Shown here piece by piece: positions 1-64,000 of a stretch of DNA of 64,000 bases (positions are counted from its first letter, which is position 1; each line of letters opens with the position of its first letter). The stretch comes from Schmidtea polychroa. Lineage: Eukaryota. Position numbers and translations under genes: made by a program. Where the stretch lies: NCBI GenBank assembly GCA_044892525.1, contig CM097885.1:13580001-13644000 (forward strand), in the 5' to 3' direction. The notes beneath the pieces were generated by a model that worked only from the letters and a program-made list of their open reading frames with translations, was not told the DNA's origin and made no database searches.

Positions 1-1407
1 ATTATCGATTTTTAAAGATTCAATCAACTTAATAATTGAAGATGATTTTGAGTCAGGATTCTCAACAAACATAATCTCTTTAAGAGAAGGATAAGATGAG
101 TAGAGAGTTTTCATCTGGGTACGAGATAGTTCGGAAAATGTTGATGATGTGAAATCGTTATTTATCTTGGATGTTATATTTGGGTTTGTCAAATCTAACA
201 ATATAAACTCACCCTTTTGATATTTAATTTTTGATTTAACCAGATAATTTGGGAGCTTTTCTTGTTTAATCAAAGAAGAAATGATTTTATTAATTTTATT
301 TTCTCTATGATTACAGTCTGTAATAGAAACTGTTTCAGAAAGCTCAGGCGAAAGGTTAAATAAAAATCTTTTAATTGCAGTTGGTGCTGCTATATAATTA
401 GAAAAATTAGGAAAAGTCTTTACAATATTATGTTCAGACAGAAAAAGTTTCTTTTTATAAGAGACAGGTTTAACGGTTGAGTTTTCATTTAAAAAACTAT
501 CTATATAAAACTCAACACAGAAATTAAAATTCCTATAAAAAAAACATTTAAAATTATCTAAGCCTATAGGATTGGCATTAAATTCCTCCCCAGATAAAAA
601 TTTATTTAATTTTAAATATTTATTCTTTGATTCCTTAATTTTAGTTAAAGGAATCAAAGTTGGAAACTTATCATAGAGCTGTTTTCGCTCTTTTTTTGTT
701 AAAATACGAATAAAAGTCTTAAAATCAAAACTTTTATTACTTATTTTCGGTTTGGAAACCAACACTTTAGGATTGTCAAAACGTGTATTATTATTTATTG
801 AAATTTTAATATTATCGAAATTTTGACTATCCTTATTTAAATCGTTATTCACATTAATATTAAGATTTTTATCAGAAAGCGAATTATTAACATTACAAGA
901 ATTTTTATTTAAAGGAAATTTATCAAACTCTATATTAAAATCCTTATTGACATTTGATGAATTATTAAAATTACAATTATCTAAATTTGAAATTTCATTA
1001 ATTTTATTATCTTTAAAATGGAAAAAATCTTTATTTAAAGAAAATTTATCAAAATTATTTAAATTATTAAAGAAACTCTCAAAATTTAAAGATAAACACT
1101 CTAACCTTTCAAGCATCTTTGAGAATGAAATCTCCATTGAATCCAAACGTTTCTCGAAATTCTGAAACTGATTTTCCGGCTTGTTTGGAAGGACATTGAT
1201 CATTGAATTCTCCATGGAAGGCATATTAAATCCAGCTTTGAATTGACTGAAGAAATCCAAAAGAGCCTGATTTGATTGCAATTGAAATTGGAATAATTTC
1301 TGAAGTTTCTTCATATCAATTGCATAATTACATAATCCTTCTGCAGTCGTTGATTGAACTCCAGTGTGCATATCTTGTTGATGCATTGCATAAGGCGATT
1401 GCATCAT
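1..1407 (-). CDS. Retrotransposon ORF1, N-terminal part (runs off the window)
   Basis: ATGATG (MMQSP...) at 1407 is in frame with the MENSM codon at 1215. No net indel against copy 4 ORF1. Absent from the ORF track, presumably because its stop lies outside the window. Confidence 0.8.
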   Translation of the reverse strand, partial: MMQSPYAMHQQDMHTGVQSTTAEGLCNYAIDMKKLQKLFQFQLQSNQALLDFFSQFKAGFNMPSMENSMINVLPNKPENQFQNFEKRLDSMEISFSKMLERLECLSLNFESFFNNLNNFDKFSLNKDFFHFKDNKINEISNLDNCNFNNSSNVNKDFNIEFDKFPLNKNSCNVNNSLSDKNLNINVNNDLNKDSQNFDNIKISINNNTRFDNPKVLVSKPKISNKSFDFKTFIRILTKKERKQLYDKFPTLIPLTKIKESKNKYLKLNKFLSGEEFNANPIGLDNFKCFFYRNFNFCVEFYIDSFLNENSTVKPVSYKKKLFLSEHNIVKTFPNFSNYIAAPTAIKRFLFNLSPELSETVSITDCNHRENKINKIISSLIKQEKLPNYLVKSKIKYQKGEFILLDLTNPNITSKINNDFTSSTFSELSRTQMKTLYSSYPSLKEIMFVENPDSKSSSIIKLIESLKIDN

Positions 1408-1413
1408 CTTGTT
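1..1413 (-). mobile_element. tRNA-Arg-targeting non-LTR retrotransposon, copy 1 (5' part; continues off the left window edge)
   Basis: Collinear with 47704-48924 (offset 47703) and with ORF1 of the full-length copy. Its 5' end, lacking about 13 nt, is joined to tRNA nt 1-58 at 1414. Confidence 0.93.
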
Positions 1414-1659
1414 TCGAACCCACAACCTCCGGATTAGAAGTCCGACGCGCTATCCATTGCGCCACTGAGACTCTAAAGAAATCCACTCACTTCACTTTAT
1501 CTACATTGGCATTTAAAAAATTGTCAATTTGACTCTTGTCAAGTCAAAACAAATTTCTCATGCTTTTGATATTCTTGATAGATTTCGTATGATTGCATTA
1601 GAAATTGCTTTGACGATTTTTCGTTGTTGAAAACAAAATTTTGTCAAAGACAATTCTGT

Positions 1660-1664
1660 AAAAA
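1660..1664 (-). terminator. RNA polymerase III T5 terminator (present after every complete tRNA copy)
   Basis: TTTTT on the minus strand, 2 nt downstream of the discriminator base. Confidence 0.8.
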
Positions 1665-1666
1665 TG

Positions 1667-1739
1667 CATCTCAGGTGGGACTCGAACCCACAACCTCCGG
1701 ATTAGAAGTCCGACGCGCTATCCATTGCGCCACTGAGAC
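1667..1739 (-). tRNA. trnR-UCU: tRNA-Arg(UCU), intronless (representative copy of the array)
   Basis: Minus strand GTCTCAGTGGCGCAATGGATAGCGCGTCGGACTTCTAATCCGGAGGTTGTGGGTTCGAGTCCCACCTGAGATG, 73 nt. Acceptor stem GTCTCAG/CTGAGAT, anticodon loop CT-TCT-AA, A box TGGCGCAATGG, B box GGTTCGAGTCC, followed by CATTTTT. Confidence 0.97.
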
Positions 1740-3009
1740 TCTAAAGAAATCCACTCACTTCACTTTATCTACATTGGCATTTAAAAAATTGTCAATTTGA
1801 CTCTTGTCAAGTCAAAACAAATTTCTCATGCTTTTGATATTCTTGATAGATTTCGTATGATTGCATTAGAAATTGCTTTGACGATTTTTCGTTGTTGAAA
1901 ACAAAATTTTGTCAAAGACAATTCTGTAAAAATGCATCTCAGGTGGGACTCGAACCCACAACCTCCGGATTAGAAGTCCGACGCGCTATCCATTGCGCCA
2001 CTGAGACTCTAAAGAAATCCACTCACTTCACTTTATCTACATTGGCATTTAAAAAATTGTCAATTTGACTCTTGTCAAGTCAAAACAAATTTCTCATGCT
2101 TTTGATATTCTTGATAGATTTCGTATGATTGCATTAGAAATTGCTTTGACGATTTTTCGTTGTTGAAAACAAAATTTTGTCAAAGACAATTCTGTAAAAA
2201 TGCATCTCAGGTGGGACTCGAACCCACAACCTCCGGATTAGAAGTCCGACGCGCTATCCATTGCGCCACTGAGACTCTAAAGAAATCCACTCACTTCACT
2301 TTATCTACATTGGCATTTAAAAAATTGTCAATTTGACTCTTGTCAAGTCAAAACAAATTTCTCATGCTTTTGATATTCTTGATAGATTTCGTATGATTGC
2401 ATTAGAAATTGCTTTGACGATTTTTCGTTGTTGAAAACAAAATTTTGTCAAAGACAATTCTGTAAAAATGCATCTCAGGTGGGACTCGAACCCACAACCT
2501 CCGGATTAGAAGTCCGACGCGCTATCCATTGCGCCACTGAGACTCTAAAGAAATCCACTCACTTCACTTTATCTACATTGGCATTTAAAAAATTGTCAAT
2601 TTGACTCTTGTCAAGTCAAAACAAATTTCTCATGCTTTTGATATTCTTGATAGATTTCGTATGATTGCATTAGAAATTGCTTTGACGATTTTTCGTTGTT
2701 GAAAACAAAATTTTGTCAAAGACAATTCTGTAAAAATGCATCTCAGGTGGGACTCGAACCCACAACCTCCGGATTAGAAGTCCGACGCGCTATCCATTGC
2801 GCCACTGAGACTCTAAAGAAATCCACTCACTTCACTTTATCTACATTGGAATTTAAAAAATTGTCAATTTGACTCTTGTCAAGTCAAAACAAATTTCTCA
2901 TGCTTTTGATATTCTTGATAGATTTCGTATGATTGCATTAGAAATTGCTTTGACGATTTTTCGTTGTTGAAAACAAAATTTTGTCAAAGACAATTCTGTA
3001 AAAATGCAT

Positions 3010-4250
3010 TACTTTTCCAATTATTTATGACATGCCAAGCTATGACCAATCGTCGACTGACAGTACTTCTTATACAGTTTGCTTGATAAAATATATATAT
3101 ATATAAATTATAGCATCATGTATCATCCATAATCATCTTAAATATTATCATTATATTATTATTTAATTCATTTAAAAATTATTGATAAATGAATTAAATA
3201 TTAAATTAAATTAAAAATTATTATTATTATTATTATTATTTACAAAAATATTATTATTTAAATTAACATTCATGATTGCAGTTAGCAACCATGAATGCTA
3301 ACAAAGACATCATGTGTTTAATGCGTGATCAGCGCATAAAGACAATGATTAATGACAAAGACAGTGCATGATCAGTGCATGTCTCATAAAGAAACATAAT
3401 GAAATTAAAATTCCTATAGAAAAAAGATTTAAAATTATCTAAACCTAAAGGATTGGCATTTAATTCCTCCCCAGATAAAAATTTATTTAATTTTAAGTAT
3501 TTATTCTTTGATTCCTTAATTTTAGTTAAAGGAATCAAATTTGGAAACTTATTATAGAGCTGTTTTCGCTCTTTTTTTTAGTTAAAATACGAATATAAGT
3601 TTTAAAATCAAATATTTTATTACTTATTTTCGGTTTGGAAATAAAAACTTTAGGATTTACAGAACTTTTATTATTGTTTATTGAAATTTTAAAATTTTCG
3701 AAATTTTGACTATCGATATTAAAATCGTTATTAACATTAATATTGAGAATTTTATCACAAGTCGAATTATTAACATTACAATTATCTATATTTACAATTT
3801 CATTAGCTTTAGAATTTTTATTTAAAGAAAATTTATCAAAATTATTTAAATTATTAGAGAAATTTTCAAAATTTAAAGATAAACATTCTAACCGTTCGAA
3901 CATCTTTGAAAATAAAATCTCCATTGAATCCAAACGTTTCTCGAAATTCTGAAACTGATTGTCTGGCTTGTTTGGAAGGACATTGTTCATCGAATGATTC
4001 TCCATGGAAGTCATATTAATTCCAGCTTTGAATTGATCGAAAAAGTCCAAAATAGCTTGAGTTGATTGCAATTGATATTGGAATAATTTCTGAAATTTCT
4101 TCATACCAATTGCATTATTACACAATACATCTGCAGTCATTAATTGAACTTCAGTGTGCATATCTTGTTGATGCATTGCGTCAGGCGATGGCGTCATCTT
4201 GTTCATTTGATATTCTTGATAGATTTCATATGATTGCTTTAGAAATTGCT
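3010..4250 (-). repeat. Partial third copy of the 6.4-kb cassette (its right-hand 1.24 kb)
   Basis: Near-identical to about 31057-32297 and 37456-38696, with the same 249-aa and 69-aa ORFs. Confidence 0.92.
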
Positions 4251-4284
4251 TCCATTGCGCCACTGAGACTCTAAAGAAATCCAC
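3535..4284 (-). pseudogene. Diverged, frameshifted and truncated ORF1 of a sister subfamily, fused to tRNA nt 1-19 and spacer sequence
   Basis: The 249-aa ORF matches the ORF1 N-terminus (PDAMHQQDMH...NFEKRLD). A frameshift in an A-run continues it as the 69-aa ORF 3329-3538 (IPLTKIKESKNKYLKL). Confidence 0.85.
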
Positions 4285-6930
4285 TCACTTCACTTTATCT
4301 ACATTGGCATTTAAAAAATTGTCAATTTGACTCTTGTCAAGTCAAAACAAATTTCTCATGCTTTTGATATTCTTGATAGATTTCGTATGATTGCATTAGA
4401 AATTGCTTTGACGATTTTTCGTTGTTGAAAACAAAATTTTGTCAAAGACAATTCTGTAAAAATGCATCTCAGGTGGGACTCGAACCCACAACCTCCGGAT
4501 TAGAAGTCCGACGCGCTATCCATTGCGCCACTGAGACTCTAAAGAAATCCACTCACTTCACTTTATCTACATTGGCATTTAAAAAATTGTCAATTTGACT
4601 CTTGTCAAGTCAAAACAAATTTCTCATGCTTTTGATATTCTTGATAGATTTCGTATGATTGCATTAGAAATTGCTTTGACGATTTTTCGTTGTTGAAAAC
4701 AAAATTTTGTCAAAGACAATTCTGTAAAAATGCATCTCAGGTGGGACTCGAACCCACAACCTCCGGATTAGAAGTCCGACGCGCTATCCATTGCGCCACT
4801 GAGACTCTAAAGAAATCCACTCACTTCACTTTATCTACATTGGCATTTAAAAAATTGTCAATTTGACTCTTGTCAAGTCAAAACAAATTTCTCATGCTTT
4901 TGATATTCTTGATAGATTTCGTATGATTGCATTAGAAATTGCTTTGACGATTTTTCGTTGTTGAAAACAAAATTTTGTCAAAGACAATTCTGTAAAAATG
5001 CATCTCAGGTGGGACTCGAACCCACAACCTCCGGATTAGAAGTCCGACGCGCTATCCATTGCGCCACTGAGACTCTAAAGAAATCCACTCACTTCACTTT
5101 ATCTACATTGGCATTTAAAAAATTGTCAATTTGACTCTTGTCAAGTCAAAACAAATTTCTCATGCTTTTGATATTCTTGATAGATTTCGTATGATTGCAT
5201 TAGAAATTGCTTTGACGATTTTTCGTTGTTGAAAACAAAATTTTGTCAAAGACAATTCTGTAAAAATGCATCTCAGGTGGGACTCGAACCCACAACCTCC
5301 GGATTAGAAGTCCGACGCGCTATCCATTGCGCCACTGAGACTCTAAAGAAATCCACTCACTTCACTTTATCTACATTGGCATTTAAAAAATTGTCAATTT
5401 GACTCTTGTCAAGTCAAAACAAATTTCTCATGCTTTTGATATTCTTGATAGATTTCGTATGATTGCATTAGAAATTGCTTTGACGATTTTTCGTTGTTGA
5501 AAACAAAATTTTGTCAAAGACAATTCTGTAAAAATGCATCTCAGGTGGGACTCGAACCCACAACCTCCGGATTAGAAGTCCGACGCGCTATCCATTGCGC
5601 CACTGAGACTCTAAAGAAATCCACTCACTTCACTTTATCTACATTGGCATTTAAAAAATTGTCAATTTGACTCTTGTCAAGTCAAAACAAATTTCTCATG
5701 CTTTTGATATTCTTGATAGATTTCGTATGATTGCATTAGAAATTGCTTTGACGATTTTTCGTTGTTGAAAACAAAATTTTGTCAAAGACAATTCTGTAAA
5801 AATGCATCTCAGGTGGGACTCGAACCCACAACCTCCGGATTAGAAGTCCGACGCGCTATCCATTGCGCCACTGAGACTCTAAAGAAATCCACTCACTTCA
5901 CTTTATCTACATTGGAATTTAAAAAATTGTCAATTTGACTCTTGTCAAGTCAAAACAAATTTCTCATGCTTTTGATATTCTTGATAGATTTCGTATGATT
6001 GCATTAGAAATTGCTTTGACGATTTTTCGTTGTTGAAAACAAAATTTTGTCAAAGACAATTCTGTAAAAATGCATCTCAGGTGGGACTCGAACCCACAAC
6101 CTCCGGATTAGAAGTCCGATGCGCTATCCATTGCGCCACTGAGACTCTAAAGAAATCCACTCACTTCACTTTATCTACATTGGCATTTAAAAAATTGTCA
6201 ATTTGACTCTTGTCAAGTCAAAACAAATTTCTCATGCTTTTGATATTCTTGATAGATTTCGTATGATTGCATTAGAAATTGCTTTGACGATTTTTCGTTG
6301 TTGAAAACAAAATTTTGTCAAAGACAATTCTGTAAAAATGCATCTCAGGTGGGACTCGAACCCACAACCTCCGGATTAGAAGTCCGACGCGCTATCCATT
6401 GCGCCACTGAGACTCTAAAGAAATCCACTCACTTCACTTTATCTACATTGGCATTTAAAAAATTGTCAATTTGACTCTTGTCAAGTCAAAACAAATTTCT
6501 CATGCTTTTGATATTCTTGATAGATTTCGTATGATTGCATTAGAAATTGCTTTGACGATTTTTCGTTGTTGAAAACAAAATTTTGTCAAAGACAATTCTG
6601 TAAAAATGCATCTCAGGTGGGACTCGAACCCACAACCTCCGGATTAGAAGTCCGACGCGCTATCCATTGCGCCACTGAGACTCTAAAGAAATCCACTCAC
6701 TTCACTTTATCTACATTGGCATTTAAAAAATTGTCAATTTGACTCTTGTCAAGTCAAAACAAATTTCTCATGCTTTTGATATTCTTGATAGATTTCGTAT
6801 GATTGCATTAGAAATTGCTTTGACGATTTTTCGTTGTTGAAAACAAAATTTTGTCAAAGACAATTCTGTAAAAATGCATCTCAGGTGGGACTCGAACCCA
6901 CAACCTCCGGATTAGAAGTCCGACGCGCTA
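4251..6930 (-). tRNA. trnR-UCU: tRNA-Arg(UCU) tandem array block B: 9 complete genes plus interrupted ends
   Basis: Complete genes from 4465 every 268 bp to 6609. Fragment nt 1-19 at 4251-4269 and fragment nt 20-73 at 6877-6930. Confidence 0.96.
6911..6930. repeat. 20-bp target-site duplication, left copy (partner at 14418-14437)
   Basis: attagaagtccgacgcgcta (tRNA nt 20-39) flanks both ends of the element. Confidence 0.92.
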
Positions 6931-7279
6931 ATTAAACATTTATTAAATATAACAAATTTGAATATTGTTTTTAACAGATAATCAGCTCTACATGGAGTTG
7001 TCCATAAGCAAATATTCACATATTAACTTCATCTGCTGGAATCTCTGATCACTCTCATCGGATTTCATCATCCGGCATTGCGACTTGTCTTTGGTAGATT
7101 GAAGATCTAAATTCTTAAATTTGCTTTGTCGCAGAATATTTATCTCGAAAAAATGAAAGTTTCTTTAATAATTAGTTTATTTTTTTTAATGAAATTTAAA
7201 TTTGGTTTGTTTTAATAATCAAATTAATAAAAGTTTTAAATTTAATTATTTTCCTATGTTGAAAACCAATTTATTTTAA

Positions 7280-10200
7280 TTATTCAAAGTTTGGAAGCTT
7301 TCCATTACAATGAAAATACCAAATCTTTGCCGAATGTGCAATGTTACTTATTGCACATTCCTTCATCAAACCTTTGATTTTTGTTTGTGGAATTCCCATT
7401 TTTAATAAAAGATCAGAAGTTTTTGGTTCAATTGATCCCAAGGAACCCATGATGCATGTGAACAATTCAACTTTGTAATCAGGTTTAACTGTTTGTATAT
7501 CTGTTTTTAATTTATCATATTTTTCCATATTTAATTTGTCGACTCGCTCAAAATTAATTACAGAATCAATTGGACATTTCATGTCTACTAGTAAAATCGT
7601 TTTTCTCTCGGTATTGGTTATTAAAAGATCAACCCGTTCGTTGGAATTCGGTACAAGAGAACATTTATGATCAGTGACAACCAAGAGTTCAGGATTTTTA
7701 AGTGCATCTTTAATTTTTTCCAAGCAAGCATTATGTCTATTAGTTGCTAATGATTGATTGATTCTACAAGTTTGGAGTACATGTAAAATTGTCTCATCTT
7801 CAGATTTACACCTACGACAAAGGCGGTCTTCGCCAGTTTTATGTGGCTTTGCAAATGTAGAGAGTGTATTTGTTCGAGCTCGATGAATGAAATTCCATTC
7901 AAAGTCTGTCAAGTCACTACGAAAGATTAGTTTGTTGACAAATGGACAAAGTTTGAGAGCAGATACAATTAGATTACTTTGATTACTCTTCTCCCACTTT
8001 TCGAGATACGAATCTTGAAGAGCAGAATGGAGAATCTTTGATAATGCTTTTCTTAATTTTGGTAATAATATGCGAGTGCCAGTTAATGAAGTAGTGAGCC
8101 GAATCGAAGGATTTTGTTTGAAAGTTTCGAACGAAATTTTAATGTTGTGAACTCGATTGAAATATGCAATTGATGCACGCAATCGGTAGAAGCGAGTTTT
8201 ACTACCACTATGATTTAATTTGCTTTCTTTTCCATTAACCCATTCCAAGCTTTGACTGAGAGTTGGTTCTTTGATTCCGAGTCTTGGACTTGTCACAGAC
8301 AAGAGTGAAAAAGTGTTTATCTTTTTTGAATAGTCGCAAGTTGATGTTAGTAAACGGAAGAAGTAAACAATCGACTGTGTGTGATACTCATCAAGAAGGT
8401 CAATACAGCCAGCTCCACCATTTTCAGTGGCATTATAGAAATAACTTATTTCAGAGTGGTTTGGTAAATTTAATATTTTCCTCAAATGGCTCCTCAATTG
8501 GCTAGTACTATTTACATTTATCCTTGAGTTACTACTAGGAGATGTTAATGAACTAGTTTTAATTTCCCTAGTTCTAAATGGGAAAATAAGGCGCGAATGC
8601 AGGAAGATTTTATAAGCTTTGAGCTTTTGCCAACCATAGAGATCAGAGTTAGCAATCTTTTTAGTATCTTCAATGACTTGGCTGACGATTTCATAGGGAC
8701 TTTGATCATTATTATCACCTATTGGCACTCCTAAGTATTGGTAAAATTCATTACCAGCAAGTTTTTTAATTAAATCATTGTTGACAACGATTTCACTGAC
8801 CGTTTCTAGTTTTGGGTATTGTATATATGCACATTTTTCAGGGCGATATTCAAATCCAATATTATTGGCAGTTTTTACAGCTACGCCAATTAGCTTTTGG
8901 AGGTCAGTTGAGCTAGTTGCAATAAGTGCAATGTCATCAGCATAAGCTAACACTTGTACTTGAGAAGAGCCTATCATAAAAGGTGTAATGTTAGATGCGG
9001 TAATAGCTTCAAGAACCGGATTAATAGCTATTGCAAACAGAATCATAGAGATCGGGCAGCCTTGTTTTACACCTTTCTTTATTGGAATATTTGGTGTCTG
9101 CATTTTGTTACAGCGATAAAAAGAGCTCGTATCTGTATAAAGTAATTTCAGGATATTCACAAAGTTTTCACCAACGTTCATATGTCTTAACAATGTCCAC
9201 ATGTATTCGTGTGGAACACTTCCGAAAGCGTCTTTGATGTCAAGCCATGCTATTGCTAAAGGTGAAGATTTACTATATTTTGAATGCTCGACAATCGCAG
9301 AGAGAATTGAGTTGTGTTCAATACATCCTTCGTATTCTGAACCACCCTTTTGGCCAATATGCAGCAGATTATTTTCTTTAATCCATGAACTAAGGCGAGT
9401 TGCAAGAACTGAAGCGAAAACTTTGTAAATCACTGACAGTAATGCGATTGGTCGCCATGAAGATATTTTATGGTATTGGTCATTTTTATCAGGTTTCGGA
9501 ATTAATATTGTTTTAAAAGTTTTCCAACTTGTAGGGATAGATTTCAGTTGAATGACTTTGTTGAAAAGTAACGCTAGAAGCTTACAATCTGGATCAAGTA
9601 ACAGAAGATCTTTATAATATACATTATCAAGTCCGGGCGTAGAATTATCAGCTTCCTGAAGATTGGAAAGAATTTCCATTGGCGTAGTAATTTCTAATTC
9701 AAGTAAGCTTTTCGAGATTTTACTAAAGTTTAAAACGTTGTTCCAACTTCCAGGTAAAGTATCTTGATGAGTGAAAGTGTTTATAATTTCCTGAAATGGT
9801 GGTTCAGCTTTTTCGCTCTGATTACCTAAAATTCTGTTTACAGTCTTTTTCATATTTTTCAGAAATTCAGTAGAATTGTTGAATTTTTTAGGTTTATTGT
9901 GATTTTTCCCAAGATATGGCTCTCGAAATTCTTGATCCTGCAAATTTTCTAGATGAGGAATATTTGCCAGAATAGTAGAGATAATTTCATCAACATTAGA
10001 GTTAGACAATGTAGTTAAAAGCTCATCAATTCTATCTTTGCGTTGCTTCAAAGTTAGTTTCAAAGAATTAGCAATTTTCAATTTTCCACGTCTCTCAATT
10101 TTGACAATGTCATTATTATCAACTATTGGAACTAGAGAGTTGATTATTTCAGAAATTTCAGTCAAGTTAATATTTTCAAGAGATTTATCTTGAGTGTAGT

Positions 10201-11875
10201 TTCTGATAAATGCACAAATTAATATTTTGCTAAATAAACCAGAACCTCTTATATCATGTGGGCAGTGGCCAATTGTCATTGAACGCCCTTTACTTTGTCT
10301 TAGCTCATTAATTTTGAGCACAATGTTATAAGAGAAAGCTTTAGAAAACACATTCAAATCATTGGTCACTGGACTAAGAAAATAATGTTCGTCTGTGTCG
10401 TAATCAATTACCAACAGCAATTCATGGGCCTTGGGAGGAGAAATTATTGCAAAGATTACATTTGCCTTCATCATGTCCTCAATGTTTAAAAAATCATTTA
10501 AGTATTGAGTACAATCATCTGAAATTGCAGCAGACAAAGTTCTGTTTAGGAGAATATAATTATTCGATAATTTTAGGTTCATAAAATATTCATTAATAAT
10601 TTTATCAGTTATTTTACCGTTGATTAAATTAAAGTTGGGAGAAATTTCAATGCACGACTGAGATTTTAATTCACCAAGTGTATCATATACTTTATCATAA
10701 TCCAAGAGTCTTTCAAAGACAAATTTCTCAAAAAACACAATAAAGGAACTTGCGAAGTATTGATTGTCATTAGAGTGAAAGGAAGGATGCGAGATTCGAT
10801 GATCAGCTATGAATTTAATTTTTCGATTAAGACAAAATTGATTGAGATAATCGGTCATCTTTTCACCAATTTCAATCAATCTCTCATCAATATTTCTATA
10901 ATTAAAATCAAAAATGTAGCTACGGTTAAGTTTGCTGGAGTATATGAAAAGACACCAATCTTTAAATTTTGGAATGACACCAAGAATGTGATCGATTCCT
11001 TTAAATTGTTTAAAGGTGACATTGTCGGCTATAAAAGAGTCATTTTGCGCAATTAAATTGGATGTTAAATTGGCAGATAAAACCAAGATTTTAGAATTCT
11101 CTTTATAATATTTACCAATTAGTGATGACACACATGGCGCTTGGTTGTTGAGAATTTTAGTAATGTTTAAATTATTATTTGTAGTTTTAGATTTAGCGAT
11201 AGCCTTCTTGAAATTGATTGTTGCCATATTTAAATTGTTTTTAGCACCTCCAATTAAATTTGGTGCACCATTAACCAAGTGTTTCTGATATCGATGAACA
11301 TTTCGTCTTATTTCTTCAATGAATCCATCAGGAAAGATGTTCCAATCTTTACTGATTATCACTGCATAAGCGCAAGTGAATGGACCACAGTCAAAGTTGT
11401 TATTTTGATATTGAAGATTTGTATGCGGATGATATGACACTGCTATCTTGAGGTTGAAAAATCTATTTAGTGCAATATTCATTTTAAGAGCCATTTGTTT
11501 GTTGATTAGATTATTTCGGTTATTAAAAATTGGATCAATAAAGTAAGATGAATTTGATTTCTTACAGTATACAAAAAGAATCCAATGGGAATTGTTTATA
11601 TTAAGTGGACAAAAAATCATTTCAGCATTGGTAATTGACTGTGGAATTGCAACAATTTCTTCTTGAATATTCGAGCATAGAATATTAACGATGAAGCATT
11701 TGATGTATCCATGCATTGGATTGTCGATATGGTTTTCAAGATACCAATCAATATCATTATCAGAGAACCACATTTCAGGATCAAAATCGTCAATTGGTAA
11801 ATAGTAATTATCTATTGTGCTCTCTGCATCAGTCTCATTAGAGGGAACGGCAGACGCTTGAGCTGATGCAGGCAC
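7280..11875 (-). CDS. ORF2: Ulp1/C48-like cysteine protease, reverse transcriptase, CCHC knuckle and restriction-like endonuclease
   Basis: Protease motifs SHWIL..FIDP..QNNNFDCGPF. RT motifs WRPIAL, LDIKDAFGSV, GVKQGCPIS, YADD, YLGV. Zinc knuckle CRRCx8HxxxxC, RHN, and RLE motif RVDLLI...LVDMKCP. No ATG at the start of the frame (GTG). Confidence 0.96.
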   Translation of the reverse strand: MPASAQASAVPSNETDAESTIDNYYLPIDDFDPEMWFSDNDIDWYLENHIDNPMHGYIKCFIVNILCSNIQEEIVAIPQSITNAEMIFCPLNINNSHWILFVYCKKSNSSYFIDPIFNNRNNLINKQMALKMNIALNRFFNLKIAVSYHPHTNLQYQNNNFDCGPFTCAYAVIISKDWNIFPDGFIEEIRRNVHRYQKHLVNGAPNLIGGAKNNLNMATINFKKAIAKSKTTNNNLNITKILNNQAPCVSSLIGKYYKENSKILVLSANLTSNLIAQNDSFIADNVTFKQFKGIDHILGVIPKFKDWCLFIYSSKLNRSYIFDFNYRNIDERLIEIGEKMTDYLNQFCLNRKIKFIADHRISHPSFHSNDNQYFASSFIVFFEKFVFERLLDYDKVYDTLGELKSQSCIEISPNFNLINGKITDKIINEYFMNLKLSNNYILLNRTLSAAISDDCTQYLNDFLNIEDMMKANVIFAIISPPKAHELLLVIDYDTDEHYFLSPVTNDLNVFSKAFSYNIVLKINELRQSKGRSMTIGHCPHDIRGSGLFSKILICAFIRNYTQDKSLENINLTEISEIINSLVPIVDNNDIVKIERRGKLKIANSLKLTLKQRKDRIDELLTTLSNSNVDEIISTILANIPHLENLQDQEFREPYLGKNHNKPKKFNNSTEFLKNMKKTVNRILGNQSEKAEPPFQEIINTFTHQDTLPGSWNNVLNFSKISKSLLELEITTPMEILSNLQEADNSTPGLDNVYYKDLLLLDPDCKLLALLFNKVIQLKSIPTSWKTFKTILIPKPDKNDQYHKISSWRPIALLSVIYKVFASVLATRLSSWIKENNLLHIGQKGGSEYEGCIEHNSILSAIVEHSKYSKSSPLAIAWLDIKDAFGSVPHEYMWTLLRHMNVGENFVNILKLLYTDTSSFYRCNKMQTPNIPIKKGVKQGCPISMILFAIAINPVLEAITASNITPFMIGSSQVQVLAYADDIALIATSSTDLQKLIGVAVKTANNIGFEYRPEKCAYIQYPKLETVSEIVVNNDLIKKLAGNEFYQYLGVPIGDNNDQSPYEIVSQVIEDTKKIANSDLYGWQKLKAYKIFLHSRLIFPFRTREIKTSSLTSPSSNSRINVNSTSQLRSHLRKILNLPNHSEISYFYNATENGGAGCIDLLDEYHTQSIVYFFRLLTSTCDYSKKINTFSLLSVTSPRLGIKEPTLSQSLEWVNGKESKLNHSGSKTRFYRLRASIAYFNRVHNIKISFETFKQNPSIRLTTSLTGTRILLPKLRKALSKILHSALQDSYLEKWEKSNQSNLIVSALKLCPFVNKLIFRSDLTDFEWNFIHRARTNTLSTFAKPHKTGEDRLCRRCKSEDETILHVLQTCRINQSLATNRHNACLEKIKDALKNPELLVVTDHKCSLVPNSNERVDLLITNTERKTILLVDMKCPIDSVINFERVDKLNMEKYDKLKTDIQTVKPDYKVELFTCIMGSLGSIEPKTSDLLLKMGIPQTKIKGLMKECAISNIAHSAKIWYFHCNGKLPNFE

Positions 11876-11884
11876 ACATCTTCA
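11816..11884 (-). promoter_or_regulatory. Candidate UGA readthrough signal: stop codon, 5-nt spacer, stem-loop
   Basis: Minus strand TGA AGATG TGTGC-CTGCATCAG-CTCA...TGAG-A-CTGATGCAG-AGA-GCACA. The stem is unchanged in all three copies. Confidence 0.65.
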
Positions 11885-14419
11885 TTTGGTCTTCGATGAT
11901 TGTTTTTTTAGTGTCGTAGCTCGCGATTTTGTAGCAGATTTCTTTGTGAGAGGTTCTTCAATAGTCTCTGTAGGGATTGGATTGACTTGACTAGAATTTG
12001 ATTGATCAGTGGAAATGGCGTCAAATAAACAGTTTTCACAAATGTTAACATTCATTCCTTCTCTGGCCAAAATGAATTTTTCAAGGATGTTATTACATTT
12101 CATACAGTTGATTTCTTCTATGACAACGATAGGGTCCAAAACATCATTGTTGGTAGTTGGATTGTCAATATCGCAATTGGTTTCGGCTGTTTCTTTTACA
12201 TTGATTTGGTTAACAATTAATTTTAATTTAGTTATTATTAGAGAAATTTGCTGGCACATCTCTGGAGTGCAATATTTATTACTTGTTTCAAACAGACGGA
12301 ATTTCTGGTTTTTATCCATCAATTTCTTTGTATCTCTCAACAAAAAATAAATAAATCGCTTCGCTTTAACGCCATATGTGTCATCTATTAATTTCTCATT
12401 ATTAATTGTTTCCATTAATTTAGTAAGGATATTATTGTTTTGAAATTTATTGGGAAAGGTTTCGTCAACAAGATCAAGAAAACTATTAACACATGCTATA
12501 GTTTCTGGAGATATTACGTTATGGATCTTTTTAATTTCCCCAGAAATTTTCCATTGTTTTAATTTCAAGAGTTTTTCTTGACAATTTGTATAATAAAAAG
12601 ACGAGTTTGGAATCCTTTGAATAATTTCAGAAGCCCAACTTTCAAAATTTTCAAGCGAGAGAAGAGAAAGATCTTCAAGCGAACAGAGTGAATTTAATAA
12701 ACAACAATTTCGAATATAGTTCACAACATAATCAGAATAAGTTTGATTTTGAGAAAATTTTAAGGATCCAACCAAACCCAAGTAATTTAGATAAAATACT
12801 ATCTCAACAATTTTAAAGTGACAATCTGTTTTAGTCAAAATTGATTTTAATTCAACATCATCTTTTGCCATGTTTATTAGATCAAATAACCCAAGATTAA
12901 ACATTATGTCAGGAAATGAATTGGGTTCTTTGTGTTTAATATCAGATTGAAAGAATTTACCCCCTTCAAAAAAGATATCTTCAGGAAACACATTATCGAT
13001 TTTTAAAGATTCAATCAACTTAATAATTGAAGATGATTTTGAGTCAGGATTCTCAACAAACATAATCTCTTTAAGAGAAGGATAAGATGAGTAGAGAGAT
13101 TTCATCTGGGTACGAGAGAGTTCGGAAAATGTTGATGATGTGAAATCGTTATTTATCTTGGATGTTATATTTGGGTTTGTCAAATCTAACAATATAAACT
13201 CACCCTTTTGATATTTAATTTTTGATTTTACCAGATAATTTGGGAGTTTATCTTGTTTAATCAAAGAAGAAATGATTTTATTAATTTTATTTTCTCTATG
13301 ATTACAATCTGTAATAGAAACTGTTTCAGAAAGCTCAGGCGAAAGATTAAATAAAAATCTTTTAATTGAAGTTGGTGCTGCTATATAATTAGAAAAATTA
13401 GGAAAAGTCTTTACAATATTATGTTCAGACAAAAAAATTTTCTTTTTATAAGAGACAGGTTTAACGGTTGAGTTTTCATTTAAAAAACTACTTATATGAA
13501 ACTCAACACAGAAATTAAAATTCCTATAAAGAAAACATTTAAAATTATCTAAACCTAAAGGATTGGTATTAAATTCCTCCCCAGATAAAACTTTATTTAA
13601 TTTTAAATATTTATTCTTTGATTCCTTAATTTTAGTTAAAGGAATCAAAGTTGGAAACTTATTATAGAGCTGTTTTCGCTCTTTTTTTGTTAAAATACGA
13701 ATAAAAGTCTTAAAATCAAAACTTTTATTACTTATTATCGGTTTGGAAACAAACACTTTAGGATTGTCAAAACGTGTATTATTATTTATTGAAATTTTAA
13801 AATTATCGAAATTTGCACTATCCTTATTTAAATCGTTATTCACATTAATTTTTAGATTTTTATCAGAAGTTGAATTATTAACATTACAAGAATTTTTATT
13901 TAAAGGAAATTTATCAAACTCTATATTAAAATCCTTATTGACAATTGATGAATTATTAAAATTACAATTATCTAAATTTGAAATTTCATTAATTTTATTA
14001 TCTTTAAAATGGAAAAAATCTTTATTTAAAGAAAATTTATTGAAATTATTTAAATTATTAAAGAAACCCTCAAAATTCAAAGATAAACACTCTAACCTTT
14101 CAAGCTTCTTTGAGAATGAAATCTCCATTAAATCCAAACGTTTCTCGAAATTCTGAAACTGATTTTCCGGCTTGTTTGGAAGGACATTGTTCATTGAATT
14201 CTCCATGGAAGGCATATGAAATCCAGCTTTGAATTGACTGAAGAAATCCAAAAGAGCTTGATTTGATTGCAATTGATATTGGAATAATTTCTGAAGTTTC
14301 TTCATATCAATTGCATAATTACATAATCCTTCTGCAGTCGTTGATTGAACTCCAGTGTGCATATCTTGTTGATGCATTGCGTCAGGCGATTGCATCATCT
14401 TGTTTTCTCCGTTAGTCAT
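11882..14419 (-). CDS. ORF1, 845 aa, unknown function (Asn/Lys-rich; CxxC...CxxC motif near the C-terminus)
   Basis: Long ORF conserved in copies 1, 3 and 4. Contains CMKC-x16-CENC and a basic C-terminal tail. The first ATG straddles the tRNA/element junction. Confidence 0.88.
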   Translation of the reverse strand: MTNGENKMMQSPDAMHQQDMHTGVQSTTAEGLCNYAIDMKKLQKLFQYQLQSNQALLDFFSQFKAGFHMPSMENSMNNVLPNKPENQFQNFEKRLDLMEISFSKKLERLECLSLNFEGFFNNLNNFNKFSLNKDFFHFKDNKINEISNLDNCNFNNSSIVNKDFNIEFDKFPLNKNSCNVNNSTSDKNLKINVNNDLNKDSANFDNFKISINNNTRFDNPKVFVSKPIISNKSFDFKTFIRILTKKERKQLYNKFPTLIPLTKIKESKNKYLKLNKVLSGEEFNTNPLGLDNFKCFLYRNFNFCVEFHISSFLNENSTVKPVSYKKKIFLSEHNIVKTFPNFSNYIAAPTSIKRFLFNLSPELSETVSITDCNHRENKINKIISSLIKQDKLPNYLVKSKIKYQKGEFILLDLTNPNITSKINNDFTSSTFSELSRTQMKSLYSSYPSLKEIMFVENPDSKSSSIIKLIESLKIDNVFPEDIFFEGGKFFQSDIKHKEPNSFPDIMFNLGLFDLINMAKDDVELKSILTKTDCHFKIVEIVFYLNYLGLVGSLKFSQNQTYSDYVVNYIRNCCLLNSLCSLEDLSLLSLENFESWASEIIQRIPNSSFYYTNCQEKLLKLKQWKISGEIKKIHNVISPETIACVNSFLDLVDETFPNKFQNNNILTKLMETINNEKLIDDTYGVKAKRFIYFLLRDTKKLMDKNQKFRLFETSNKYCTPEMCQQISLIITKLKLIVNQINVKETAETNCDIDNPTTNNDVLDPIVVIEEINCMKCNNILEKFILAREGMNVNICENCLFDAISTDQSNSSQVNPIPTETIEEPLTKKSATKSRATTLKKQSSKTK

Positions 14420-17400
14420 TAGAAGTCCGACGCGCTATCCATTGCGCCACTGAGACTCTAAAGAAATCCACTCACTTCACTTTATCTACATTGGCATTTA
14501 AAAAATTGTCAATTTGACTCTTGTCAAGTCAAAACAAATTTCTCATGCTTTTGATATTCTTGATAGATTTCGTATGATTGCATTAGAAATTGCTTTGACG
14601 ATTTTTCGTTGTTGAAAACAAAATTTTGTCAAAGACAATTCTGTAAAAATGCATCTCAGGTGGGACTCGAACCCACAACCTCCGGATTAGAAGTCCGACG
14701 CGCTATCCATTGCGCCACTGAGACTCTAAAGAAATCCACTCACTTCACTTTATCTACATTGGCATTTAAAAAATTGTCAATTTGACTCTTGTCAAGTCAA
14801 AACAAATTTCTCATGCTTTTGATATTCTTGATAGATTTCGTATGATTGCATTAGAAATTGCTTTGACGATTTTTCGTTGTTGAAAACAAAATTTTGTCAA
14901 AGACAATTCTGTAAAAATGCATCTCAGGTGGGACTCGAACCCACAACCTCCGGATTAGAAGTCCGACGCGCTATCCATTGCGCCACTGAGACTCTAAAGA
15001 AATCCACTCACTTCACTTTATCTACATTGGCATTTAAAAAATTGTCAATTTGACTCTTGTCAAGTCAAAACAAATTTCTCATGCTTTTGATATTCTTGAT
15101 AGATTTCGTATGATTGCATTAGAAATTGCTTTGACGATTTTTCGTTGTTGAAAACAAAATTTTGTCAAAGACAATTCTGTAAAAATGCATCTCAGGTGGG
15201 ACTCGAACCCACAACCTCCGGATTAGAAGTCCGACGCGCTATCCATTGCGCCACTGAGACTCTAAAGAAATCCACTCACTTCACTTTATCTACATTGGCA
15301 TTTAAAAAATTGTCAATTTGACTCTTGTCAAGTCAAAACAAATTTCTCATGCTTTTGATATTCTTGATAGATTTCGTATGATTGCATTAGAAATTGCTTT
15401 GACGATTTTTCGTTGTTGAAAACAAAATTTTGTCAAAGACAATTCTGTAAAAATGCATCTCAGGTGGGACTCGAACCCACAACCTCCGGATTAGAAGTCC
15501 GACGCGCTATCCATTGCGCCACTGAGACTCTAAAGAAATCCACTCACTTCACTTTATCTACATTGGCATTTAAAAAATTGTCAATTTGACTCTTGTCAAG
15601 TCAAAACAAATTTCTCATGCTTTTGATATTCTTGATAGATTTCGTATGATTGCATTAGAAATTGCTTTGACGATTTTTCGTTGTTGAAAACAAAATTTTG
15701 TCAAAGACAATTCTGTAAAAATGCATCTCAGGTGGGACTCGAACCCACAACCTCCGGATTAGAAGTCCGACGCGCTATCCATTGCGCCACTGAGACTCTA
15801 AAGAAATCCACTCACTTCACTTTATCTACATTGGCATTTAAAAAATTGTCAATTTGACTCTTGTCAAGTCAAAACAAATTTCTCATGCTTTTGATATTCT
15901 TGATAGATTTCGTATGATTGCATTAGAAATTGCTTTGACGATTTTTCGTTGTTGAAAACAAAATTTTGTCAAAGACAATTCTGTAAAAATGCATCTCAGG
16001 TGGGACTCGAACCCACAACCTCCGGATTAGAAGTCCGACGCGCTATCCATTGCGCCACTGAGACTCTAAAGAAATCCACTCACTTCACTTTATCTACATT
16101 GGCATTTAAAAAATTGTCAATTTGACTCTTGTCAAGTCAAAACAAATTTCTCATGCTTTTGATATTCTTGATAGATTTCGTATGATTGCATTAGAAATTG
16201 CTTTGACGATTTTTCGTTGTTGAAAACAAAATTTTGTCAAAGACAATTCTGTAAAAATGCATCTCAGGTGGGACTCGAACCCACAACCTCCGGATTAGAA
16301 GTCCGACGCGCTATCCATTGCGCCACTGAGACTCTAAAGAAATCCACTCACTTCACTTTATCTACATTGGCATTTAAAAAATTGTCAATTTGACTCTTGT
16401 CAAGTCAAAACAAATTTCTCATGCTTTTGATATTCTTGATAGATTTCGTATGATTGCATTAGAAATTGCTTTGACGATTTTTCGTTGTTGAAAACAAAAT
16501 TTTGTCAAAGACAATTCTGTAAAAATGCATCTCAGGTGGGACTCGAACCCACAACCTCCGGATTAGAAGTCCGACGCGCTATCCATTGCGCCACTGAGAC
16601 TCTAAAGAAATCCACTCACTTCACTTTATCTACATTGGAATTTAAAAAATTGTCAATTTGACTCTTGTCAAGTCAAAACAAATTTCTCATGCTTTTGATA
16701 TTCTTGATAGATTTCGTATGATTGCATTAGAAATTGCTTTGACGATTTTTCGTTGTAGAAAACAAAATTTTGTCAAAGACAATTCTGTAAAAATGCATCT
16801 CAGGTGGGACTCGAACCCACAACCTCCGGATTAGAAGTCCGACGCGCTATCCATTGCGCCACTGAGACTCTAAAGAAATCCACTCACTTCACTTTATCTA
16901 CATTGGCATTTAAAAAATTGTCAATTTGACTCTTGTCAAGTCAAAACAAATTTCTCATGCTTTTGATATTCTTGATAGATTTCGTATGATTGCATTAGAA
17001 ATTGCTTTGACGATTTTTCGTTGTTGAAAACAAAATTTTGTCAAAGACAATTCTGTAAAAATGCATCTCAGGTGGGACTCGAACCCACAACCTCCGGATT
17101 AGAAGTCCGACGCGCTATCCATTGCGCCACTGAGACTCTAAAGAAATCCACTCACTTCACTTTATCTACATTGGCATTTAAAAAATTGTCAATTTGACTC
17201 TTGTCAAGTCAAAACAAATTTCTCATGCTTTTGATATTCTTGATAGATTTCGTATGATTGCATTAGAAATTGCTTTGACGATTTTTCGTTGTTGAAAACA
17301 AAATTTTGTCAAAGACAATTCTGTAAAAATGCATCTCAGGTGGGACTCGAACCCACAACCTCCGGATTAGAAGTCCGACGCGCTATCCATTGCGCCACTG

Positions 17401-19261
17401 AGACTCTAAAGAAATCCACTCACTTCACTTTATCTACATTGGCATTTAAAAAATTGTCAATTTGACTCTTGTCAAGTCAAAACAAATTTCTCATGCTTTT
17501 GATATTCTTGATAGATTTCGTATGATTGCATTAGAAATTGCTTTGACGATTTTTCGTTGTTGAAAACAAAATTTTGTCAAAGACAATTCTGTAAAAATGC
17601 ATCTCAGGTGGGACTCGAACCCACAACCTCCGGATTAGAAGTCCGACGCGCTATCCATTGCGCCACTGAGACTCTAAAGAAATCCACTCACTTCACTTTA
17701 TCTACATTGGCATTTAAAAAATTGTCAATTTGACTCTTGTCAAGTCAAAACAAATTTCTCATGCTTTTGATATTCTTGATAGATTTCGTATGATTGCATT
17801 AGAAATTGCTTTGACGATTTTTCGTTGTTGAAAACAAAATTTTGTCAAAGACAATTCTGTAAAAATGCATCTCAGGTGGGACTCGAACCCACAACCTCCG
17901 GATTAGAAGTCCGACGCGCTATCCATTGCGCCACTGAGACTCTAAAGAAATCCACTCACTTCACTTTATCTACATTGGCATTTAAAAAATTGTCAATTTG
18001 ACTCTTGTCAAGTCAAAACAAATTTCTCATGCTTTTGATATTCTTGATAGATTTCGTATGATTGCATTAGAAATTGCTTTGACGATTTTTCGTTGTTGAA
18101 AACAAAATTTTGTCAAAGACAATTCTGTAAAAATGCATCTCAGGTGGGACTCGAACCCACAACCTCCGGATTAGAAGTCCGACGCGCTATCCATTGCGCC
18201 ACTGAGACTCTAAAGAAATCCACTCACTTCACTTTATCTACATTGGCATTTAAAAAATTGTCAATTTGACTCTTGTCAAGTCAAAACAAATTTCTCATGC
18301 TTTTGATATTCTTGATAGATTTCGTATGATTGCATTAGAAATTGCTTTGACGATTTTTCGTTGTTGAAAACAAAATTTTGTCAAAGACAATTCTGTAAAA
18401 ATGCATCTCAGGTGGGACTCGAACCCACAACCTCCGGATTAGAAGTCCGACGCGCTATCCATTGCGCCACTGAGACTCTAAAGAAATCCACTCACTTCAC
18501 TTTATCTACATTGGCATTTAAAAAATTGTCAATTTGACTCTTGTCAAGTCAAAACAAATTTCTCATGCTTTTGATATTCTTGATAGATTTCGTATGATTG
18601 CATTAGAAATTGCTTTGACGATTTTTCGTTGTTGAAAACAAAATTTTGTCAAAGACAATTCTGTAAAAATGCATCTCAGGTGGGACTCGAACCCACAACC
18701 TCCGGATTAGAAGTCCGACGCGCTATCCATTGCGCCACTGAGACTCTAAAGAAATCCACTCACTTCACTTTATCTACATTGGCATTTAAAAAATTGTCAA
18801 TTTGACTCTTGTCAAGTCAAAACAAATTTCTCATGCTTTTGATATTCTTGATAGATTTCGTATGATTGCATTAGAAATTGCTTTGACGATTTTTCGTTGT
18901 TGAAAACAAAATTTTGTCAAAGACAATTCTGTAAAAATGCATCTCAGGTGGGACTCGAACCCACAACCTCCGGATTAGAAGTCCGACGCGCTATCCATTG
19001 CGCCACTGAGACTCTAAAGAAATCCACTCACTTCACTTTATCTACATTGGCATTTAAAAAATTGTCAATTTGACTCTTGTCAAGTCAAAACAAATTTCTC
19101 ATGCTTTTGATATTCTTGATAGATTTCGTATGATTGCATTAGAAATTGCTTTGACGATTTTTCGTTGTTGAAAACAAAATTTTGTCAAAGACAATTCTGT
19201 AAAAATGCATCTCAGGTGGGACTCGAACCCACAACCTCCGGATTAGAAGTCCGACGCGCTA
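14418..19261 (-). tRNA. trnR-UCU: tRNA-Arg(UCU) tandem array block C: 17 complete genes plus interrupted ends
   Basis: Complete genes from 14652 every 268 bp. Fragment nt 1-39 at 14418-14456 and fragment nt 20-73 at 19208-19261. Confidence 0.96.
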
Positions 19262-22200
19262 ATAAAACATTTATTAAATATAACAAATTTGAATATTGAT
19301 TTTAACAGATAATCAGCTCTACATGGAGTTGTCCATAAGCAAATATTCACATATTTGCTTCATCTGCTGGAATCTCTGATCACTCTCTTCGGATTTCATC
19401 ATCCGGCATTGCGACTTGTCTTTGGTAGATTGAAGATCTAAATTCTTAAATTTGCTTTGTCGCAGAATATTTATCTCGAAAAAATGAAAGTCTCTTTAAT
19501 AATTAGTTTATATTTTTTAATGAAATTTAAATTTAGTTTGTTTTAATAATCAAATTAATAAAAGTTTTAAATTTAATTATATTCCTATGTTGAAAACCAA
19601 TTTATTTTAATTATTCAAAGTTTGGAAGCTTTCCATTACAATGAAAATACCAAATCTTTGCCGAATGTGCAATGTTACTTATTGCACATTCCTTCATCAA
19701 ACCTTTGATTTTTGTTTGTGGAATTCCCATTTTTAATAAAAGATCAGAAGTTTTTGGTTCAATTGATCCCAAGGAACCCATGATGCATGTAAACAATTCA
19801 ACCTTGTAATCAGGTTTAACTGTTTGTATATCTGATTTTAATTTATCATATTTTTCTAAATTTAATTTGTCGACTCGCTCAAAATTAATTACAGAATCAA
19901 TTGGACATTTCATGTCTACTAGCAGAATCGTCTTTTTCTCGGTATTTGTTATTAAAAGATCAACCCGTTCGTTGGAATTTGGTACAAGAGAACATTTGTG
20001 ATCAGTGACAACCAAGAGTTCAGGATTTTTAAGCGCATCTTTAATTTTTTCTAAGCAAGCATTATGTCGATTAGTTGCTAATGATTGATTGATTCTACAA
20101 GTTTGGAGTACATGTAAAATTGTCTCATCTTCAGATTTACATCTACGACAAAGGCGGTCTTCGCCAGTTTTATGTGGCTTAGCAAATGTAGAGAGTGTAT
20201 TTGTTCGAGCTCGATGAATGAAATTCCATTCAAAGTCTGTCAAGTCACTACGGAAAATTAGTTTGTTGACAAATGGACAAAGTTTGAGAGCAGACACAAT
20301 TAGATTACTTTGATTACTTTTCTCCCACTTTTCGAGATACGAATCTTGAAGAACAGAATGGAGAATCTTTGATAATGCTTTTCTTAATTTTGGTAATAAT
20401 ATGCGAGTGCCAGTTAATGAAGTAGTGAGTCGAATCGAAGGATTTTGTTTGAAAGTTTCGAACGAAATTTTAATGTTGTGAACTCGATTGAAATATGCAA
20501 TTGATGCACGCAATCGGTAGAAGCGAGTTTTACTACCACTATGATTTAATTTGCTTTCTTTTCCATTAACCCATTCCAAGCTTTGACTGAGAGTTGGTTC
20601 TTTGATTCCGAGTCTTGGACTTGTCACAGACAAGAGTGAAAAAGTGTTTATCTTTTTTGAGTAGTCGCAAGTTGATGTTAGTAAACGGAAAAAGTAAACA
20701 ATCGACTGTGTGTGATACTCATCAAGAAGGTCAATACAGCCAGCTCCACCATTTTCAGTGGCATTATAGAAATAACTTATTTCAGAGTGGTTTGGTAAAT
20801 TTAATATTTTCCTCAAATGGCTCCTCAATTGGCTAGTACTATTTACATTTATCCTTGAGTTACTACTAGGAGCTGTTAATGAACTAGTTTTAATTTCCCT
20901 AGTTCTAAATGGGAAAATAAGGCGCGAATGCAGGAAGATTTTATAAGCTTTGAGCTTTTGCCAACCATAAAGATCAGAGTTTGCAATCTTTTTAGTATCT
21001 TCAATGACTTGGCTGACGATTTCATAGGGACTTTGATCATTATTATCACCTATTGGCACTCCTAAGTATTGGTAAAATTCATTACCAGCAAGTTTTTTAA
21101 TTAAATCATTGTTGACAACGATTTCACTGACCGTTTCTAGTTTTGGGTATTGTATATATGCACATTTTTCAGGGCGATATTCAAATCCAATATTATTGGC
21201 AGTTTTTACAGCTACATCAATTAGCTTTTGGAGGTCAGTTGAGCTAGTTGCAATAAGTGCAATGTCATCAGCATAAGCTAACACTTGTACTTGAGAAGAG
21301 CCTATCATAAAAGGTGTAATGTTAGATGCGGTAATAGCTTCAAGAACCGGATTAATAGCTATTGCAAACAGAATCATAGAGATCGGGCAGCCTTGTTTTA
21401 CACCTTTCTTAATTGGAATATTCGGTGTCTGCATTTTGTTGCAGCGATAAAAAGAGCTCGTATCTGTATAAAGTAATTTCAGGATATTCACAAAGTTTTC
21501 ACCAACGTTCATATGTCTTAACAATGTCCACATGTATTCGTGTGGAACACTTCCGAAAGCGTCTTTGATGTCAAGCCAGGCTATTGCTAAAGGTGAAGAT
21601 TTACTATATTTTGAATGCTCGACAATCGCAGAGAGAATTGAGTTGTGTTCAATACATCCTTCGTATTCTGAGCCACCCTTTTGGCCAATATGCAGTAGAT
21701 TATTTTCTTTAATCCATAAACTAAGACGAGTTGCAAGAACTGAAGCGAAAACTTTGTAAATCACTGACAGTAATGCGATTGGTCGCCATGAAGATACTTT
21801 ATGGTATTGGTCATTTTTATCAGGTTTCGGAATTAATATTGTTTTAAAAGTTTTCCAACTTGTAGGGATAGATTTCAGTTGAATGATTTTGTTGAAAAGT
21901 AACGTTAGAAGCTTACAATCTGGATCGAGTAACAGAAGATCTTTATAATATACATTATCAAGTCCGGGCGTAGAATTATCAGCTTCCTGAAGATTGGAAA
22001 GAATTTCCATTGGCGTAGTAATTTCTAATTCAAGTAAGCTTTTCGAGATTTTACTAAAGTTTAAAACGTTGTTCCAACTTCCAGGTAAAGTATCTTGATG
22101 AGTGAAAGTGTTTATAATTTCCTGAAATGGTGGTTCAGCTTTTTCGCTCTGATTACCTAAAATTCTGTTTACAGTCTTTTTCATATTTTTCAGAAATTCA

Positions 22201-24786
22201 GTAGAATTGTTGAATTTTTTAGGTTTATTGTGATTTTTCCCAAGATATGGCTCTCGAAATTCTTGATCCTGCAAATTTTCTAGATGAGGAATATTTGCCA
22301 GAATAGTAGAGATAATTTCATCAACATTAGAGTTAGACAATGTAGTTAAAAGCTCATCAATTCTATCTTTGCGTTGCTTCAAAGTTAGTTTCAAAGAATT
22401 AGCAATTTTCAATTTTCCACGTCTCTCAATTTTGACAATGTCATTATTATCAACTATTGGAACTAGAGAGTTGATTATTTCAGAAATTTCAGTCAAGTTA
22501 ATATTTTCAAGAGATTTATCTTGAGTGTAGTTTCTGATAAATGCACAAATTAATATTTTGCTAAATAAACCAGAACCTCTTATATCATGTGGGCAGTGGC
22601 CAATTGTCATTGAACGCCCTTTACTTTGTCTTAGCTCATTAATTTTGAGCACAATGTTATAAGAGAAAGCTTTAGAAAACACATTCAAATCATTGGTCAC
22701 TGGACTAAGAAAATAATGTTCGTCTGTGTCGTAATCAATTACCAACAGCAATTCATGGGCCTTGGGAGGAGAAATTATTGCAAAGATTACATTTGCCTTC
22801 ATCATGTCCTCAATGTTTAAAAAATCATTTAAGTATTGAGTACAATCATCTGAAATTGCAGCAGACAAAGTTCTGTTTAGGAGAATATAATTATTCGATA
22901 ATTTTAGGTTCATAAAATATTCATTAATAATTTTATCAGTTATTTTACCGTTGATTAAATTAAAGTTGGGAGAAATTTCAATGCACGACTGAGATTTTAA
23001 TTCACCAAGTGTATCATATACTTTATCATAATCCAAGAGTCTTTCAAAGACAAATTTCTCAAAAAACACAATAAAGGAACTTGCGAAGTATTGATTGTCA
23101 TTAGAGTGAAAGGAAGGATGCGAGATTCGATGATCAGCTATGAATTTAATTTTTCGATTAAGACAAAATTGATTGAGATAATCGGTCATCTTTTCACCAA
23201 TTTCAATCAATCTCTCATCAATATTTCTATAATTAAAATCAAAAATGTAGCTACGGTTAAGCTTACTGGAGTATATGAAAAGACACCAATCTTTAAATTT
23301 TGGAATGACACCAAGAATGTGATCGATTCCTTTAAATTGTTTAAAGGTGACATTGTCGGCTATAAAAGAGTCATTTTGCGCAATTAAATTGGATGTTAAA
23401 TTGGCAGATAAAACCAAGATTTTAGAATTCTCTTTATAATATTTATCAATTAGTGATGACACACATGGCGCTTGGTTGTTGAGAACTTTAGTAATGTTTA
23501 AATTATTATTTGTAGTTTTAGATTTAGCGATAGCCTTCTTGAAATTGATTGTTGCCATATCTAAATTGTTTTTAGCACCTCCAATTAAATTTGGTGAACC
23601 ATTAACCAAGTGTTTCTGATATCGATGAACATTTCGTCTTATTTCTTCAATGAATCCATCAGGAAAGCTGTTCCAATCTTTACTGATTATCACTGCATAA
23701 GCGCAAGTGAATGGACCACAGTCAAAATTGTTATTTTGATATTGAAGATTTGTATGCGGATGATATGACACTGCTATCTTGAGGTTGAAAAATCTATTTA
23801 GTGCAATATTCATTTTAAGAGCCATTTGTTTGTTGATTAGATTATTTCTGTTATTAAAAATTGGATCAATAAAGTAAGATGAATTCGATTTCTTACAGTA
23901 TACAAAAAGAATCCAATGGGAATTGTTTATATTAAGTGGACAAAAAATCATTTCAGCATTGGTAATTGACTGTGGAATTGCAACAATTTCTTCTTGAATA
24001 TTCGAGCATAGAATATTAACGATGAAACACTTGATGTATCCATGCATTGGATTGTCGATATGGTTTTCAAGATACCAATCAATATCATTATCAGAGAACC
24101 ACATTTCACTATCAAAATCGTCAATTGTTAAATAGTAATTATCTATTGTGCTCTCTGCATCAGTCTCATTAAAGGGAACGGCAGACGCTTGAGCTGATGC
24201 AGGCACACATCTTCATTTGGATTTCGATGATTGTTTTTTTAGTGTCGTAGTTCGCGATTTTGTACCAGATTTCTTTGTGAGAGGTTCTTCAATAGTCTCT
24301 GTAGGGATTGGATTGACTTGACTAGAATTTGATTGATCAGTGGAAATGGCGTCAAATAAACAGTTTTCACAAATGTTAACATTCATTCCTTCTCTGACCA
24401 AAATGAATTTTTCAAGGATGTTATTACATTTCATACAGTTGATTTCTTCAATGACAACGATAGGGTCCATAACATTACTGTTGGTAGTTTGATTGTCAAT
24501 ATCGCAATTGGTTTCGGCTGTTTCTGTTACATTGATTTGGTTAACAATTAATTTTAATTTAGTTATTATTAGAGAAATTTGCTGGCACATCTCTGGAGTG
24601 CAATATTTATTGCTTGTTTCAAACAGACGGAATTTCTGGTTTTTATCCTTAAATTTCTTTGTATCTCTCAACAAAAAATAAATAAATCGCTTCGCTTTAA
24701 CGCCATATGTGTCATCTATTAATTTCTCATTATTAATTGTTTCCATTAATTTAGTAAGGATATTATTGTTTTGAAATTTATTGGGA
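19262..24786 (-). mobile_element. Retrotransposon copy 3, 5'-truncated within ORF1
   Basis: Same 3' junction (tRNA nt 20). The 5' junction joins the tRNA T-arm through a 5-bp microhomology (tggga, 24782-24786), giving a 40-45 bp target duplication. Confidence 0.95.
19611..24206 (-). CDS. ORF2 (Ulp1-RT-CCHC-RLE), intact, 1531 aa
   Basis: Same motifs as 7280-11875 with few amino-acid differences. Confidence 0.95.
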   Translation of the reverse strand: MPASAQASAVPFNETDAESTIDNYYLTIDDFDSEMWFSDNDIDWYLENHIDNPMHGYIKCFIVNILCSNIQEEIVAIPQSITNAEMIFCPLNINNSHWILFVYCKKSNSSYFIDPIFNNRNNLINKQMALKMNIALNRFFNLKIAVSYHPHTNLQYQNNNFDCGPFTCAYAVIISKDWNSFPDGFIEEIRRNVHRYQKHLVNGSPNLIGGAKNNLDMATINFKKAIAKSKTTNNNLNITKVLNNQAPCVSSLIDKYYKENSKILVLSANLTSNLIAQNDSFIADNVTFKQFKGIDHILGVIPKFKDWCLFIYSSKLNRSYIFDFNYRNIDERLIEIGEKMTDYLNQFCLNRKIKFIADHRISHPSFHSNDNQYFASSFIVFFEKFVFERLLDYDKVYDTLGELKSQSCIEISPNFNLINGKITDKIINEYFMNLKLSNNYILLNRTLSAAISDDCTQYLNDFLNIEDMMKANVIFAIISPPKAHELLLVIDYDTDEHYFLSPVTNDLNVFSKAFSYNIVLKINELRQSKGRSMTIGHCPHDIRGSGLFSKILICAFIRNYTQDKSLENINLTEISEIINSLVPIVDNNDIVKIERRGKLKIANSLKLTLKQRKDRIDELLTTLSNSNVDEIISTILANIPHLENLQDQEFREPYLGKNHNKPKKFNNSTEFLKNMKKTVNRILGNQSEKAEPPFQEIINTFTHQDTLPGSWNNVLNFSKISKSLLELEITTPMEILSNLQEADNSTPGLDNVYYKDLLLLDPDCKLLTLLFNKIIQLKSIPTSWKTFKTILIPKPDKNDQYHKVSSWRPIALLSVIYKVFASVLATRLSLWIKENNLLHIGQKGGSEYEGCIEHNSILSAIVEHSKYSKSSPLAIAWLDIKDAFGSVPHEYMWTLLRHMNVGENFVNILKLLYTDTSSFYRCNKMQTPNIPIKKGVKQGCPISMILFAIAINPVLEAITASNITPFMIGSSQVQVLAYADDIALIATSSTDLQKLIDVAVKTANNIGFEYRPEKCAYIQYPKLETVSEIVVNNDLIKKLAGNEFYQYLGVPIGDNNDQSPYEIVSQVIEDTKKIANSDLYGWQKLKAYKIFLHSRLIFPFRTREIKTSSLTAPSSNSRINVNSTSQLRSHLRKILNLPNHSEISYFYNATENGGAGCIDLLDEYHTQSIVYFFRLLTSTCDYSKKINTFSLLSVTSPRLGIKEPTLSQSLEWVNGKESKLNHSGSKTRFYRLRASIAYFNRVHNIKISFETFKQNPSIRLTTSLTGTRILLPKLRKALSKILHSVLQDSYLEKWEKSNQSNLIVSALKLCPFVNKLIFRSDLTDFEWNFIHRARTNTLSTFAKPHKTGEDRLCRRCKSEDETILHVLQTCRINQSLATNRHNACLEKIKDALKNPELLVVTDHKCSLVPNSNERVDLLITNTEKKTILLVDMKCPIDSVINFERVDKLNLEKYDKLKSDIQTVKPDYKVELFTCIMGSLGSIEPKTSDLLLKMGIPQTKIKGLMKECAISNIAHSAKIWYFHCNGKLPNFE

Positions 24787-24860
24787 CTCGAACCCACAAC
24801 CTCCGGATTAGAAGTCCGACGCGCTATCCATTGCGCCACTGAGACTCTAAAGAAATCCAC
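24213..24860 (-). pseudogene. C-terminal remnant of ORF1 fused in frame to tRNA-derived sequence
   Basis: VSVAQWIARRTSNPEVVGSS is the translated tRNA. PNKFQNNN... is the ORF1 C-terminus. Confidence 0.85.
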
Positions 24861-25986
24861 TCACTTCACTTTATCTACATTGGCATTTAAAAAATTGTCA
24901 ATTTGACTCTTGTCAAGTCAAAACAAATTTCTCATGCTTTTGATATTCTTGATAGATTTCGTATGATTGCATTAGAAATTGCTTTGACGATTTTTCGTTG
25001 TTGAAAACAAAATTTTGTCAAAGACAATTCTGTAAAAATGCATCTCAGGTGGGACTCGAACCCACAACCTCCGGATTAGAAGTCCGACGCGCTATCCATT
25101 GCGCCACTGAGACTCTAAAGAAATCCACTCACTTCACTTTATCTACATTGGCATTTAAAAAATTGTCAATTTGACTCTTGTCAAGTCAAAACAAATTTCT
25201 CATGCTTTTGATATTCTTGATAGATTTCGTATGATTGCATTAGAAATTGCTTTGACGATTTTTCGTTGTTGAAAACAAAATTTTGTCAAAGACAATTCTG
25301 TAAAAATGCATCTCAGGTGGGACTCGAACCCACAACCTCCGGATTAGAAGTCCGACGCGCTATCCATTGCGCCACTGAGACTCTAAAGAAATCCACTCAC
25401 TTCACTTTATCTACATTGGCATTTAAAAAATTGTCAATTTGACTCTTGTCAAGTCAAAACAAATTTCTCATGCTTTTGATATTCTTGATAGATTTCGTAT
25501 GATTGCATTAGAAATTGCTTTGACGATTTTTCGTTGTTGAAAACAAAATTTTGTCAAAGACAATTCTGTAAAAATGCATCTCAGGTGGGACTCGAACCCA
25601 CAACCTCCGGATTAGAAGTCCGACGCGCTATCCATTGCGCCACTGAGACTCTAAAGAAATCCACTCACTTCACTTTATCTACATTGGAATTTAAAAAATT
25701 GTCAATTTGACTCTTGTCAAGTCAAAACAAATTTCTCATGCTTTTGATATTCTTGATAGATTTCGTATGATTGCATTAGAAATTGCTTTGACGATTTTTC
25801 GTTGTTGAAAACAAAATTTTGTCAAAGACAATTCTGTAAAAATGCATCTCAGGTGGGACTCGAACCCACAACCTCCGGATTAGAAGTCCGACGCGCTATC
25901 CATTGCGCCACTGAGACTCTAAAGAAATCCACTCACTTCACTTTATCTACATTGGCATTTAAAAAATTGTCAATTTGACTCTTGTC
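24782..25986 (-). tRNA. trnR-UCU: tRNA-Arg(UCU) tandem array block D: 4 complete genes plus a 5' fragment
   Basis: Complete genes at 25041, 25309, 25577 and 25845. Fragment nt 1-64 at 24782-24845. Confidence 0.96.
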
Positions 25987-26280
25987 TAAATTCATATTTT
26001 CATTAGCTTTATTATCTTTAAATTGAAGAGAATTTTTATTTAACGAAAATTTATCAAAATCTATATTAAAATCCTTATTAACATCAATATTTATATTTTT
26101 ATCAAAATATGAATTATTAATATTAGAATTATCTAAATTTGTAATTTCATTACTTTTTTTATCTTTAAATTGCAAAGAATTTTTATTTAAAGAAAATTTA
26201 TCAAAATTATTATAATTATAAGAGAAACTATCAAAATTCAAAGATAAAAATTCTAACCTTTCGAGCATCTTTGAAAACAT
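25933..26280 (-). pseudogene. Diverged ORF1 fragment running into the tRNA spacer (also 32332-32679)
   Basis: FSKMLERLEFLSLNFD...NFDKFSLNK matches ORF1. The last about 17 codons are spacer sequence. Confidence 0.75.
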
Positions 26281-26499
26281 TTTCTGAATTTTCTGAATTT
26301 CTTGTTTTCTCTTTGTGGTGGTAGAGAATGTCGTCTCTGGTTACCTACGTTTTACAGGATCCTTGGGTAATGTATCCGATGAAGTTTTCTTTTTAAATCA
26401 AAGAGACTAATGCTGGAGTCAGAGATCCTCCTGTTTTTTTCTTCGGTCAACTGGGTAATAAATAAGTGAAAATGCAAATAAGTGATTTTTTTGCAATAA

Positions 26500-26730
26500 A
26501 CAAATAGGATCCAATGTGAAATATTAATGTCAATGTCAGAATTGGTTATAGTTTAAGGAATTGAAACAATTTCTTCTGTAATATTCGAGGAAAGAATATT
26601 GACTAGAAAGCATTTGAGGTATCCATGCATCGGATTGTCTATATGCCAGTCAATATCGCTGTCCGTAAACCACATTTCAAGATCACGATCATCAATTGTG
26701 ATGTTAGTAGCTTTTAATGTGGTCTCTGCA
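26500..26730 (-). pseudogene. Decayed Ulp1-domain fragment of a diverged sister element (also about 32899-33129)
   Basis: Minus strand reads approximately EMWFTDSDIDWH.IDNPMHGYLKCFLVNILSSNITEEIVSIP, against ORF2 EMWFSDNDIDWYLENHIDNPMHGYIKCFIVNILCSNIQEEIVAIP. Confidence 0.75.
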
Positions 26731-26759
26731 TAGAATAATAAATAAATACAATAATAATA

Positions 26760-27340
26760 ATAAATACAATAATAATAATAATAAATAAAATAAAACCGAG
26801 AGCAAAAAAAGGTTATCCAAACAATTTGAAAAATGAATTTTCAGTCGGTATTAATACTAATTTGTGATGTTCTCCCACGTGTTTATCATTGAGTTATTAT
26901 CATCATTAAAGTTAGATATTTTATTTTCATTTACAAAAATATTATTTAAATCTGATAAACTATGATAAAATTCAAAAAGAAACACTCTAAACTTTGTTCA
27001 ATTTTCACAATAGAATTCAAATGAGTCTAAACGTCGAAGGATTGAAGTATAAATACAATAATAATAATAATAAATAAAATAAAACCGAGAGCCAAAAAGG
27101 TTATCCAAACAATTTGAAAAATGAATTTTCAGTCGGTATTAATACTAATTTGTGATGTTCTCCCACGTGTTTATCATTGAGTTATTATCATCATTAAAGT
27201 TAGATATTTTATTTTCATTTACAAAAATATTATTTAAATCTGACAAACTATGATAAAATTCAAAAAGAAACACTCTAAACTTTGTTCAATTTTCACAATA
27301 GAATTCAAATGAGTCTAAACGTCGTAGGATTGAAGTATAA
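26760..27340. repeat. Internal direct tandem duplication of about 290 bp (also +6399)
   Basis: taaatacaataataat...gagtctaaacgtcg(a/t)aggattgaagtataa occurs twice. Confidence 0.8.
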
Positions 27341-27825
27341 CCTTAGAAACACCAATTTTCAGTCGTTATTTATACTGATTTGTGATGTCCTCCCACGTAT
27401 TTGCTGCCATTCTGTGAAATCAGAGAGAAAATTCAGAGCTGCAGCGCACACTTACTCTAGTGCTGCACGATTAGTTTAATTTAGTGAATCACATATGGGC
27501 TCATCTTTTATTGGACATTTTCTTTTTTTCTTGTAATGTAATAGAAATTGATTTAAATTAATTTCCGTCGAATCCAGAATTCCATTGTTTCTTGTTTCTT
27601 GTGCCCAGAACACCAAGTCATAAAGATAGTCTGGGTACAGTTGTACCATCTTATTAATGAGAGCTTGGTACATTCTTTCTAAAATAAATTTCAAATTAAA
27701 AATGAAACTTACTATCAATTGATTGTGATAAATTCATCCATTTGTTTGTTTATTTATTTACTTATACATTAACTTTTTTTATTTTCCGAGGACGAAAAAA
27801 ACAGGGGTCCGTTCACATAATTTAT

Positions 27826-28071
27826 TTAATCCAATTGATTGAGCTCACCCTCATCCTCCGATTCCTCCGACACTCCTACCTTCATCCGAAACATTATAAA
27901 ATCCGCTTCATGTTGAAATAGTAAAATCTCCATGCGATCCAACCGCTTTCTCAGATGGAAGTTTTCTTCCTCGAAATCCGTTATCCTACCATGCATACTT
28001 CGAAACTTCCGCTTCAATTCTTGTGTATTCGTTTTGCATTCTTTACATGACATTTCCGAGGCTTCTTGCAT
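27826..28071 (-). CDS. Small hypothetical coiled-coil protein with acidic tail (also 34225-34470)
   Basis: ATG start, GC content above background, CxxC followed by heptad-like ITDFEEENFHLRKRLDRME. No recognised homologue. Confidence 0.35.
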   Translation of the reverse strand: MQEASEMSCKECKTNTQELKRKFRSMHGRITDFEEENFHLRKRLDRMEILLFQHEADFIMFRMKVGVSEESEDEGELNQLD

Positions 28072-29491
28072 TTTCTGAAATTAAATGATCAAGCATCAAC
28101 ACCTTGCCTTGAATCCTATCAAACAAATCGCACAGCTCATACTATGATACTTATAAAACATGAACTTTGTCTATATAATGCAATATATTTATACATTATT
28201 TATAGCATGCAGATCACAAATTTATAGTCTTTCGATGGTGTAAGCTAATTCTTGTTTATTTCTTGAGATTCTCCAATTTCCGCAGCATACACATTGTGAA
28301 TCACATATGGGCTCATCTTTTATTGGACATTTTTTCTTGTAATGTAATAGAAATTGATTTAAATTAATTCACGTCGCATCCAGAATTCTATTGTTTATTG
28401 TTTCTTGTGCCCAGAACACCAAGTCATAAAGATAGTCTGGGTACAGTTGTACCATCTTATTAATTAGAGCTTGGTACATTCTTTTTGACATAACATTTGA
28501 TAATGAAATAAATAAATAATGTACTTGTATTTGATGGAAGCTTCAATTTTATTGGCATTTAAAAATTGTCAATCTAAACTAATTTTGCTAAATCTTTTCC
28601 CTCCTCGTTTATCTATGGGTTCTCCTTTGAGTCTGGGACATTTCTCGTTTAAATTTCGCTAATGTTGTGTTGAGTGTCCAGATTATGTATGTGATTAAAA
28701 AAATCAGATTAATTAAAATTTACCTACTTTCCCGACTACAGTGAGTATGGTACGATATGCTCGCTTGTGATTTGAAGCCACATAAATATCCCATAATTGA
28801 TTCGTCCGCATAGCCCCTGTAACTATGCCGACTACCGAGATGGATTTACGTGCCCTACTCCTGGTTGAACACCATTTGTTCGTGGTGACCTCTGGTAGTT
28901 AATATCATTTTACTGCATGTAGGATCGTAAAACCCTAATCATTGTGAGATGTGCAATCAAGCTTGGATGCAGGAATGGTTAACGTCACGTGCAATGTTAT
29001 GCTCACGACGACTTAAATCACTCTTTAATCACTTATTATTATTATTATTATTATTATTATTTACAAAAATATTATTTAAATTAACATTCATGATTGCAGT
29101 TAGCAACCATGAATGCTAACAAAGACATCATGTGTTTAATGCGTGATCAGCGCATAAAGACAATGATTAATGACAAAGACAGTGCATGATCAGTGCATGT
29201 CACATAAAGAAACATAATGAAATTAAAATTCCTATAGAAAAAAGATTTAAAATTATCTAAACCTAAAGGATTGGCATTTAATTCCTCCCCAGATAAAAAT
29301 TTATTTAATTTTAAGTATTTATTCTTTGATTCCTTAATTTTAGTTAAAGGAATCAAATTTGGAAACTTATTATAGAGCTGTTTTCGCTCTTTTTTTAGTT
29401 AAAATACGAATATAAGTTTTAAAATCAAATATTTTATTACTTATTTTCGGTTTGGAAATAAAAACTTTAGGATTTAAAGAACTTTTATTAT

Positions 29492-30276
29492 CGTCTATGC
29501 TCTCCTCAGGTCTCCCCGATTCCCGCAATGACTCCACCAATGCGATGAACGCTGCCTTCTTTAGCTGTCCCCTAATGGACTCGGCTGTTCGACCCTGACC
29601 GTGAACTTGTGACAATACCTTCGGATCCCGACCATTCACCACTACTTCCCTCACTAGGATCTGAATTTCTTCCTCTAGCCACCTTCTCGTCACCACCCTT
29701 TCACCCCGCTCTTTCTCCAAAAGAGCATCTGTCTTCTCCCTGTGGGCACTCCTCTGGTGCACGCCTCTGCCAATTTTTGTAGCGAAATCCTTCTCACAAA
29801 AATTGCATTTGAACTTCTCAACTTCGGCCGTGAAATCCCGGACCGCACCATTCACCGATAAATTATTATTTATTGTGTTGATTTCCATGGTGTATTTAGG
29901 CGACGACGGTTTTGTGGACCGAAGTGCCCGTTGATAGCTTCCCAGAAGCACTTGCCGAGGTGAGACATTCCTCTGCTTAACTTTGTTATCGATCTGTCCC
30001 TGACCGCTCCAGATAGGAGTTGCCTCCTTTTGGCTCTATAGGTTACCCTACAGTTTCCCTAAGCTTCCAGCCGTTCGAAAAGAATACATTTGGTTGTCAC
30101 TCTTGGAGGAGTGGGTAACAGGAGTAACCACGAGAAGGTAGTATTTCTTTTCTTTCACCTCGCGCAGAAGAGATCTTCTGCCAGGGACGCTAGCCTGCTG
30201 CACCTTGGCCATCCTTCACAGGACGGACTGATCAAGGGCATTGGAACCAGATTACCATGACCACGATTAAGAGAGT
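29492..30276 (-). mobile_element. 5' fragment of an R2-type retrotransposon (5' UTR plus C2H2 zinc finger and Myb domain)
   Basis: GC-rich island encoding CNFCEKDFATKIGRGVHQRSAH and RRWLEEE...RTAESIRGQL. Begins with ACTCTCTTAA, the 28S rDNA sequence just upstream of the R2 site. Confidence 0.85.
30083..30145 (-). ncRNA. HDV-like ribozyme core in the R2 5' UTR (also 36482-36544)
   Basis: Minus strand AATAC(P2) T ACC-TTCTCGT-GGT(P3/L3) TACTCCT(P1 3' strand) ...CACTC/GAGTG(P4)... CCAAA T GTATT(P2'). Folded by eye only. Confidence 0.7.
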
Positions 30277-31581
30277 GCAATCAAGCTTGGATGCAGGAAT
30301 GGTTAACGTCGCGTGCAATGTTATGCTCACGACGACTTTAATCACTCTTGCATAATCATAAATAAATATCAAAGACAAAAAATTTGGTTATGCATCTAAA
30401 ATATTGAATTTAAGAATCATACTAACAATAACAATAAATAAAAATATTGAATTGAAGAATCATAATAACAATAACATTACATCATAAACAATGATAATAA
30501 TGAAACTAATGATCAAATCCTACTTCCAATTACAAATTCTTCTGTGGACAGAGAAGAATAAAAATTTGGCACTGTTTGAATACCATTGGAAGCTTTTTTT
30601 TCCTTTTGTTTGATACATTTATAATTGTACACATTCATCTTAAAGACCTTATTTATACTAAATTGCGCACATGTTCAACCAATCAAATTTGCATAAACTA
30701 AAAAGTTCATTAAATTAAACTTATAAACAAAATAAAATTTTATCTAATTAAATAAAATTACATAAATAAAATGTTAAGAACAATAAATGATAATCTAAAA
30801 TAATTTATTATTATCACACCACCATCTATTTTTATTATTAAGATTTGTAGAATTATTATTTGTACTATTGTTTGTATAAGTTTTATTATTAACATGGTTC
30901 TTGGCCATAATTCTATTTAGCAACATATTTTTATTCAAAATAAACTGGTTTAGGTGTGCATAGTGTTCGGTGTAAAAAACTGAATTTTTTAATTTCTGGG
31001 CAGTTTCGCATTTAGCGCATATAAAAAAGCGGGTGCCGTAGAATTTACGACCATAGTACTTTTCCAATTATTTATGACATGCCAAGCTATGACCAATCGT
31101 CGACTGACAGTACTTCTTATACAGTTTGCTTGATAAAATATATATATATATAAATTATAGCATCATGTATCATCCATAATCATCTTAAATATTATCATTA
31201 TATTATTATTTAATTCATTTAAAAATTATTGATAAATGAATTAAATATTAAATTAAATTAAAAATTATTATTATTATTATTATTATTTACAAAAATATTA
31301 TTATTTAAATTAACATTCATGATTGCAGTTAGCAACCATGAATGCTAACAAAGACATCATGTGTTTAATGCGTGATCAGCGCATAAAGACAATGATTAAT
31401 GACAAAGACAGTGCATGATCAGTGCATGTCACATAAAGAAACATAATGAAATTAAAATTCCTATAGAAAAAAGATTTAAAATTATCTAAACCTAAAGGAT
31501 TGGCATTTAATTCCTCCCCAGATAAAAATTTATTTAATTTTAAGTATTTATTCTTTGATTCCTTAATTTTAGTTAAAGGAA

Positions 31582-32331
31582 TCAAATTTGGAAACTTATT
31601 ATAGAGCTGTTTTCGCTCTTTTTTTTAGTTAAAATACGAATATAAGTTTTAAAATCAAATATTTTATTACTTATTTTCGGTTTGGAAATAAAAACTTTAG
31701 GATTTACAGAACTTTTATTATTGTTTATTGAAATTTTAAAATTTTCGAAATTTTGACTATCGATATTAAAATCGTTATTAACATTAATATTGAGAATTTT
31801 ATCACAAGTCGAATTATTAACATTACAATTATCTATATTTACAATTTCATTAGCTTTAGAATTTTTATTTAAAGAAAATTTATCAAAATTATTTAAATTA
31901 TTAGAGAAATTTTCAAAATTTAAAGATAAACATTCTAACCGTTCGAACATCTTTGAAAATAAAATCTCCATTGAATCCAAACGTTTCTCGAAATTCTGAA
32001 ACTGATTTTCTGGCTTGTTTGGAAGGACATTGTTCATCGAATGATTCTCCATGGAAGTCATATTAATTCCAGCTTTGAATTGATCGAAAAAGTCCAAAAT
32101 AGCTTGAGTTGATTGCAATTGATATTGGAATAATTTCTGAAATTTCTTCATACCAATTGCATTATTACACAATACATCTGCAGTCATTAATTGAACTTCA
32201 GTGTGCATATCTTGTTGATGCATTGCGTCAGGCGATTGCGTCATCTTGTTCATTTGATATTCTTGATAGATTTCGTATGATTGCATTAGAAATTGCTTCC
32301 ATTGCGCCACTGAGACTCTAAAGAAATCCAC
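31582..32331 (-). pseudogene. Diverged ORF1 5' fragment fused to tRNA nt 1-19 (also 37981-38730)
   Basis: Same as 3535-4284. Confidence 0.85.
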
Positions 32332-35300
32332 TCACTTCACTTTATCTACATTGGCATTTAAAAAATTGTCAATTTGACTCTTGTCTAAATTCATATTTTC
32401 ATTAGCTTTATTATCTTTAAATTGAAGAGAATTTTTATTTAACGAAAATTTATCAAAATCTATATTAAAATCCTTATTAACATCAATATTTATATTTTTA
32501 TCAAAATATGAATTATTAATATTAGAATTATCTAAATTTGTAATTTCATTACTTTTTTTATCTTTAAATTGCAAAGAATTTTTATTTAAAGAAAATTTAT
32601 CAAAATTATTATAATTATAAGAGAAACTATCAAAATTCAAAGATAAAAATTCTAACCTTTCGAGCATCTTTGAAAACATTTTCTGAATTTTCTGAATTTC
32701 TTGTTTTCTCTTTGTGGTGGTAGAGAATGTCGTCTCTGGTTACCTACGTTTTACAGGATCCTTGGGTAATGTATCCGATGAAGTTTTCTTTTTAAATCAA
32801 AGAGACTAATGCTGGAGTCAGAGATCCTCCTGTTTTTTTCTTCGGTCAACTGGGTAATAAATAAGTGAAAATGCAAATAAGTGATTTTTTTGCAATAAAC
32901 AAATAGGATCCAATGTGAAATATTAATGTCAATGTCAGAATTGGTTATAGTTTAAGGAATTGAAACAATTTCTTCTGTAATATTCGAGGAAAGAATATTG
33001 ACTAGAAAGCATTTGAGGTATCCATGCATCGGATTGTCTATATGCCAGTCAATATCGCTGTCCGTAAACCACATTTCAAGATCACGATCATCAATTGTGA
33101 TGTTAGTAGCTTTTAATGTGGTCTCTGCATAGAATAATAAATAAATACAATAATAATAATAAATACAATAATAATAATAATAAATAAAATAAAACCGAGA
33201 GCAAAAAAAGGTTATCCAAACAATTTGAAAAATGAATTTTCAGTCGGTATTAATACTAATTTGTGATGTTCTCCCACGTGTTTATCATTGAGTTATTATC
33301 ATCATTAAAGTTAGATATTTTATTTTCATTTACAAAAATATTATTTAAATCTGATAAACTATGATAAAATTCAAAAAGAAACACTCTAAACTTTGTTCAA
33401 TTTTCACAATAGAATTCAAATGAGTCTAAACGTCGAAGGATTGAAGTATAAATACAATAATAATAATAATAAATAAAATAAAACCGAGAGCCAAAAAGGT
33501 TATCCAAACAATTTGAAAAATGAATTTTCAGTCGGTATTAATACTAATTTGTGATGTTCTCCCACGTGTTTATCATTGAGTTATTATCATCATTAAAGTT
33601 AGATATTTTATTTTCATTTACAAAAATATTATTTAAATCTGACAAACTATGATAAAATTCAAAAAGAAACACTCTAAACTTTGTTCAATTTTCACAATAG
33701 AATTCAAATGAGTCTAAACGTCGTAGGATTGAAGTATAACCTTAGAAACACCAATTTTCAGTCGTTATTTATACTGATTTGTGATGTCCTCCCACGTATT
33801 TGCTGCCATTCTGTGAAATCAGAGAGAAAATTCAGAGCTGCAGCGCACACTTACTCTAGTGCTGCACGATTAGTTTAATTTAGTGAATCACATATGGGCT
33901 CATCTTTTATTGGACATTTTCTTTTTTTCTTGTAATGTAATAGAAATTGATTTAAATTAATTTCCGTCGAATCCAGAATTCCATTGTTTCTTGTTTCTTG
34001 TGCCCAGAACACCAAGTCATAAAGATAGTCTGGGTACAGTTGTACCATCTTATTAATGAGAGCTTGGTACATTCTTTCTAAAATAAATTTCAAATTAAAA
34101 ATGAAACTTACTATCAATTGATTGTGATAAATTCATCCATTTGTTTGTTTATTTATTTACTTATACATTAACTTTTTTTATTTTCCGAGGACGAAAAAAA
34201 CAGGGGTCCGTTCACATAATTTATTTAATCCAATTGATTGAGCTCACCCTCATCCTCCGATTCCTCCGACACTCCTACCTTCATCCGAAACATTATAAAA
34301 TCCGCTTCATGTTGAAATAGTAAAATCTCCATGCGATCCAACCGCTTTCTCAGATGGAAGTTTTCTTCCTCGAAATCCGTTATCCTACCATGCATACTTC
34401 GAAACTTCCGCTTCAATTCTTGTTTATTCGTTTTGCATTCTTTACATGACATTTCCGAGGCTTCTTGCATTTTCTGAAATTAAATGATCAAGCATCAACA
34501 CCTTGCCTTGAATCCTATCAAACAAATCGCACAGCTCATACTATGATACTTATAAAACATGAACTTTGTCTATATAATGCAATATATTTATACATTATTT
34601 ATAGCATGCAGATCACAAATTTATAGTCTTTCGATGGTGTAAGCTAATTCTTGTTTATTTCTTGAGATTCTCCAATTTCCGCAGCATACACATTGTGAAT
34701 CACATATGGGCTCATCTTTTATTGGACATTTTTTCTTGTAATGTAATAGAAATTGATTTAAATTAATTCACGTCGCATCCAGAATTCTATTGTTTATTGT
34801 TTCTTGTGCCCAGAACACCAAGTCATAAAGATAGTCTGGGTACAGTTGTACCATCTTATTAATTAGAGCTTGGTACATTCTTTTTGACATAACATTTGAT
34901 AATGAAATAAATAAATAATGTACTTGTATTTGATGGAAGCTTCAATTTTATTGGCATTTAAAAATTGTCAATCTAAACTAATTTTGCTAAATCTTTTCCC
35001 TCCTCGTTTATCTATGGGTTCTCCTTTGAGTCTGGGACATTTCTCGTTTAAATTTCGCTAATGTTGTGTTGAGTGTCCAGATTATGTATGTGATTAAAAA
35101 AATCAGATTAATTAAAATTTACCTACTTTCCCGACTACAGTGAGTATGGTACGATATGCTCGCTTGTGATTTGAAGCCACATAAATATCCCATAATTGAT
35201 TCGTCCGCATAGCCCCTGTAACTATGCCGACTACCGAGATGGATTTACGTGCCCTACTCCTGGTTGAACACCATTTGTTCGTGGTGACCTCTGGTAGTTA

Positions 35301-38300
35301 ATATCATTTTACTGCATGTAGGATCGTAAAACCCTAATCATTGTGAGATGTGCAATCAAGCTTGGATGCAGGAATGGTTAACGTCACGTGCAATGTTATG
35401 CTCACGACGACTTTAATCACTCTTTAATCACTTATTATTATTATTATTATTATTATTATTTACAAAAATATTATTTAAATTAACATTCATGATTGCAGTT
35501 AGCAACCATGAATGCTAACAAAGACATCATGTGTTTAATGCGTGATCAGCGCATAAAGACAATGATTAATGACAAAGACAGTGCATGATCAGTGCATGTC
35601 ACATAAAGAAACATAATGAAATTAAAATTCCTATAGAAAAAAGATTTAAAATTATCTAAACCTAAAGGATTGGCATTTAATTCCTCCCCAGATAAAAATT
35701 TATTTAATTTTAAGTATTTATTCTTTGATTCCTTAATTTTAGTTAAAGGAATCAAATTTGGAAACTTATTATAGAGCTGTTTTCGCTCTTTTTTTAGTTA
35801 AAATACGAATATAAGTTTTAAAATCAAATATTTTATTACTTATTTTCGGTTTGGAAATAAAAACTTTAGGATTTAAAGAACTTTTATTATCGTCTATGCT
35901 CTCCTCAGGTCTCCCCGATTCCCGCAATGACTCCACCAATGCGATGAACGCTGCCTTCTTTAGCTGTCCCCTAATGGACTCGGCTGTTCGACCCTGACCG
36001 TGAACTTGTGACAATACCTTCGGATCCCGACCATTCACCACTACTTCCCTCACTAGGATCTGAATTTCTTCCTCTAGCCACCTTCTCGTCACCACCCTTT
36101 CACCCCGCTCTTTCTCCAAAAGAGCATCTGTCTTCTCCCTGTGGGCACTCCTCTGGTGCACGCCTCTGCCAATTTTTGTAGCGAAATCCTTCTCACAAAA
36201 ATTGCATTTGAACTTCTCAACTTCGGCCGTGAAATCCCGGACCGCACCATTCACCGATAAATTATTATTTATTGTGTTGATTTCCATGGTGTATTTAGGC
36301 GACGACGGTTTTGTGGACCGAAGTGCCCGTTGATAGCTTCCCAGAAGCACTTGCCGAGGTGAGACATTCCTCTGCTTAACTTTGTTATCGATCTGTCCCT
36401 GACCGCTCCAGATAGGAGTTGCCTCCTTTTGGCTCTATAGGTTACCCTACAGTTTCCCTAAGCTTCCAGCCGTTCGAAAAGAATACATTTGGTTGTCACT
36501 CTTGGAGGAGTGGGTAACAGGAGTAACCACGAGAAGGTAGTATTTCTTTTCTTTCACCTCGCGCAGAAGAGATCTTCTGCCAGGGACGCTAGCCTGCTGC
36601 ACCTTGGCCATCCTTCACAGGACGGACTGATCAAGGGCATTGGAACCAGATTACCATGACCACGATTAAGAGAGTGCAATCAAGCTTGGATGCAGGAATG
36701 GTTAACGTCGCGTGCAATGTTATGCTCACGACGACTTTAATCACTCTTGCATAATCATAAATAAATATCAAAGACAAAAAATTTGGTTATGCATCTAAAA
36801 TATTGAATTTAAGAATCATACTAACAATAACAATAAATAAAAATATTGAATTGAAGAATCATAATAACAATAACATTACATCATAAACAATGATAATAAT
36901 GAAACTAATGATCAAATCCTACTTCCAATTACAAATTCTTCTGTGGACAGAGAAGAATAAAAATTTGGCACTGTTTGAATACCATTGGAAGCTTTTTTTT
37001 CCTTTTGTTTGATACATTTATAATTGTACACATTCATCTTAAAGACCTTATTTATACTAAATTGCGCACATGTTCAACCAATCAAATTTGCATAAACTAA
37101 AAAGTTCATTAAATTAAACTTATAAACAAAATAAAATTTTATCTAATTAAATAAAATTACATAAATAAAATGTTAAGAACAATAAATGATAATCTAAAAT
37201 AATTTATTATTATCACACCACCATCTATTTTTATTATTAAGATTTGTAGAATTATTATTTGTACTATTGTTTGTATAAGTTTTATTATTAACATGGTTCT
37301 TGGCCATAATTCTATTTAGCAACATATTTTTATTCAAAATAAACTGGTTTAGGTGTGCATAGTGTTCGGTGTAAAAAACTGAATTTTTTAATTTCTGGGC
37401 AGTTTCGCATTTAGCGCATATAAAAAAGCGGGTGCCGTAGAATTTACGACCATAGTACTTTTCCAATTATTTATGACATGCCAAGCTATGACCAATCGTC
37501 GACTGACAGTACTTCTTATACAGTTTGCTTGATAAAATATATATATATATAAATTATAGCATCATGTATCATCCATAATCATCTTAAATATTATCATTAT
37601 ATTATTATTTAATTCATTTAAAAATTATTGATAAATGAATTAAATATTAAATTAAATTAAAAATTATTATTATTATTATTATTATTTACAAAAATATTAT
37701 TATTTAAATTAACATTCATGATTGCAGTTAGCAACCATGAATGCTAACAAAGACATCATGTGTTTAATGCGTGATCAGCGCATAAAGACAATGATTAATG
37801 ACAAAGACAGTGCATGATCAGTGCATGTCACATAAAGAAACATAATGAAATTAAAATTCCTATAGAAAAAAGATTTAAAATTATCTAAACCTAAAGGATT
37901 GGCATTTAATTCCTCCCCAGATAAAAATTTATTTAATTTTAAGTATTTATTCTTTGATTCCTTAATTTTAGTTAAAGGAATCAAATTTGGAAACTTATTA
38001 TAGAGCTGTTTTCGCTCTTTTTTTTAGTTAAAATACGAATATAAGTTTTAAAATCAAATATTTTATAACTTATTTTCGGTTTGGAAATAAAAACTTTAGG
38101 ATTTACAGAACTTTTATTATTGTTTATTGAAATTTTAAAATTTTCGAAATTTTGACTATCGATATTAAAATCGTTATTAACATTAATATTGAGAATTTTA
38201 TCACAAGTCGAATTATTAACATTACAATTATCTATATTTACAATTTCATTAGCTTTAGAATTTTTATTTAAAGAAAATTTATCAAAATTATTTAAATTAT

Positions 38301-38696
38301 TAGAGAAATTTTCAAAATTTAAAGATAAACATTCTAACCGTTCGAACATCTTTGAAAATAAAATCTCCATTGAATCCAAACGTTTCTCGAAATTCTGAAA
38401 CTGATTTTCTGGCTTGTTTGGAAGGACATTGTTCATCGAATGATTCTCCATGGAAGTCATATTAATTCCAGCTTTGAATTGATCGAAAAAGTCCAAAATA
38501 GCTTGAGTTGATTGCAATTGATATTGGAATAATTTCTGAAATTTCTTCATACCAATTGCATTATTACACAATACATCTGCAGTCATTAATTGAACTTCAG
38601 TGTGCATATCTTGTTGATGCATTGCGTCAGGCGATGGCGTCATCTTGTTCATTTGATATTCTTGATAGATTTCATATGATTGCTTTAGAAATTGCT
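32298..38696. repeat. 6399-bp mosaic cassette, tandem copy 2
   Basis: Near-identical to 25899-32297 with a few substitutions. Confidence 0.95.
35891..36675 (-). mobile_element. Second copy of the R2-type 5' fragment
   Basis: Same sequence at +6399; ORF 35769-36350. Confidence 0.85.
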
Positions 38697-41644
38697 TCCA
38701 TTGCGCCACTGAGACTCTAAAGAAATCCACTCACTTCACTTTATCTACATTGGCATTTAAAAAATTGTCAATTTGACTCTTGTCAAGTCAAAACAAATTT
38801 CTCATGCTTTTGATATTCTTGATAGATTTCGTATGATTGCATTAGAAATTGCTTTGACGATTTTTCGTTGTTGAAAACAAAATTTTGTCAAAGACAATTC
38901 TGTAAAAATGCATCTCAGGTGGGACTCGAACCCACAACCTCCGGATTAGAAGTCCGACGCGCTATCCATTGCGCCACTGAGACTCTAAAGAAATCCACTC
39001 ACTTCACTTTATCTACATTGGCATTTAAAAAATTGTCAATTTGACTCTTGTCAAGTCAAAACAAATTTCTCATGCTTTTGATATTCTTGATAGATTTCGT
39101 ATGATTGCATTAGAAATTGCTTTGACGATTTTTCGTTGTTGAAAACAAAATTTTGTCAAAGACAATTCTGTAAAAATGCATCTCAGGTGGGACTCGAACC
39201 CACAACCTGCGGATTAGAAGTCCGACGCGCTATCCATTGCGCCACTGAGACTCTAAAGAAATCCACTCACTTCACTTTATCTACATTGGCATTTAAAAAA
39301 TTGTCAATTTGACTCTTGTCAAGTCAAAACAAATTTCTCATGCTTTTGATATTCTTGATAGATTTCGTATGATTGCATTAGAAATTGCTTTGACGATTTT
39401 TCGTTGTTGAAAACAAAATTTTGTCAAAGACAATTCTGTAAAAATGCATCTCAGGTGGGACTCGAAACCACAACCTCCGGATTAGAAGTCCGACGCGCTA
39501 TCCATTGCGCCACTGAGACTCTAAAGAAATCCACTCACTTCACTTTATCTACATTGGCATTTAAAAAATTGTCAATTTGACTCTTGTCAAGTCAAAACAA
39601 ATTTCTCATGCTTTTGATATTCTTGATAGATTTCGTATGATTGCATTAGAAATTGCTTTGACGATTTTTCGTTGTTGAAAACAAAATTTTGTCAAAGACA
39701 ATTCTGTAAAAATGCATCTCAGGTGGGACTCGAACCCACAACCTCCGGATTAGAAGTCCGACGCGCTATCCATTGCGCCACTGAGACTCTAAAGAAATCC
39801 ACTCACTTCACTTTATCTACATTGGCATTTAAAAAATTGTCAATTTGACTCTTGTCAAGTCAAAACAAATTTCTCATGCTTTTGATATTCTTGATAGATT
39901 TCGTATGATTGCATTAGAAATTGCTTTGACGATTTTTCGTTGTTGAAAACAAAATTTTGTCAAAGACAATTCTGTAAAAATGCATCTCAGGTGGGACTCG
40001 AACCCACAACCTCCGGATTAGAAGTCCGACGCGCTATCCATTGCGCCACTGAGACTCTAAAGAAATCCACTCACTTCACTTTATCTACATTGGCATTTAA
40101 AAAATTGTCAATTTGACTCTTGTCAAGTCAAAACAAATTTCTCATGCTTTTGATATTCTTGATAGATTTCGTATGATTGCATTAGAAATTGCTTTGACGA
40201 TTTTTCGTTGTTGAAAACAAAATTTTGTCAAAGACAATTCTGTAAAAATGCATCTCAGGTGGGACTCGAACCCACAACCTCCGGATTAGAAGTCCGACGC
40301 GCTATCCATTGCGCCACTGAGACTCTAAAGAAATCCACTCACTTCACTTTATCTACATTGGCATTTAAAAAATTGTCAATTTGACTCTTGTCAAGTCAAA
40401 ACAAATTTCTCATGCTTTTGATATTCTTGATAGATTTCGTATGATTGCATTAGAAATTGCTTTGACGATTTTTCGTTGTTGAAAACAAAATTTTGTCAAA
40501 GACAATTCTGTAAAAATGCATCTCAGGTGGGACTCGAAACCACAACCTCCGGATTAGAAGTCCGACGCGCTATCCATTGCGCCACTGAGACTCTAAAGAA
40601 ATCCACTCACTTCACTTTATCTACATTGGCATTTAAAAAATTGTCAATTTGACTCTTGTCAAGTCAAAACAAATTTCTCATGCTTTTGATATTCTTGATA
40701 GATTTCGTATGATTGCATTAGAAATTGCTTTGACGATTTTTCGTTGTTGAAAACAAAATTTTGTCAAAGACAATTCTGTAAAAATGCATCTCAGGTGGGA
40801 CTCGAACCCACAACCTCCGGATTAGAAGTCCGACGCGCTATCCATTGCGCCACTGAGACTCTAAAGAAATCCACTCACTTCACTTTATCTACATTGGCAT
40901 TTAAAAAATTGTCAATTTGACTCTTGTCAAGTCAAAACAAATTTCTCATGCTTTTGATATTCTTGATAGATTTCGTATGATTGCATTAGAAATTGCTTTG
41001 ACGATTTTTCGTTGTTGAAAACAAAATTTTGTCAAAGACAATTCTGTAAAAATGCATCTCAGGTGGGACTCGAAACCACAACCTCCGGATTAGAAGTCCG
41101 ACGCGCTATCCATTGCGCCACTGAGACTCTAAAGAAATCCACTCACTTCACTTTATCTACATTGGCATTTAAAAAATTGTCAATTTGACTCTTGTCAAGT
41201 CAAAACAAATTTCTCATGCTTTTGATATTCTTGATAGATTTCGTATGATTGCATTAGAAATTGCTTTGACGATTTTTCGTTGTTGAAAACAAAATTTTGT
41301 CAAAGACAATTCTGTAAAAATGCATCTCAGGTGGGACTCGAACCCACAACCTCCGGATTAGAAGTCCGACGCGCTATCCATTGCGCCACTGAGACTCTAA
41401 AGAAATCCACTCACTTCACTTTATCTACATTGGCATTTAAAAAATTGTCAATTTGACTCTTGTCAAGTCAAAACAAATTTCTCATGCTTTTGATATTCTT
41501 GATAGATTTCGTATGATTGCATTAGAAATTGCTTTGACGATTTTTCGTTGTTGAAAACAAAATTTTGTCAAAGACAATTCTGTAAAAATGCATCTCAGGT
41601 GGGACTCGAACCCACAACCTCCGGATTAGAAGTCCGACGCGCTA
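38697..41644 (-). tRNA. trnR-UCU: tRNA-Arg(UCU) tandem array block E: 10 complete genes (4 with point variants) plus interrupted ends
   Basis: Complete genes from 38911 every 268 bp. Fragment nt 20-73 at 41591-41644. Confidence 0.96.
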
Positions 41645-41991
41645 ATAAAACATTTATTAAATATAACAAATTTGAATATTGTTTTTAACAGATAATCAGC
41701 TCTACATGGAGTTGTCCATAAGCAAATATTCACATATTTCTTCATCTGCTGGAATCTCTGATCAATTTCATCGGAATTTATTATCCGGCATTGCGACTTG
41801 TCTTTGGTAGATTGAAGTTCTAAATTAATAAATTTGCTCTGTCGCAGAATATTTATCTCCAAAAAATGAAAGTTTCTCTAATAATTAGTTTATTTTTTTA
41901 ATGAAATATAAATTTAGTTTGTTTAAATAATCAAATTAATAAAAGTTTTAAATTTAATTATTTATTTAAGTTGAAAACCAATTTATTTTAA

Positions 41992-44900
41992 TTATGCAAA
42001 ATTTGGAAGCTTTCCATTACAATGAAAATACCAAATCTTTGCCGAGTGTGCAATGTTACTTATTGCGCATTCCTTCATCAAACCTTTGATTTTTGTTTGT
42101 GGAATTCCCATTTTTAATAAAAGATCAGAAGTTTTTGGTTCAATTGACCCCAAGGAACCCATGATGCATGTAAACAATTCAACCTTGTAATCAGGTTTAA
42201 CTGTTTGTATATCTGATTTTAATTTATCATATTTTTCTAAATTTAATTTGTCGACTCGCTCAAAATTAATTACAGAATCAATTGGACATTTCATGTCTAC
42301 TAGCAGAATCGTCTTTTTCTCGGTATTTGTTATTAAAAGATCAACCCGTTCGTTGGAATTTGGTACAAGAGAACATTTGTGATCAGTGACAACCAAGAGT
42401 TCAGGATTTTTAAGCGCATCTTTAATTTTTTCTAAGCAAGCATTATGTCGATTAGTTGCTAATGATTGATTGATTCTACAAGTTTGGAGTACATGTAAAA
42501 TTGTCTCATCTTCAGATTTACATCTACGACAAAGGCGGTCTTCGCCAGTTTTATGTGGCTTAGCAAATGTAGAGAGTGTATTTGTTCGAGCTCGATGAAT
42601 GAAATTCCATTCAAAGTCTGTCAAGTCACTACGGAAAATTAGTTTGTTGACAAATGGACAAAGTTTGAGAGCAGACACAATTAGATTACTTTGATTACTT
42701 TTCTCCCACTTTTCGAGATACGAATCTTGAAGAGCAGAATGGAGAATCTTTGATAATGCTTTTCTTAATTTTGGTAATAATATGCGAGTGCCAGTTAATG
42801 AAGTAGTGAGTCGAATCGAAGGATTTTGTTTGAAAGTTTCGAACGAAATTTTAATGTTGTGAACTCGATTGAAATATGCAATTGATGCACGCAATCGGTA
42901 GAAGCGAGTTTTACTACCACCATGATTTAATTTGCTTTCTTTTCCATTAACCCATTCCAAGCTTTGACTGAGAGTTGGTTCTTTGATTCCGAGTCTTGGA
43001 CTTGTCACAGACAAGAGTGAAAAAGTGTTTATCTTTTTTGAGTAGTCGCAAGTTGATGTTAGTAAACGGAAAAAGTAAACAATCGACTGTGTGTGATACT
43101 CATCAAGAAGGTCAATACAGCCAGCTCCACCATTTTCAGTGGCATTATAGAAATAACTTATTTCAGAGTGGTTTGGTAAATTTAATATTTTCCTCAAATG
43201 GCTCCTCAATTGGCTAGTACTATTTACATTTATCCTTGAGTTACTACTAGGAGCTGTTAATGAACTAGTTTTAATTTCCCTAGTTCTAAATGGGAAAATA
43301 AGGCGCGAATGCAGGAAGATTTTATAAGCTTTGAGCTTTTGCCAACCATAAAGATCAGAGTTTGCAATCTTTTTAGTATCTTCAATGACTTGGCTGACGA
43401 TTTCATAGGGACTTTGATCGTTATTATCACCTATTGGCACTCCCAAATATTGGTAAAATTCATTACCAGCAAGTTTTTTAATTAAATCATTGTTGACAAC
43501 GATTTCACTGACCGTTTCTAGTTTTGGGTATTGTATATATGCACATTTTTCAGGGCGATATTCAAATCCAATATTATTGGCAGTTTTTACAGCTACATCA
43601 ATTAGCTTTTGGAGGTCAGTTGAGCTAGTTGCAATAAGTGCAATGTCATCAGCATAAGCTAACACTTGTACTTGAGAAGAGCCTATCATAAAAGGTGTAA
43701 TGTTAGATGCGGTAATAGCTTCAAGAACCGGATTAATAGCTATTGCAAACAGAATCATAGAGATCGGGCAACCTTGTTTTACACCTTTCTTAATTGGAAT
43801 ATTCGGTGTCTGCATTTTGTTGCAGCGATAAAACGAGCTCGTATCTGTATAAAGTAATTTCAGGATATTCACAAAGTTTTCACCAACGTTCATATGTCTT
43901 AACAATGTCCACATGTATTCGTGTGGAACACTTCCGAAAGCGTCTTTGATGTCAAGCCAGGCTATTGCTAAAGGTGAAGATTTACTATATTTTGAATGCT
44001 CGACAATCGCAGAGAGAATTGAGTTGTGTTCAATACATCCTTCGTATTCTGAGCCACCCTTTTGGCCAATATGCAGCAGATTATTTTCTTTAATCCATAA
44101 ACTAAGACGAGTTGCAAGAACTGAAGCGAAAACTTTGTAAATCACTGACAGTAATGCGATTGGTCGCCATGAAGATACTTTATGGTATTGGTCATTTTTA
44201 TCAGGTTTCGGAATTAATATTGTTTTAAAAGTTTTCCAACTTGTAGGGATAGATTTCAGTTGAATGATTTTGTTGAAAAGTAACGCTAGAAGCTTACAAT
44301 CTGGATCGAGTAACAGAAGATCTTTATAATATACATTATCAAGTCCCGGCGTAGAATTATCAGCTTCCTGAAGATTGGAAAGAATTTCCATTGGCGTAGT
44401 AATTTCTAATTCAAGTAAGCTTTTCGAGATTTTACTAAAGTTTAAAACGTTGTTCCAACTTCCAGGTAAAGTATCTTGATGAGTGAAAGTGTTTATAATT
44501 TCCTGAAATGGTGGTTCAGCTTTTTCGCTCTGATTACCTAAAATTCTGTTTACAGTTTTTTTCATATTTTTCAGAAATTCAGTAGAATTGTTGAATTTTT
44601 TAGGTTTATTGTGATTTTTCCCAAGATATGGCTCTCGAAATTCTTGATCCTGCAAATTTTCTAGATGAGGAATATTTGCCAGAATAGTAGAAATAATTTC
44701 ATCAACATTAGAGTTAGACAATGTAGTTAAAAGCTCATCAATTCTATCTTTGCGTTGCTTCAAAGTTAGTTTCAAAGAATTAGCAATTTTCAATTTTCCA
44801 CGTCTCTCAATTTTGACAATGTCATTATTATCAACCATTGGAACTAGAGAGTTGATTATTTCAGAAATTTCAGTCAAGTTAATATTTTCAAGAGATTTAT

Positions 44901-46587
44901 CTTGAGTGTAGTTTCTGATAAATGCACAAATTAATATTTTGCTAAATAAACCAGAACCTCTTATATCATGTGGGCAGTGACCAATTGTCATTGCACGCCC
45001 TTTACTTTGTCGTAGCTCATTAATTTTGAGCACAATGTTATAAGAGAAAGCTTGAGAAAACACATTCAAATCATTGGTCACTGGACTAAGAAAATAATGT
45101 TCGTCTGTGTCGTAATCAATTACCAGCAGCAATTCATGGGCCTTGGGAGGAGAAATTATTGCAAAGATTACATTTGCCTTCATCATGTCCTCAAGGTTTA
45201 AAAAATCATTTAAGTATTGAGTACAATCATCTGAAATTGCAGCAGACAAAGTTCTGTTTAGGAGAATATAATTATTCGATAATTTTAGGTTCATAAAATA
45301 TTCATTAATAATTTTATCAGTTATTTTCCCGTTGATTAAATTAAAGTTGGGAGAAATTTCAATGCACGACTGAGATTTTAATTCACCAAGTGTATCATAT
45401 ACTTTATCATAATCCAAGAGTCTTTCAAAGACAAATTTCTCAAAAAACACAATAAAGGAACTTGCAAAGTATTGATTGTCATTAGAGTGAAAGGAAGGAT
45501 GCGAGATTCGATGATCAGCTATGAATTTAATTTTTCGATTAAGACAAAATTGATTGAGATAATCGGTCATCTTTTCACCAATTTCAATCAATCTCTCATC
45601 AATATTTCTATAATTAAAATCAAAAATGTAGCTACGGTTAAGCTTACTGGAGTATATGAAAAGACACCAATCTTTAAATTTTGGAATGACACCAAGAATG
45701 TGATCGATTCCTTTAAATTGTTTAAAGGTGACATTGTCGGCTATAAAAGAGTCATTTTGCGCAATTAAATTGGATGTTAAATTGGCAGATAAAACCAAGA
45801 TTTTAGAATTCTCTTTATAATATTTATCAATTAGTGATGACACACATGGCGCTTGGTTGTTGAGAACTTTAGTAATGTTTAAATTATTATTTGTAGTTTT
45901 AGATTTAGCGATAGCCTTCTTGAAATTGATTGTTGCCATATCTAAATTGTTTTTAGCACCTCCAATTAAATTTGGTGAACCATTAACCAAGTGTTTCTGA
46001 TATCGATGAACATTTCGTCTTATTTCTTCAATGAATCCATCAGGAAAGCTGTTCCAATCTTTACTGATTATCACTGCATAAGCGCAAGTGAATGGACCAC
46101 AGTCAAAATTGTTATTTTGATATTGAAGATTTGTATGCGGATGATATGACACTGCTATCTTGAGGTTGAAAAATCTATTTAGTGCAATATTCATTTTAAG
46201 AGCCATTTGTTTGTTGATTAGATTATTTCTGTTATTAAAAATTGGATCAATAAAGTAAGATGAATTCGATTTCTTACAGTATACAAAAAGAATCCAATGG
46301 GAATTGTTTATATTAAGTGGACAAAAAATCATTTCAGCATTGGTAATTGACTGTGGAATTGCAACAATTTCTTCTTGAATATTCGAGCATAGAATATTAA
46401 CGATGAAACACTTGATGTATCCATGCATTGGATTGTCGATATGGTTTTCAAGATACCAATCAATATCATTATCAGAGAACCACATTTCACTATCAAAATC
46501 GTCAATTGTTAAATAGTAATTATCTATTGTGCTCTCTGCATCAGTCTCATTAAAGGGAACGGCAGACGCTTGAGCTGATGCAGGCAC
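41992..46587 (-). CDS. ORF2 (Ulp1-RT-CCHC-RLE), intact, 1531 aa
   Basis: Same motifs as the other copies. Confidence 0.95.
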   Translation of the reverse strand: MPASAQASAVPFNETDAESTIDNYYLTIDDFDSEMWFSDNDIDWYLENHIDNPMHGYIKCFIVNILCSNIQEEIVAIPQSITNAEMIFCPLNINNSHWILFVYCKKSNSSYFIDPIFNNRNNLINKQMALKMNIALNRFFNLKIAVSYHPHTNLQYQNNNFDCGPFTCAYAVIISKDWNSFPDGFIEEIRRNVHRYQKHLVNGSPNLIGGAKNNLDMATINFKKAIAKSKTTNNNLNITKVLNNQAPCVSSLIDKYYKENSKILVLSANLTSNLIAQNDSFIADNVTFKQFKGIDHILGVIPKFKDWCLFIYSSKLNRSYIFDFNYRNIDERLIEIGEKMTDYLNQFCLNRKIKFIADHRISHPSFHSNDNQYFASSFIVFFEKFVFERLLDYDKVYDTLGELKSQSCIEISPNFNLINGKITDKIINEYFMNLKLSNNYILLNRTLSAAISDDCTQYLNDFLNLEDMMKANVIFAIISPPKAHELLLVIDYDTDEHYFLSPVTNDLNVFSQAFSYNIVLKINELRQSKGRAMTIGHCPHDIRGSGLFSKILICAFIRNYTQDKSLENINLTEISEIINSLVPMVDNNDIVKIERRGKLKIANSLKLTLKQRKDRIDELLTTLSNSNVDEIISTILANIPHLENLQDQEFREPYLGKNHNKPKKFNNSTEFLKNMKKTVNRILGNQSEKAEPPFQEIINTFTHQDTLPGSWNNVLNFSKISKSLLELEITTPMEILSNLQEADNSTPGLDNVYYKDLLLLDPDCKLLALLFNKIIQLKSIPTSWKTFKTILIPKPDKNDQYHKVSSWRPIALLSVIYKVFASVLATRLSLWIKENNLLHIGQKGGSEYEGCIEHNSILSAIVEHSKYSKSSPLAIAWLDIKDAFGSVPHEYMWTLLRHMNVGENFVNILKLLYTDTSSFYRCNKMQTPNIPIKKGVKQGCPISMILFAIAINPVLEAITASNITPFMIGSSQVQVLAYADDIALIATSSTDLQKLIDVAVKTANNIGFEYRPEKCAYIQYPKLETVSEIVVNNDLIKKLAGNEFYQYLGVPIGDNNDQSPYEIVSQVIEDTKKIANSDLYGWQKLKAYKIFLHSRLIFPFRTREIKTSSLTAPSSNSRINVNSTSQLRSHLRKILNLPNHSEISYFYNATENGGAGCIDLLDEYHTQSIVYFFRLLTSTCDYSKKINTFSLLSVTSPRLGIKEPTLSQSLEWVNGKESKLNHGGSKTRFYRLRASIAYFNRVHNIKISFETFKQNPSIRLTTSLTGTRILLPKLRKALSKILHSALQDSYLEKWEKSNQSNLIVSALKLCPFVNKLIFRSDLTDFEWNFIHRARTNTLSTFAKPHKTGEDRLCRRCKSEDETILHVLQTCRINQSLATNRHNACLEKIKDALKNPELLVVTDHKCSLVPNSNERVDLLITNTEKKTILLVDMKCPIDSVINFERVDKLNLEKYDKLKSDIQTVKPDYKVELFTCIMGSLGSIEPKTSDLLLKMGIPQTKIKGLMKECAISNIAHSAKIWYFHCNGKLPNFA

Positions 46588-46593
46588 ACATCT

Positions 46594-48918
46594 TCATTTG
46601 GATTTCGATGATTGTTTTTTTAGTGTCGTAGTTCGCGATTTTGTACCAGATTTCTTTGTGAGAGGTTCTTCAATAGTCTCTGTAGGGATTGGATTGACTT
46701 GACTAGAATTTGATTGATCAGTGGAAATGGCGTCAAATAAACAGTTTTCACAAATGTTAACATTCATTCCTTCTCTGACCAAAATGAATTTTTCAAGGAT
46801 GTTATTACATTTCATACAGTTGATTTCTTCAATGACAACGATAGGGTCCATAACATTACTGTTGGTAGTTTGATTGTCAATATCGCAATTGGTTTCGGCT
46901 GTTTCTGTTACATTGATTTGGTTAACAATTAATTTTAATTTAGTTATTATTAGAGAAATTTGCTGGCACATCTCTGGAGTGCAATATTTATTGCTTGTTT
47001 CAAACAGACGGAATTTCTGGTTTTTATCCTTAAATTTCTTTGTATCTCTCAACAAAAAATAAATAAATCGCTTCGCTTTAACGCCATATGTGTCATCTAT
47101 TAATTTCTCATTATTAATTGTTTCCATTAATTTAGTAAGGATATTATTGTTTTGAAATTTATTGGGAAAGGTTTCGTCAACAAGATCAAGAAAACTATTA
47201 ACACATGCTATTGTTTCTGGAGAAATTACGTTATGGATCTTTTTAATTTCCCCAGAAATTTTCCATTGTTTTAATTTCAAGAGTTTTTCTTGACAATTTG
47301 TATAATAAAAAGACGAGTTTGGAATCCTTTGAATAATTTCAGAAGCCCAACATTCAAAATTTTCAAGTGAGAGAAGAGAAAGATCTTCAAGCGAACAGAG
47401 TGAATTTATTAAACAACAATTTCGAATATAGTTCACAACATAATCAGAATAAGTTTGATTTTGAGAAAATTTTAAGGATCCAACCAAACCCAAGTAATTT
47501 AGATAAAATACTATCTCAACAATTTTAAAGTGACAATCTGTTTTAGTCAAAATTGATTTTAATTCAACATCATCTTTTGCCATGTTTATTAGATCAAATA
47601 ACCCAAGATTAAACATTATGTCAGGAAATGAATTGGGTTCTTTGTGTTTAATATCAGATTGAAAGAATTTACCCCCTTCAAAAAAGATATCTTCAGGAAA
47701 CACATTATCGATTTTTAAAGATTCAATCAACTTAATAATTGAAGATGATTTTGAGTCAGGATTCTCAACAAACATAATCTCTTTAAGAGAAGGATAAGAT
47801 GAGTAGAGAGTTTTCATCTGGGTACGAGATAGTTCGGAAAATGTTGATGATGTGAAATCGTTATTTATCTTGGATGTTATATTTGGGTTTGTCAAATCTA
47901 ACAATATAAACTCACCCTTTTGATATTTAATTTTTGATTTAACCAGATAATTTGGGAGCTTTTCTTGTTTAATCAAAGAAGAAATGATTTTATTAATTTT
48001 ATTTTCTCTATGATTACAGTCTGTAATAGAAACTGTTTCAGAAAGCTCAGGCGAAAGGTTAAATAAAAATCTTTTAATTGAAGTTGGTGCTGCTATATAA
48101 TTAGAAAAATTAGGATAAGTCTTTACAATATTATGTTCAGACAGAAAAAGTTTCTTTTTATAAGAGACAGGTTTAACGGTTGAGTTTTCATTTAAAAAAC
48201 TATCTAAATGAAACTCAACACAGAAATTAAAATTCCTATAAAAAAAACATTTAAAATTATCTAAACCTAAAGGATTGGCATTAAATTCCTCCCCAGATAA
48301 AATTTTATTTAATTTTAAATATTTATTCTTTGATTCCTTAATTTTAGTTAAAGGAATCAAAGTTGGAAACTTATTATAGAGCTGTTTTCGCTCTTTTTTT
48401 GTTAAAATACGAATAAAAGTCTTAAAATCAAAACTTTTATTACTTATTTTCGGTTTGGAAACCAACACTTTAGGATTGTCAAAACGTGTATTATTATTTA
48501 TTGAAATTTTAATATTATCGAAATTTTGACTATCCTTATTTAAATCGTTATTCACATTAATATTAAGATTTTTATCAGAAAGCGAATTATTAACATTACA
48601 AGAATTTTTATTTAAAGGAAATTTATCAAACTCTATATTAAAATCCTTATTGACATTTGATGAATTATTAAAATTACAATTATCTAAATTTGAAATTTCA
48701 TTAATTTTATTATCTTTAAAATGGAAAAAATCTTTATTTAAAGAAAATTTATCAAAATTATTTAAATTATTAAAGAAACTCTCAAAATTTAAAGATAAAC
48801 ACTCTAACCTTTCAAGCATCTTTGAGAATGAAATCTCCATTAAATCCAAACGTTTCTCGAAATTCTGAAACTGATTTTCCGGCTTGTTTGGAAGGACATT
48901 GTTCATTGAATTCTCCAT
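46594..48918 (-). CDS. ORF1, N-terminally truncated (774 aa)
   Basis: Matches residues 72-845 of the full ORF1. Confidence 0.85.
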   Translation of the reverse strand: MENSMNNVLPNKPENQFQNFEKRLDLMEISFSKMLERLECLSLNFESFFNNLNNFDKFSLNKDFFHFKDNKINEISNLDNCNFNNSSNVNKDFNIEFDKFPLNKNSCNVNNSLSDKNLNINVNNDLNKDSQNFDNIKISINNNTRFDNPKVLVSKPKISNKSFDFKTFIRILTKKERKQLYNKFPTLIPLTKIKESKNKYLKLNKILSGEEFNANPLGLDNFKCFFYRNFNFCVEFHLDSFLNENSTVKPVSYKKKLFLSEHNIVKTYPNFSNYIAAPTSIKRFLFNLSPELSETVSITDCNHRENKINKIISSLIKQEKLPNYLVKSKIKYQKGEFILLDLTNPNITSKINNDFTSSTFSELSRTQMKTLYSSYPSLKEIMFVENPDSKSSSIIKLIESLKIDNVFPEDIFFEGGKFFQSDIKHKEPNSFPDIMFNLGLFDLINMAKDDVELKSILTKTDCHFKIVEIVFYLNYLGLVGSLKFSQNQTYSDYVVNYIRNCCLINSLCSLEDLSLLSLENFECWASEIIQRIPNSSFYYTNCQEKLLKLKQWKISGEIKKIHNVISPETIACVNSFLDLVDETFPNKFQNNNILTKLMETINNEKLIDDTYGVKAKRFIYFLLRDTKKFKDKNQKFRLFETSNKYCTPEMCQQISLIITKLKLIVNQINVTETAETNCDIDNQTTNSNVMDPIVVIEEINCMKCNNILEKFILVREGMNVNICENCLFDAISTDQSNSSQVNPIPTETIEEPLTKKSGTKSRTTTLKKQSSKSK

Positions 48919-48964
48919 GGAAGGTCATTCTCAAGGTCATGTGACTCATACTATGACGCATCCA

Positions 48965-49581
<617 letters not shown>

Positions 49582-49590
<9 letters not shown>

Positions 49591-49785
49591 TATAGTATGA
49601 TATTCATTAATCAGTGTTGAACAGGCTTGACACTTGCGAACATTCTTCTCGTGACACTTAGAACAAACAATTACATGACCACATGGTAAATACAAAACCG
49701 AAACTCGATTTTCTTTACAAATTGAACAAGTTAAATACCTTTTCTTAACATCGTTCAGTTTTTTCGTTAGCTTATTTTCAATCAA
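49582..49785 (-). CDS. IAP-type C3HC4 RING finger ORF or fragment (possibly continuing 49813-50088)
   Basis: CSICKENRVSVLYLPCGHVIVCSKC...CQAC...I.I C-terminal RING pattern. No ATG start, so it may be a pseudogene. Confidence 0.7.
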
Positions 49786-50384
49786 ATCGGTTTTTGCTAT
49801 CCAATCATAAATCTATATCATAAATCTATAAATACTATATCCAGGTTTCAACCTTAAATACATACAACTCCAAAAGTATTCATTCAGTGAATCATTGTTT
49901 ACTGCTATTTTTTCTAAGTACATTAAATAACAAGATAACTTTAAAATGGATTTCTCATAATTAAATAAATCAAACAAATATTCAATAGAGGAATGTTTGA
50001 AAATCTTTAAAATATTTATGAGTTGCTTATCACTGTAAGTATCATGATTATTTATAAAATCTTCAACTGTGTTGTTAAAAAATTTCAATGAAATTTCAGA
50101 ATAGGTTGGACATAATTTTTCCTTATTTCTAGTAGGACTTCCTTGCTATAAAAGGTATATATAAAAAAAATATTGACAAAATAATAAAGTTACCAAATGT
50201 GTTACACATTCATCAATTTTATTTATAGAAATCATTAGTAATAAATTTCTTAATAACTAAATTACTTTTGTTCTTACATTTATAAAATTGTGATAGCCAA
50301 TAAAAATATAGTTTTCAAAATGTAGAAATTGTAACCATCAAATGTATAATAAGCATGACTAGTAACCTTGCAAGCTGTTTAAAG

Positions 50385-50489
<105 letters not shown>

Positions 50490-50980
50490 GCAAGCTGTTT
50501 AAAGTTTTATTATTATTATTATTATTATTATTATAGTGATTGATATAGCTGCATGCTCACTGCAGACTATATAAAAATCACCATTAAATATAAAAATTAT
50601 AATAAAACAACAAATACTTAAAAAAATTAAAAAAAAAAATCTGATTACAAATTTTATTCAATATGTATATATAAATACAAGTTTTATACAATATACAAGT
50701 TATAATACAGGTTTTTGTACAAGTTTTTTTTTAAATAAAAGTTTCTATATAATTTTTATACAATTTTTATAAATCACGAAATCACTATATAAATACAAGT
50801 TTTTATAAATCAAAATATAAAGTTTTTTTTTCTTTTCAATTTGTTCTATTTAAATTTGATCTTCGTCCCATTCGCTGTCGTCAAAACTGGGACTTGGAGC
50901 TGGACCGAATTCCTCATCATATTCGCTTAATTCGTCAACTCCTAAATAGTGCCCAACATTTTTTTTATAAATAGAATTAG

Positions 50981-51394
50981 ATGGAAGCACAATATAATGG
51001 ATCATATACTGCGTCCAGCTCAATTTTCAAAAACTTTAATGTTACATCATTGACTTTGTCGAAAAATACTGATTATAGAGAAACATATATTCAAGATTTA
51101 GAGAATGACAATTTCTGTGCGACATATATGCAGAGTATTGTTAGAAATCTGGGTTATTTAGATAAAAATTTGAATTGCGGAATAACTCTTGAAGAATTTA
51201 AAAGCAAATACCCATTTTTTACATTTGTTTTAGCCCCTGATTTTGATTTAAATCAAAATCAATTACTTCAAAATGGAAATTTACGACTGGATATAAAGTT
51301 TGCAAAAGCTATTACTGAACCAGTACATGTTATAATATATGGAGTATTTGAAAATGAAGTTCAAATTACTGCAAATAGAACAGTGTTGGTATAA
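50981..51394 (+). pseudogene. Polinton/Maverick major capsid protein, C-terminal fragment
   Basis: GITLEEF...FFTFVLAPD...GNLRLDIKFAKA...VIIYGVFENEVQI..NRTV resembles the Polinton/adintovirus capsid C-terminus and lies next to the protease gene. Confidence 0.75.
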
Positions 51395-51449
51395 ATGTAT
51401 ATTGAAACACAAAAAGTTATCATGGTGTAAGTTGTTTTTTTTTAAACTC

Positions 51450-51809
51450 TGGATTTATTTAAGTAGTTCTGTTCAGGTCAATAAAATCGGAAAACAGATA
51501 TTGGGAAATGAATTTGTTGGAGTTTTTCCTCTAGATAAAATTCCATATTTGAGCAATAATCAAGCAATAATCATCAATACTCAATCGTCTCATCTTGGTG
51601 GAGAACATTGGATAGCTATATATGTGAAACCTGGTAATATATTAGTGTTCGATCCTATGGGTTTTTATTACCCGGCTTTGTTGATATCAAAACTACAAAC
51701 AATGGGGAAACCTATTGTGTATAATAAAACTATGTTTCAAAATCCCTTGACCCAAACATGCGGTCAACAATGTTTAGCTTGGTTATTGTACAAAAAATTT
51801 GATGTTTAA
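51450..51809 (+). CDS. Polinton/Maverick adenain-like (C5) cysteine protease; start uncertain
   Basis: FVGVFPLDKIP...IIINT...GEHWIA...FDPMG...FQNPLTQTCGQQC, with catalytic H, D, Q and C. Confidence 0.82.
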   Translation, partial: WIYLSSSVQVNKIGKQILGNEFVGVFPLDKIPYLSNNQAIIINTQSSHLGGEHWIAIYVKPGNILVFDPMGFYYPALLISKLQTMGKPIVYNKTMFQNPLTQTCGQQCLAWLLYKKFDV

Positions 51810-51896
51810 AGAAAAAATGTTTAATAAATTTGATGTTTAATAAATGTATCCTTTCCTTTGTTGTTGTGTTATTATTAATATTATTATTAATATTAA

Positions 51897-51987
<91 letters not shown>

Positions 51988-52019
51988 ATTAATATTAATA
52001 TTATTATTATTATTATTAA

Positions 52020-52116
<97 letters not shown>

Positions 52117-52737
52117 GTGAAAAATATTATTATTTTTTAATTAATTTTATTATAATTCTAATAAATATTATTATTTGTAACATAAAGACTGCCTTTGCCT
52201 GAGGCATGCACAGTGCAAGTTAACAAAGGCATGACTAACAAAGGCAGTCACATGTAATTCTGAGTGATTTACATTACATACATGCATGCGTGTGATTGTT
52301 TGAGTGATTAAAATATTCAGTGTATATATGTGTGTGTCTATATTCTCATTGGCTGGGACAGGAAAATATTCATTCTCTTTATAAACATCGACAAATCTAA
52401 AATTTGTCACAATTATTTTAAAATTTTGAATCAAAAATTTTCAAGGTCATCTGAGTCATCCTATGACTCATCAAGGTCATTTTCAAGGTCGCATGACTCA
52501 TCCAAGGTCATTCTCAAGGTCATATGACTCATCCGATGAGTCATCAAGGTCATATTATTATTTTTTAAAAATATTATTAATTTTATTATTACTTTTAAAA
52601 AATATTATTATTTTAATTTTAATTCTTTCAAAGTTCCCGTCAACGAAAATTAATAAGCGATAGCTCATTTTAAAGCTCAATCCTACACCTTTCGAATGAG
52701 CTATATATCTTGTTATTACGATTATTATTTCTAAAGA

Positions 52738-52894
<157 letters not shown>

Positions 52895-53439
52895 CTATAT
52901 ACTCCGAATCTATCCGACAAAATATTTTGTCCCCCTATGGGTAATGCTCACAATGGTACTGGTCACGCTCAACAAATCAACAAATCAACAAAACATACAT
53001 TTATTTAAACAATAAAATAATGTAAAATTAACAAAGGTAAACTAAATATTGATGTACTACTATTCGCAGCAATATTGTTTGAAAACAAACGGCAATACAA
53101 AAGTACTCATCGATGACTCATTTATTTTTTGAACAAAGACAATGACGCGCCCATGGGATATATTATTTATTACTATCAATAGTATTATTATTATTATTAT
53201 TATTATTAATATTATTATTATTATCATCAAGTTTTAATTACCAAGGTAATTTAAACAAAGACCATGACTCAGTCGCTGAATCATCAAGGTCGTTCTATTT
53301 TTAGTAACAAAGACATCTATTTTTAGTAACATTTTGAATATATTTTTAGTAACATTTTTGATCCGATCATTGATCCGATGACTCGCCAAGGTCATTCTAT
53401 TTTTAGTAACAAAGACATCTATTTTTGTTCCAGCGGTTT

Positions 53440-54640
53440 ATTTTTGTTTTAATTATCGAATACGTAATAATTTAATTTTGTTTAAATTGTTAATTATATA
53501 ATAATATTTTTATTTTTTGTTTTAATTATCGAATACGTAATAATTTAATTTTGGTTAAATCGTTGATTATATAATAATATTTTTATTTTTTGTTTTAATT
53601 ATCGAATACGTAATAATTTAGTTTTGTTTAAATCGTTGATTATGTAATAATAACATGTTTTGTTTTAATTATCGATTACTCAATAATTTAATTTTGTTTA
53701 AATCGTTGATTATGTAATATTTTTTTGATTTAATTGTCGATTACGTAATAATTTAATTTATCATTATTATTGGGAAAGATATTACCGCTCGCGCGGAAAA
53801 TGTTATTTTCAAAATTATTATTTTCAAAGTTTTAATCAATATTATTTTTATTATTATTATAATTATATAGTCCGAGTTTATCCGACAAAATATTTTGTCC
53901 CCCTATGTGTATTTGTAGATAGGGTACTGGTCACATTCAACATGTCGCAAGGGTATTAATATTATTATTATAACATTATTATAACTTCATTATTTTCAAG
54001 GTCATATTATTATTTTTCAAAATATTATTATTTTCAAGGTCATATTATTATTTTTCAAAATATTATTATTTTCAAGGTCATATTATTATTTTTCAAAATA
54101 TTATTATTTTCAAGGTCATATTATTATTTTTCAAAATATTATTATTTTCAAGGTCATATTATTATTTTTCAAAATATTATTATTTTCAAGGTCATATTAT
54201 TATTTTTCAAAATATTAGTATATTTTTCAAGGTCATATCATTATTTTTCAAAATATTATTATTTCAAGGTCATATTATTATTTTATTTTAGTTTTGTTTA
54301 AATCGTTGATTATATGATAATATTTTTATTTTGGTTTTAATTATCGATTACTTAATAATTTTTTTTAATTATCGATTACTTAATAATTTAATATTGTTTA
54401 AATCGTTAATTATACAATAATATTTTTTTTGTTTTAATTATCAATTATGTAATAATTTAATTTTGTTTAAATCGTTGATTGTATGATAATATTTTTATTT
54501 TTGTTTTAATTATCGATTACTTAATACCTTAATTTTGTTTAAATTATCGATTATGTAATAATTTAATTTTGTTTATAATCGTTGATTATATTATTTTTTT
54601 TTTGGTTTAATTATCGATTACGCAATAATTTAATTTATCA
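53440..54640. repeat. Degenerate 60-70-bp tandem repeats (ttaattatcga.tac.taataatttaa...aaatcgttgatta) flanking the minisatellite
   Basis: The motif recurs at 53440-53760 and 54290-54640. Confidence 0.75.
53990..54280. repeat. 38-bp minisatellite, about 8 copies, each containing TCAAGGTCA
   Basis: Unit ttttcaaggtcatattattatttttcaaaatattatta. Confidence 0.9.
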
Positions 54641-54716
54641 TTATTATTGGGAAAGATATTAACACCCGCGCGGAAGATGTTATTTTCAAAATTATTATTT
54701 TCAAAGTTTTAATCAA

Positions 54717-54768
<52 letters not shown>

Positions 54769-54783
54769 ATTATTATTATTATA

Positions 54784-54828
<45 letters not shown>

Positions 54829-55289
54829 TCCAAAGTTATTTTGAAAGTTATTATGAAAATTCTTCTTATTATTATTATTATAATTTGCAAATATTCATAA
54901 AACCTAATTTCTACGTCCATTTCAGCATTTTCATGATTATTTCAGGAACATTTTCATCAAATATTTTTCAAAGTATTATTTTCAAAGAATTATTTTCAAA
55001 GAATTATTATTATTATTTTTTATTATTATTATTTTTATTATTATTTGCAAAGTTCTAATTATTATTTTAATTTAGAAGTTTCATTATTATTATTTACTTA
55101 AATATTCATAAAACTTAATTTCTACGTCAATTACATGATTTTCAACATTTTCATCATTTGCATGATTATTTTAATAATTTTCTACATTTTCAACATTTTC
55201 ATGATTATTTCAGGAACTTTTCATCGAATATTTTTCAAAGTATTATTTTCAAAGATTTATTTTCAAATTATTTTCAAAGTTTTTATCAA

Positions 55290-55368
<79 letters not shown>

Positions 55369-55554
55369 GGTAAAGAAAAATCTAAAATATGGTTTACCTG
55401 CACAACCCATCAAATATTATTATTATTATTATCAATATTAAAAACATAAAATATTTTTACACACACACACACATGCACAATCCATTAAACATTATTATTA
55501 TTAACGCAAATATTAGTGAAAAACATAAAATATTTTTTACACGACCCATTAAAC

Positions 55555-55590
<36 letters not shown>

Positions 55591-58525
55591 GTAAATATTA
55601 GTCAAAAACATAAAATATTTTTACACACACACACACACACAACCCATTAACAATTATTATCAATATTAGTGAAAACCTAAAATATTTTCTACACACATAT
55701 ACAACCCTTTGAACTTTATTATTATTATTATTATTATTATTATAATTAGTCAAAAACTTAAAATAATTTTTACACACTAAGTTATGGGGTAGAGAATTAT
55801 TATATGTTTGCAGTATTCTGTGTTTGCCTTTACAGGAAATTGTCAATAAGGAGTGATAATTTTATACATACATTCTATATACACATACCTTTTTAAAATG
55901 GATGTATATACTCCTAGTCTATCCGACAAGATATTCTGTCCCCCTATGGGTATTGCTCACAAGGGTACTACTCACACTCAACATGTTGCAAGGGTAAATT
56001 AATTAAGGTTAGTAAATAAAACTTATCACACATACTATTTTTAATAATTATTTAAACTATAAAAATCAAGACAAGAGAGGACAAGGCAAAGTTTATGCAT
56101 TTAGTATTGCCAAATATCTGTGCCTGAAAGACACGGTGGATATTTGTTCGCGTCCACAAGGGTCGTCTGTGCCTCCCCCAAGTGGGGTCAAAAGAACCTG
56201 GGCATTATAGCTTTCCGTACGGAACATTACGCCTAGCATGGGTAGTCAACTACCAGCACATTCGAAACGTATAAAAATACATTACAAAATGCATGTGTCA
56301 TAGGCACTATAACCAAATTAATTAATGTTTTCACTAACAACAATATATATTTACAGAGGCCTCCCACTAGTTGGATTACAACCGCCCACCACGACGATCA
56401 GCTTGTAAATATATATTAATTAAGGGATAAAGAGGACCCACCCAACCCTTTTATATTTAATTTACAAATTTTTCTCGCTCTTCTGCTGGTAATCTATCTC
56501 AAAATTATCATCTCCATCGGGCCATTTGGAATACATCTTGCAAATTGGACGTATTTCTTAGTTTCTGATGCGGCGTCAACTATCATTGCTAAAATTTATA
56601 TTGATTTAAAAGCAATTAACTTACATTATCTAACATTTTATCGTCACAGGCTTGATAAATTAGTCAACTGTTATTTGTGGTATACTTTTTCCATGTCATT
56701 TCTCACCATAAAACACAGATACCTAAATATAATATATATATTTTAAAGAATTAATACATGTCTTACATTAATAATAATATTCTTCAGGTATGACGAGTAC
56801 TTTACTTAATTGCTAAAACATCGATTTTTCCCATTTTTTTGACATTCGTTGAAAGTTTACATAATTTAAGTCTGAATAGTAAACATTCATGTTGAAGGAC
56901 ACCCACAATCAGCTAATTCATTTATGAAATCCGGAACTATAACTCCTTTAGTGTTTCACCATTTTGTCTGGTCATCTTCCCCATAATCCAATAGTTCATG
57001 TTTTAATAAGAAATCTCTAAATCCAGAACATAAGTCTTTTAGTGTTTCACTATTTTTTCTGGTTTATCTTCTTCATAATTATATAATTCATTTTCTTCAT
57101 TACTAAGTAAAATAATTAAAATATTGTAGTAAATTCTTTATATACTTACTTTATGGATACTAAAACGAAAGAAATAAAGTTATATGAAAAGTTTATTTAA
57201 ATAATTTAAATTTAGTTATTTAAAAATATTTAAACAATTTAGTTATTTAAGCATATTTAAACATTAATATTATTATATAGTATAATTTTATATAATATTA
57301 TAATATTATAATTTTATGTATTCTAAATTTATTAATAAATACAGTATAATTTTATATAATATTATAATTTTATGTACACTTATATATCCTTCATTTAATT
57401 TTTTAAATTCAAAAATTTATAATGAAGATTCTTTGAATTAAAAAATATTCTGTTAGTATTTCCAGGCAGAAAAACGAGATTCAATAATTAAATCTTAATT
57501 TTCATGTTGTTAGGGTTGTGGCCAGAAGTTAATCGCCATCTAATCGTTTGTTCTCAATTTCGATCATTTTTGTTCAAAACATTCAGGTGAGTTGTTATCT
57601 GGAAAGTTTCTTTTAGCTCAGTTTTGTTAAAACACTCACGGTATTTTTGAGGGACGTGACACTGGAAATAAATTAACAATGGGTGGTCATCCATACATGT
57701 TGTTGGTCTGAGCTGTCGATTTACTTTAGAAATAGGTATATTAAAAACATTTAAGTTATCATTCAGTAAAATAATATAGTATTTTTTAGTTAATTTATAA
57801 ATAACAGTATTTTGATATATCAATAAAGACCATATACTCCGAGTTCATCCGATAAAATATTTTGTCCCCCTATGGGTATTACCAGCAAGGGTACTGGTCA
57901 CATTGAACATGTCGCAAGGGTATAATAATCATTTAGAAATTCTTAGGTAATTTAGTGAGATGATCAGAAATTCGTGAATATTTTAAATGTAACTTTACAC
58001 TTATGTCGAGCGACTAATTTATTGGTTAACCTTTTAGACATTTAAAGCAAAAGGTAATTTATTCATCTAATGTTCGTTACAATAGTTATTAATATGAGAA
58101 AAACATGGTCATTATTCATTGATAATTTTAAATTCTTTATCATTTGGAGTAAATTTGTTCGAGGCAAAAATATTTAAAGGAGTCATAATAGAAATATGGT
58201 TATCATTTAACCAAATAAGGTGCTTATTAGTTAAAAATACATGTTCATATAGGGTTATATTTCTTTTCTAATTTAATTAGATGATCATTAGACGTAATAT
58301 ATCTTTGCGAGAAATTTCAGATGTTTGAGTAACCAAAACATGGATATTTTGTGGGAAAAATTTATGAATATTGGTTAATTTTGTTATTTTTAGTCATTTA
58401 AAATAAAATTTATGATTTTAATTAGATTTCTAGAAATTAAATCGGTTAAATATCAGTTAATCTATTGAAGGAATATTGTTATCGGATGGATAAATGATAT
58501 TTTGCTAAATTACCTTTGCTAAATA

Positions 58526-59455
58526 TTAAAATTTGGAAAATGAAATCTTCATTGAATCCAAACGTTTTTCGAAATTCTGAAACTGATTTTCTGGCTTGTT
58601 TGGAAGAACATTGTTCCTTGAATTCTCCATGGAAGTCATATTAATTCCAGTTTTGAATTGATTGAGAAATTCCAAAAGAGCTTGATTTGATTGCAATTGA
58701 TATTGGAATAATTTCTGAAGTTTCTTCATATCAATTGAATTATTACTTAATACATCTGCAGTCATTTGTGTAACTCCAGCGTGCATATCTTGTTGATGCA
58801 TTGCATAAGGCGATTGCATCATCTTGTTTTCCTCGTTAGTCGCAGAATATTTATCTCCAAAAAATGAAAGTTTCTCTAATAATTAGTTTTTTTTTAATGA
58901 AATATAAATTTAGTTTGTTTAAATAATCAAATTAATAAAAGTTTTAAATTTAATTATTTGTCTAAGTTGAAAACCAATTTATTTTAATTATGCAAAATTT
59001 GGAAGCTTTCCATTACAATGAATAATATCAAATCTTTGCCGAGTGTGCAATGTTACTTATTGCGCATTCCTTCATCAAACCTTTGATTTTTGTTTGTGGA
59101 ATTCCCATTTTTAATAAAAGATCAAAGGTTTTTTGTTCAATTGATCCCAAGGAACCCATGATGCATGTAAACAATTCAACCTTGTAATCAAGTTTAACTG
59201 TTTGTATATCTGATTTTAATTTATCATATTTTTCCAAATTTAATTTGTCGACTCGCTCAAAATTAAATACAGAATCAATTGGACATTTCATGTCCACTAG
59301 TAGAATCGTCTTTTTCTCGGTATTTGTTTTTAAAAGATCAACCCGTTCGTTGGAAGTCGGCACAAGAAAACATTTGTGATCATCTTTAATTTTTTCCAAG
59401 CAAGCATTATGTCAATTAGTTGCTAATGATTGATTGATTTTACAAGTTTGAAGGA
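58526..59455 (-). mobile_element. Decayed retrotransposon pieces in tail-to-head order: ORF2 3' end and partial 3' UTR, then the element 5' end
   Basis: 59028-59399 is the RLE domain with a premature stop. 58842-58988 is 3' UTR. 58526-58841 is the 5' terminus GACTAACG plus the ORF1 start. Confidence 0.88.
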
Positions 59456-59699
59456 CATTTACCTATTAGAAATTGTAAATTTAGTTTTACTATTTTTATA
59501 TAGCTAGCTATTAATTTTATTTTATTAAACTAAAACGTGTACACATTAATACATTCCAGCCTAATATGAAAGACTATGGAAATTGTTATAGCAATACAAA
59601 ACTATATATAACACAAATTCAAATATCAAAGCCTACTATCATCAAAATAAGAAATTAACGGTTAGTTTTAAATTTTTGTTTGGTAATTCAATTTATTTA

Positions 59700-59778
59700 A
59701 CAACCGGCTCGGTGATTTTTTTTATTGCCAACAAATGGCTCGCGCGAGCCGGAGCGAGCCGGCTCCAGCATACCACTG
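59700..59778. mobile_element. Possible hAT-like DNA transposon end
   Basis: GC-rich GAGCCGGCTC palindromic repeats ending in ...ccactg (a TIR would read CAGTGG...). No partner TIR seen. Confidence 0.35.
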
Positions 59779-60859
59779 AATTTAGAAATGTACAAATTTT
59801 TAAAATTTTATTTTACAGTTAATATTTTTTATTATTTTTTGAATACTTCATTTGAAATTTGGAATTATATACTACTTATAAAAATTTGTTTTTTAAAGTA
59901 TTTTCTGTATTTTCATTATAATGAATAAAATAAAAAATTTATTTTACATTCGATTATTTTCAATGGTGACAAAAAATTTTAATATTGACGTTTTCGAAAA
60001 TAAAATTCTCATCAAAAAAAATTGGTAAAATATTTAAATTAGACATAAAATTATTTATTTATTTATTTTAAATGTTAGTTATTTGCGTTTTGCTGGATGA
60101 GATTGTTTAAATTTACAGGAAAAGACAAAAAATTTGTTTTTTAAAGCAATTTCTGTTTTCTTATTGTAATCAATGTAAATAAAAGAAACTATTTTATCTT
60201 ACATCCGATATTTTTTCAATGGTGACAGTAAATTTTAATATTGACGTTTTCGTTAATAAAACTCTCATCAAAAAAAATTTGGTAAAATATTTAAATTAAA
60301 AATAAAATTATTCATTTATTTACTGGATAAAATTGTTTTAATTTACAAGAAAAGACAAATTATTGGCCCAATGGAATTGAAGTAAAAGAATCAACTCCGT
60401 GAACTATTTGATAAGAATTAAGAATTATTTGGGTTTATGATCAAATTTATTTGGACTATTACAAATTCTGACACCTTGCGTCCTTAAACCGATTAATTGA
60501 TAATTAATAAATTAAAAATTCTATAATAATAAATTAAAAAAACAAATTCAACAATAAAAAGCAAAAATTAAAAATTAAGTTCAAAAAGTTAATTAAAAGT
60601 TTAGAAATATTAATATTATAAGAACGGTTTTCAAATTTCACCAATGATTTCCTTTCAATCGACATTGTATTTATTAAAAAGCTTGACTATGAATCCGTAA
60701 ATATATCGATGTTTTTGATATTCACGAATTTTCGGCACTGCGCTTTTCAAAGGAATTTGATCCAATTCACTTTTGATTAAAATCTGATTTCTATAAAGTT
60801 TATAACTCTTACAACGCGATTTCCTTCTACGTGGCCTTTTCTGAAAACGTATCTAGTGC

Positions 60860-60880
60860 GTTGTGAGAGGTTCGACTGTA
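60860..60880. mobile_element. Possible Tc1/mariner/pogo-type TIR end
   Basis: gaggttcgactg|ta reads TA|CAGTCGAACCTC on the minus strand. No partner TIR seen. Confidence 0.3.
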
Positions 60881-63800
60881 TTTAAATTAGAGCATTGTGA
60901 TATTAACGATTCGAATAAGATGGAAGGTTCTTCATTTAAGATATATATAAATTTTGATATTTATTTCAACCGAGAAAAATATTTTTCATTAAAACGTTAT
61001 AGCCAAAAATAATAAATATTTTTAAATATATTCAAATATAAAAAATGCACTGAGAGCTGTATAATTTTTTTACATAAACATTCTTTTCTGAAACGGAAGG
61101 TTTTGTCCTTAACATGTGAAAAATATCAAAATTATTTTCATATGCCGGTTTTCTTTTTATCAAAGTGCTCAACTTCTCCAACTTATGTATTAAATTTTTT
61201 GTAAAATTAACAATTATTTTAAAAACCAAGTCTGATATGGAAATTTTATTAAAAATCCTGATGAAATTTAAACCATTTCTTTAGAGTAACGGTGAGTATT
61301 TAGAAGTATTGCCACGATATTTGAATTGGCATGTAGGCTCATTGAATCCAGTAAACTTACGTAGGCGTTTTGAATGTTATTATATCCACTGAAATTTTCA
61401 TAAGGCACAAATGTATATTTGGCTGTAGGAAATTTAATATAGCCGTAAACTGAGTCTAGGATAATCGAATAAAATACAAGAAAAAGCATTTTTTAATAAC
61501 AAATAATGCAACGCAAATATTCAAATCGAGAATTTTTAGTTCTAATTTTCAACCAATCAAATGTAGCTTAAAAGCGGATAAGTTTATTCGTTTATTTTTG
61601 CGATTTCAATAATAATTTATGAGTCTTAAAAACAACTGAAATAACATTTTTTGAAAAATTAAATTAATATTATTGTGAAAATTATTTTTATTAAAATAAC
61701 TTTTTATTTTTTTAAGAGAAATATATATATATATTAGTTTATGTATTATCTTGAAATATACACTTTACTTGTCAATGTGCAATACGACCTCACCTGACCC
61801 GCACTTTATACAGTTTTTTTAAAAGTTAAAATAAAGATACTAAAATGATTTCCATTTTTCAAAGTTATAATTGCATTGCAGTTTTCAAAATACTGATAGA
61901 AAATTGTTATATATGTATATTTTTATTTAAGTTATGTAAATAACTTATTGAAATATGTTATATATGCAACGATGTTATGTCAATCATATTTTATATTAAT
62001 AGTTTATTATAGCATATTTCAATCTCTTAGGTATAAAAAAGCAAAGCAAATTAATAAAAAAAATAGCTCCGCGGTGCTGTCGATGTGTTTCTCCAAAATG
62101 AAATAAGTGAAGAAAGGAAAAAGAAACGAAAGGGGAATCTTGCAATTTTATCATAAAAATACTCAATGTTTCTTTGGTGAAACGAATACTTTTAATTGCG
62201 CGATATGGAATAAGAATGGGTTTATTAAACGTGATTCCTTTCAATGAACTTCTTAAGCTCGGTATTTCTAATAACTCATTTAGCGTTCAATAATGAACGT
62301 TTATGGTGTTTTGATGAGTTATTTTTTGGCATGACAATTGATTTCTATTTTTTGTCGAATTTAGAAAAGAGTTTAGCACTTTTCTCCTGAGTTTTTTCCT
62401 GATTTCATTTTGAATGAACTTGAGTCTGTAGATCAAATTTTTGCCATTGAGATTGACAATTTTAATAGACGACAATTTCTAAGTTTTAAGATAAGGTTCT
62501 GGCTTAGAGAAATTAAATAAAGTAATAAATAATTAAACGAAAAATGTAAGCATAATTATTAAAGTTTTCGATGATTCAATAAACATATAAGATGTCATTA
62601 AAAATCATCAATAAAAGTAAATTTAAGTGTAAAAGTCCAAAGTTTTGTAAGGATTGTTGGCACTTTCATGACTATTTTACTTCCTACAATCCGTGAACCT
62701 TTGACAATGACCATGTTGGTAAAATACACAGTGGCTGAAAATTAATGGTGAGCTCCATTGCTACTCTTTATTACATTTTCACATTATTACACATTCATTT
62801 CTAAGATAATTTATCCTTCTTGTTCATTATGATATGCTTTTCATTATCTGATGTTAATTAATGTTAATTCCAAAAATTTTCATCGAAGGTCTGTCATTAT
62901 TTCTTCTTTTACTAATTTATTCCTGGATTGTTACTGGCTGAGTATGATTTTCTTTGTGAGCGTATATGCGAAAAAAAATGTTAGACATCCGACAGCCAGA
63001 CTTTGACGGTGATTTACTCTATTTCAAATCGATCTTGAATCTCAAGTCAAGCTCTCCGAAACTATAATTTCTCCTTATAGTCAATCAATCATAAATCAAT
63101 CTTTGAAGTTTGTTCTACCTAGATCCGAATCGAAGTTCCTATCACCAGCCCAACTCCGATAATTCGGTAAGTCAAGAACAGGTGCTTACCATCGGGTTGG
63201 AAAATTTCTGGTCAGTCGAAATATGATGGGCTAGTATGGCAGTCACTCGCTCTAGCATAAAGTTATAATAAGATTATACTTAAATTTACTAATTCACATT
63301 TGAGAGTTATATAGTATAGAATCGAATGGAGAACAATGGAAATTAAAAACTAGTTCGTGGATCTTTATCGGGAATAAATGAAAATAATTTCGGGAATGGT
63401 ATGATGTCATTAAGGGGTATATATCTAAATTATGAATACGTTTCAGATTATTTAACGCTCCTGGTGTGACACTGAAGGAAAATGAAGGAATTCCTGTCAG
63501 TCAGTTTGAACTTAAGAGAATATAAGGTTTAAGCCTTCTGGCAACCGTAATTCGATTTTCTCTAAACTCAAACTAGTTGTTACAGTTCCAAAGCCACTTT
63601 GTGACAGATACTATTTTGGCGGATCAAGTTGTGCGGTTTGTTGGTAGTATTCTACAAGAACTCAGCACAATCAACAGTTTGATGGCCGATAATATTGCGC
63701 TGCATAAAAAATATGAATTTTATAAAGCGTACAGAAGGCTAGCTCATAAGGTGGTCGGCACTCAGATCAACAATGTAACGTCTCGAACAAATGCACAACG

Positions 63801-64000
63801 CGTATAGAACTATCATGTAAAAATCAGACGGTTAAAGCTGTAACTATTTGTCTTTATTTCTAATTTTCAAACATGTGAAATTACTTTATTTGCTATAAGT
63901 ACCCCATTTTGGATTAACAAACAATCCCTAAGATTTTTAGTGGCAATTAATTTTCTAATTGTTATAAAAACGAAAGAAATTACAATATTTGAATTTTATA

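Follow-up and report, generated by a model that had tools for sequence, protein, structure and literature searches.

A NeSL-like retrotransposon of Schmidtea polychroa that probably inserts at one D-loop position in the genes of many tRNA species

In the window, the 64,000-nt stretch of Schmidtea polychroa DNA analyzed here (GCA_044892525.1, CM097885.1:13580001-13644000), the sequence at 6931-14417 on the minus strand is a non-LTR retrotransposon of 7,487 nt, copy c1. With a probability of about 85%, it represents a family of NeSL-like non-LTR retrotransposons with a restriction-like endonuclease (RLE), which inserts by TPRT at one structural position of the tRNA gene, the end of the D-loop just 5′ of A21, in many tRNA species. 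Using the element as BLAST query against the window, we found four copies (c1, c2, c3 and cA), all on the minus strand. The features are as follows:

1..1414, minus strand: 5′ part of copy cA, element nt 13-1426; upstream tRNA sequence to about nt 57
1414..41644, minus strand: tRNA-Arg(TCT) tandem array, 268-bp units, 45 intact genes in the window (ARAGORN)
6877..6930, minus strand: downstream target remnant of c1, tRNA nt 20 to the 3′ end
6931..14417, minus strand: copy c1, 7,487 nt, without the host-spacer leader found on most other full-length copies
6931..7279, minus strand: 3′ UTR of c1, without poly(A)
7280..11875, minus strand: ORF2, 1,531 aa
7343..7849, minus strand: CCHC zinc knuckle and RLE, ORF2 aa 1343-1511
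8396..9826, minus strand: reverse transcriptase (RT), fingers/palm/thumb, ORF2 aa 684-1160; RVT_1, E 9e-30; R2 protein 9nl2, E 1e-52
10121..11140, minus strand: two degenerate Ulp1-like repeats, ORF2 aa 246-585
11270..11797, minus strand: Ulp1/SENP-like cysteine protease, ORF2 aa 27-202; Pfam PF02902, E 2e-9
11817..11875, minus strand: predicted 17-bp hairpin, starting 6 nt past the TGA
11882..11884, minus strand: single in-frame TGA between ORF1 and ORF2
11882..14419, minus strand: ORF1, 845 aa, no known family
14418..14456, minus strand: upstream target remnant of c1, tRNA-Arg(TCT) nt 1-39
19262..24786, minus strand: copy c2, 5′-truncated, from element nt 1963; 98.5% identity to c1
41645..48928, minus strand: copy c3, from element nt 203; 97.9% identical; at the array edge, with a non-tRNA 5′ flank

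The array is interrupted by the element copies and by older element debris; the 3′ end of cA lies beyond the window, at C1:13573941. Three 3′ junctions are located in the window. They read ...AATAAATGTTT(A/T)AT|TAGCGCG, and these sequences confirmed the initial annotation, in which all three were placed at tRNA nt 20 in the sense orientation of the tRNA. In the intact iMet gene the site reads GGA|AGCG, without a T at the junction; the junction T is therefore derived from the element, and the site lies just 5′ of A21. The terminal 16-mer TTAATAAATGTTT[AT]AT is also common to two sibling families that use other tRNA sites. At c1, tRNA nt 1-39 lie upstream and nt 20 onward downstream, which is the perfect 20-bp duplication described before. 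The last three nucleotides (AAT) of the upstream remnant are common to the sequence before GACTAACG in every full-length copy examined, and the duplication is 17 bp in length if this AAT is counted as element. The 5′ junctions are located at tRNA nt 39 for c1, at about nt 57 for cA and at nt 63-64, with 5-nt microhomology, for c2, whereas that of c3 lies in non-tRNA DNA; four different 5′ junctions support the earlier argument that the copies are not segmental duplicates. The tRNA gene interrupted by c1 is presumably dead, because its A box was severed from its B box, as judged from the structure of Pol III promoters.

The N-terminus of ORF1 is rich in N, K and S, its core is conserved at about aa 260-760, and its identity to ORF1 of a sibling family is 38%. 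Near its C-terminus there is one CxxC...CxxC motif, for which no conservation was found in the sibling family. As annotated initially, ORF2 is open over 1,531 aa in all three copies in the window. It contains, in order, one Ulp1-like protease, RT, one CCHC motif and one RLE, which is the NeSL-type layout. The protease domain matches 1euv (E 4e-6), and its predicted fold matches the Ulp1/SENP/NEDP1 proteins (1xt9, VIA Z 17.6, rmsd 2.7, 164 aa); H97, D114, Q157 and C163, the catalytic H, D, Q and C, are invariant. Such a protease N-terminal to RT is a feature of the NeSL/Utopia group. In the AF2 model the secondary-structure pattern repeats, and by this model aa 246-585 are two further putative Ulp1-like repeats. 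They match the first protease domain with blastp E-values of 3e-4 and 2e-3, and both are degenerate, without the catalytic Cys and without either His or Asp.

Residues 684-1160 and 1343-1511 of ORF2 align to the R2 proteins 9nl2, 9nl3 and 9dou in the PDB (phmmer, E 1e-52 to 3e-44). In the CCHC and RLE region, C1353, C1356, H1365, C1370, H1381, D1416, D1431 and K1433 are invariant; the CCHC, RH[DN], D and D-x-K residues are invariant among 23 relatives. Pfam identified RVT_1 and Peptidase_C48 in the element, but neither an endonuclease/exonuclease/phosphatase (APE) family nor any zinc finger or Myb domain N-terminal to RT. RT followed by CCHC and a PD-(D/E)xK RLE, with no APE, places the element in the RLE-bearing non-LTR group (R2/NeSL/R4/CRE/Hero), as had been proposed. 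The protein search returned relatives of at most 60% identity, together with R2-annotated proteins. Judged from sequence, the domain layout matches a NeSL-like assignment.

ORF1 and ORF2 share one frame and are parted by a single UGA, which is followed by the hairpin. The TGA is kept in 15 of 15 copies, and four further sibling families in the genome, with ORF2s of about 54% identity, have it as well. Across the five families, 13 of the 17 hairpin pairs are invariant, the stems even at third codon positions, and the 22-nt loop varies. None of the 17 pairs showed compensatory changes in these families; the hairpin structure is thus unproven by covariation. The hairpin nucleotides double as code for conserved residues (PAS, TDA).

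ORF2 would be translated as an ORF1-ORF2 fusion through readthrough of the conserved UGA, aided by the downstream hairpin. Alternatively, there may be no readthrough: ribosomes paused by the hairpin could stop at the UGA and start again at the conserved GUG, which lies two codons downstream, by stop-start coupling of the LINE type; we regard this as possible but the less probable route. The GTG is invariant across the five families, the aligned M/V-P-A-S is the called start of every database relative (11 of them begin exactly there), and translational coupling aided by downstream structure is known for SART1. However, the two codons between the TGA and the GTG show only synonymous or conservative changes among copies and sibling families (AGA/AGG/AAA and TGT/TGC), as if they were translated. 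Moreover, all five families keep ORF1 and ORF2 in frame with each other, which reinitiation would not need. Following readthrough, the reading that we prefer, the active Ulp1-like protease may process the fusion.

We also performed a census of the whole genome using the exact 16-nt element tail, a probe that misses diverged or 3′-damaged copies. Among 124 matches, 95 adjoin tRNA sequence, whereas the reversed control pattern gave only 21 matches in all, so chance can be excluded. The 124 comprise 91 junctions at the D-loop site, 4 in other tRNA contexts and 29 in non-tRNA sequence. The 91 are distributed over Met (41), Asn (34), initiator-like Met (6), Arg(TCT) (4), Ile (3), His (2) and Tyr (1) genes, and every one is exact to the nucleotide. 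In the DNA search, 40 of 325 candidates were scored; all 30 loci fetched with the 3′ 500 nt (Asn 16, Met 8, iMet-like 4, Arg 1 and degenerate 1) have the junction |TAGC or |AAGC in tRNA or tRNA-like sequence. Two degenerate tRNA-like sites also hold junctions, at the same position and in the same sense orientation.

At the D-loop site, the RLE would nick the antisense strand, and RT would prime on the fixed 3′ end of the RNA (...UUUAAU(U), no poly(A)). The target might be found mainly through the Pol III machinery (TFIIIC/TFIIIB at the A and B boxes), with the D-loop position set by the reach of a tethered endonuclease; we consider this unlikely compared with direct reading of the DNA. The seven target tRNAs have little in common beyond the A-box consensus and A21-G22, and both degenerate sites retain a B-box-like GGTTCAAATCC. 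Besides the absence of a Pfam zinc finger or Myb domain upstream of RT, no DNA-binding domain able to read the target was found by Pfam or structure-model comparison; the two extra protease-like domains could, speculatively, be protein-binding modules. However, junctions that are nucleotide-exact in 91 of 91 cases are not what tethering is known for, since Ty3 and the Dictyostelium TRE elements insert outside the gene at variable distances. In addition, a sequence preference is suggested by the 8-mer TAGCGCGT, which the genes hit by 79 of the 91 insertions have in common.

Identity among the copies is 98-100%, and several 2-kb tails on different chromosomes do not differ at all. Among 15 copies examined, both ORFs are open in 9 and ORF2 alone is open in 13. 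Combined with the 91 junctions at D-loop/A21, the 19 distinct 5′ junction types mark the family as a site-specific LINE. A tree built from the last 2 kb (3′) of 39 copies intermixes the targets, which argues against a separate lineage for each tRNA species, and the Arg label requires four changes on it: c3 matches one iMet copy exactly, the sister of c2 is a different iMet copy (SH-aLRT 99), cA groups with Ile (99) and c1 groups with Asn (94). Each Arg copy thus groups with a copy from another array, which further supports the independence of the window copies. Taken together, the 19 junction types and the intermixed tree indicated that the four Arg copies are independent recent arrivals.

Copies residing in other arrays have host spacer at the 5′ end, either up to 48 nt from the Asn array or 11 nt from the Met array. 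Every Asn unit examined contains the 48-nt leader as normal sequence; this leader is located between the iMet spacer and the element in four iMet copies, and shorter pieces of it are present in Ile, Met-array and C1:270.7-Mb copies. The His copies contain the 11 nt of Met spacer plus the GAAG variant of the Met array. The presence of 11-48 nt of Asn or Met spacer in foreign arrays indicated that transcripts probably start upstream, in the host array, and that RNA moved between chromosomes. The element was not found in any run recorded as RNA. From copy identity, open ORFs and leader transduction, all read from DNA, the element is apparently young and still mobile, in line with the recent mobility proposed initially.

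It is very improbable that the family no longer retrotransposes and owes its spread solely to processes at the DNA level (segmental duplication, unequal crossing-over and inter-array gene conversion). Such processes would fit the home arrays, where all 33 Asn copies share one 5′ junction and all 35 Met copies share another, where Met-array pairs recur exactly 191,789 bp apart, and where gaps between Asn copies equal 179+254n bp. However, they fit poorly with 5′ junctions of so many types, 5′ truncations and microhomologies included, with the spacer leader of one array in arrays on other chromosomes, with interchromosomal identity of some tails or with mostly open ORFs, and exchange at the DNA level would not bring the element to homologous nucleotides in tRNA genes that are unrelated. 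The copy counts are not counts of events, given the exact spacing of the Met pairs and the uniform home junctions, which unequal crossing-over would also yield. Under retrotransposition, which we favor, the spacer-derived leader would let the cDNA anneal to upstream target DNA in the home array, so that one uniform 5′ junction arises and about 50-95 bp of the target are deleted. Joining of the 5′ end in foreign arrays would use 2-5 nt of microhomology and give either deletions or 17- to 44-bp duplications. The large arrays (147 to 711 intact genes) would absorb the loss of interrupted genes, and unequal crossing-over would further multiply resident copies.

Specificity for arrayed tRNA-Arg(UCU) genes, the first reading of this family, is refuted by the census: although the four copies in or next to the window all lie in tRNA-Arg(TCT) at nt 20, extraction of the genomic 3′ junctions found no Arg majority (4 of 91, with 87 outside tRNA-Arg(TCT)), only 4 of about 151 Arg(TCT) genes carry a copy, and the closest relative of each Arg copy sits in another array.

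Novelty is limited, because tRNA-targeting NeSL-related elements of planarians are already described; the target range of the present family is unusually broad. The passages of Kojima & Jurka 2015 (PMC4640811) on these elements describe NeSL-related LIN families from planarians that insert specifically in tRNA-Arg and tRNA-Glu genes, which bears out, for planarians, the caveat attached to the initial annotation. In S6 Fig of that paper, LIN15_SM has the junction ...tttttaaa|GCGTC in Arg-CCG and Arg-CCT, and LIN25_SM inserts at nt ~5 of Glu-TTC. Like both, as described there, the present element is a NeSL-related non-LTR retrotransposon that inserts sequence-specifically inside tRNA genes, in sense and without poly(A), and the site of LIN15_SM is likewise in the D arm. 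Judging by the AAWT01 record names and the _SM suffix in S6 Fig, their host may be the same as or close to the present one. Different from both families as the figure gives them, the present family has another 3′ tail and another exact site, and it uses at least seven tRNA species. Identity with LIN15_SM was rejected by comparison with the S6 Fig text: its tail aatgttataattaatatatttttaaa joins GCGTC, whereas here ...ttaataaatgttt[a/t]at joins TAGCG. The supplements of PMC4640811 contain neither the present tail nor tRNA-Asn, -Met or -Ile.

In the sections of PMC4640811 on related elements, NeSL-1 targets nematode spliced-leader genes, NeSL-1_TV targets tRNA-Pro and Utopia targets U2 snRNA genes. 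Like them, the present element has a C-terminal RLE, a middle RT and a multicopy small-RNA gene target, and it shares the N-terminal Ulp1-like protease with NeSL and Utopia-1_TSP. Utopia elements, by the same sections, generally encode one protein with N-terminal zinc fingers. No such single ORF was found here; different from Utopia, the element has two in-frame ORFs parted by UGA, three tandem Ulp1-like domains and no detected N-terminal zinc finger.

The best solved-structure matches for RT, CCHC and RLE are R2 proteins, and R2 resembles the present element in its lack of poly(A), its precise 3′ junction and its variable 5′ junctions. According to the part of a 2026 review that deals with R2 RNA (PMC13580325), about 28 nt of upstream rRNA are retained, so that the cDNA end anneals to upstream target DNA; by analogy, we infer that the spacer leader acts in parallel to the rRNA leader of R2. 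Different from R2 in 28S rDNA, the present element targets tRNA genes and possesses a protease and a long ORF1; an Rfam scan of the element found no 5′ ribozyme as in R2. Membership in the R2 clade was rejected, given the tRNA-gene targets and the lack of a Myb or zinc finger domain by Pfam. Ty3 and the Dictyostelium TRE/DGLT-A elements also use tRNA genes as landmarks, but they integrate beside the genes via Pol III factors, not at a fixed intragenic nucleotide. Dada elements of fish, as PMC8869645 describes them, likewise find a safe haven by inserting within the genes of tRNAs and other small RNAs; they encode a DDE transposase and are DNA transposons, whereas the present element is a retroelement.

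The window is part of contig C1 (CM097885.1) of the 781-Mb Schmidtea polychroa genome, the G+C content of which is about 30%. BLAST of the element against the window located four copies, all lying in the tRNA-sense orientation within a tandem array of tRNA-Arg(TCT) genes.

Element copies and their host array in the window
minus strand: tandem array of tRNA-Arg(TCT) genes, period 268 bp, 45 intact genes in the window
1-1414: copy cA, with its 3' end 6 kb beyond the window; 5' junction at about nt 57 of the tRNA
6931-14417: copy c1, the reference copy, 7,487 nt; 5' junction at tRNA nt 39, with a duplication of 17-20 bp
19262-24786: copy c2, starting at element nt 1963, 98.5% identical; 5' junction at nt 63-64 of the tRNA, with 5 nt of microhomology
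41645-48928: copy c3, starting at element nt 203, 97.9% identical; 5' junction in non-tRNA DNA at the array edge

The 3' junction is identical in all three cases present in the window; the element end, ...AATAAATGTTT(A/T)AT, is joined to TAGCGCG at tRNA nt 20. The 5' junctions of the four copies are each different. ORF2 is open at 1,531 aa in the three copies that carry it in the window (3/3). The copies, junctions and open ORF2s reported in the initial annotation were thus confirmed in every detail checked.

Several other features were observed in and around the array. An Rfam scan of 6600-14800 (E ≤ 1) returned no family inside the element and no ribozyme; besides the flanking tRNAs, it matched only 6877-6937 (- strand), where the truncated tRNA and the terminal 7 nt of the element together scored as tRNA with 35.7 bits (gathering score 29), probably just the surviving anticodon and T arms. 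The 5' flank of c3 (48929-49030, - strand) is an imperfect ATGACCTTGA-like repeat run, which resembles the element junction sequence (ATGACCTTCCATGGAG). At 3010-4269 (- strand), the Arg array holds a different kind of insertion, 1.19 kb in size; it reads tRNA nt 1-23, 46 nt of own-array spacer (unit nt 130-175), an element-like copy (nt 14-401 and 516-907, ~90% identical) and ~390 nt of unmatched sequence, and it ends at tRNA nt 71. It may represent an older lineage that was once at home in the Arg array, with Arg spacer as its leader. Two more array gaps of 1,726 bp, the same size as this one, are located upstream at C1:13546884-13548610 and C1:13562814-13564540. Two tandem 6,399-bp units (25918-38715) separate the array blocks and are built of decayed pieces of related elements, including 5' parts of ORF1 (45-87% aa identity) and one N-terminal piece of ORF2 (60%). 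Outside the array, at 58532-59458 (- strand), element nt 6636-7293 (the RLE end and part of the 3' UTR) is joined to nt 1-309 via GCGAC microhomology; this chimeric fragment, ~90-95% identical to the element, resembles the product of a template jump in which synthesis left one RNA at its 5' end and resumed in the 3' UTR of a second.

To define the target range, we used the 3'-terminal 500 nt of the element as a genome query and obtained 325 candidates; the 40 that were scored are all at least 99% identical, and 30 loci were examined. At every one of them (30/30), the element end adjoins TAGC or AAGC of a tRNA or tRNA-like sequence: Asn(GTT) at 16 loci, Met(CAT) at 8, initiator-like Met(CAT) at 4, Arg(TCT) at 1 and a degenerate tRNA-like sequence at 1. 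We also took a census by exact-pattern genome search with the 16-nt element tail, which matched 124 times; the reversed control pattern matched 21 times.

Census of the 16-nt element tail, by context
Met, D-loop site: 41
Asn, D-loop site: 34
initiator-like Met (iMet), D-loop site: 6
Arg(TCT), D-loop site: 4
Ile(AAT), D-loop site: 3
His(GTG), D-loop site: 2
Tyr(GTA), D-loop site: 1
other tRNA contexts: 4 (three are sibling families; the fourth, L047, is an internally deleted tRNA-like site with a full-length copy of the present family)
AT-rich non-tRNA DNA: 29 (chance level)

The specificity for tRNA-Arg(UCU) genes proposed in the initial annotation is therefore wrong, since most genomic 3' ends lie outside tRNA-Arg genes; all four Arg insertions are located within one array, that of the window. 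Alignment of the intact target genes identified A14-R15-Y16-(N)-G18-G19-(N)-(T), followed across the junction by A21-G22, as their common part, which corresponds to the end of the A box and the D loop. The intact iMet gene reads GGA-AGCG and has no T, but all six iMet junctions read ...AAT-T-AGCG; the junction T thus derives from the element, and the site lies directly 5' of A21. Because three genes with TAGCGCGT in common account for 79 of the 91 insertions, the family may have some sequence preference within its broad target range.

Occupancy of the arrays is low, with 4 insertions and 147 intact genes in the Arg(TCT) array, 34 and 489 in the Asn array and 41 and 711 in the Met array. In terms of host cost, this one family has presumably knocked out 3-7% of the genes in three large tRNA arrays. 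Near-full-length copies were also found outside arrays, at two solitary degenerate tRNA-like sequences (L047, C4:34.72 Mb; L048, C3:90.90 Mb), which indicates that arrays are not required for targeting. At one of the two sites, TAGCG is joined to GGTTCAAATCC; at the other, a TTTGA-type repeat replaces the anticodon arm. Among the metagenome relatives (80 loci kept, best identity 34%), a tRNA gene was nearby in none of the eight scanned, a result uninformative on target evolution.

Most copies are full length, and their 5' ends carry a record of their origin. The genome contains 90 occurrences of the 13-nt element start (GACTAACGRAGAA), 82 of them in recognisable contexts. In Asn arrays, all 33 such copies adjoin one spacer position, 74 bp upstream of the tRNA; in Met arrays, 35 copies adjoin a single Met-spacer position, 33 bp upstream. 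The accompanying target deletions are ~95 bp (Asn) and ~53 bp (Met). In four copies of iMet arrays, 48 nt stand between the iMet spacer and the element, and they are letter-identical to the Asn-array spacer that precedes the element in Asn arrays; where an Asn unit is uninterrupted, ordinary spacer follows these 48 nt directly. Shorter pieces of this leader (15-21 nt) are present in another iMet copy, one Ile copy, four Met-array copies and the copy at C1:270.7 Mb. Both His copies have 11 nt of Met spacer and the GAAG variant typical of Met-array copies. We considered the 19-48 nt before GACTAACG as a longer 5' UTR of the element and rejected this, since the same sequence is ordinary spacer in every Asn unit examined. 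Judged from these sequences, the Asn- and Met-derived leaders are 5' transductions. Transcription would then initiate in host spacer ahead of the element, and copies on other chromosomes would have been seeded by RNAs of Asn- and Met-array origin. AAT ends every 5' flank examined at a GACTAACG start, which points to an RNA with at least AAUGAC... at its start and to joining via microhomology.

A maximum-likelihood tree was built from the last 2 kb of 39 copies, with six rows dropped (five duplicates of a genomic copy already present and one short). Targets are intermixed on this tree, and the Arg label requires four separate changes for the four Arg copies: c3 and an iMet copy are identical, c2 is sister to a different iMet copy (SH-aLRT 99), cA groups with Ile copies (99) and c1 with Asn copies (94). 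In three sets, tails from different arrays are identical. Among 15 copies examined in full, both ORFs are open in nine and ORF2 is open in 13.

Unequal crossing-over could equally have produced the uniform home-array junctions and many of the copies. Some copy pairs of the Met array are separated by exactly 191,789 bp, so copy counts overstate the number of events; counted by 5' junction, there are 19 different types and hence at least 19 events. Within the Met array at C2:87.77-88.15 Mb, blocks of element copies alternate in orientation, and head-to-head 3' ends 1,194 bp apart recur exactly 191,789 bp away; this pattern indicates a large segmental duplication or inversion within the array. 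On the sequence evidence, this is a real, well-preserved and site-specific RLE retrotransposon family that was almost certainly active in the recent past, and the earlier classification of the family in these terms was right.

The junctions are consistent with R2-like target-primed reverse transcription (TPRT), in which the RLE would nick the antisense strand at the D-loop site and reverse transcription would start at the fixed 3' end, without poly(A). Two sibling families with different tRNA sites end in the same 16-mer, which makes a signal for the reverse transcriptase a likelier role for this terminal sequence than a match to the target. On the 5' side, cDNA ending in home spacer could anneal to the upstream target in a home array, which would make the home-array junctions uniform. 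According to the text of a 2026 review (PMC13580325), the ~28 nt of rRNA retained on R2 RNA have the same 5'-guiding role. In foreign arrays, the 5' end would be joined by microhomology, giving rise to duplications of 17-44 bp or to deletions.

ORF2 contains a Ulp1-like cysteine protease (Pfam PF02902, E 2e-9; 1euv, E 4e-6), a reverse transcriptase (RVT_1, E 9e-30) and a C-terminal CCHC motif followed by the restriction-like endonuclease. The RT (aa 684-1160) and CCHC+RLE (aa 1343-1511) regions align to solved R2 proteins (9nl2, whole-sequence E 1e-52). In an alignment of ORF2 with 22 database relatives, the CCHC cysteines and histidine, H1381, D1416, D1431 and K1433 are all invariant. Neither a zinc finger nor a Myb domain was detected N-terminal of the RT by Pfam or by the structure model and fold search. 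In the AlphaFold model of ORF2 aa 1-700, built on a 13-sequence alignment (mean pLDDT 72.5), one secondary-structure pattern occurs three times. Unit 1 (aa 27-202) matches the NEDP1, Ulp1 and SENP structures (Z 17.6, rmsd 2.7 Å over 164 residues) and keeps H97, D114, Q157 and C163. Units 2 and 3 weakly resemble unit 1 (blastp E 3e-4 and 2e-3) and lack the catalytic Cys and either the His or the Asp; the fold search of aa 1-700 returned the first Ulp1-like domain alone. From the repeat pattern in the model and the weak sequence similarity, we read units 2 and 3 as putative dead duplicates of the Ulp1-like unit.

For the 845-residue ORF1, Pfam gave one chance-level match, and we found no database homologue in the 464-1479 aa range and no lead in the ESM Atlas; its AlphaFold model, based on a 2-sequence alignment, is unusable (pLDDT 41). 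Over aa 219-780, ORF1 of a sibling family in this genome shows 38% identity and long blocks of conservation, indicating that ORF1 is a real gene. A CxxC...CxxC near its end was rejected as a conserved DNA-binding finger, because it is missing in the sibling family.

ORF1 and ORF2 lie in one frame with a single TGA between them (...AAA TGA AGA TGT GTG CCT GCA TCA...), which is kept in all copies examined (15/15). The layout, K-stop-R/K-C-V-P-A-S, recurs in four more sibling families of the genome (ORF2 ~54% identical), and the two codons after the stop vary solely synonymously or conservatively across families. A 17-bp hairpin (-22.8 kcal/mol) is predicted by RNAalifold 6 nt after the TGA; 13 of its pairs are invariant in five families, third codon positions included, and its 22-nt loop is variable. 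There are no compensatory changes, and covariation thus speaks neither for nor against the structure. We read the UGA and the predicted hairpin as a candidate programmed readthrough signal; ORF1 and ORF2 would then be made as a fusion in which the active protease follows the junction immediately. A strong competing explanation is reinitiation at the invariant GUG; the protein-database entries of eleven more distant relatives begin at precisely the aligned M/V-P-A-S position. The AUG overlapping the stop (AAAUGA) was rejected as the ORF2 start, because its frame closes after 15 codons. The conserved UGA and hairpin suggest a translational control that is seldom discussed for LINEs; we found no description of an in-frame stop with a hairpin in NeSL-like elements in the literature, although supplements or Repbase notes may mention one.

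Related families share the tRNA habitat. In a tRNA-Tyr(GTA) array with a period of 253 bp (L042 at C1:227.03 Mb and L043 on C315), a sibling family (ORF2 54-57%, ORF1 38% identical) is inserted at tRNA-Tyr nt 4/5, between CCGG and TGATAGC, a LIN25-like position. Its 5' UTR is ~60 nt long, and it agrees with the present family in the 3'-terminal 16-mer and the ORF1-TGA-ORF2 layout; the Tyr array also contains one D-loop-site copy of the present family (L041). A third family (L046, C1:39.67 Mb), represented by a 110-aa ORF2 piece with 63% identity, likewise ends in the shared 16-mer, next to AATGCGTCTGACTTCGAA in a gene resembling tRNA-Arg(TCG). When the genome was searched at the protein level with a distant relative as query, 3,542 first-look candidates were obtained; each of the 31 that were scored is free of internal stops, with open frames of 1,536-1,545 aa, clustered at C1:86.6 Mb, C1:192.8-193.0 Mb, C2:125.8 Mb and other loci. 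Many additional NeSL-like families, apparently intact, are thus present in the genome. Taken together, the families in tRNA-Tyr and tRNA-Arg(TCG) and the thousands of further NeSL-like ORF2 matches, many of which stay open over ~1,538 aa, point to a guild of related elements living in tRNA arrays.

These observations can be joined into one tentative reading, to which we give roughly one chance in three. The family would recognise the A-box/D-loop feature from G18-G19 to A21, which almost all tRNAs have in common, so that any tRNA gene is a potential site, and would hop freely between arrays of different tRNA species; it would be transcribed from host-array spacer, with the leader as a homology guide for 5' joining at home; and its ORF1:ORF2 ratio would be set by hairpin-stimulated UGA readthrough, as in retroviral gag-pol, a device shared by a sibling guild that partitions tRNA-gene sites.

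The family provides a clean natural experiment, with dozens of copies, nearly identical and for the most part intact, at the same nucleotide of seven different tRNA genes. The seven-gene site defines the minimal shared target, an A-box/D-loop feature conserved across eukaryotes. The borrowed spacer leaders record the direction of copying, and they provide DNA-level evidence, outside rDNA, consistent with co-transcription with host sequence and homology-guided 5' joining. Reviews describe site-specific RLE retrotransposons, R2 above all, as under development for targeted DNA insertion, hence the practical interest of natural elements that insert elsewhere.

Planarian NeSL-related "LIN" families are target-specific, as described by Kojima and Jurka (2015, PMC4640811). 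The target of LIN15_SM is tRNA-Arg (CCG and CCT), likewise within the D arm, that of LIN25_SM is tRNA-Glu at nt ~5, and three further LIN families target 28S rDNA; the same paper reports that NeSL-1_TV is tRNA-Pro-specific and that NeSL and one Utopia family have an N-terminal Ulp1-like protease. With tRNA-targeting NeSL-like planarian LINEs in print since 2015, the novelty claimed in the initial annotation was overstated. The tail of the present family and its Asn, Met and Ile targets are absent from the supplements of that paper, and the literature gave no account of this family or of a LINE targeting tRNA-Asn, -Met or -Ile; Repbase may already list the family under a LIN#_SM name. The features that we did not find in the literature are the target breadth (at least seven tRNA species, always at one structural position), the array-tracing spacer leaders, the UGA-hairpin junction and the triple Ulp1-like module. 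Like the LIN families, the present family works in a target-specific manner and has their architecture in common; compared via the figure text of that paper, it is different from LIN15_SM and LIN25_SM in both its 3' tail and its site.

Follow-up and report, generated by a model that had tools for sequence, protein, structure and literature searches.

The junction between the two open reading frames of a tRNA-targeting non-LTR retrotransposon of Schmidtea polychroa carries a recoding-type signal that is real, strongly selected and located in a known element lineage. Programmed readthrough is its most likely function. Herein, an in-frame UGA codon separates ORF1 from ORF2 and is followed by a short spacer and a hairpin, both of which recur in all eight families of the element that were compared. 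That the structure stimulates readthrough of the UGA, yielding a fusion protein, was proposed by an initial annotation of the window (the whole stretch of DNA analyzed, 64,000 nucleotides in length) and is considered probable here, from the pattern of conservation at the junction.

The element and its insertion site

The window contains a 268-bp tandem array of tRNA-Arg(TCT) genes, 45 of which are intact according to ARAGORN. Minus-strand copies of a 7.5-kb element interrupt the array; their positions and features are given in Table 1. In S6 Fig of PMC4640811, where Kojima and Jurka (2015) show the RLE element LIN15_SM, the planarian row is nearly the same as the array tRNA gene with its flanks. 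The 3′ junction of the present element is the LIN15_SM site in tRNA-Arg, i.e., the same point before GCGTCGG of the TCT gene, and the AT-rich character of the 3′ end is similar. The 3′ terminal sequence, however, is unlike the LIN15_SM rows of that figure, so the element belongs to a LIN15-related family and is not LIN15_SM itself. By its domains and target site, it is a tRNA-Arg-targeting RLE non-LTR retrotransposon, probably of the R5/LIN lineage within the NeSL clade.

Three copies in the window were compared. They are 98 to 99% identical to each other and differ in their 5′ ends. Because of this near-identity they say little about conservation on their own, and the weight lies on the divergent families described below.

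Table 1. Positions of the element copies and of the features of copy 2 within the window
Feature	Position	Strand	Remarks
Copy 2, family A RLE non-LTR element	6931..14420	-	Inside a tRNA-Arg(TCT) gene of the 268-bp array; slightly 5′ truncated
Copy 3 element	19262-24786	-	UGA and hairpin at 24146..24215
Copy 4 element	41645-48924	-	UGA and hairpin at 46527..46596
ORF1	11885..14419	-	845 aa from its ATG in copy 2; 861 aa in longer copies
UGA between ORF1 and ORF2	11882..11884	-	Context AAA UGA A; candidate readthrough codon
Spacer	11876..11881	-	6 nt, two codons
Conserved stem, 5′ arm	11863..11875	-	Begins with invariant GUG (Val3), the candidate start of a rival model
Loop	11833..11862	-	30 nt; fixed length in 12 aligned junctions
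Conserved stem, 3′ arm	11817..11832	-	With 3-nt bulge
ORF2	7280..11881	-	1533 codons; Ulp1-like protease, RT, CCHC zinc knuckle, restriction-like endonuclease
First in-frame ATG of ORF2	11773-11771	-	Codon 37
Ulp1-like cysteine protease	11348..11638	-	PF02902, aa 82-178, E 2e-9
Reverse transcriptase	8723..9502	-	PF00078, aa 794-1053, E 9e-30

Architecture of the ORF1–ORF2 junction

ORF1, with 850 open codons, and ORF2 form one reading frame that is split by a single TGA, and the minus strand reads AAA TGA AGA TGT GTG CCT GCA across the junction. Both statements of the initial annotation are thus borne out, as is the presence of the same TGA in copies 3 (24215-24213) and 4 (46596-46594). Two of its figures need adjusting. 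The first in-frame ATG of ORF2 had been placed at codon 35, two codons too early, and the predicted fusion of about 2379 aa corresponds to 2,379 aa when counted from the next Met, the longest possible product having 2,395 aa. RLE elements are described as having a single ORF (PMC5678591); here, the one frame is broken by a conserved UGA and amounts to a single ORF only if this codon is read through. A −1 frameshift at the A-run preceding the UGA was considered as well and rejected, as it meets a stop 14 codons past the junction.

ORF1 measures 861 aa from its first Met in 11 of the 20 further family copies, and its shorter form in copy 2 stems from the 5′ truncation. It is composed of a conserved core of approximately 490 aa and a variable linker with a basic tail at the end. 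No homologue was found among 7,998 candidates of 467 to 1,488 aa, and there was neither a significant Pfam family nor an Atlas match. The structural model of ORF1 (pTM 0.33) gave no Foldseek match at E 0.001, the best VIA score being Z 6.0; these searches are best read as no fold having been seen, not as a new fold.

ORF2 contains the protease with His99 and Cys165 as catalytic residues and a conserved Gly-Gly behind it at aa 211-212, which is shared by all eight families and most outside relatives. The reverse transcriptase follows, and the C-terminal part holds a CCHC knuckle and D-x-K endonuclease motifs, both read by eye, besides a weak zf-RVT match (E 0.03). One relative, P0012, presents a long N terminus, Ulp1 and RT in the same order within a single ORF of 2,421 aa. 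Its N terminus has no detectable similarity to ORF1, and therefore it illustrates the domain order and not homology of ORF1.

Families of the element in the genome

The genome from which the window is taken (781 Mb, in four very large contigs and small ones) was searched with two outside proteins, and scoring covered the best 150 of 936 and 925 candidates. Among these best 150 scored candidates, at least eight families with intact ORF2 are present, named A to H. Their ORF2 proteins are 50 to 80% identical, and their ORF1 cores are 36 to 59% identical to that of family A. All eight share the same arrangement, namely UGA-A, 6 nt, the same two stem arms, and then Ulp1 protease, RT and RLE. The sampled copies lie in arrays of tRNA-Arg, Gly/Asp, Ala, Thr, Ser/His, Cys and 5S rRNA genes.

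In total, 36 loci were retrieved, comprising 20 LIN-type loci with intact ORF2, 10 decayed or truncated ones and 6 of a sister lineage. The counts for the eight families leave out L067, L068, L072, L073, L076, L129, L130, L137, L138 and L139; among these, L139 has TAA and a broken ORF2, and L067, L072 and L073 have a damaged junction. An apparent open frame of 2,341 aa at one locus was discarded as well, since other data for this locus give TGA and 1,535 aa; it is taken as a tool count and not as a fused copy. A metagenome scan confirmed 4 of 127 candidate stretches, all at 23 to 28% identity.

Selection on the stop codon

The codon at the junction is UGA in each of the 21 copies with intact ORF2, i.e., the 20 fetched LIN-type copies and the window copy. 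The terminal stop of ORF2 in the same 21 copies varies (TAA 12, TGA 7, TAG 2) and differs even within families. Across the genome, exact matches to the spacer and 5′ arm are preceded by TGA in 569 of 572 cases, and the three exceptions include one broken copy with TAA and one short match outside any element. As a null for the preference of TGA over TAA, invariant Lys, Glu and Gln columns were inspected for a retained third-position G across the eight families: 0 of 55 keep it, the families being related and not eight independent draws, a relatedness that the background columns share. The identity of the stop as UGA is under selection.

A sense codon at this position in active relatives had been named as a finding that would speak against readthrough. 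No such active relative was found, with TGG in 0 of 572 matches and G at the third position of the stop likewise in 0 of 572. The two spacer codons change conservatively, codon +1 always being Arg or Lys and codon +2 being Cys, His or Tyr.

The conserved hairpin

The stem begins 5 nt after the stop, as the initial annotation had it. The 18-bp interrupted stem described there is found in family A; common to the families is only a 13-bp core, composed of GTGC/GCAC and CTGCATCAG/CTGATGCAG behind the 6-nt spacer, and the top CTCA/TGAG pairs are family-specific. Between the window copies, the sole difference within 11816-11884 is a C/T at 11841, and it does lie in the loop.

The window hairpin has a predicted free energy of −26.4 kcal/mol (z = −3.4), and 0 of 200 shuffled sequences are as stable. 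The same holds for position, as 0 of 270 other 75-nt windows of ORF1 and ORF2 fold as stably as the junction, and the z values of the junction fold range from −3.2 to −5.3 across all eight families. Synonymous conservation is concentrated here. Within the first 25 codons of ORF2, seven of nine four-fold sites are invariant, compared with 3 of 149 elsewhere (binomial P ~5e-11), and any other 25-codon window contains at most one such site. The loop is partly variable, with one Ser codon (TCT) frozen. The alignments of contigs from a second organism concentrate at the hairpin (11799-11887), and in one of these contigs a +1 and a −1 indel in the loop offset each other, so that the frame is kept. 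The stem nucleotides are under selection.

The pairing of the stem is predicted. RNAalifold proposes 13 pairs, two of which show a wobble change (in one sequence each) and one a mismatch (in one sequence). Covariation across family members, one of the checks suggested at the outset, yields two-sided changes in the DNA at 0 of 13 stem pairs; the arms are nearly frozen, and hence DNA covariation cannot speak on the pairing. The outside proteins offer a second view. P0003 begins MPAS..SDAE, P0004 MHAS..SDV and P0006 MPAPV..TGAD, and the N termini of these three (33 to 54% identity) allow 9 to 10 of the 10 core pairs in registers set by eye, a value of 9 or more being reached by 1 of 174 controls. 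In P0006, the exchanges Ser-to-Pro and Asp-to-Gly require C-G at a pair that is U-A in the genome families. Two compensatory swaps would be implied by the three N termini, as deduced from protein sequences without DNA and with the registers set in this way. For P0061, no more than 7 of 10 core pairs are allowed, and P0005 shows no clear motif. The hairpin corresponds to no Rfam family, ribozymes included, and no long-range partner of the loop shared between the families was found among exact 8-mers.

Entry into ORF2 without AUG

The first in-frame Met codon of ORF2 is found at codon 37 in family A, 56 in B, 317 in C, 180 in D, 139 in E, 51 in F, 39 in G and 51 in H. The catalytic His of the protease lies near 96-108 and the Cys near 160-174 across the families, so that the first Met is past both residues in families C and D and past the His in E. 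As the first AUG is located beyond protease residues in these three families, reinitiation at an AUG cannot be general, and termination-reinitiation of this type, the alternative named in the initial annotation, fails for them. The AUG-free stretch is nonetheless translated sequence by its conservation: in families C, D and E it is 56 to 58% identical to family A, and ORF2 upstream of any AUG is under protein-level constraint. The linker from the hairpin to the WF.D motif occurs in six lengths, from 16 to 30 codons, always in whole codons and always open. Since the stretch is conserved, open and AUG-free, ribosomes must come into ORF2 no later than the hairpin, via the UGA or a non-AUG codon. 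The AUGs at the stop itself are out of frame, and hence a stop-start overlap of the SART1 type is absent. An overlapping AUGA and a chain of tiny out-of-frame ORFs were considered and dropped, as they differ between families. For annotation, this means that AUG-based callers mis-start ORF2 of these families, in some by more than 300 residues.

Alternative explanations

AUG-independent translation has been found for ORF2 of L1. The hairpin could, in the same vein, hold stopped ribosomes that restart at the invariant GUG two codons on and make a separate ORF2 protein. The GUG is present in 12 of 12 aligned junctions and is thereby as invariant as the UGA, and P0003, P0004, P0006 and P0061 start with M at or beside its position. 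This leading M may be the GTG start of a gene caller and could stand for GTG or ATG; since P0003 nests within the clade of families A to H in the RT tree, GTG is the parsimonious codon there. Precedents are SART1, in which a structured RNA region behind the ORF1 stop is required, and norovirus, in which the restart ignores Kozak context (PMC5972666, PMC10275272). However, the GUG takes part in the basal pairs of the stem, and this pairing already accounts for its invariance. Its context is poor in all eight families, with a pyrimidine at −3 and C at +4. Restarting moreover provides no reason for a fixed UGA over the commoner UAA and leaves the conservative-only change of the two spacer codons unexplained. 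Termination followed by restart at the GUG is thus an unlikely source of ORF2, though the leading competitor of readthrough.

A processed ORF2 RNA, with its start supplied by spliced-leader trans-splicing, cis-splicing or an internal promoter, is very improbable. The terminal AUG of the flatworm leader can start ORFs (PMC9851317), the CAG at the end of the 5′ arm is a possible acceptor, and Tca2 has a weak junction promoter (PMC2194720). That CAG, though, is out of frame for the leader AUG and is CAA in L065. A spliced ORF2 transcript had been listed among the refuting outcomes, and no conserved, in-frame splice acceptor exists among the eight families: the first 50 codons of family F include none in frame that ends in AG, and the other families share only a GAG. 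Among contigs assembled from four sequencing runs, those of the species itself list no joint, but as none covers the stop with 31 letters on either side and 121 differences were not displayed, they speak neither for nor against splicing. A promoter alone would give families C, D and E no AUG. In addition, reverse transcription of a spliced template would yield copies that lack the stop, and none of this kind is among the 572 motif matches. Selection on UGA would also remain without explanation.

There is little to recommend UGA as a selenocysteine codon with the hairpin as a redefinition element like that of SEPN1, and we regard it as highly improbable. It would account for the fixed UGA, and the SEPN1 stem likewise lies 6 nt after its UGA (PMC3159437). 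An AUGA...GA stretch in the 3′ UTR of family A appeared SECIS-like by eye, but it was dropped, as the corresponding position of family B reads AUAA, Rfam detected no SECIS in the family A 3′ UTR and seven other family loci, and a simple pattern matched 0 of 8 UTRs; a divergent SECIS could escape such searches. Furthermore, the nearby Cys becomes His or Tyr in some families.

Equally improbable is that the stop reflects an inactivating mutation common to the copies or a deviant genetic code, with the hairpin in another role such as RNA packaging. The palindromic arms could be a protein-binding site, but the stop is carried by hundreds of young copies with intact ORF2, and inactivity of all eight diverged families is incompatible with their continued expansion. 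TGA ends ORF2 in 7 of the 21 copies and is consequently a normal stop here. Least probable of all is A-to-I editing by which a share of the transcripts would read Trp in place of the UGA; although a long stem adjoins the stop, the stop is outside the shared stem and copying back would give the TGG that is absent from the motif matches.

Proposed mechanism of readthrough

Structure-stimulated readthrough would, in comparison, explain together why the ORFs are in frame, why the UGA and the spacer are fixed and why the spacer codons change only conservatively. According to this model, one RNA would be made from the element and most ribosomes would end at the UGA, releasing the ORF1 protein. The hairpin, positioned 6 nt downstream and thus at the mRNA entry channel, would delay or divert a minority of ribosomes, which insert an amino acid at the UGA and continue to a fusion of ORF1, protease, RT and endonuclease of approximately 2,400 aa. 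The outcome would be a high ratio of ORF1 to RT, as in gammaretrovirus gag-pol. SUMO proteases cut after Gly-Gly. The Ulp1-like protease may accordingly be guessed to process the fusion itself, by cutting after the Gly-Gly just behind it and freeing the RT-endonuclease part.

The gag-pol-like interpretation of the initial annotation withstood both sequence-level refutations described above, the sense codon and the splice acceptor. Readthrough and how often it happens, the part played by the stem, and a fusion protein that cleaves itself are what we infer from the observed layout and selection. UGA-A is not known as a classic leaky context. Drosophila kelch combines UGA-A with a stem, and known readthrough stems start 6 to 12 nt after the stop and have a less conserved loop (PMC3159437).

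A sister lineage with an in-frame stop

A sister lineage in the same genome likewise possesses an in-frame stop. TGA followed by CTA is found in 25 of 30 loci that reach the junction, the other five being off register, and three more divergent members have TGA-TGG. No comparable hairpin folds at these junctions, and the stop is at a different place relative to the domains. In an RT tree, the root of which was not tested, the sister lineage and families A to H form separate well-supported clades with an open fork between them and about 30% identity. Together, these features suggest two origins of the in-frame stop.

A wider proposal is that readthrough is the normal mode of RT expression in a branch of flatworm RLE elements and arose twice, with UGA-A and a frozen hairpin in the tRNA- and 5S-targeting families and mostly UGA-CUA without a hairpin in the sister clade. 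This is put forward tentatively, as slightly more apt to be wrong than right. If it is true, then together with a self-cleaving Ulp1 protease it would mean that non-LTR elements have re-invented the retroviral gag-pro-pol logic around ORF1. The signal is short (70 nt) and unusually frozen, and it would extend the known readthrough stimulators by one that works in the setting of UGA-A. Work on site-specific RLE elements looks at them as tools for gene insertion, which is why it matters which proteins are active.

Comparison with known systems

Among RLE elements, NeSL-1 and Utopia-1_TSP resemble the present families in having a Ulp1-like cysteine protease ahead of RT and RLE (PMC4640811). The Utopia families differ by encoding one protein with N-terminal zinc fingers, whereas a large ORF1 is set off by a conserved stop here. 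In its accessible portions, PMC4640811 with its supplements is silent on how the ORFs of LIN families are arranged and on any stop codon or readthrough in them. The literature within reach yielded no account of readthrough in RLE elements; subscription papers, Repbase entries and bioRxiv supplements lay beyond it and might mention the stop.

A similar junction is gag-UGA-pol of the Candida element Tca2, where a UGA and a predicted 3′ structure, a pseudoknot, are situated between in-frame retrotransposon ORFs (PMC2194720), although Tca2 is an LTR element. In yeast reporters, no readthrough was obtained from the Tca2 junction by itself (PMC2194720, PMC7175516), which calls for caution about readthrough in the present case.

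The signals of alphaviruses, tobraviruses and Drosophila kelch and the SEPN1 element share with the present junction a UGA, a spacer of 6 to 12 nt, a bulged stem of 10 to 16 bp and twin peaks of synonymous conservation (PMC3159437). They mostly have UGA-C and show compensatory changes (PMC3159437), in contrast to the UGA-A, the near-invariant arms and the short fixed loop found here. Moloney MuLV gag-pol is similar in its single in-frame stop before protease-RT and its 3′ RNA structure, and its readthrough amounts to approximately 5% (PMC8310308). It is a retrovirus with UAG, an 8-nt spacer and a pseudoknot, as opposed to a non-LTR element with UGA, a 6-nt spacer and a bulged stem-loop.

SART1 and L1 are, like the present families, non-LTR elements in which ORF2 is expressed from the ORF1 RNA (PMC5972666, PMC10275272). 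SART1 has an overlapping stop-start with AUG and L1 a 63-nt spacer, whereas the ORFs are in frame here and no AUG is shared. Two-ORF LINEs are known to use reinitiation, and programmed readthrough would add a third strategy that is convergent with retroviral gag-pol control.

Genomic distribution of the elements

The eight families A–H of RLE retrotransposons appear to have diversified across arrays of Pol III genes: family D is located in a 5S rRNA array, and its relatives occupy arrays of tRNA genes (Arg, Gly/Asp, Ala, Thr, Ser, His, and Cys). A sister lineage, which forms a separate RT clade in the same genome (loci L131–L136 and L084–L113), contains an in-frame UGA of its own in the context UGA-CUA or UGA-UGG. 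Its ORF1 has a length of 1,200 to 1,450 aa and shows no Pfam match, and tRNA genes are absent from its six long loci.

Within the window, each of the 1.3-kb inserts links a diverged fragment from the 5′ part of ORF1 to AT-rich, unrelated sequence, and one larger block is present twice. The decayed head-to-tail junction is ~89% identical to copy 2, the family A element in the tRNA-Arg(TCT) array. At element locus L064, upstream of the ORF1-ORF2 junction, ORF1 and an RT-region fragment are fused in frame over 1,308 open codons, which probably represents a nested or tandem insertion.

Positions of the features described (window coordinates unless a locus is named)
Feature	Position	Remark
1.3-kb inserts, three, near-identical	3010-4338, 31057-32385, 37456-38780	inside tRNA array
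Block and its second copy	26000-32400, 32400-38800	
Head-to-tail junction, decayed	58533-59461	element 3′ end fused to ORF1 5′ end
ORF1 core	11885-13714	conserved well across families
Gly-Gly	11246-11251 (ORF2 aa 211-212)	directly after Ulp1 domain, 8/8 families
Degenerate Ulp1-like repeats, putative	~10100-11170 (ORF2 aa 240-590)	
3′ UTR motif	~7050-7085	
5S rRNA array, family D	L066:9147-9570 and 554-676	

Architecture of the proteins and the 3′ UTR

The ORF1 core shows no match to a known family or fold; an apparent internal repeat is visible in it by eye. Only families A and B contain an additional four-cysteine motif near the ORF1 C terminus. In the 3′ UTR, five of the eight families (A, B, C, D, and H) share the short motif GCAAAGCCGGA...ATCCGA as an exact pattern, possibly the recognition site of the RT. 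Downstream of the active ORF2 protease, two more putative, degenerate Ulp1-like repeats were discerned by eye. The Gly-Gly, a candidate self-cleavage site, also follows the Ulp1 domain in related proteins from outside this genome (P0003, P0004, P0006, P0012, P0155, and P0061).

Follow-up and report, generated by a model that had tools for sequence, protein, structure and literature searches.

A planarian retrotransposon of tRNA arrays lacks a 5′ UTR and probably borrows its RNA leader from host tRNA spacers

A non-LTR retrotransposon that inserts into tRNA genes of Schmidtea polychroa brings no 5′ UTR with it; transcripts probably begin 13–50 nt before ORF1, within the tRNA spacer of the parent array, where re-annealing in the home array would restore the same junction. 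We analyzed copies in a 64,000-nucleotide stretch of contig CM097885.1 (positions 13,580,001 to 13,644,000; hereafter the window) and copies elsewhere. The ATG of ORF1 is the first element-specific feature, pieces of spacer precede copies located in other arrays, and the 3′ ends fall precisely in the tRNA D-loop. The spacer leaders of 13–50 nt, together with the fixed junctions in home arrays, point to a template RNA that starts this far upstream in host DNA.

The features of the window are as follows.

1..1413, minus strand: copy 1, whose 5′ end is 13 nt short and joined at tRNA nt 58; 39-bp duplication
3401..4251, minus strand: 5′ fragment of an older subfamily, also at about 32298 and 38697
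6877..6930, minus strand: remaining 3′ portion of the target tRNA-Arg, beginning with nt 20; the downstream duplication copy occupies 6930-6911
6931..7279, minus strand: 3′ UTR without poly(A), running to the nick in front of tRNA nt 20
7280..11773, minus strand: ORF2, 1497 aa counted from the first ATG
11800..11884, minus strand: single TGA between the in-frame ORF1 and ORF2, then a predicted hairpin (-26.4 kcal/mol, z -3.0)
11882..14419, minus strand: ORF1, 845 aa, from the element's 5′ terminus; second in-frame ATG at 14398
14418..14420, minus strand: AAT microhomology, common to tRNA nt 37-39 and the template (...AAAAT-G)
14437-14418, minus strand: upstream copy of the target duplication, tRNA-Arg nt 20-39, identical to 6930-6911 (0 differences)
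14418..14456, minus strand: 5′ part of the target tRNA-Arg(TCT), nt 1-39
14457..19261, minus strand: upstream tandem array of tRNA-Arg(TCT), 268-bp unit
19262..24786, minus strand: 5′-truncated copy, from element nt 1965, joined to the tRNA T-arm via microhomology
58533..59461, minus strand: decayed composite, in which the ORF2 end and part of the 3′ UTR (59461-58839) pass via GAC into the first 309 nt of the element

ORF2 encodes an Ulp1-type protease (PF02902, E 2e-09, aa 46-142) upstream of a non-LTR reverse transcriptase (PF00078, E 8e-30). Near its C-terminus a zf-RVT match lies below the cut-off, and a CCHC zinc knuckle and D..D motifs can be discerned by eye; a restriction-like endonuclease model did not match ORF2, and the RLE-like tail is likewise a reading by eye. 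The 845-aa ORF1 product gave no Pfam match at the cut-off and no homologue at E ≤ 0.001. A sequencing run presumed to be RNA gave contigs that span 28 of 30 bins along the element and lack the first bin; they were set aside, since a contig cannot show a start.

The original prediction held that the element has no 5′ UTR in which a promoter or an HDV ribozyme could reside, and this view is borne out. Element-specific DNA upstream of the ATG occurs in none of 101 copies in the 5′ census, which comprises copies matching either of two 5′ patterns. Copies that extend upstream with shared sequence do exist, which in form matches the outcome the prediction had named as refuting it, but what they share is tRNA-Asn or tRNA-Met spacer rather than a UTR; a common element 5′ UTR, suggested by the first loci, was discarded when the sequence proved to be tRNA-Asn spacer. 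There is consequently no UTR present to contain an HDV ribozyme. Rfam revealed no ribozyme family near the 5′ end, and a custom descriptor for HDV-like ribozymes, run without a positive control, gave 0 hits; a ribozyme may still overlap ORF1. Spliced-leader addition was also rejected, as the 101 copies hold no shared unassigned upstream sequence. Since spacer pieces travel with the element, its transcription likely starts in host array DNA, one of the two sources that had been proposed.

Most copies reside in arrays of tRNA-Asn (33) and tRNA-Met (36), with one fixed spacer junction in each. This uniform home junction is present in 33/33 Asn-array copies with a spacer junction and 36/40 Met-array copies, even though the element bodies are mosaic. 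In 24 of the 101 copies, representing 12 junction types, a misplaced piece of Asn, Met or Arg spacer of 13-50 nt precedes ORF1. In every case the leader is in sense and corresponds to the spacer segment immediately before the donor junction; where scorable, microhomologies of 2-4 nt link it to the local flank. Leaders do not exceed 50 nt and none reaches the donor tRNA, though the 7.5 kb of the element is usually copied entire. Five copies with a leader of 3-8 nt are uninformative. Leader starts vary by donor (13, 18-23, 35 and 45-50 nt), and this inconstancy is a counterpoint to a start in the spacer. Five of the Asn leaders fit a single start 18 nt before the G (P 0.0002-0.004, uniform-start simulation, post hoc). 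These data provide exact candidate start positions before the element, at 18 and 46-50 nt in the Asn spacer and at 13 and 35 nt in the Met spacer.

Leaders could also be genuine RNA 5′ ends produced by processing, if a long read-through transcript were cut, for example by RNase Z downstream of the preceding tRNA or by an unrecognized ribozyme, and then trimmed to 13-50 nt. R2 RNA is freed from a host co-transcript in a similar manner, as described for that element (PMC3774820). In home arrays the element is preceded, at a distance of about 125-135 nt, by an intact tRNA, and the preferred Asn start position could be a cut site. However, if the tRNA 3′ end were the cut site, leaders should measure about 125 nt, whereas the longest of the 12 is 50 nt, so that a direct RNase Z cut as the RNA 5′ end can be dismissed. 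In addition, HDV-type Rfam families are absent around the Asn junction even at E ≤ 10, and starts occur in three unrelated spacers. We regard a processing origin as rather unlikely.

Even less probable is an origin at the level of DNA, whereby junction pieces were carried from one array to another by ectopic recombination or conversion between copies, or by a reverse transcriptase that switched template to array DNA. Element bodies are indeed strongly recombinant mosaics, interleaved between arrays (Asn-Asn pairs differ by a median of 72 SNPs, one Asn-Met pair lies 1 SNP apart, and the window copy is separated from one Asn copy by 10 SNPs), and the SNP at +8 tracks the array more than the body. 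Exchange after insertion is common, as shown by upstream partial units that resemble the downstream unit no more than randomly chosen units do (for Met, 9/33 identical vs 46/224). Against this origin, copies with leaders in Cys, Ile, His, iMet and Met arrays end precisely at the D-loop site on their 3′ side, which marks retrotransposition, and the constant sense orientation and donor position of the leader, with 2-4 nt joins to non-homologous DNA, also speak against it. Seven tRNA arrays contain 3′ ends near tRNA nt 20, and 90/103 of the 3′ ends are found in these arrays.

The borrowed-leader explanation would operate as follows. Transcription would most likely be initiated by Pol II near the end of the element, within the spacer; Pol III read-through is argued against by 18 runs of at least 5 T inside the element and by T-runs that follow the tRNAs for Asn, Met and Arg. 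A by-eye reading revealed no convincing initiator or downstream promoter motif. Target-primed reverse transcription would then proceed from a nick before tRNA nt 20, and the cDNA would end with the borrowed leader. In a home array (Asn or Met), this leader could anneal to the matching spacer and rebuild both the junction and the start region. In a foreign array, the unpaired leader would be copied in whole or in part (5′ transduction), or lost when a few bases of cDNA pair with the target. Unequal exchange and gene conversion could likewise fix one junction per array. Full-length copies constitute 68/71 in the Asn and Met arrays, 11/15 in other tRNA arrays and 2/13 elsewhere, a contrast that is inflated because copies of one array are not independent, as unequal exchange or gene conversion could purge truncated copies.

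The junction in the window appears to be a case of leader loss. On the minus strand, tRNA-Arg(TCT) nt 1-39 (14456-14418) are followed by GACTAAC from 14417, as had been noted. The ATG at 14419-14417 opens the 845-aa ORF, and the ATGATG of the element itself follows in frame 21 nt further on, close to the 20 nt noted before. According to the original prediction, the element truly begins with the G at 14417, and its start codon arose when it inserted after tRNA-Arg nt 38-39. Element-specific homology does start at this G in 88 young copies (with T there in one), and the AT before it matches host DNA at the Asn, Met and Arg junctions. Yet AAT|GACTAAC is found in 86/88 young copies with an intact 5′ end, across many unrelated flanks that include Asn, Met, iMet, Cys, Ile and His arrays as well as non-array DNA, and AAT|G is found in 10/11 old copies. 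The AAT is present even in leader-bearing copies whose local target could not have provided it, old copies carry a T that the Arg spacer lacks, and an AAT end in three unrelated hosts would be expected if a template-borne AAT acted through microhomology. A tRNA-Arg anticodon-loop leader occurs in 0/101 copies elsewhere, and the source arrays are chiefly those of tRNA-Asn and tRNA-Met rather than this tRNA-Arg array. Creation of the start codon by the tRNA is thus largely refuted for this junction, and we give it hardly any credence.

Because AAT|GACTAAC recurs beside unrelated flanks, the AAT is carried by the template of the element and is not peculiar to the tRNA-Arg junction. The AT at this junction is not assignable to the tRNA alone, being part of a 3-nt microhomology. 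This microhomology closes a target duplication of 17-20 bp, consistent with pairing between the template AAT and the AAT at tRNA-Arg nt 37-39. The start codon may nonetheless have an ancient host origin, since the host spacer at source junctions also matches AT (Asn) or the entire ATGA (Met). Homologues of ORF1, sought to date the ATG, were not found.

Other copies in the window bear on the 5′ boundary to different degrees. Copy 1 (L035), the 3′ end of which lies outside the window, stops about 13 nt short of the terminus as had been noted, with tRNA nt 58 joined to the element 13 nt downstream. The decayed copy at 58841 was previously taken as independent evidence for the terminus. Its homology does begin at the same point, but about 620 nt of the ORF2 end and 3′ UTR lie in front, and its support for the 5′ end is weak because the GAC there is also 3′ UTR sequence of the element. 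It is the one young copy without AAT and locates the boundary to within 3 nt only. The fragment at 3401..4251 reads tRNA-Arg nt 1-19, a 45-nt Arg-spacer leader (unit 131-175), then ATGAACAAG. A sister family also has leaders, of Val and Phe spacer and 30-47 nt long, which favors the borrowed-leader explanation; it nevertheless retains about 48 nt of its own UTR, so that total UTR loss is not lineage-wide. Derivation of this 48-nt segment from another array was rejected: its 43 hits lie kilobases from one another, and those loci that were inspected proved to be copies of the element.

LIN15_SM and LIN25_SM of Schmidtea mediterranea belong to the R5/LIN lineage of the NeSL clade and, like the present element, are planarian non-LTR elements inserted in sense into tRNA genes near the D-arm (PMC4640811). 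The comparison uses this published description. LIN15_SM targets the same tRNA-Arg(TCT) sequence, and its single listed 5′ boundary is in the T-arm, downstream of its 3′ boundary, as in two window copies (PMC4640811). The 3′ boundaries differ, at nt 20 here and at nt 24, before GCGTC, in LIN15_SM (that is, 4 nt upstream in the present element), as do the 3′ termini (PMC4640811). The target range of the present element also differs, taking in Asn, Met, iMet, Arg, Cys, Ile and His tRNAs and tRNA-like repeats. An Ulp1-like protease upstream of the reverse transcriptase is described for NeSL and Utopia-1_TSP (PMC4640811). The present element shares the R5/LIN-NeSL features of a non-LTR reverse transcriptase, an Ulp1-like protease before it, and sequence-specific insertion into multicopy RNA genes. 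The closest database matches have 60-40% identity.

R1A of Drosophila carries an APE endonuclease. In the melanogaster group, off-target insertions reveal 6-28 nt of host target sequence from upstream, which the transcript is inferred to include; at home the leader anneals to give precise junctions and target deletion, and elsewhere duplications and misplaced host sequence result (PMC2718515). The present element resembles R1A, as described, in having upstream host sequence at off-target insertions and uniform junctions at home targets. R1A, however, inserts in 28S rDNA with one fixed donor sequence (PMC2718515), whereas here several spacers of Pol III gene arrays act as donors and no 5′ UTR exists apart from the leader. 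For R2, an HDV-like ribozyme cuts upstream in 28S; uniform junctions are proposed to result from a heteroduplex formed by the host 5′ sequence, and variants of the junction can be passed on (PMC3774820). In contrast to R2, with its ribozyme-bearing 5′ UTR and rRNA co-transcription (PMC3774820), the present element has two ORFs but lacks a UTR, and no ribozyme was detected in it. Outside Repbase reports and subscription R5/NeSL-1 papers, a literature search found nothing on spacer-derived leaders in R5/LIN elements. Host-leader analogues are known (Drosophila R1A, many R2), and the variant proposed here for an R5/LIN-like family is new.

A family spread across many tRNA arrays is a natural experiment on how early-branching non-LTR elements without the R2 ribozyme are transcribed and complete their 5′ ends, because each insertion into a foreign array preserves the point at which the template RNA began. 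The data suggest that a 7.5-kb parasite RNA can be started from spacers of Pol III genes. They also suggest that a short host-matched leader may favor full-length insertion, which is relevant to engineered site-specific retrotransposons. A broader and more tentative idea is that a promoterless, UTR-less element uses tRNA spacers as exchangeable promoters, so that a permissive landing becomes a self-renewing source array that rebuilds its own junction. Donors would have been switched repeatedly (Asn, Met and Arg; Val and Phe in the sister family), and the start codon perhaps came from the Met spacer, which at the junction reads AAAATGAACAAG, the exact 5′ end of the older subfamily.

Target duplications vary in length. 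The non-tandem insertion L118 has a perfect duplication of 147 bp, comparable to the 126-bp stagger of R9 from Adineta vaga (as cited in PMC6895275); unlike R9 as cited there, the present element has junction offsets that range from 17 bp up to about 230 bp, and a duplication test fails in most array cases. Long target duplications as a general rule, an idea drawn from L118, were rejected for arrays, where the downstream unit is matched no better by upstream partial units than by others. At L123, neither ARAGORN nor Rfam made a call in the partial tRNA-like flank.

The genome of Schmidtea polychroa comprises 781 Mb and has four large contigs. A tRNA-Arg(TCT) array in the window (45 genes, 268-bp unit) is interrupted by a non-LTR element of 7.49 kb, and three copies bear on its 5' end:

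14417-6931, minus strand: element in the tRNA-Arg(TCT) array
1-1413, minus strand: copy 1
58533-59461, minus strand: decayed composite copy (58841 copy)

The element encodes an ORF1 of 845 aa, which has no homologue in a database search, and an ORF2 of 1497 aa with a Ulp1-type protease (PF02902) and a reverse transcriptase domain (PF00078). The target tRNA is identical to Schmidtea mediterranea tRNA-Arg-TCT as depicted in S6 Fig of PMC4640811, and the 3' flanks differ. Because the element 3' end abuts tRNA nt 20, tRNA nt 20-39 are duplicated.

As first noted, tRNA nt 1-39 run straight into GACTAAC on the minus strand, producing an ATG at 14419-14417, with an in-frame ATGATG 21 nt past it; copy 1 does end 13 nt short. 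The 58841 copy had been proposed to mark the true 5' end. It supports the boundary to within 3 nt and does not fix the exact base, because upstream of it sit the ORF2 end and 3' UTR of the element itself, and this 3' UTR also reads GAC at the join.

A genome-wide survey of 5' junctions was conducted. One pattern near the element start gave 92 places (87 retrieved, 5 in the window) and a second pattern added 9, for 101 copies: 88 of a young type, 11 of an old type (ATGAACAAG) and 2 truncated. None of the 101 carries element-specific DNA upstream of the ATG, and the missing UTR is therefore real. A sequence that at first appeared to be a shared 5' UTR turned out to be tRNA-Asn spacer. The proposal that the start codon is built from this tRNA-Arg plus the element is not supported, since the G follows AAT in 86 of 88 young copies (the others are one with AAT followed by T and the 58841 copy, which lacks AAT); 10 of 11 old copies have it as well. 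As judged from sequence, the chimeric codon at 14419-14417 is ordinary microhomology, and the ATG proves to be borne by the element's template. The Met spacer at the junction is AAAATGAACAAG, the same as the 5' end of the old subfamily, and the ATG may ultimately have come from host DNA.

Junctions lie at unit position 200 in 33 of 33 copies joined to Asn-array DNA and at unit position 208 in 36 Met-array copies. Another 24 copies, with 12 junction types, carry a misplaced piece of spacer (a leader), and each piece ends exactly at the junction of its donor array. The remaining 8 have 0-8 nt in front, among them the tRNA-Arg copy, with AAT only.

Leaders by donor and landing site
Asn, 18 nt: Cys array
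Asn, 19 nt: Ile array
Asn, 21 nt: Met array, 2 copies
Asn, 19 nt: Met array, inverted
Asn, 21 nt: flank without assignment
Asn, about 23 nt: iMet array
Asn, 46 nt: Met array
Asn, 50 nt: iMet array, 4 copies
Asn, 13 nt: 2 old copies, rearranged
Met, 13 nt: His array, 2 copies
Met, 35 nt: partial tRNA-like flank
Arg spacer, 45 nt: 7 old copies, exactly at nick; three in window

Five Asn leaders fit one start, 18 nt before the G (P 0.0002-0.004, post hoc, by simulation of uniform starts), a clustering that annealing bias could also cause.

In a tree of 76 full-length bodies, copies from different arrays are intermixed. Asn-array copies are a median of 72 SNPs apart, one Asn/Met pair differs by 1 SNP, and the nearest relative of the tRNA-Arg copy is an Asn copy (10 SNPs). 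The bodies are also block mosaics; therefore, the fixed junctions do not derive from a single insertion that was simply amplified. Conversion and unequal exchange clearly operate here and raise copy counts. Plain long duplications were rejected as the source of the spacer junctions: upstream partial units resemble the downstream unit no more closely than other units do (among Met units, 9 of 33 upstream partials are identical to it versus 46 of 224 other units).

Seven tRNA arrays account for 90 of the 103 3' ends, each of these at the D-loop site. With 4 ends at locus edges set aside, 68 of the 71 copies in Asn and Met arrays are full-length; the figures are 11 of 15 for other tRNA arrays and 2 of 13 outside them. 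A near-full-length copy at L118 (G000:C1, about 267.05-267.06 Mb), in a non-tandem tRNA-like sequence, begins at an internal ATG (nt 42) and has a perfect 147-bp target duplication. Short tRNA-like targets inside other repeats occur at L090, L118, L125, L157, L159 and L162-L166; by eye they comprise an A-box-like stretch, GGTTCAAATCC and a T-run, and ARAGORN makes no call. In Met and Asn arrays (G000:C2 87.77-88.17 Mb; C3 22.94-23.10 Mb) the elements are spaced 8-12 kb apart and often separated by just 1-6 tRNA units, a very high full-length load. At L055/L056, copies lie head-to-head around one tRNA-Met unit.

As read from these junctions, the element is shown to have no UTR of its own and to end precisely on the 3' side; copies at foreign sites carry host leaders, and junctions at home, in the donor array, are uniform. 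We infer that the template RNA probably begins 13-50 nt upstream of the element in donor spacer, because the 7.5 kb is usually copied whole, yet at most 50 nt and no donor tRNA are brought along. At home, the leader would anneal to matching spacer and the junction would be rebuilt. At a foreign site it would be copied or lost through microhomology, and the tRNA-Arg copy would represent loss. Pol III transcription is unlikely, because the element contains 18 runs of at least 5 T and T-runs follow the Asn, Met and Arg tRNAs. Leaders might instead come from RNA processing; no Rfam ribozyme family was found near the element 5' end, and nearby Pol II initiation, from a promoter that may lie in the spacer or inside ORF1, is favored over processing.

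The same host-leader logic applies to melanogaster-type R1A, described as having 6-28 nt of upstream 28S on its transcript, visible off-target (PMC2718515), and to R2, in which a ribozyme cleaves upstream (PMC3774820). R9 has a 126-bp stagger, as cited in PMC6895275. LIN15_SM and LIN25_SM, described as tRNA-targeting members of the R5/LIN lineage (PMC4640811), resemble this family, a putative member of that lineage, but differ in terminus and site. A search of openly readable papers found nothing on tRNA-spacer leaders. The census shows what reads as a borrowed, exchangeable leader, its mechanism already known and its form here new.

A sister family from a tRNA-Phe array (ORF2 54% and 50% identical, ORF1 38-40%) has upstream sequence that is in part tRNA-Val array spacer (739 pattern matches). 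Among eight starts, two are in Val arrays, five lie in Phe arrays behind a stretch of Val spacer (30 or 47 nt), and one has Phe spacer. The family retains a native UTR segment of about 48 nt, which Ser-array copies show as well. By this comparison, leader capture is common to both families, whereas total UTR loss is not. Sister copies L183 and L187-L189 carry a 317-nt inverted duplication of their own 5' end.

A single TGA separates the in-frame ORF1 and ORF2, followed by a stable hairpin (z -3.0; window 11884-11800, minus strand; also L169-L171). The sister family shares this stop, with RCVPAS after it. The stop, the hairpin and this likeness suggest programmed read-through.

Other features were observed in the window:

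29370-29888 and 35769-36287, minus strand: ORF with a C2H2 finger and a Myb-like domain (both below cut-offs), fused to an ORF1 fragment of the tRNA-targeting family, within a block of 6.4 kb that occurs twice (at about 26-32 and 32-38.7 kb)
41645-48924: copy missing its first 207 nt at the border (48924-48960, minus strand) with an unrelated repeat that carries 31-bp units rich in AAGGTCA
51339-51809, plus strand: ORF of 156 aa with a match to adenovirus endoprotease (PF00770, E 5e-05), possibly within a Polinton/Maverick-like element
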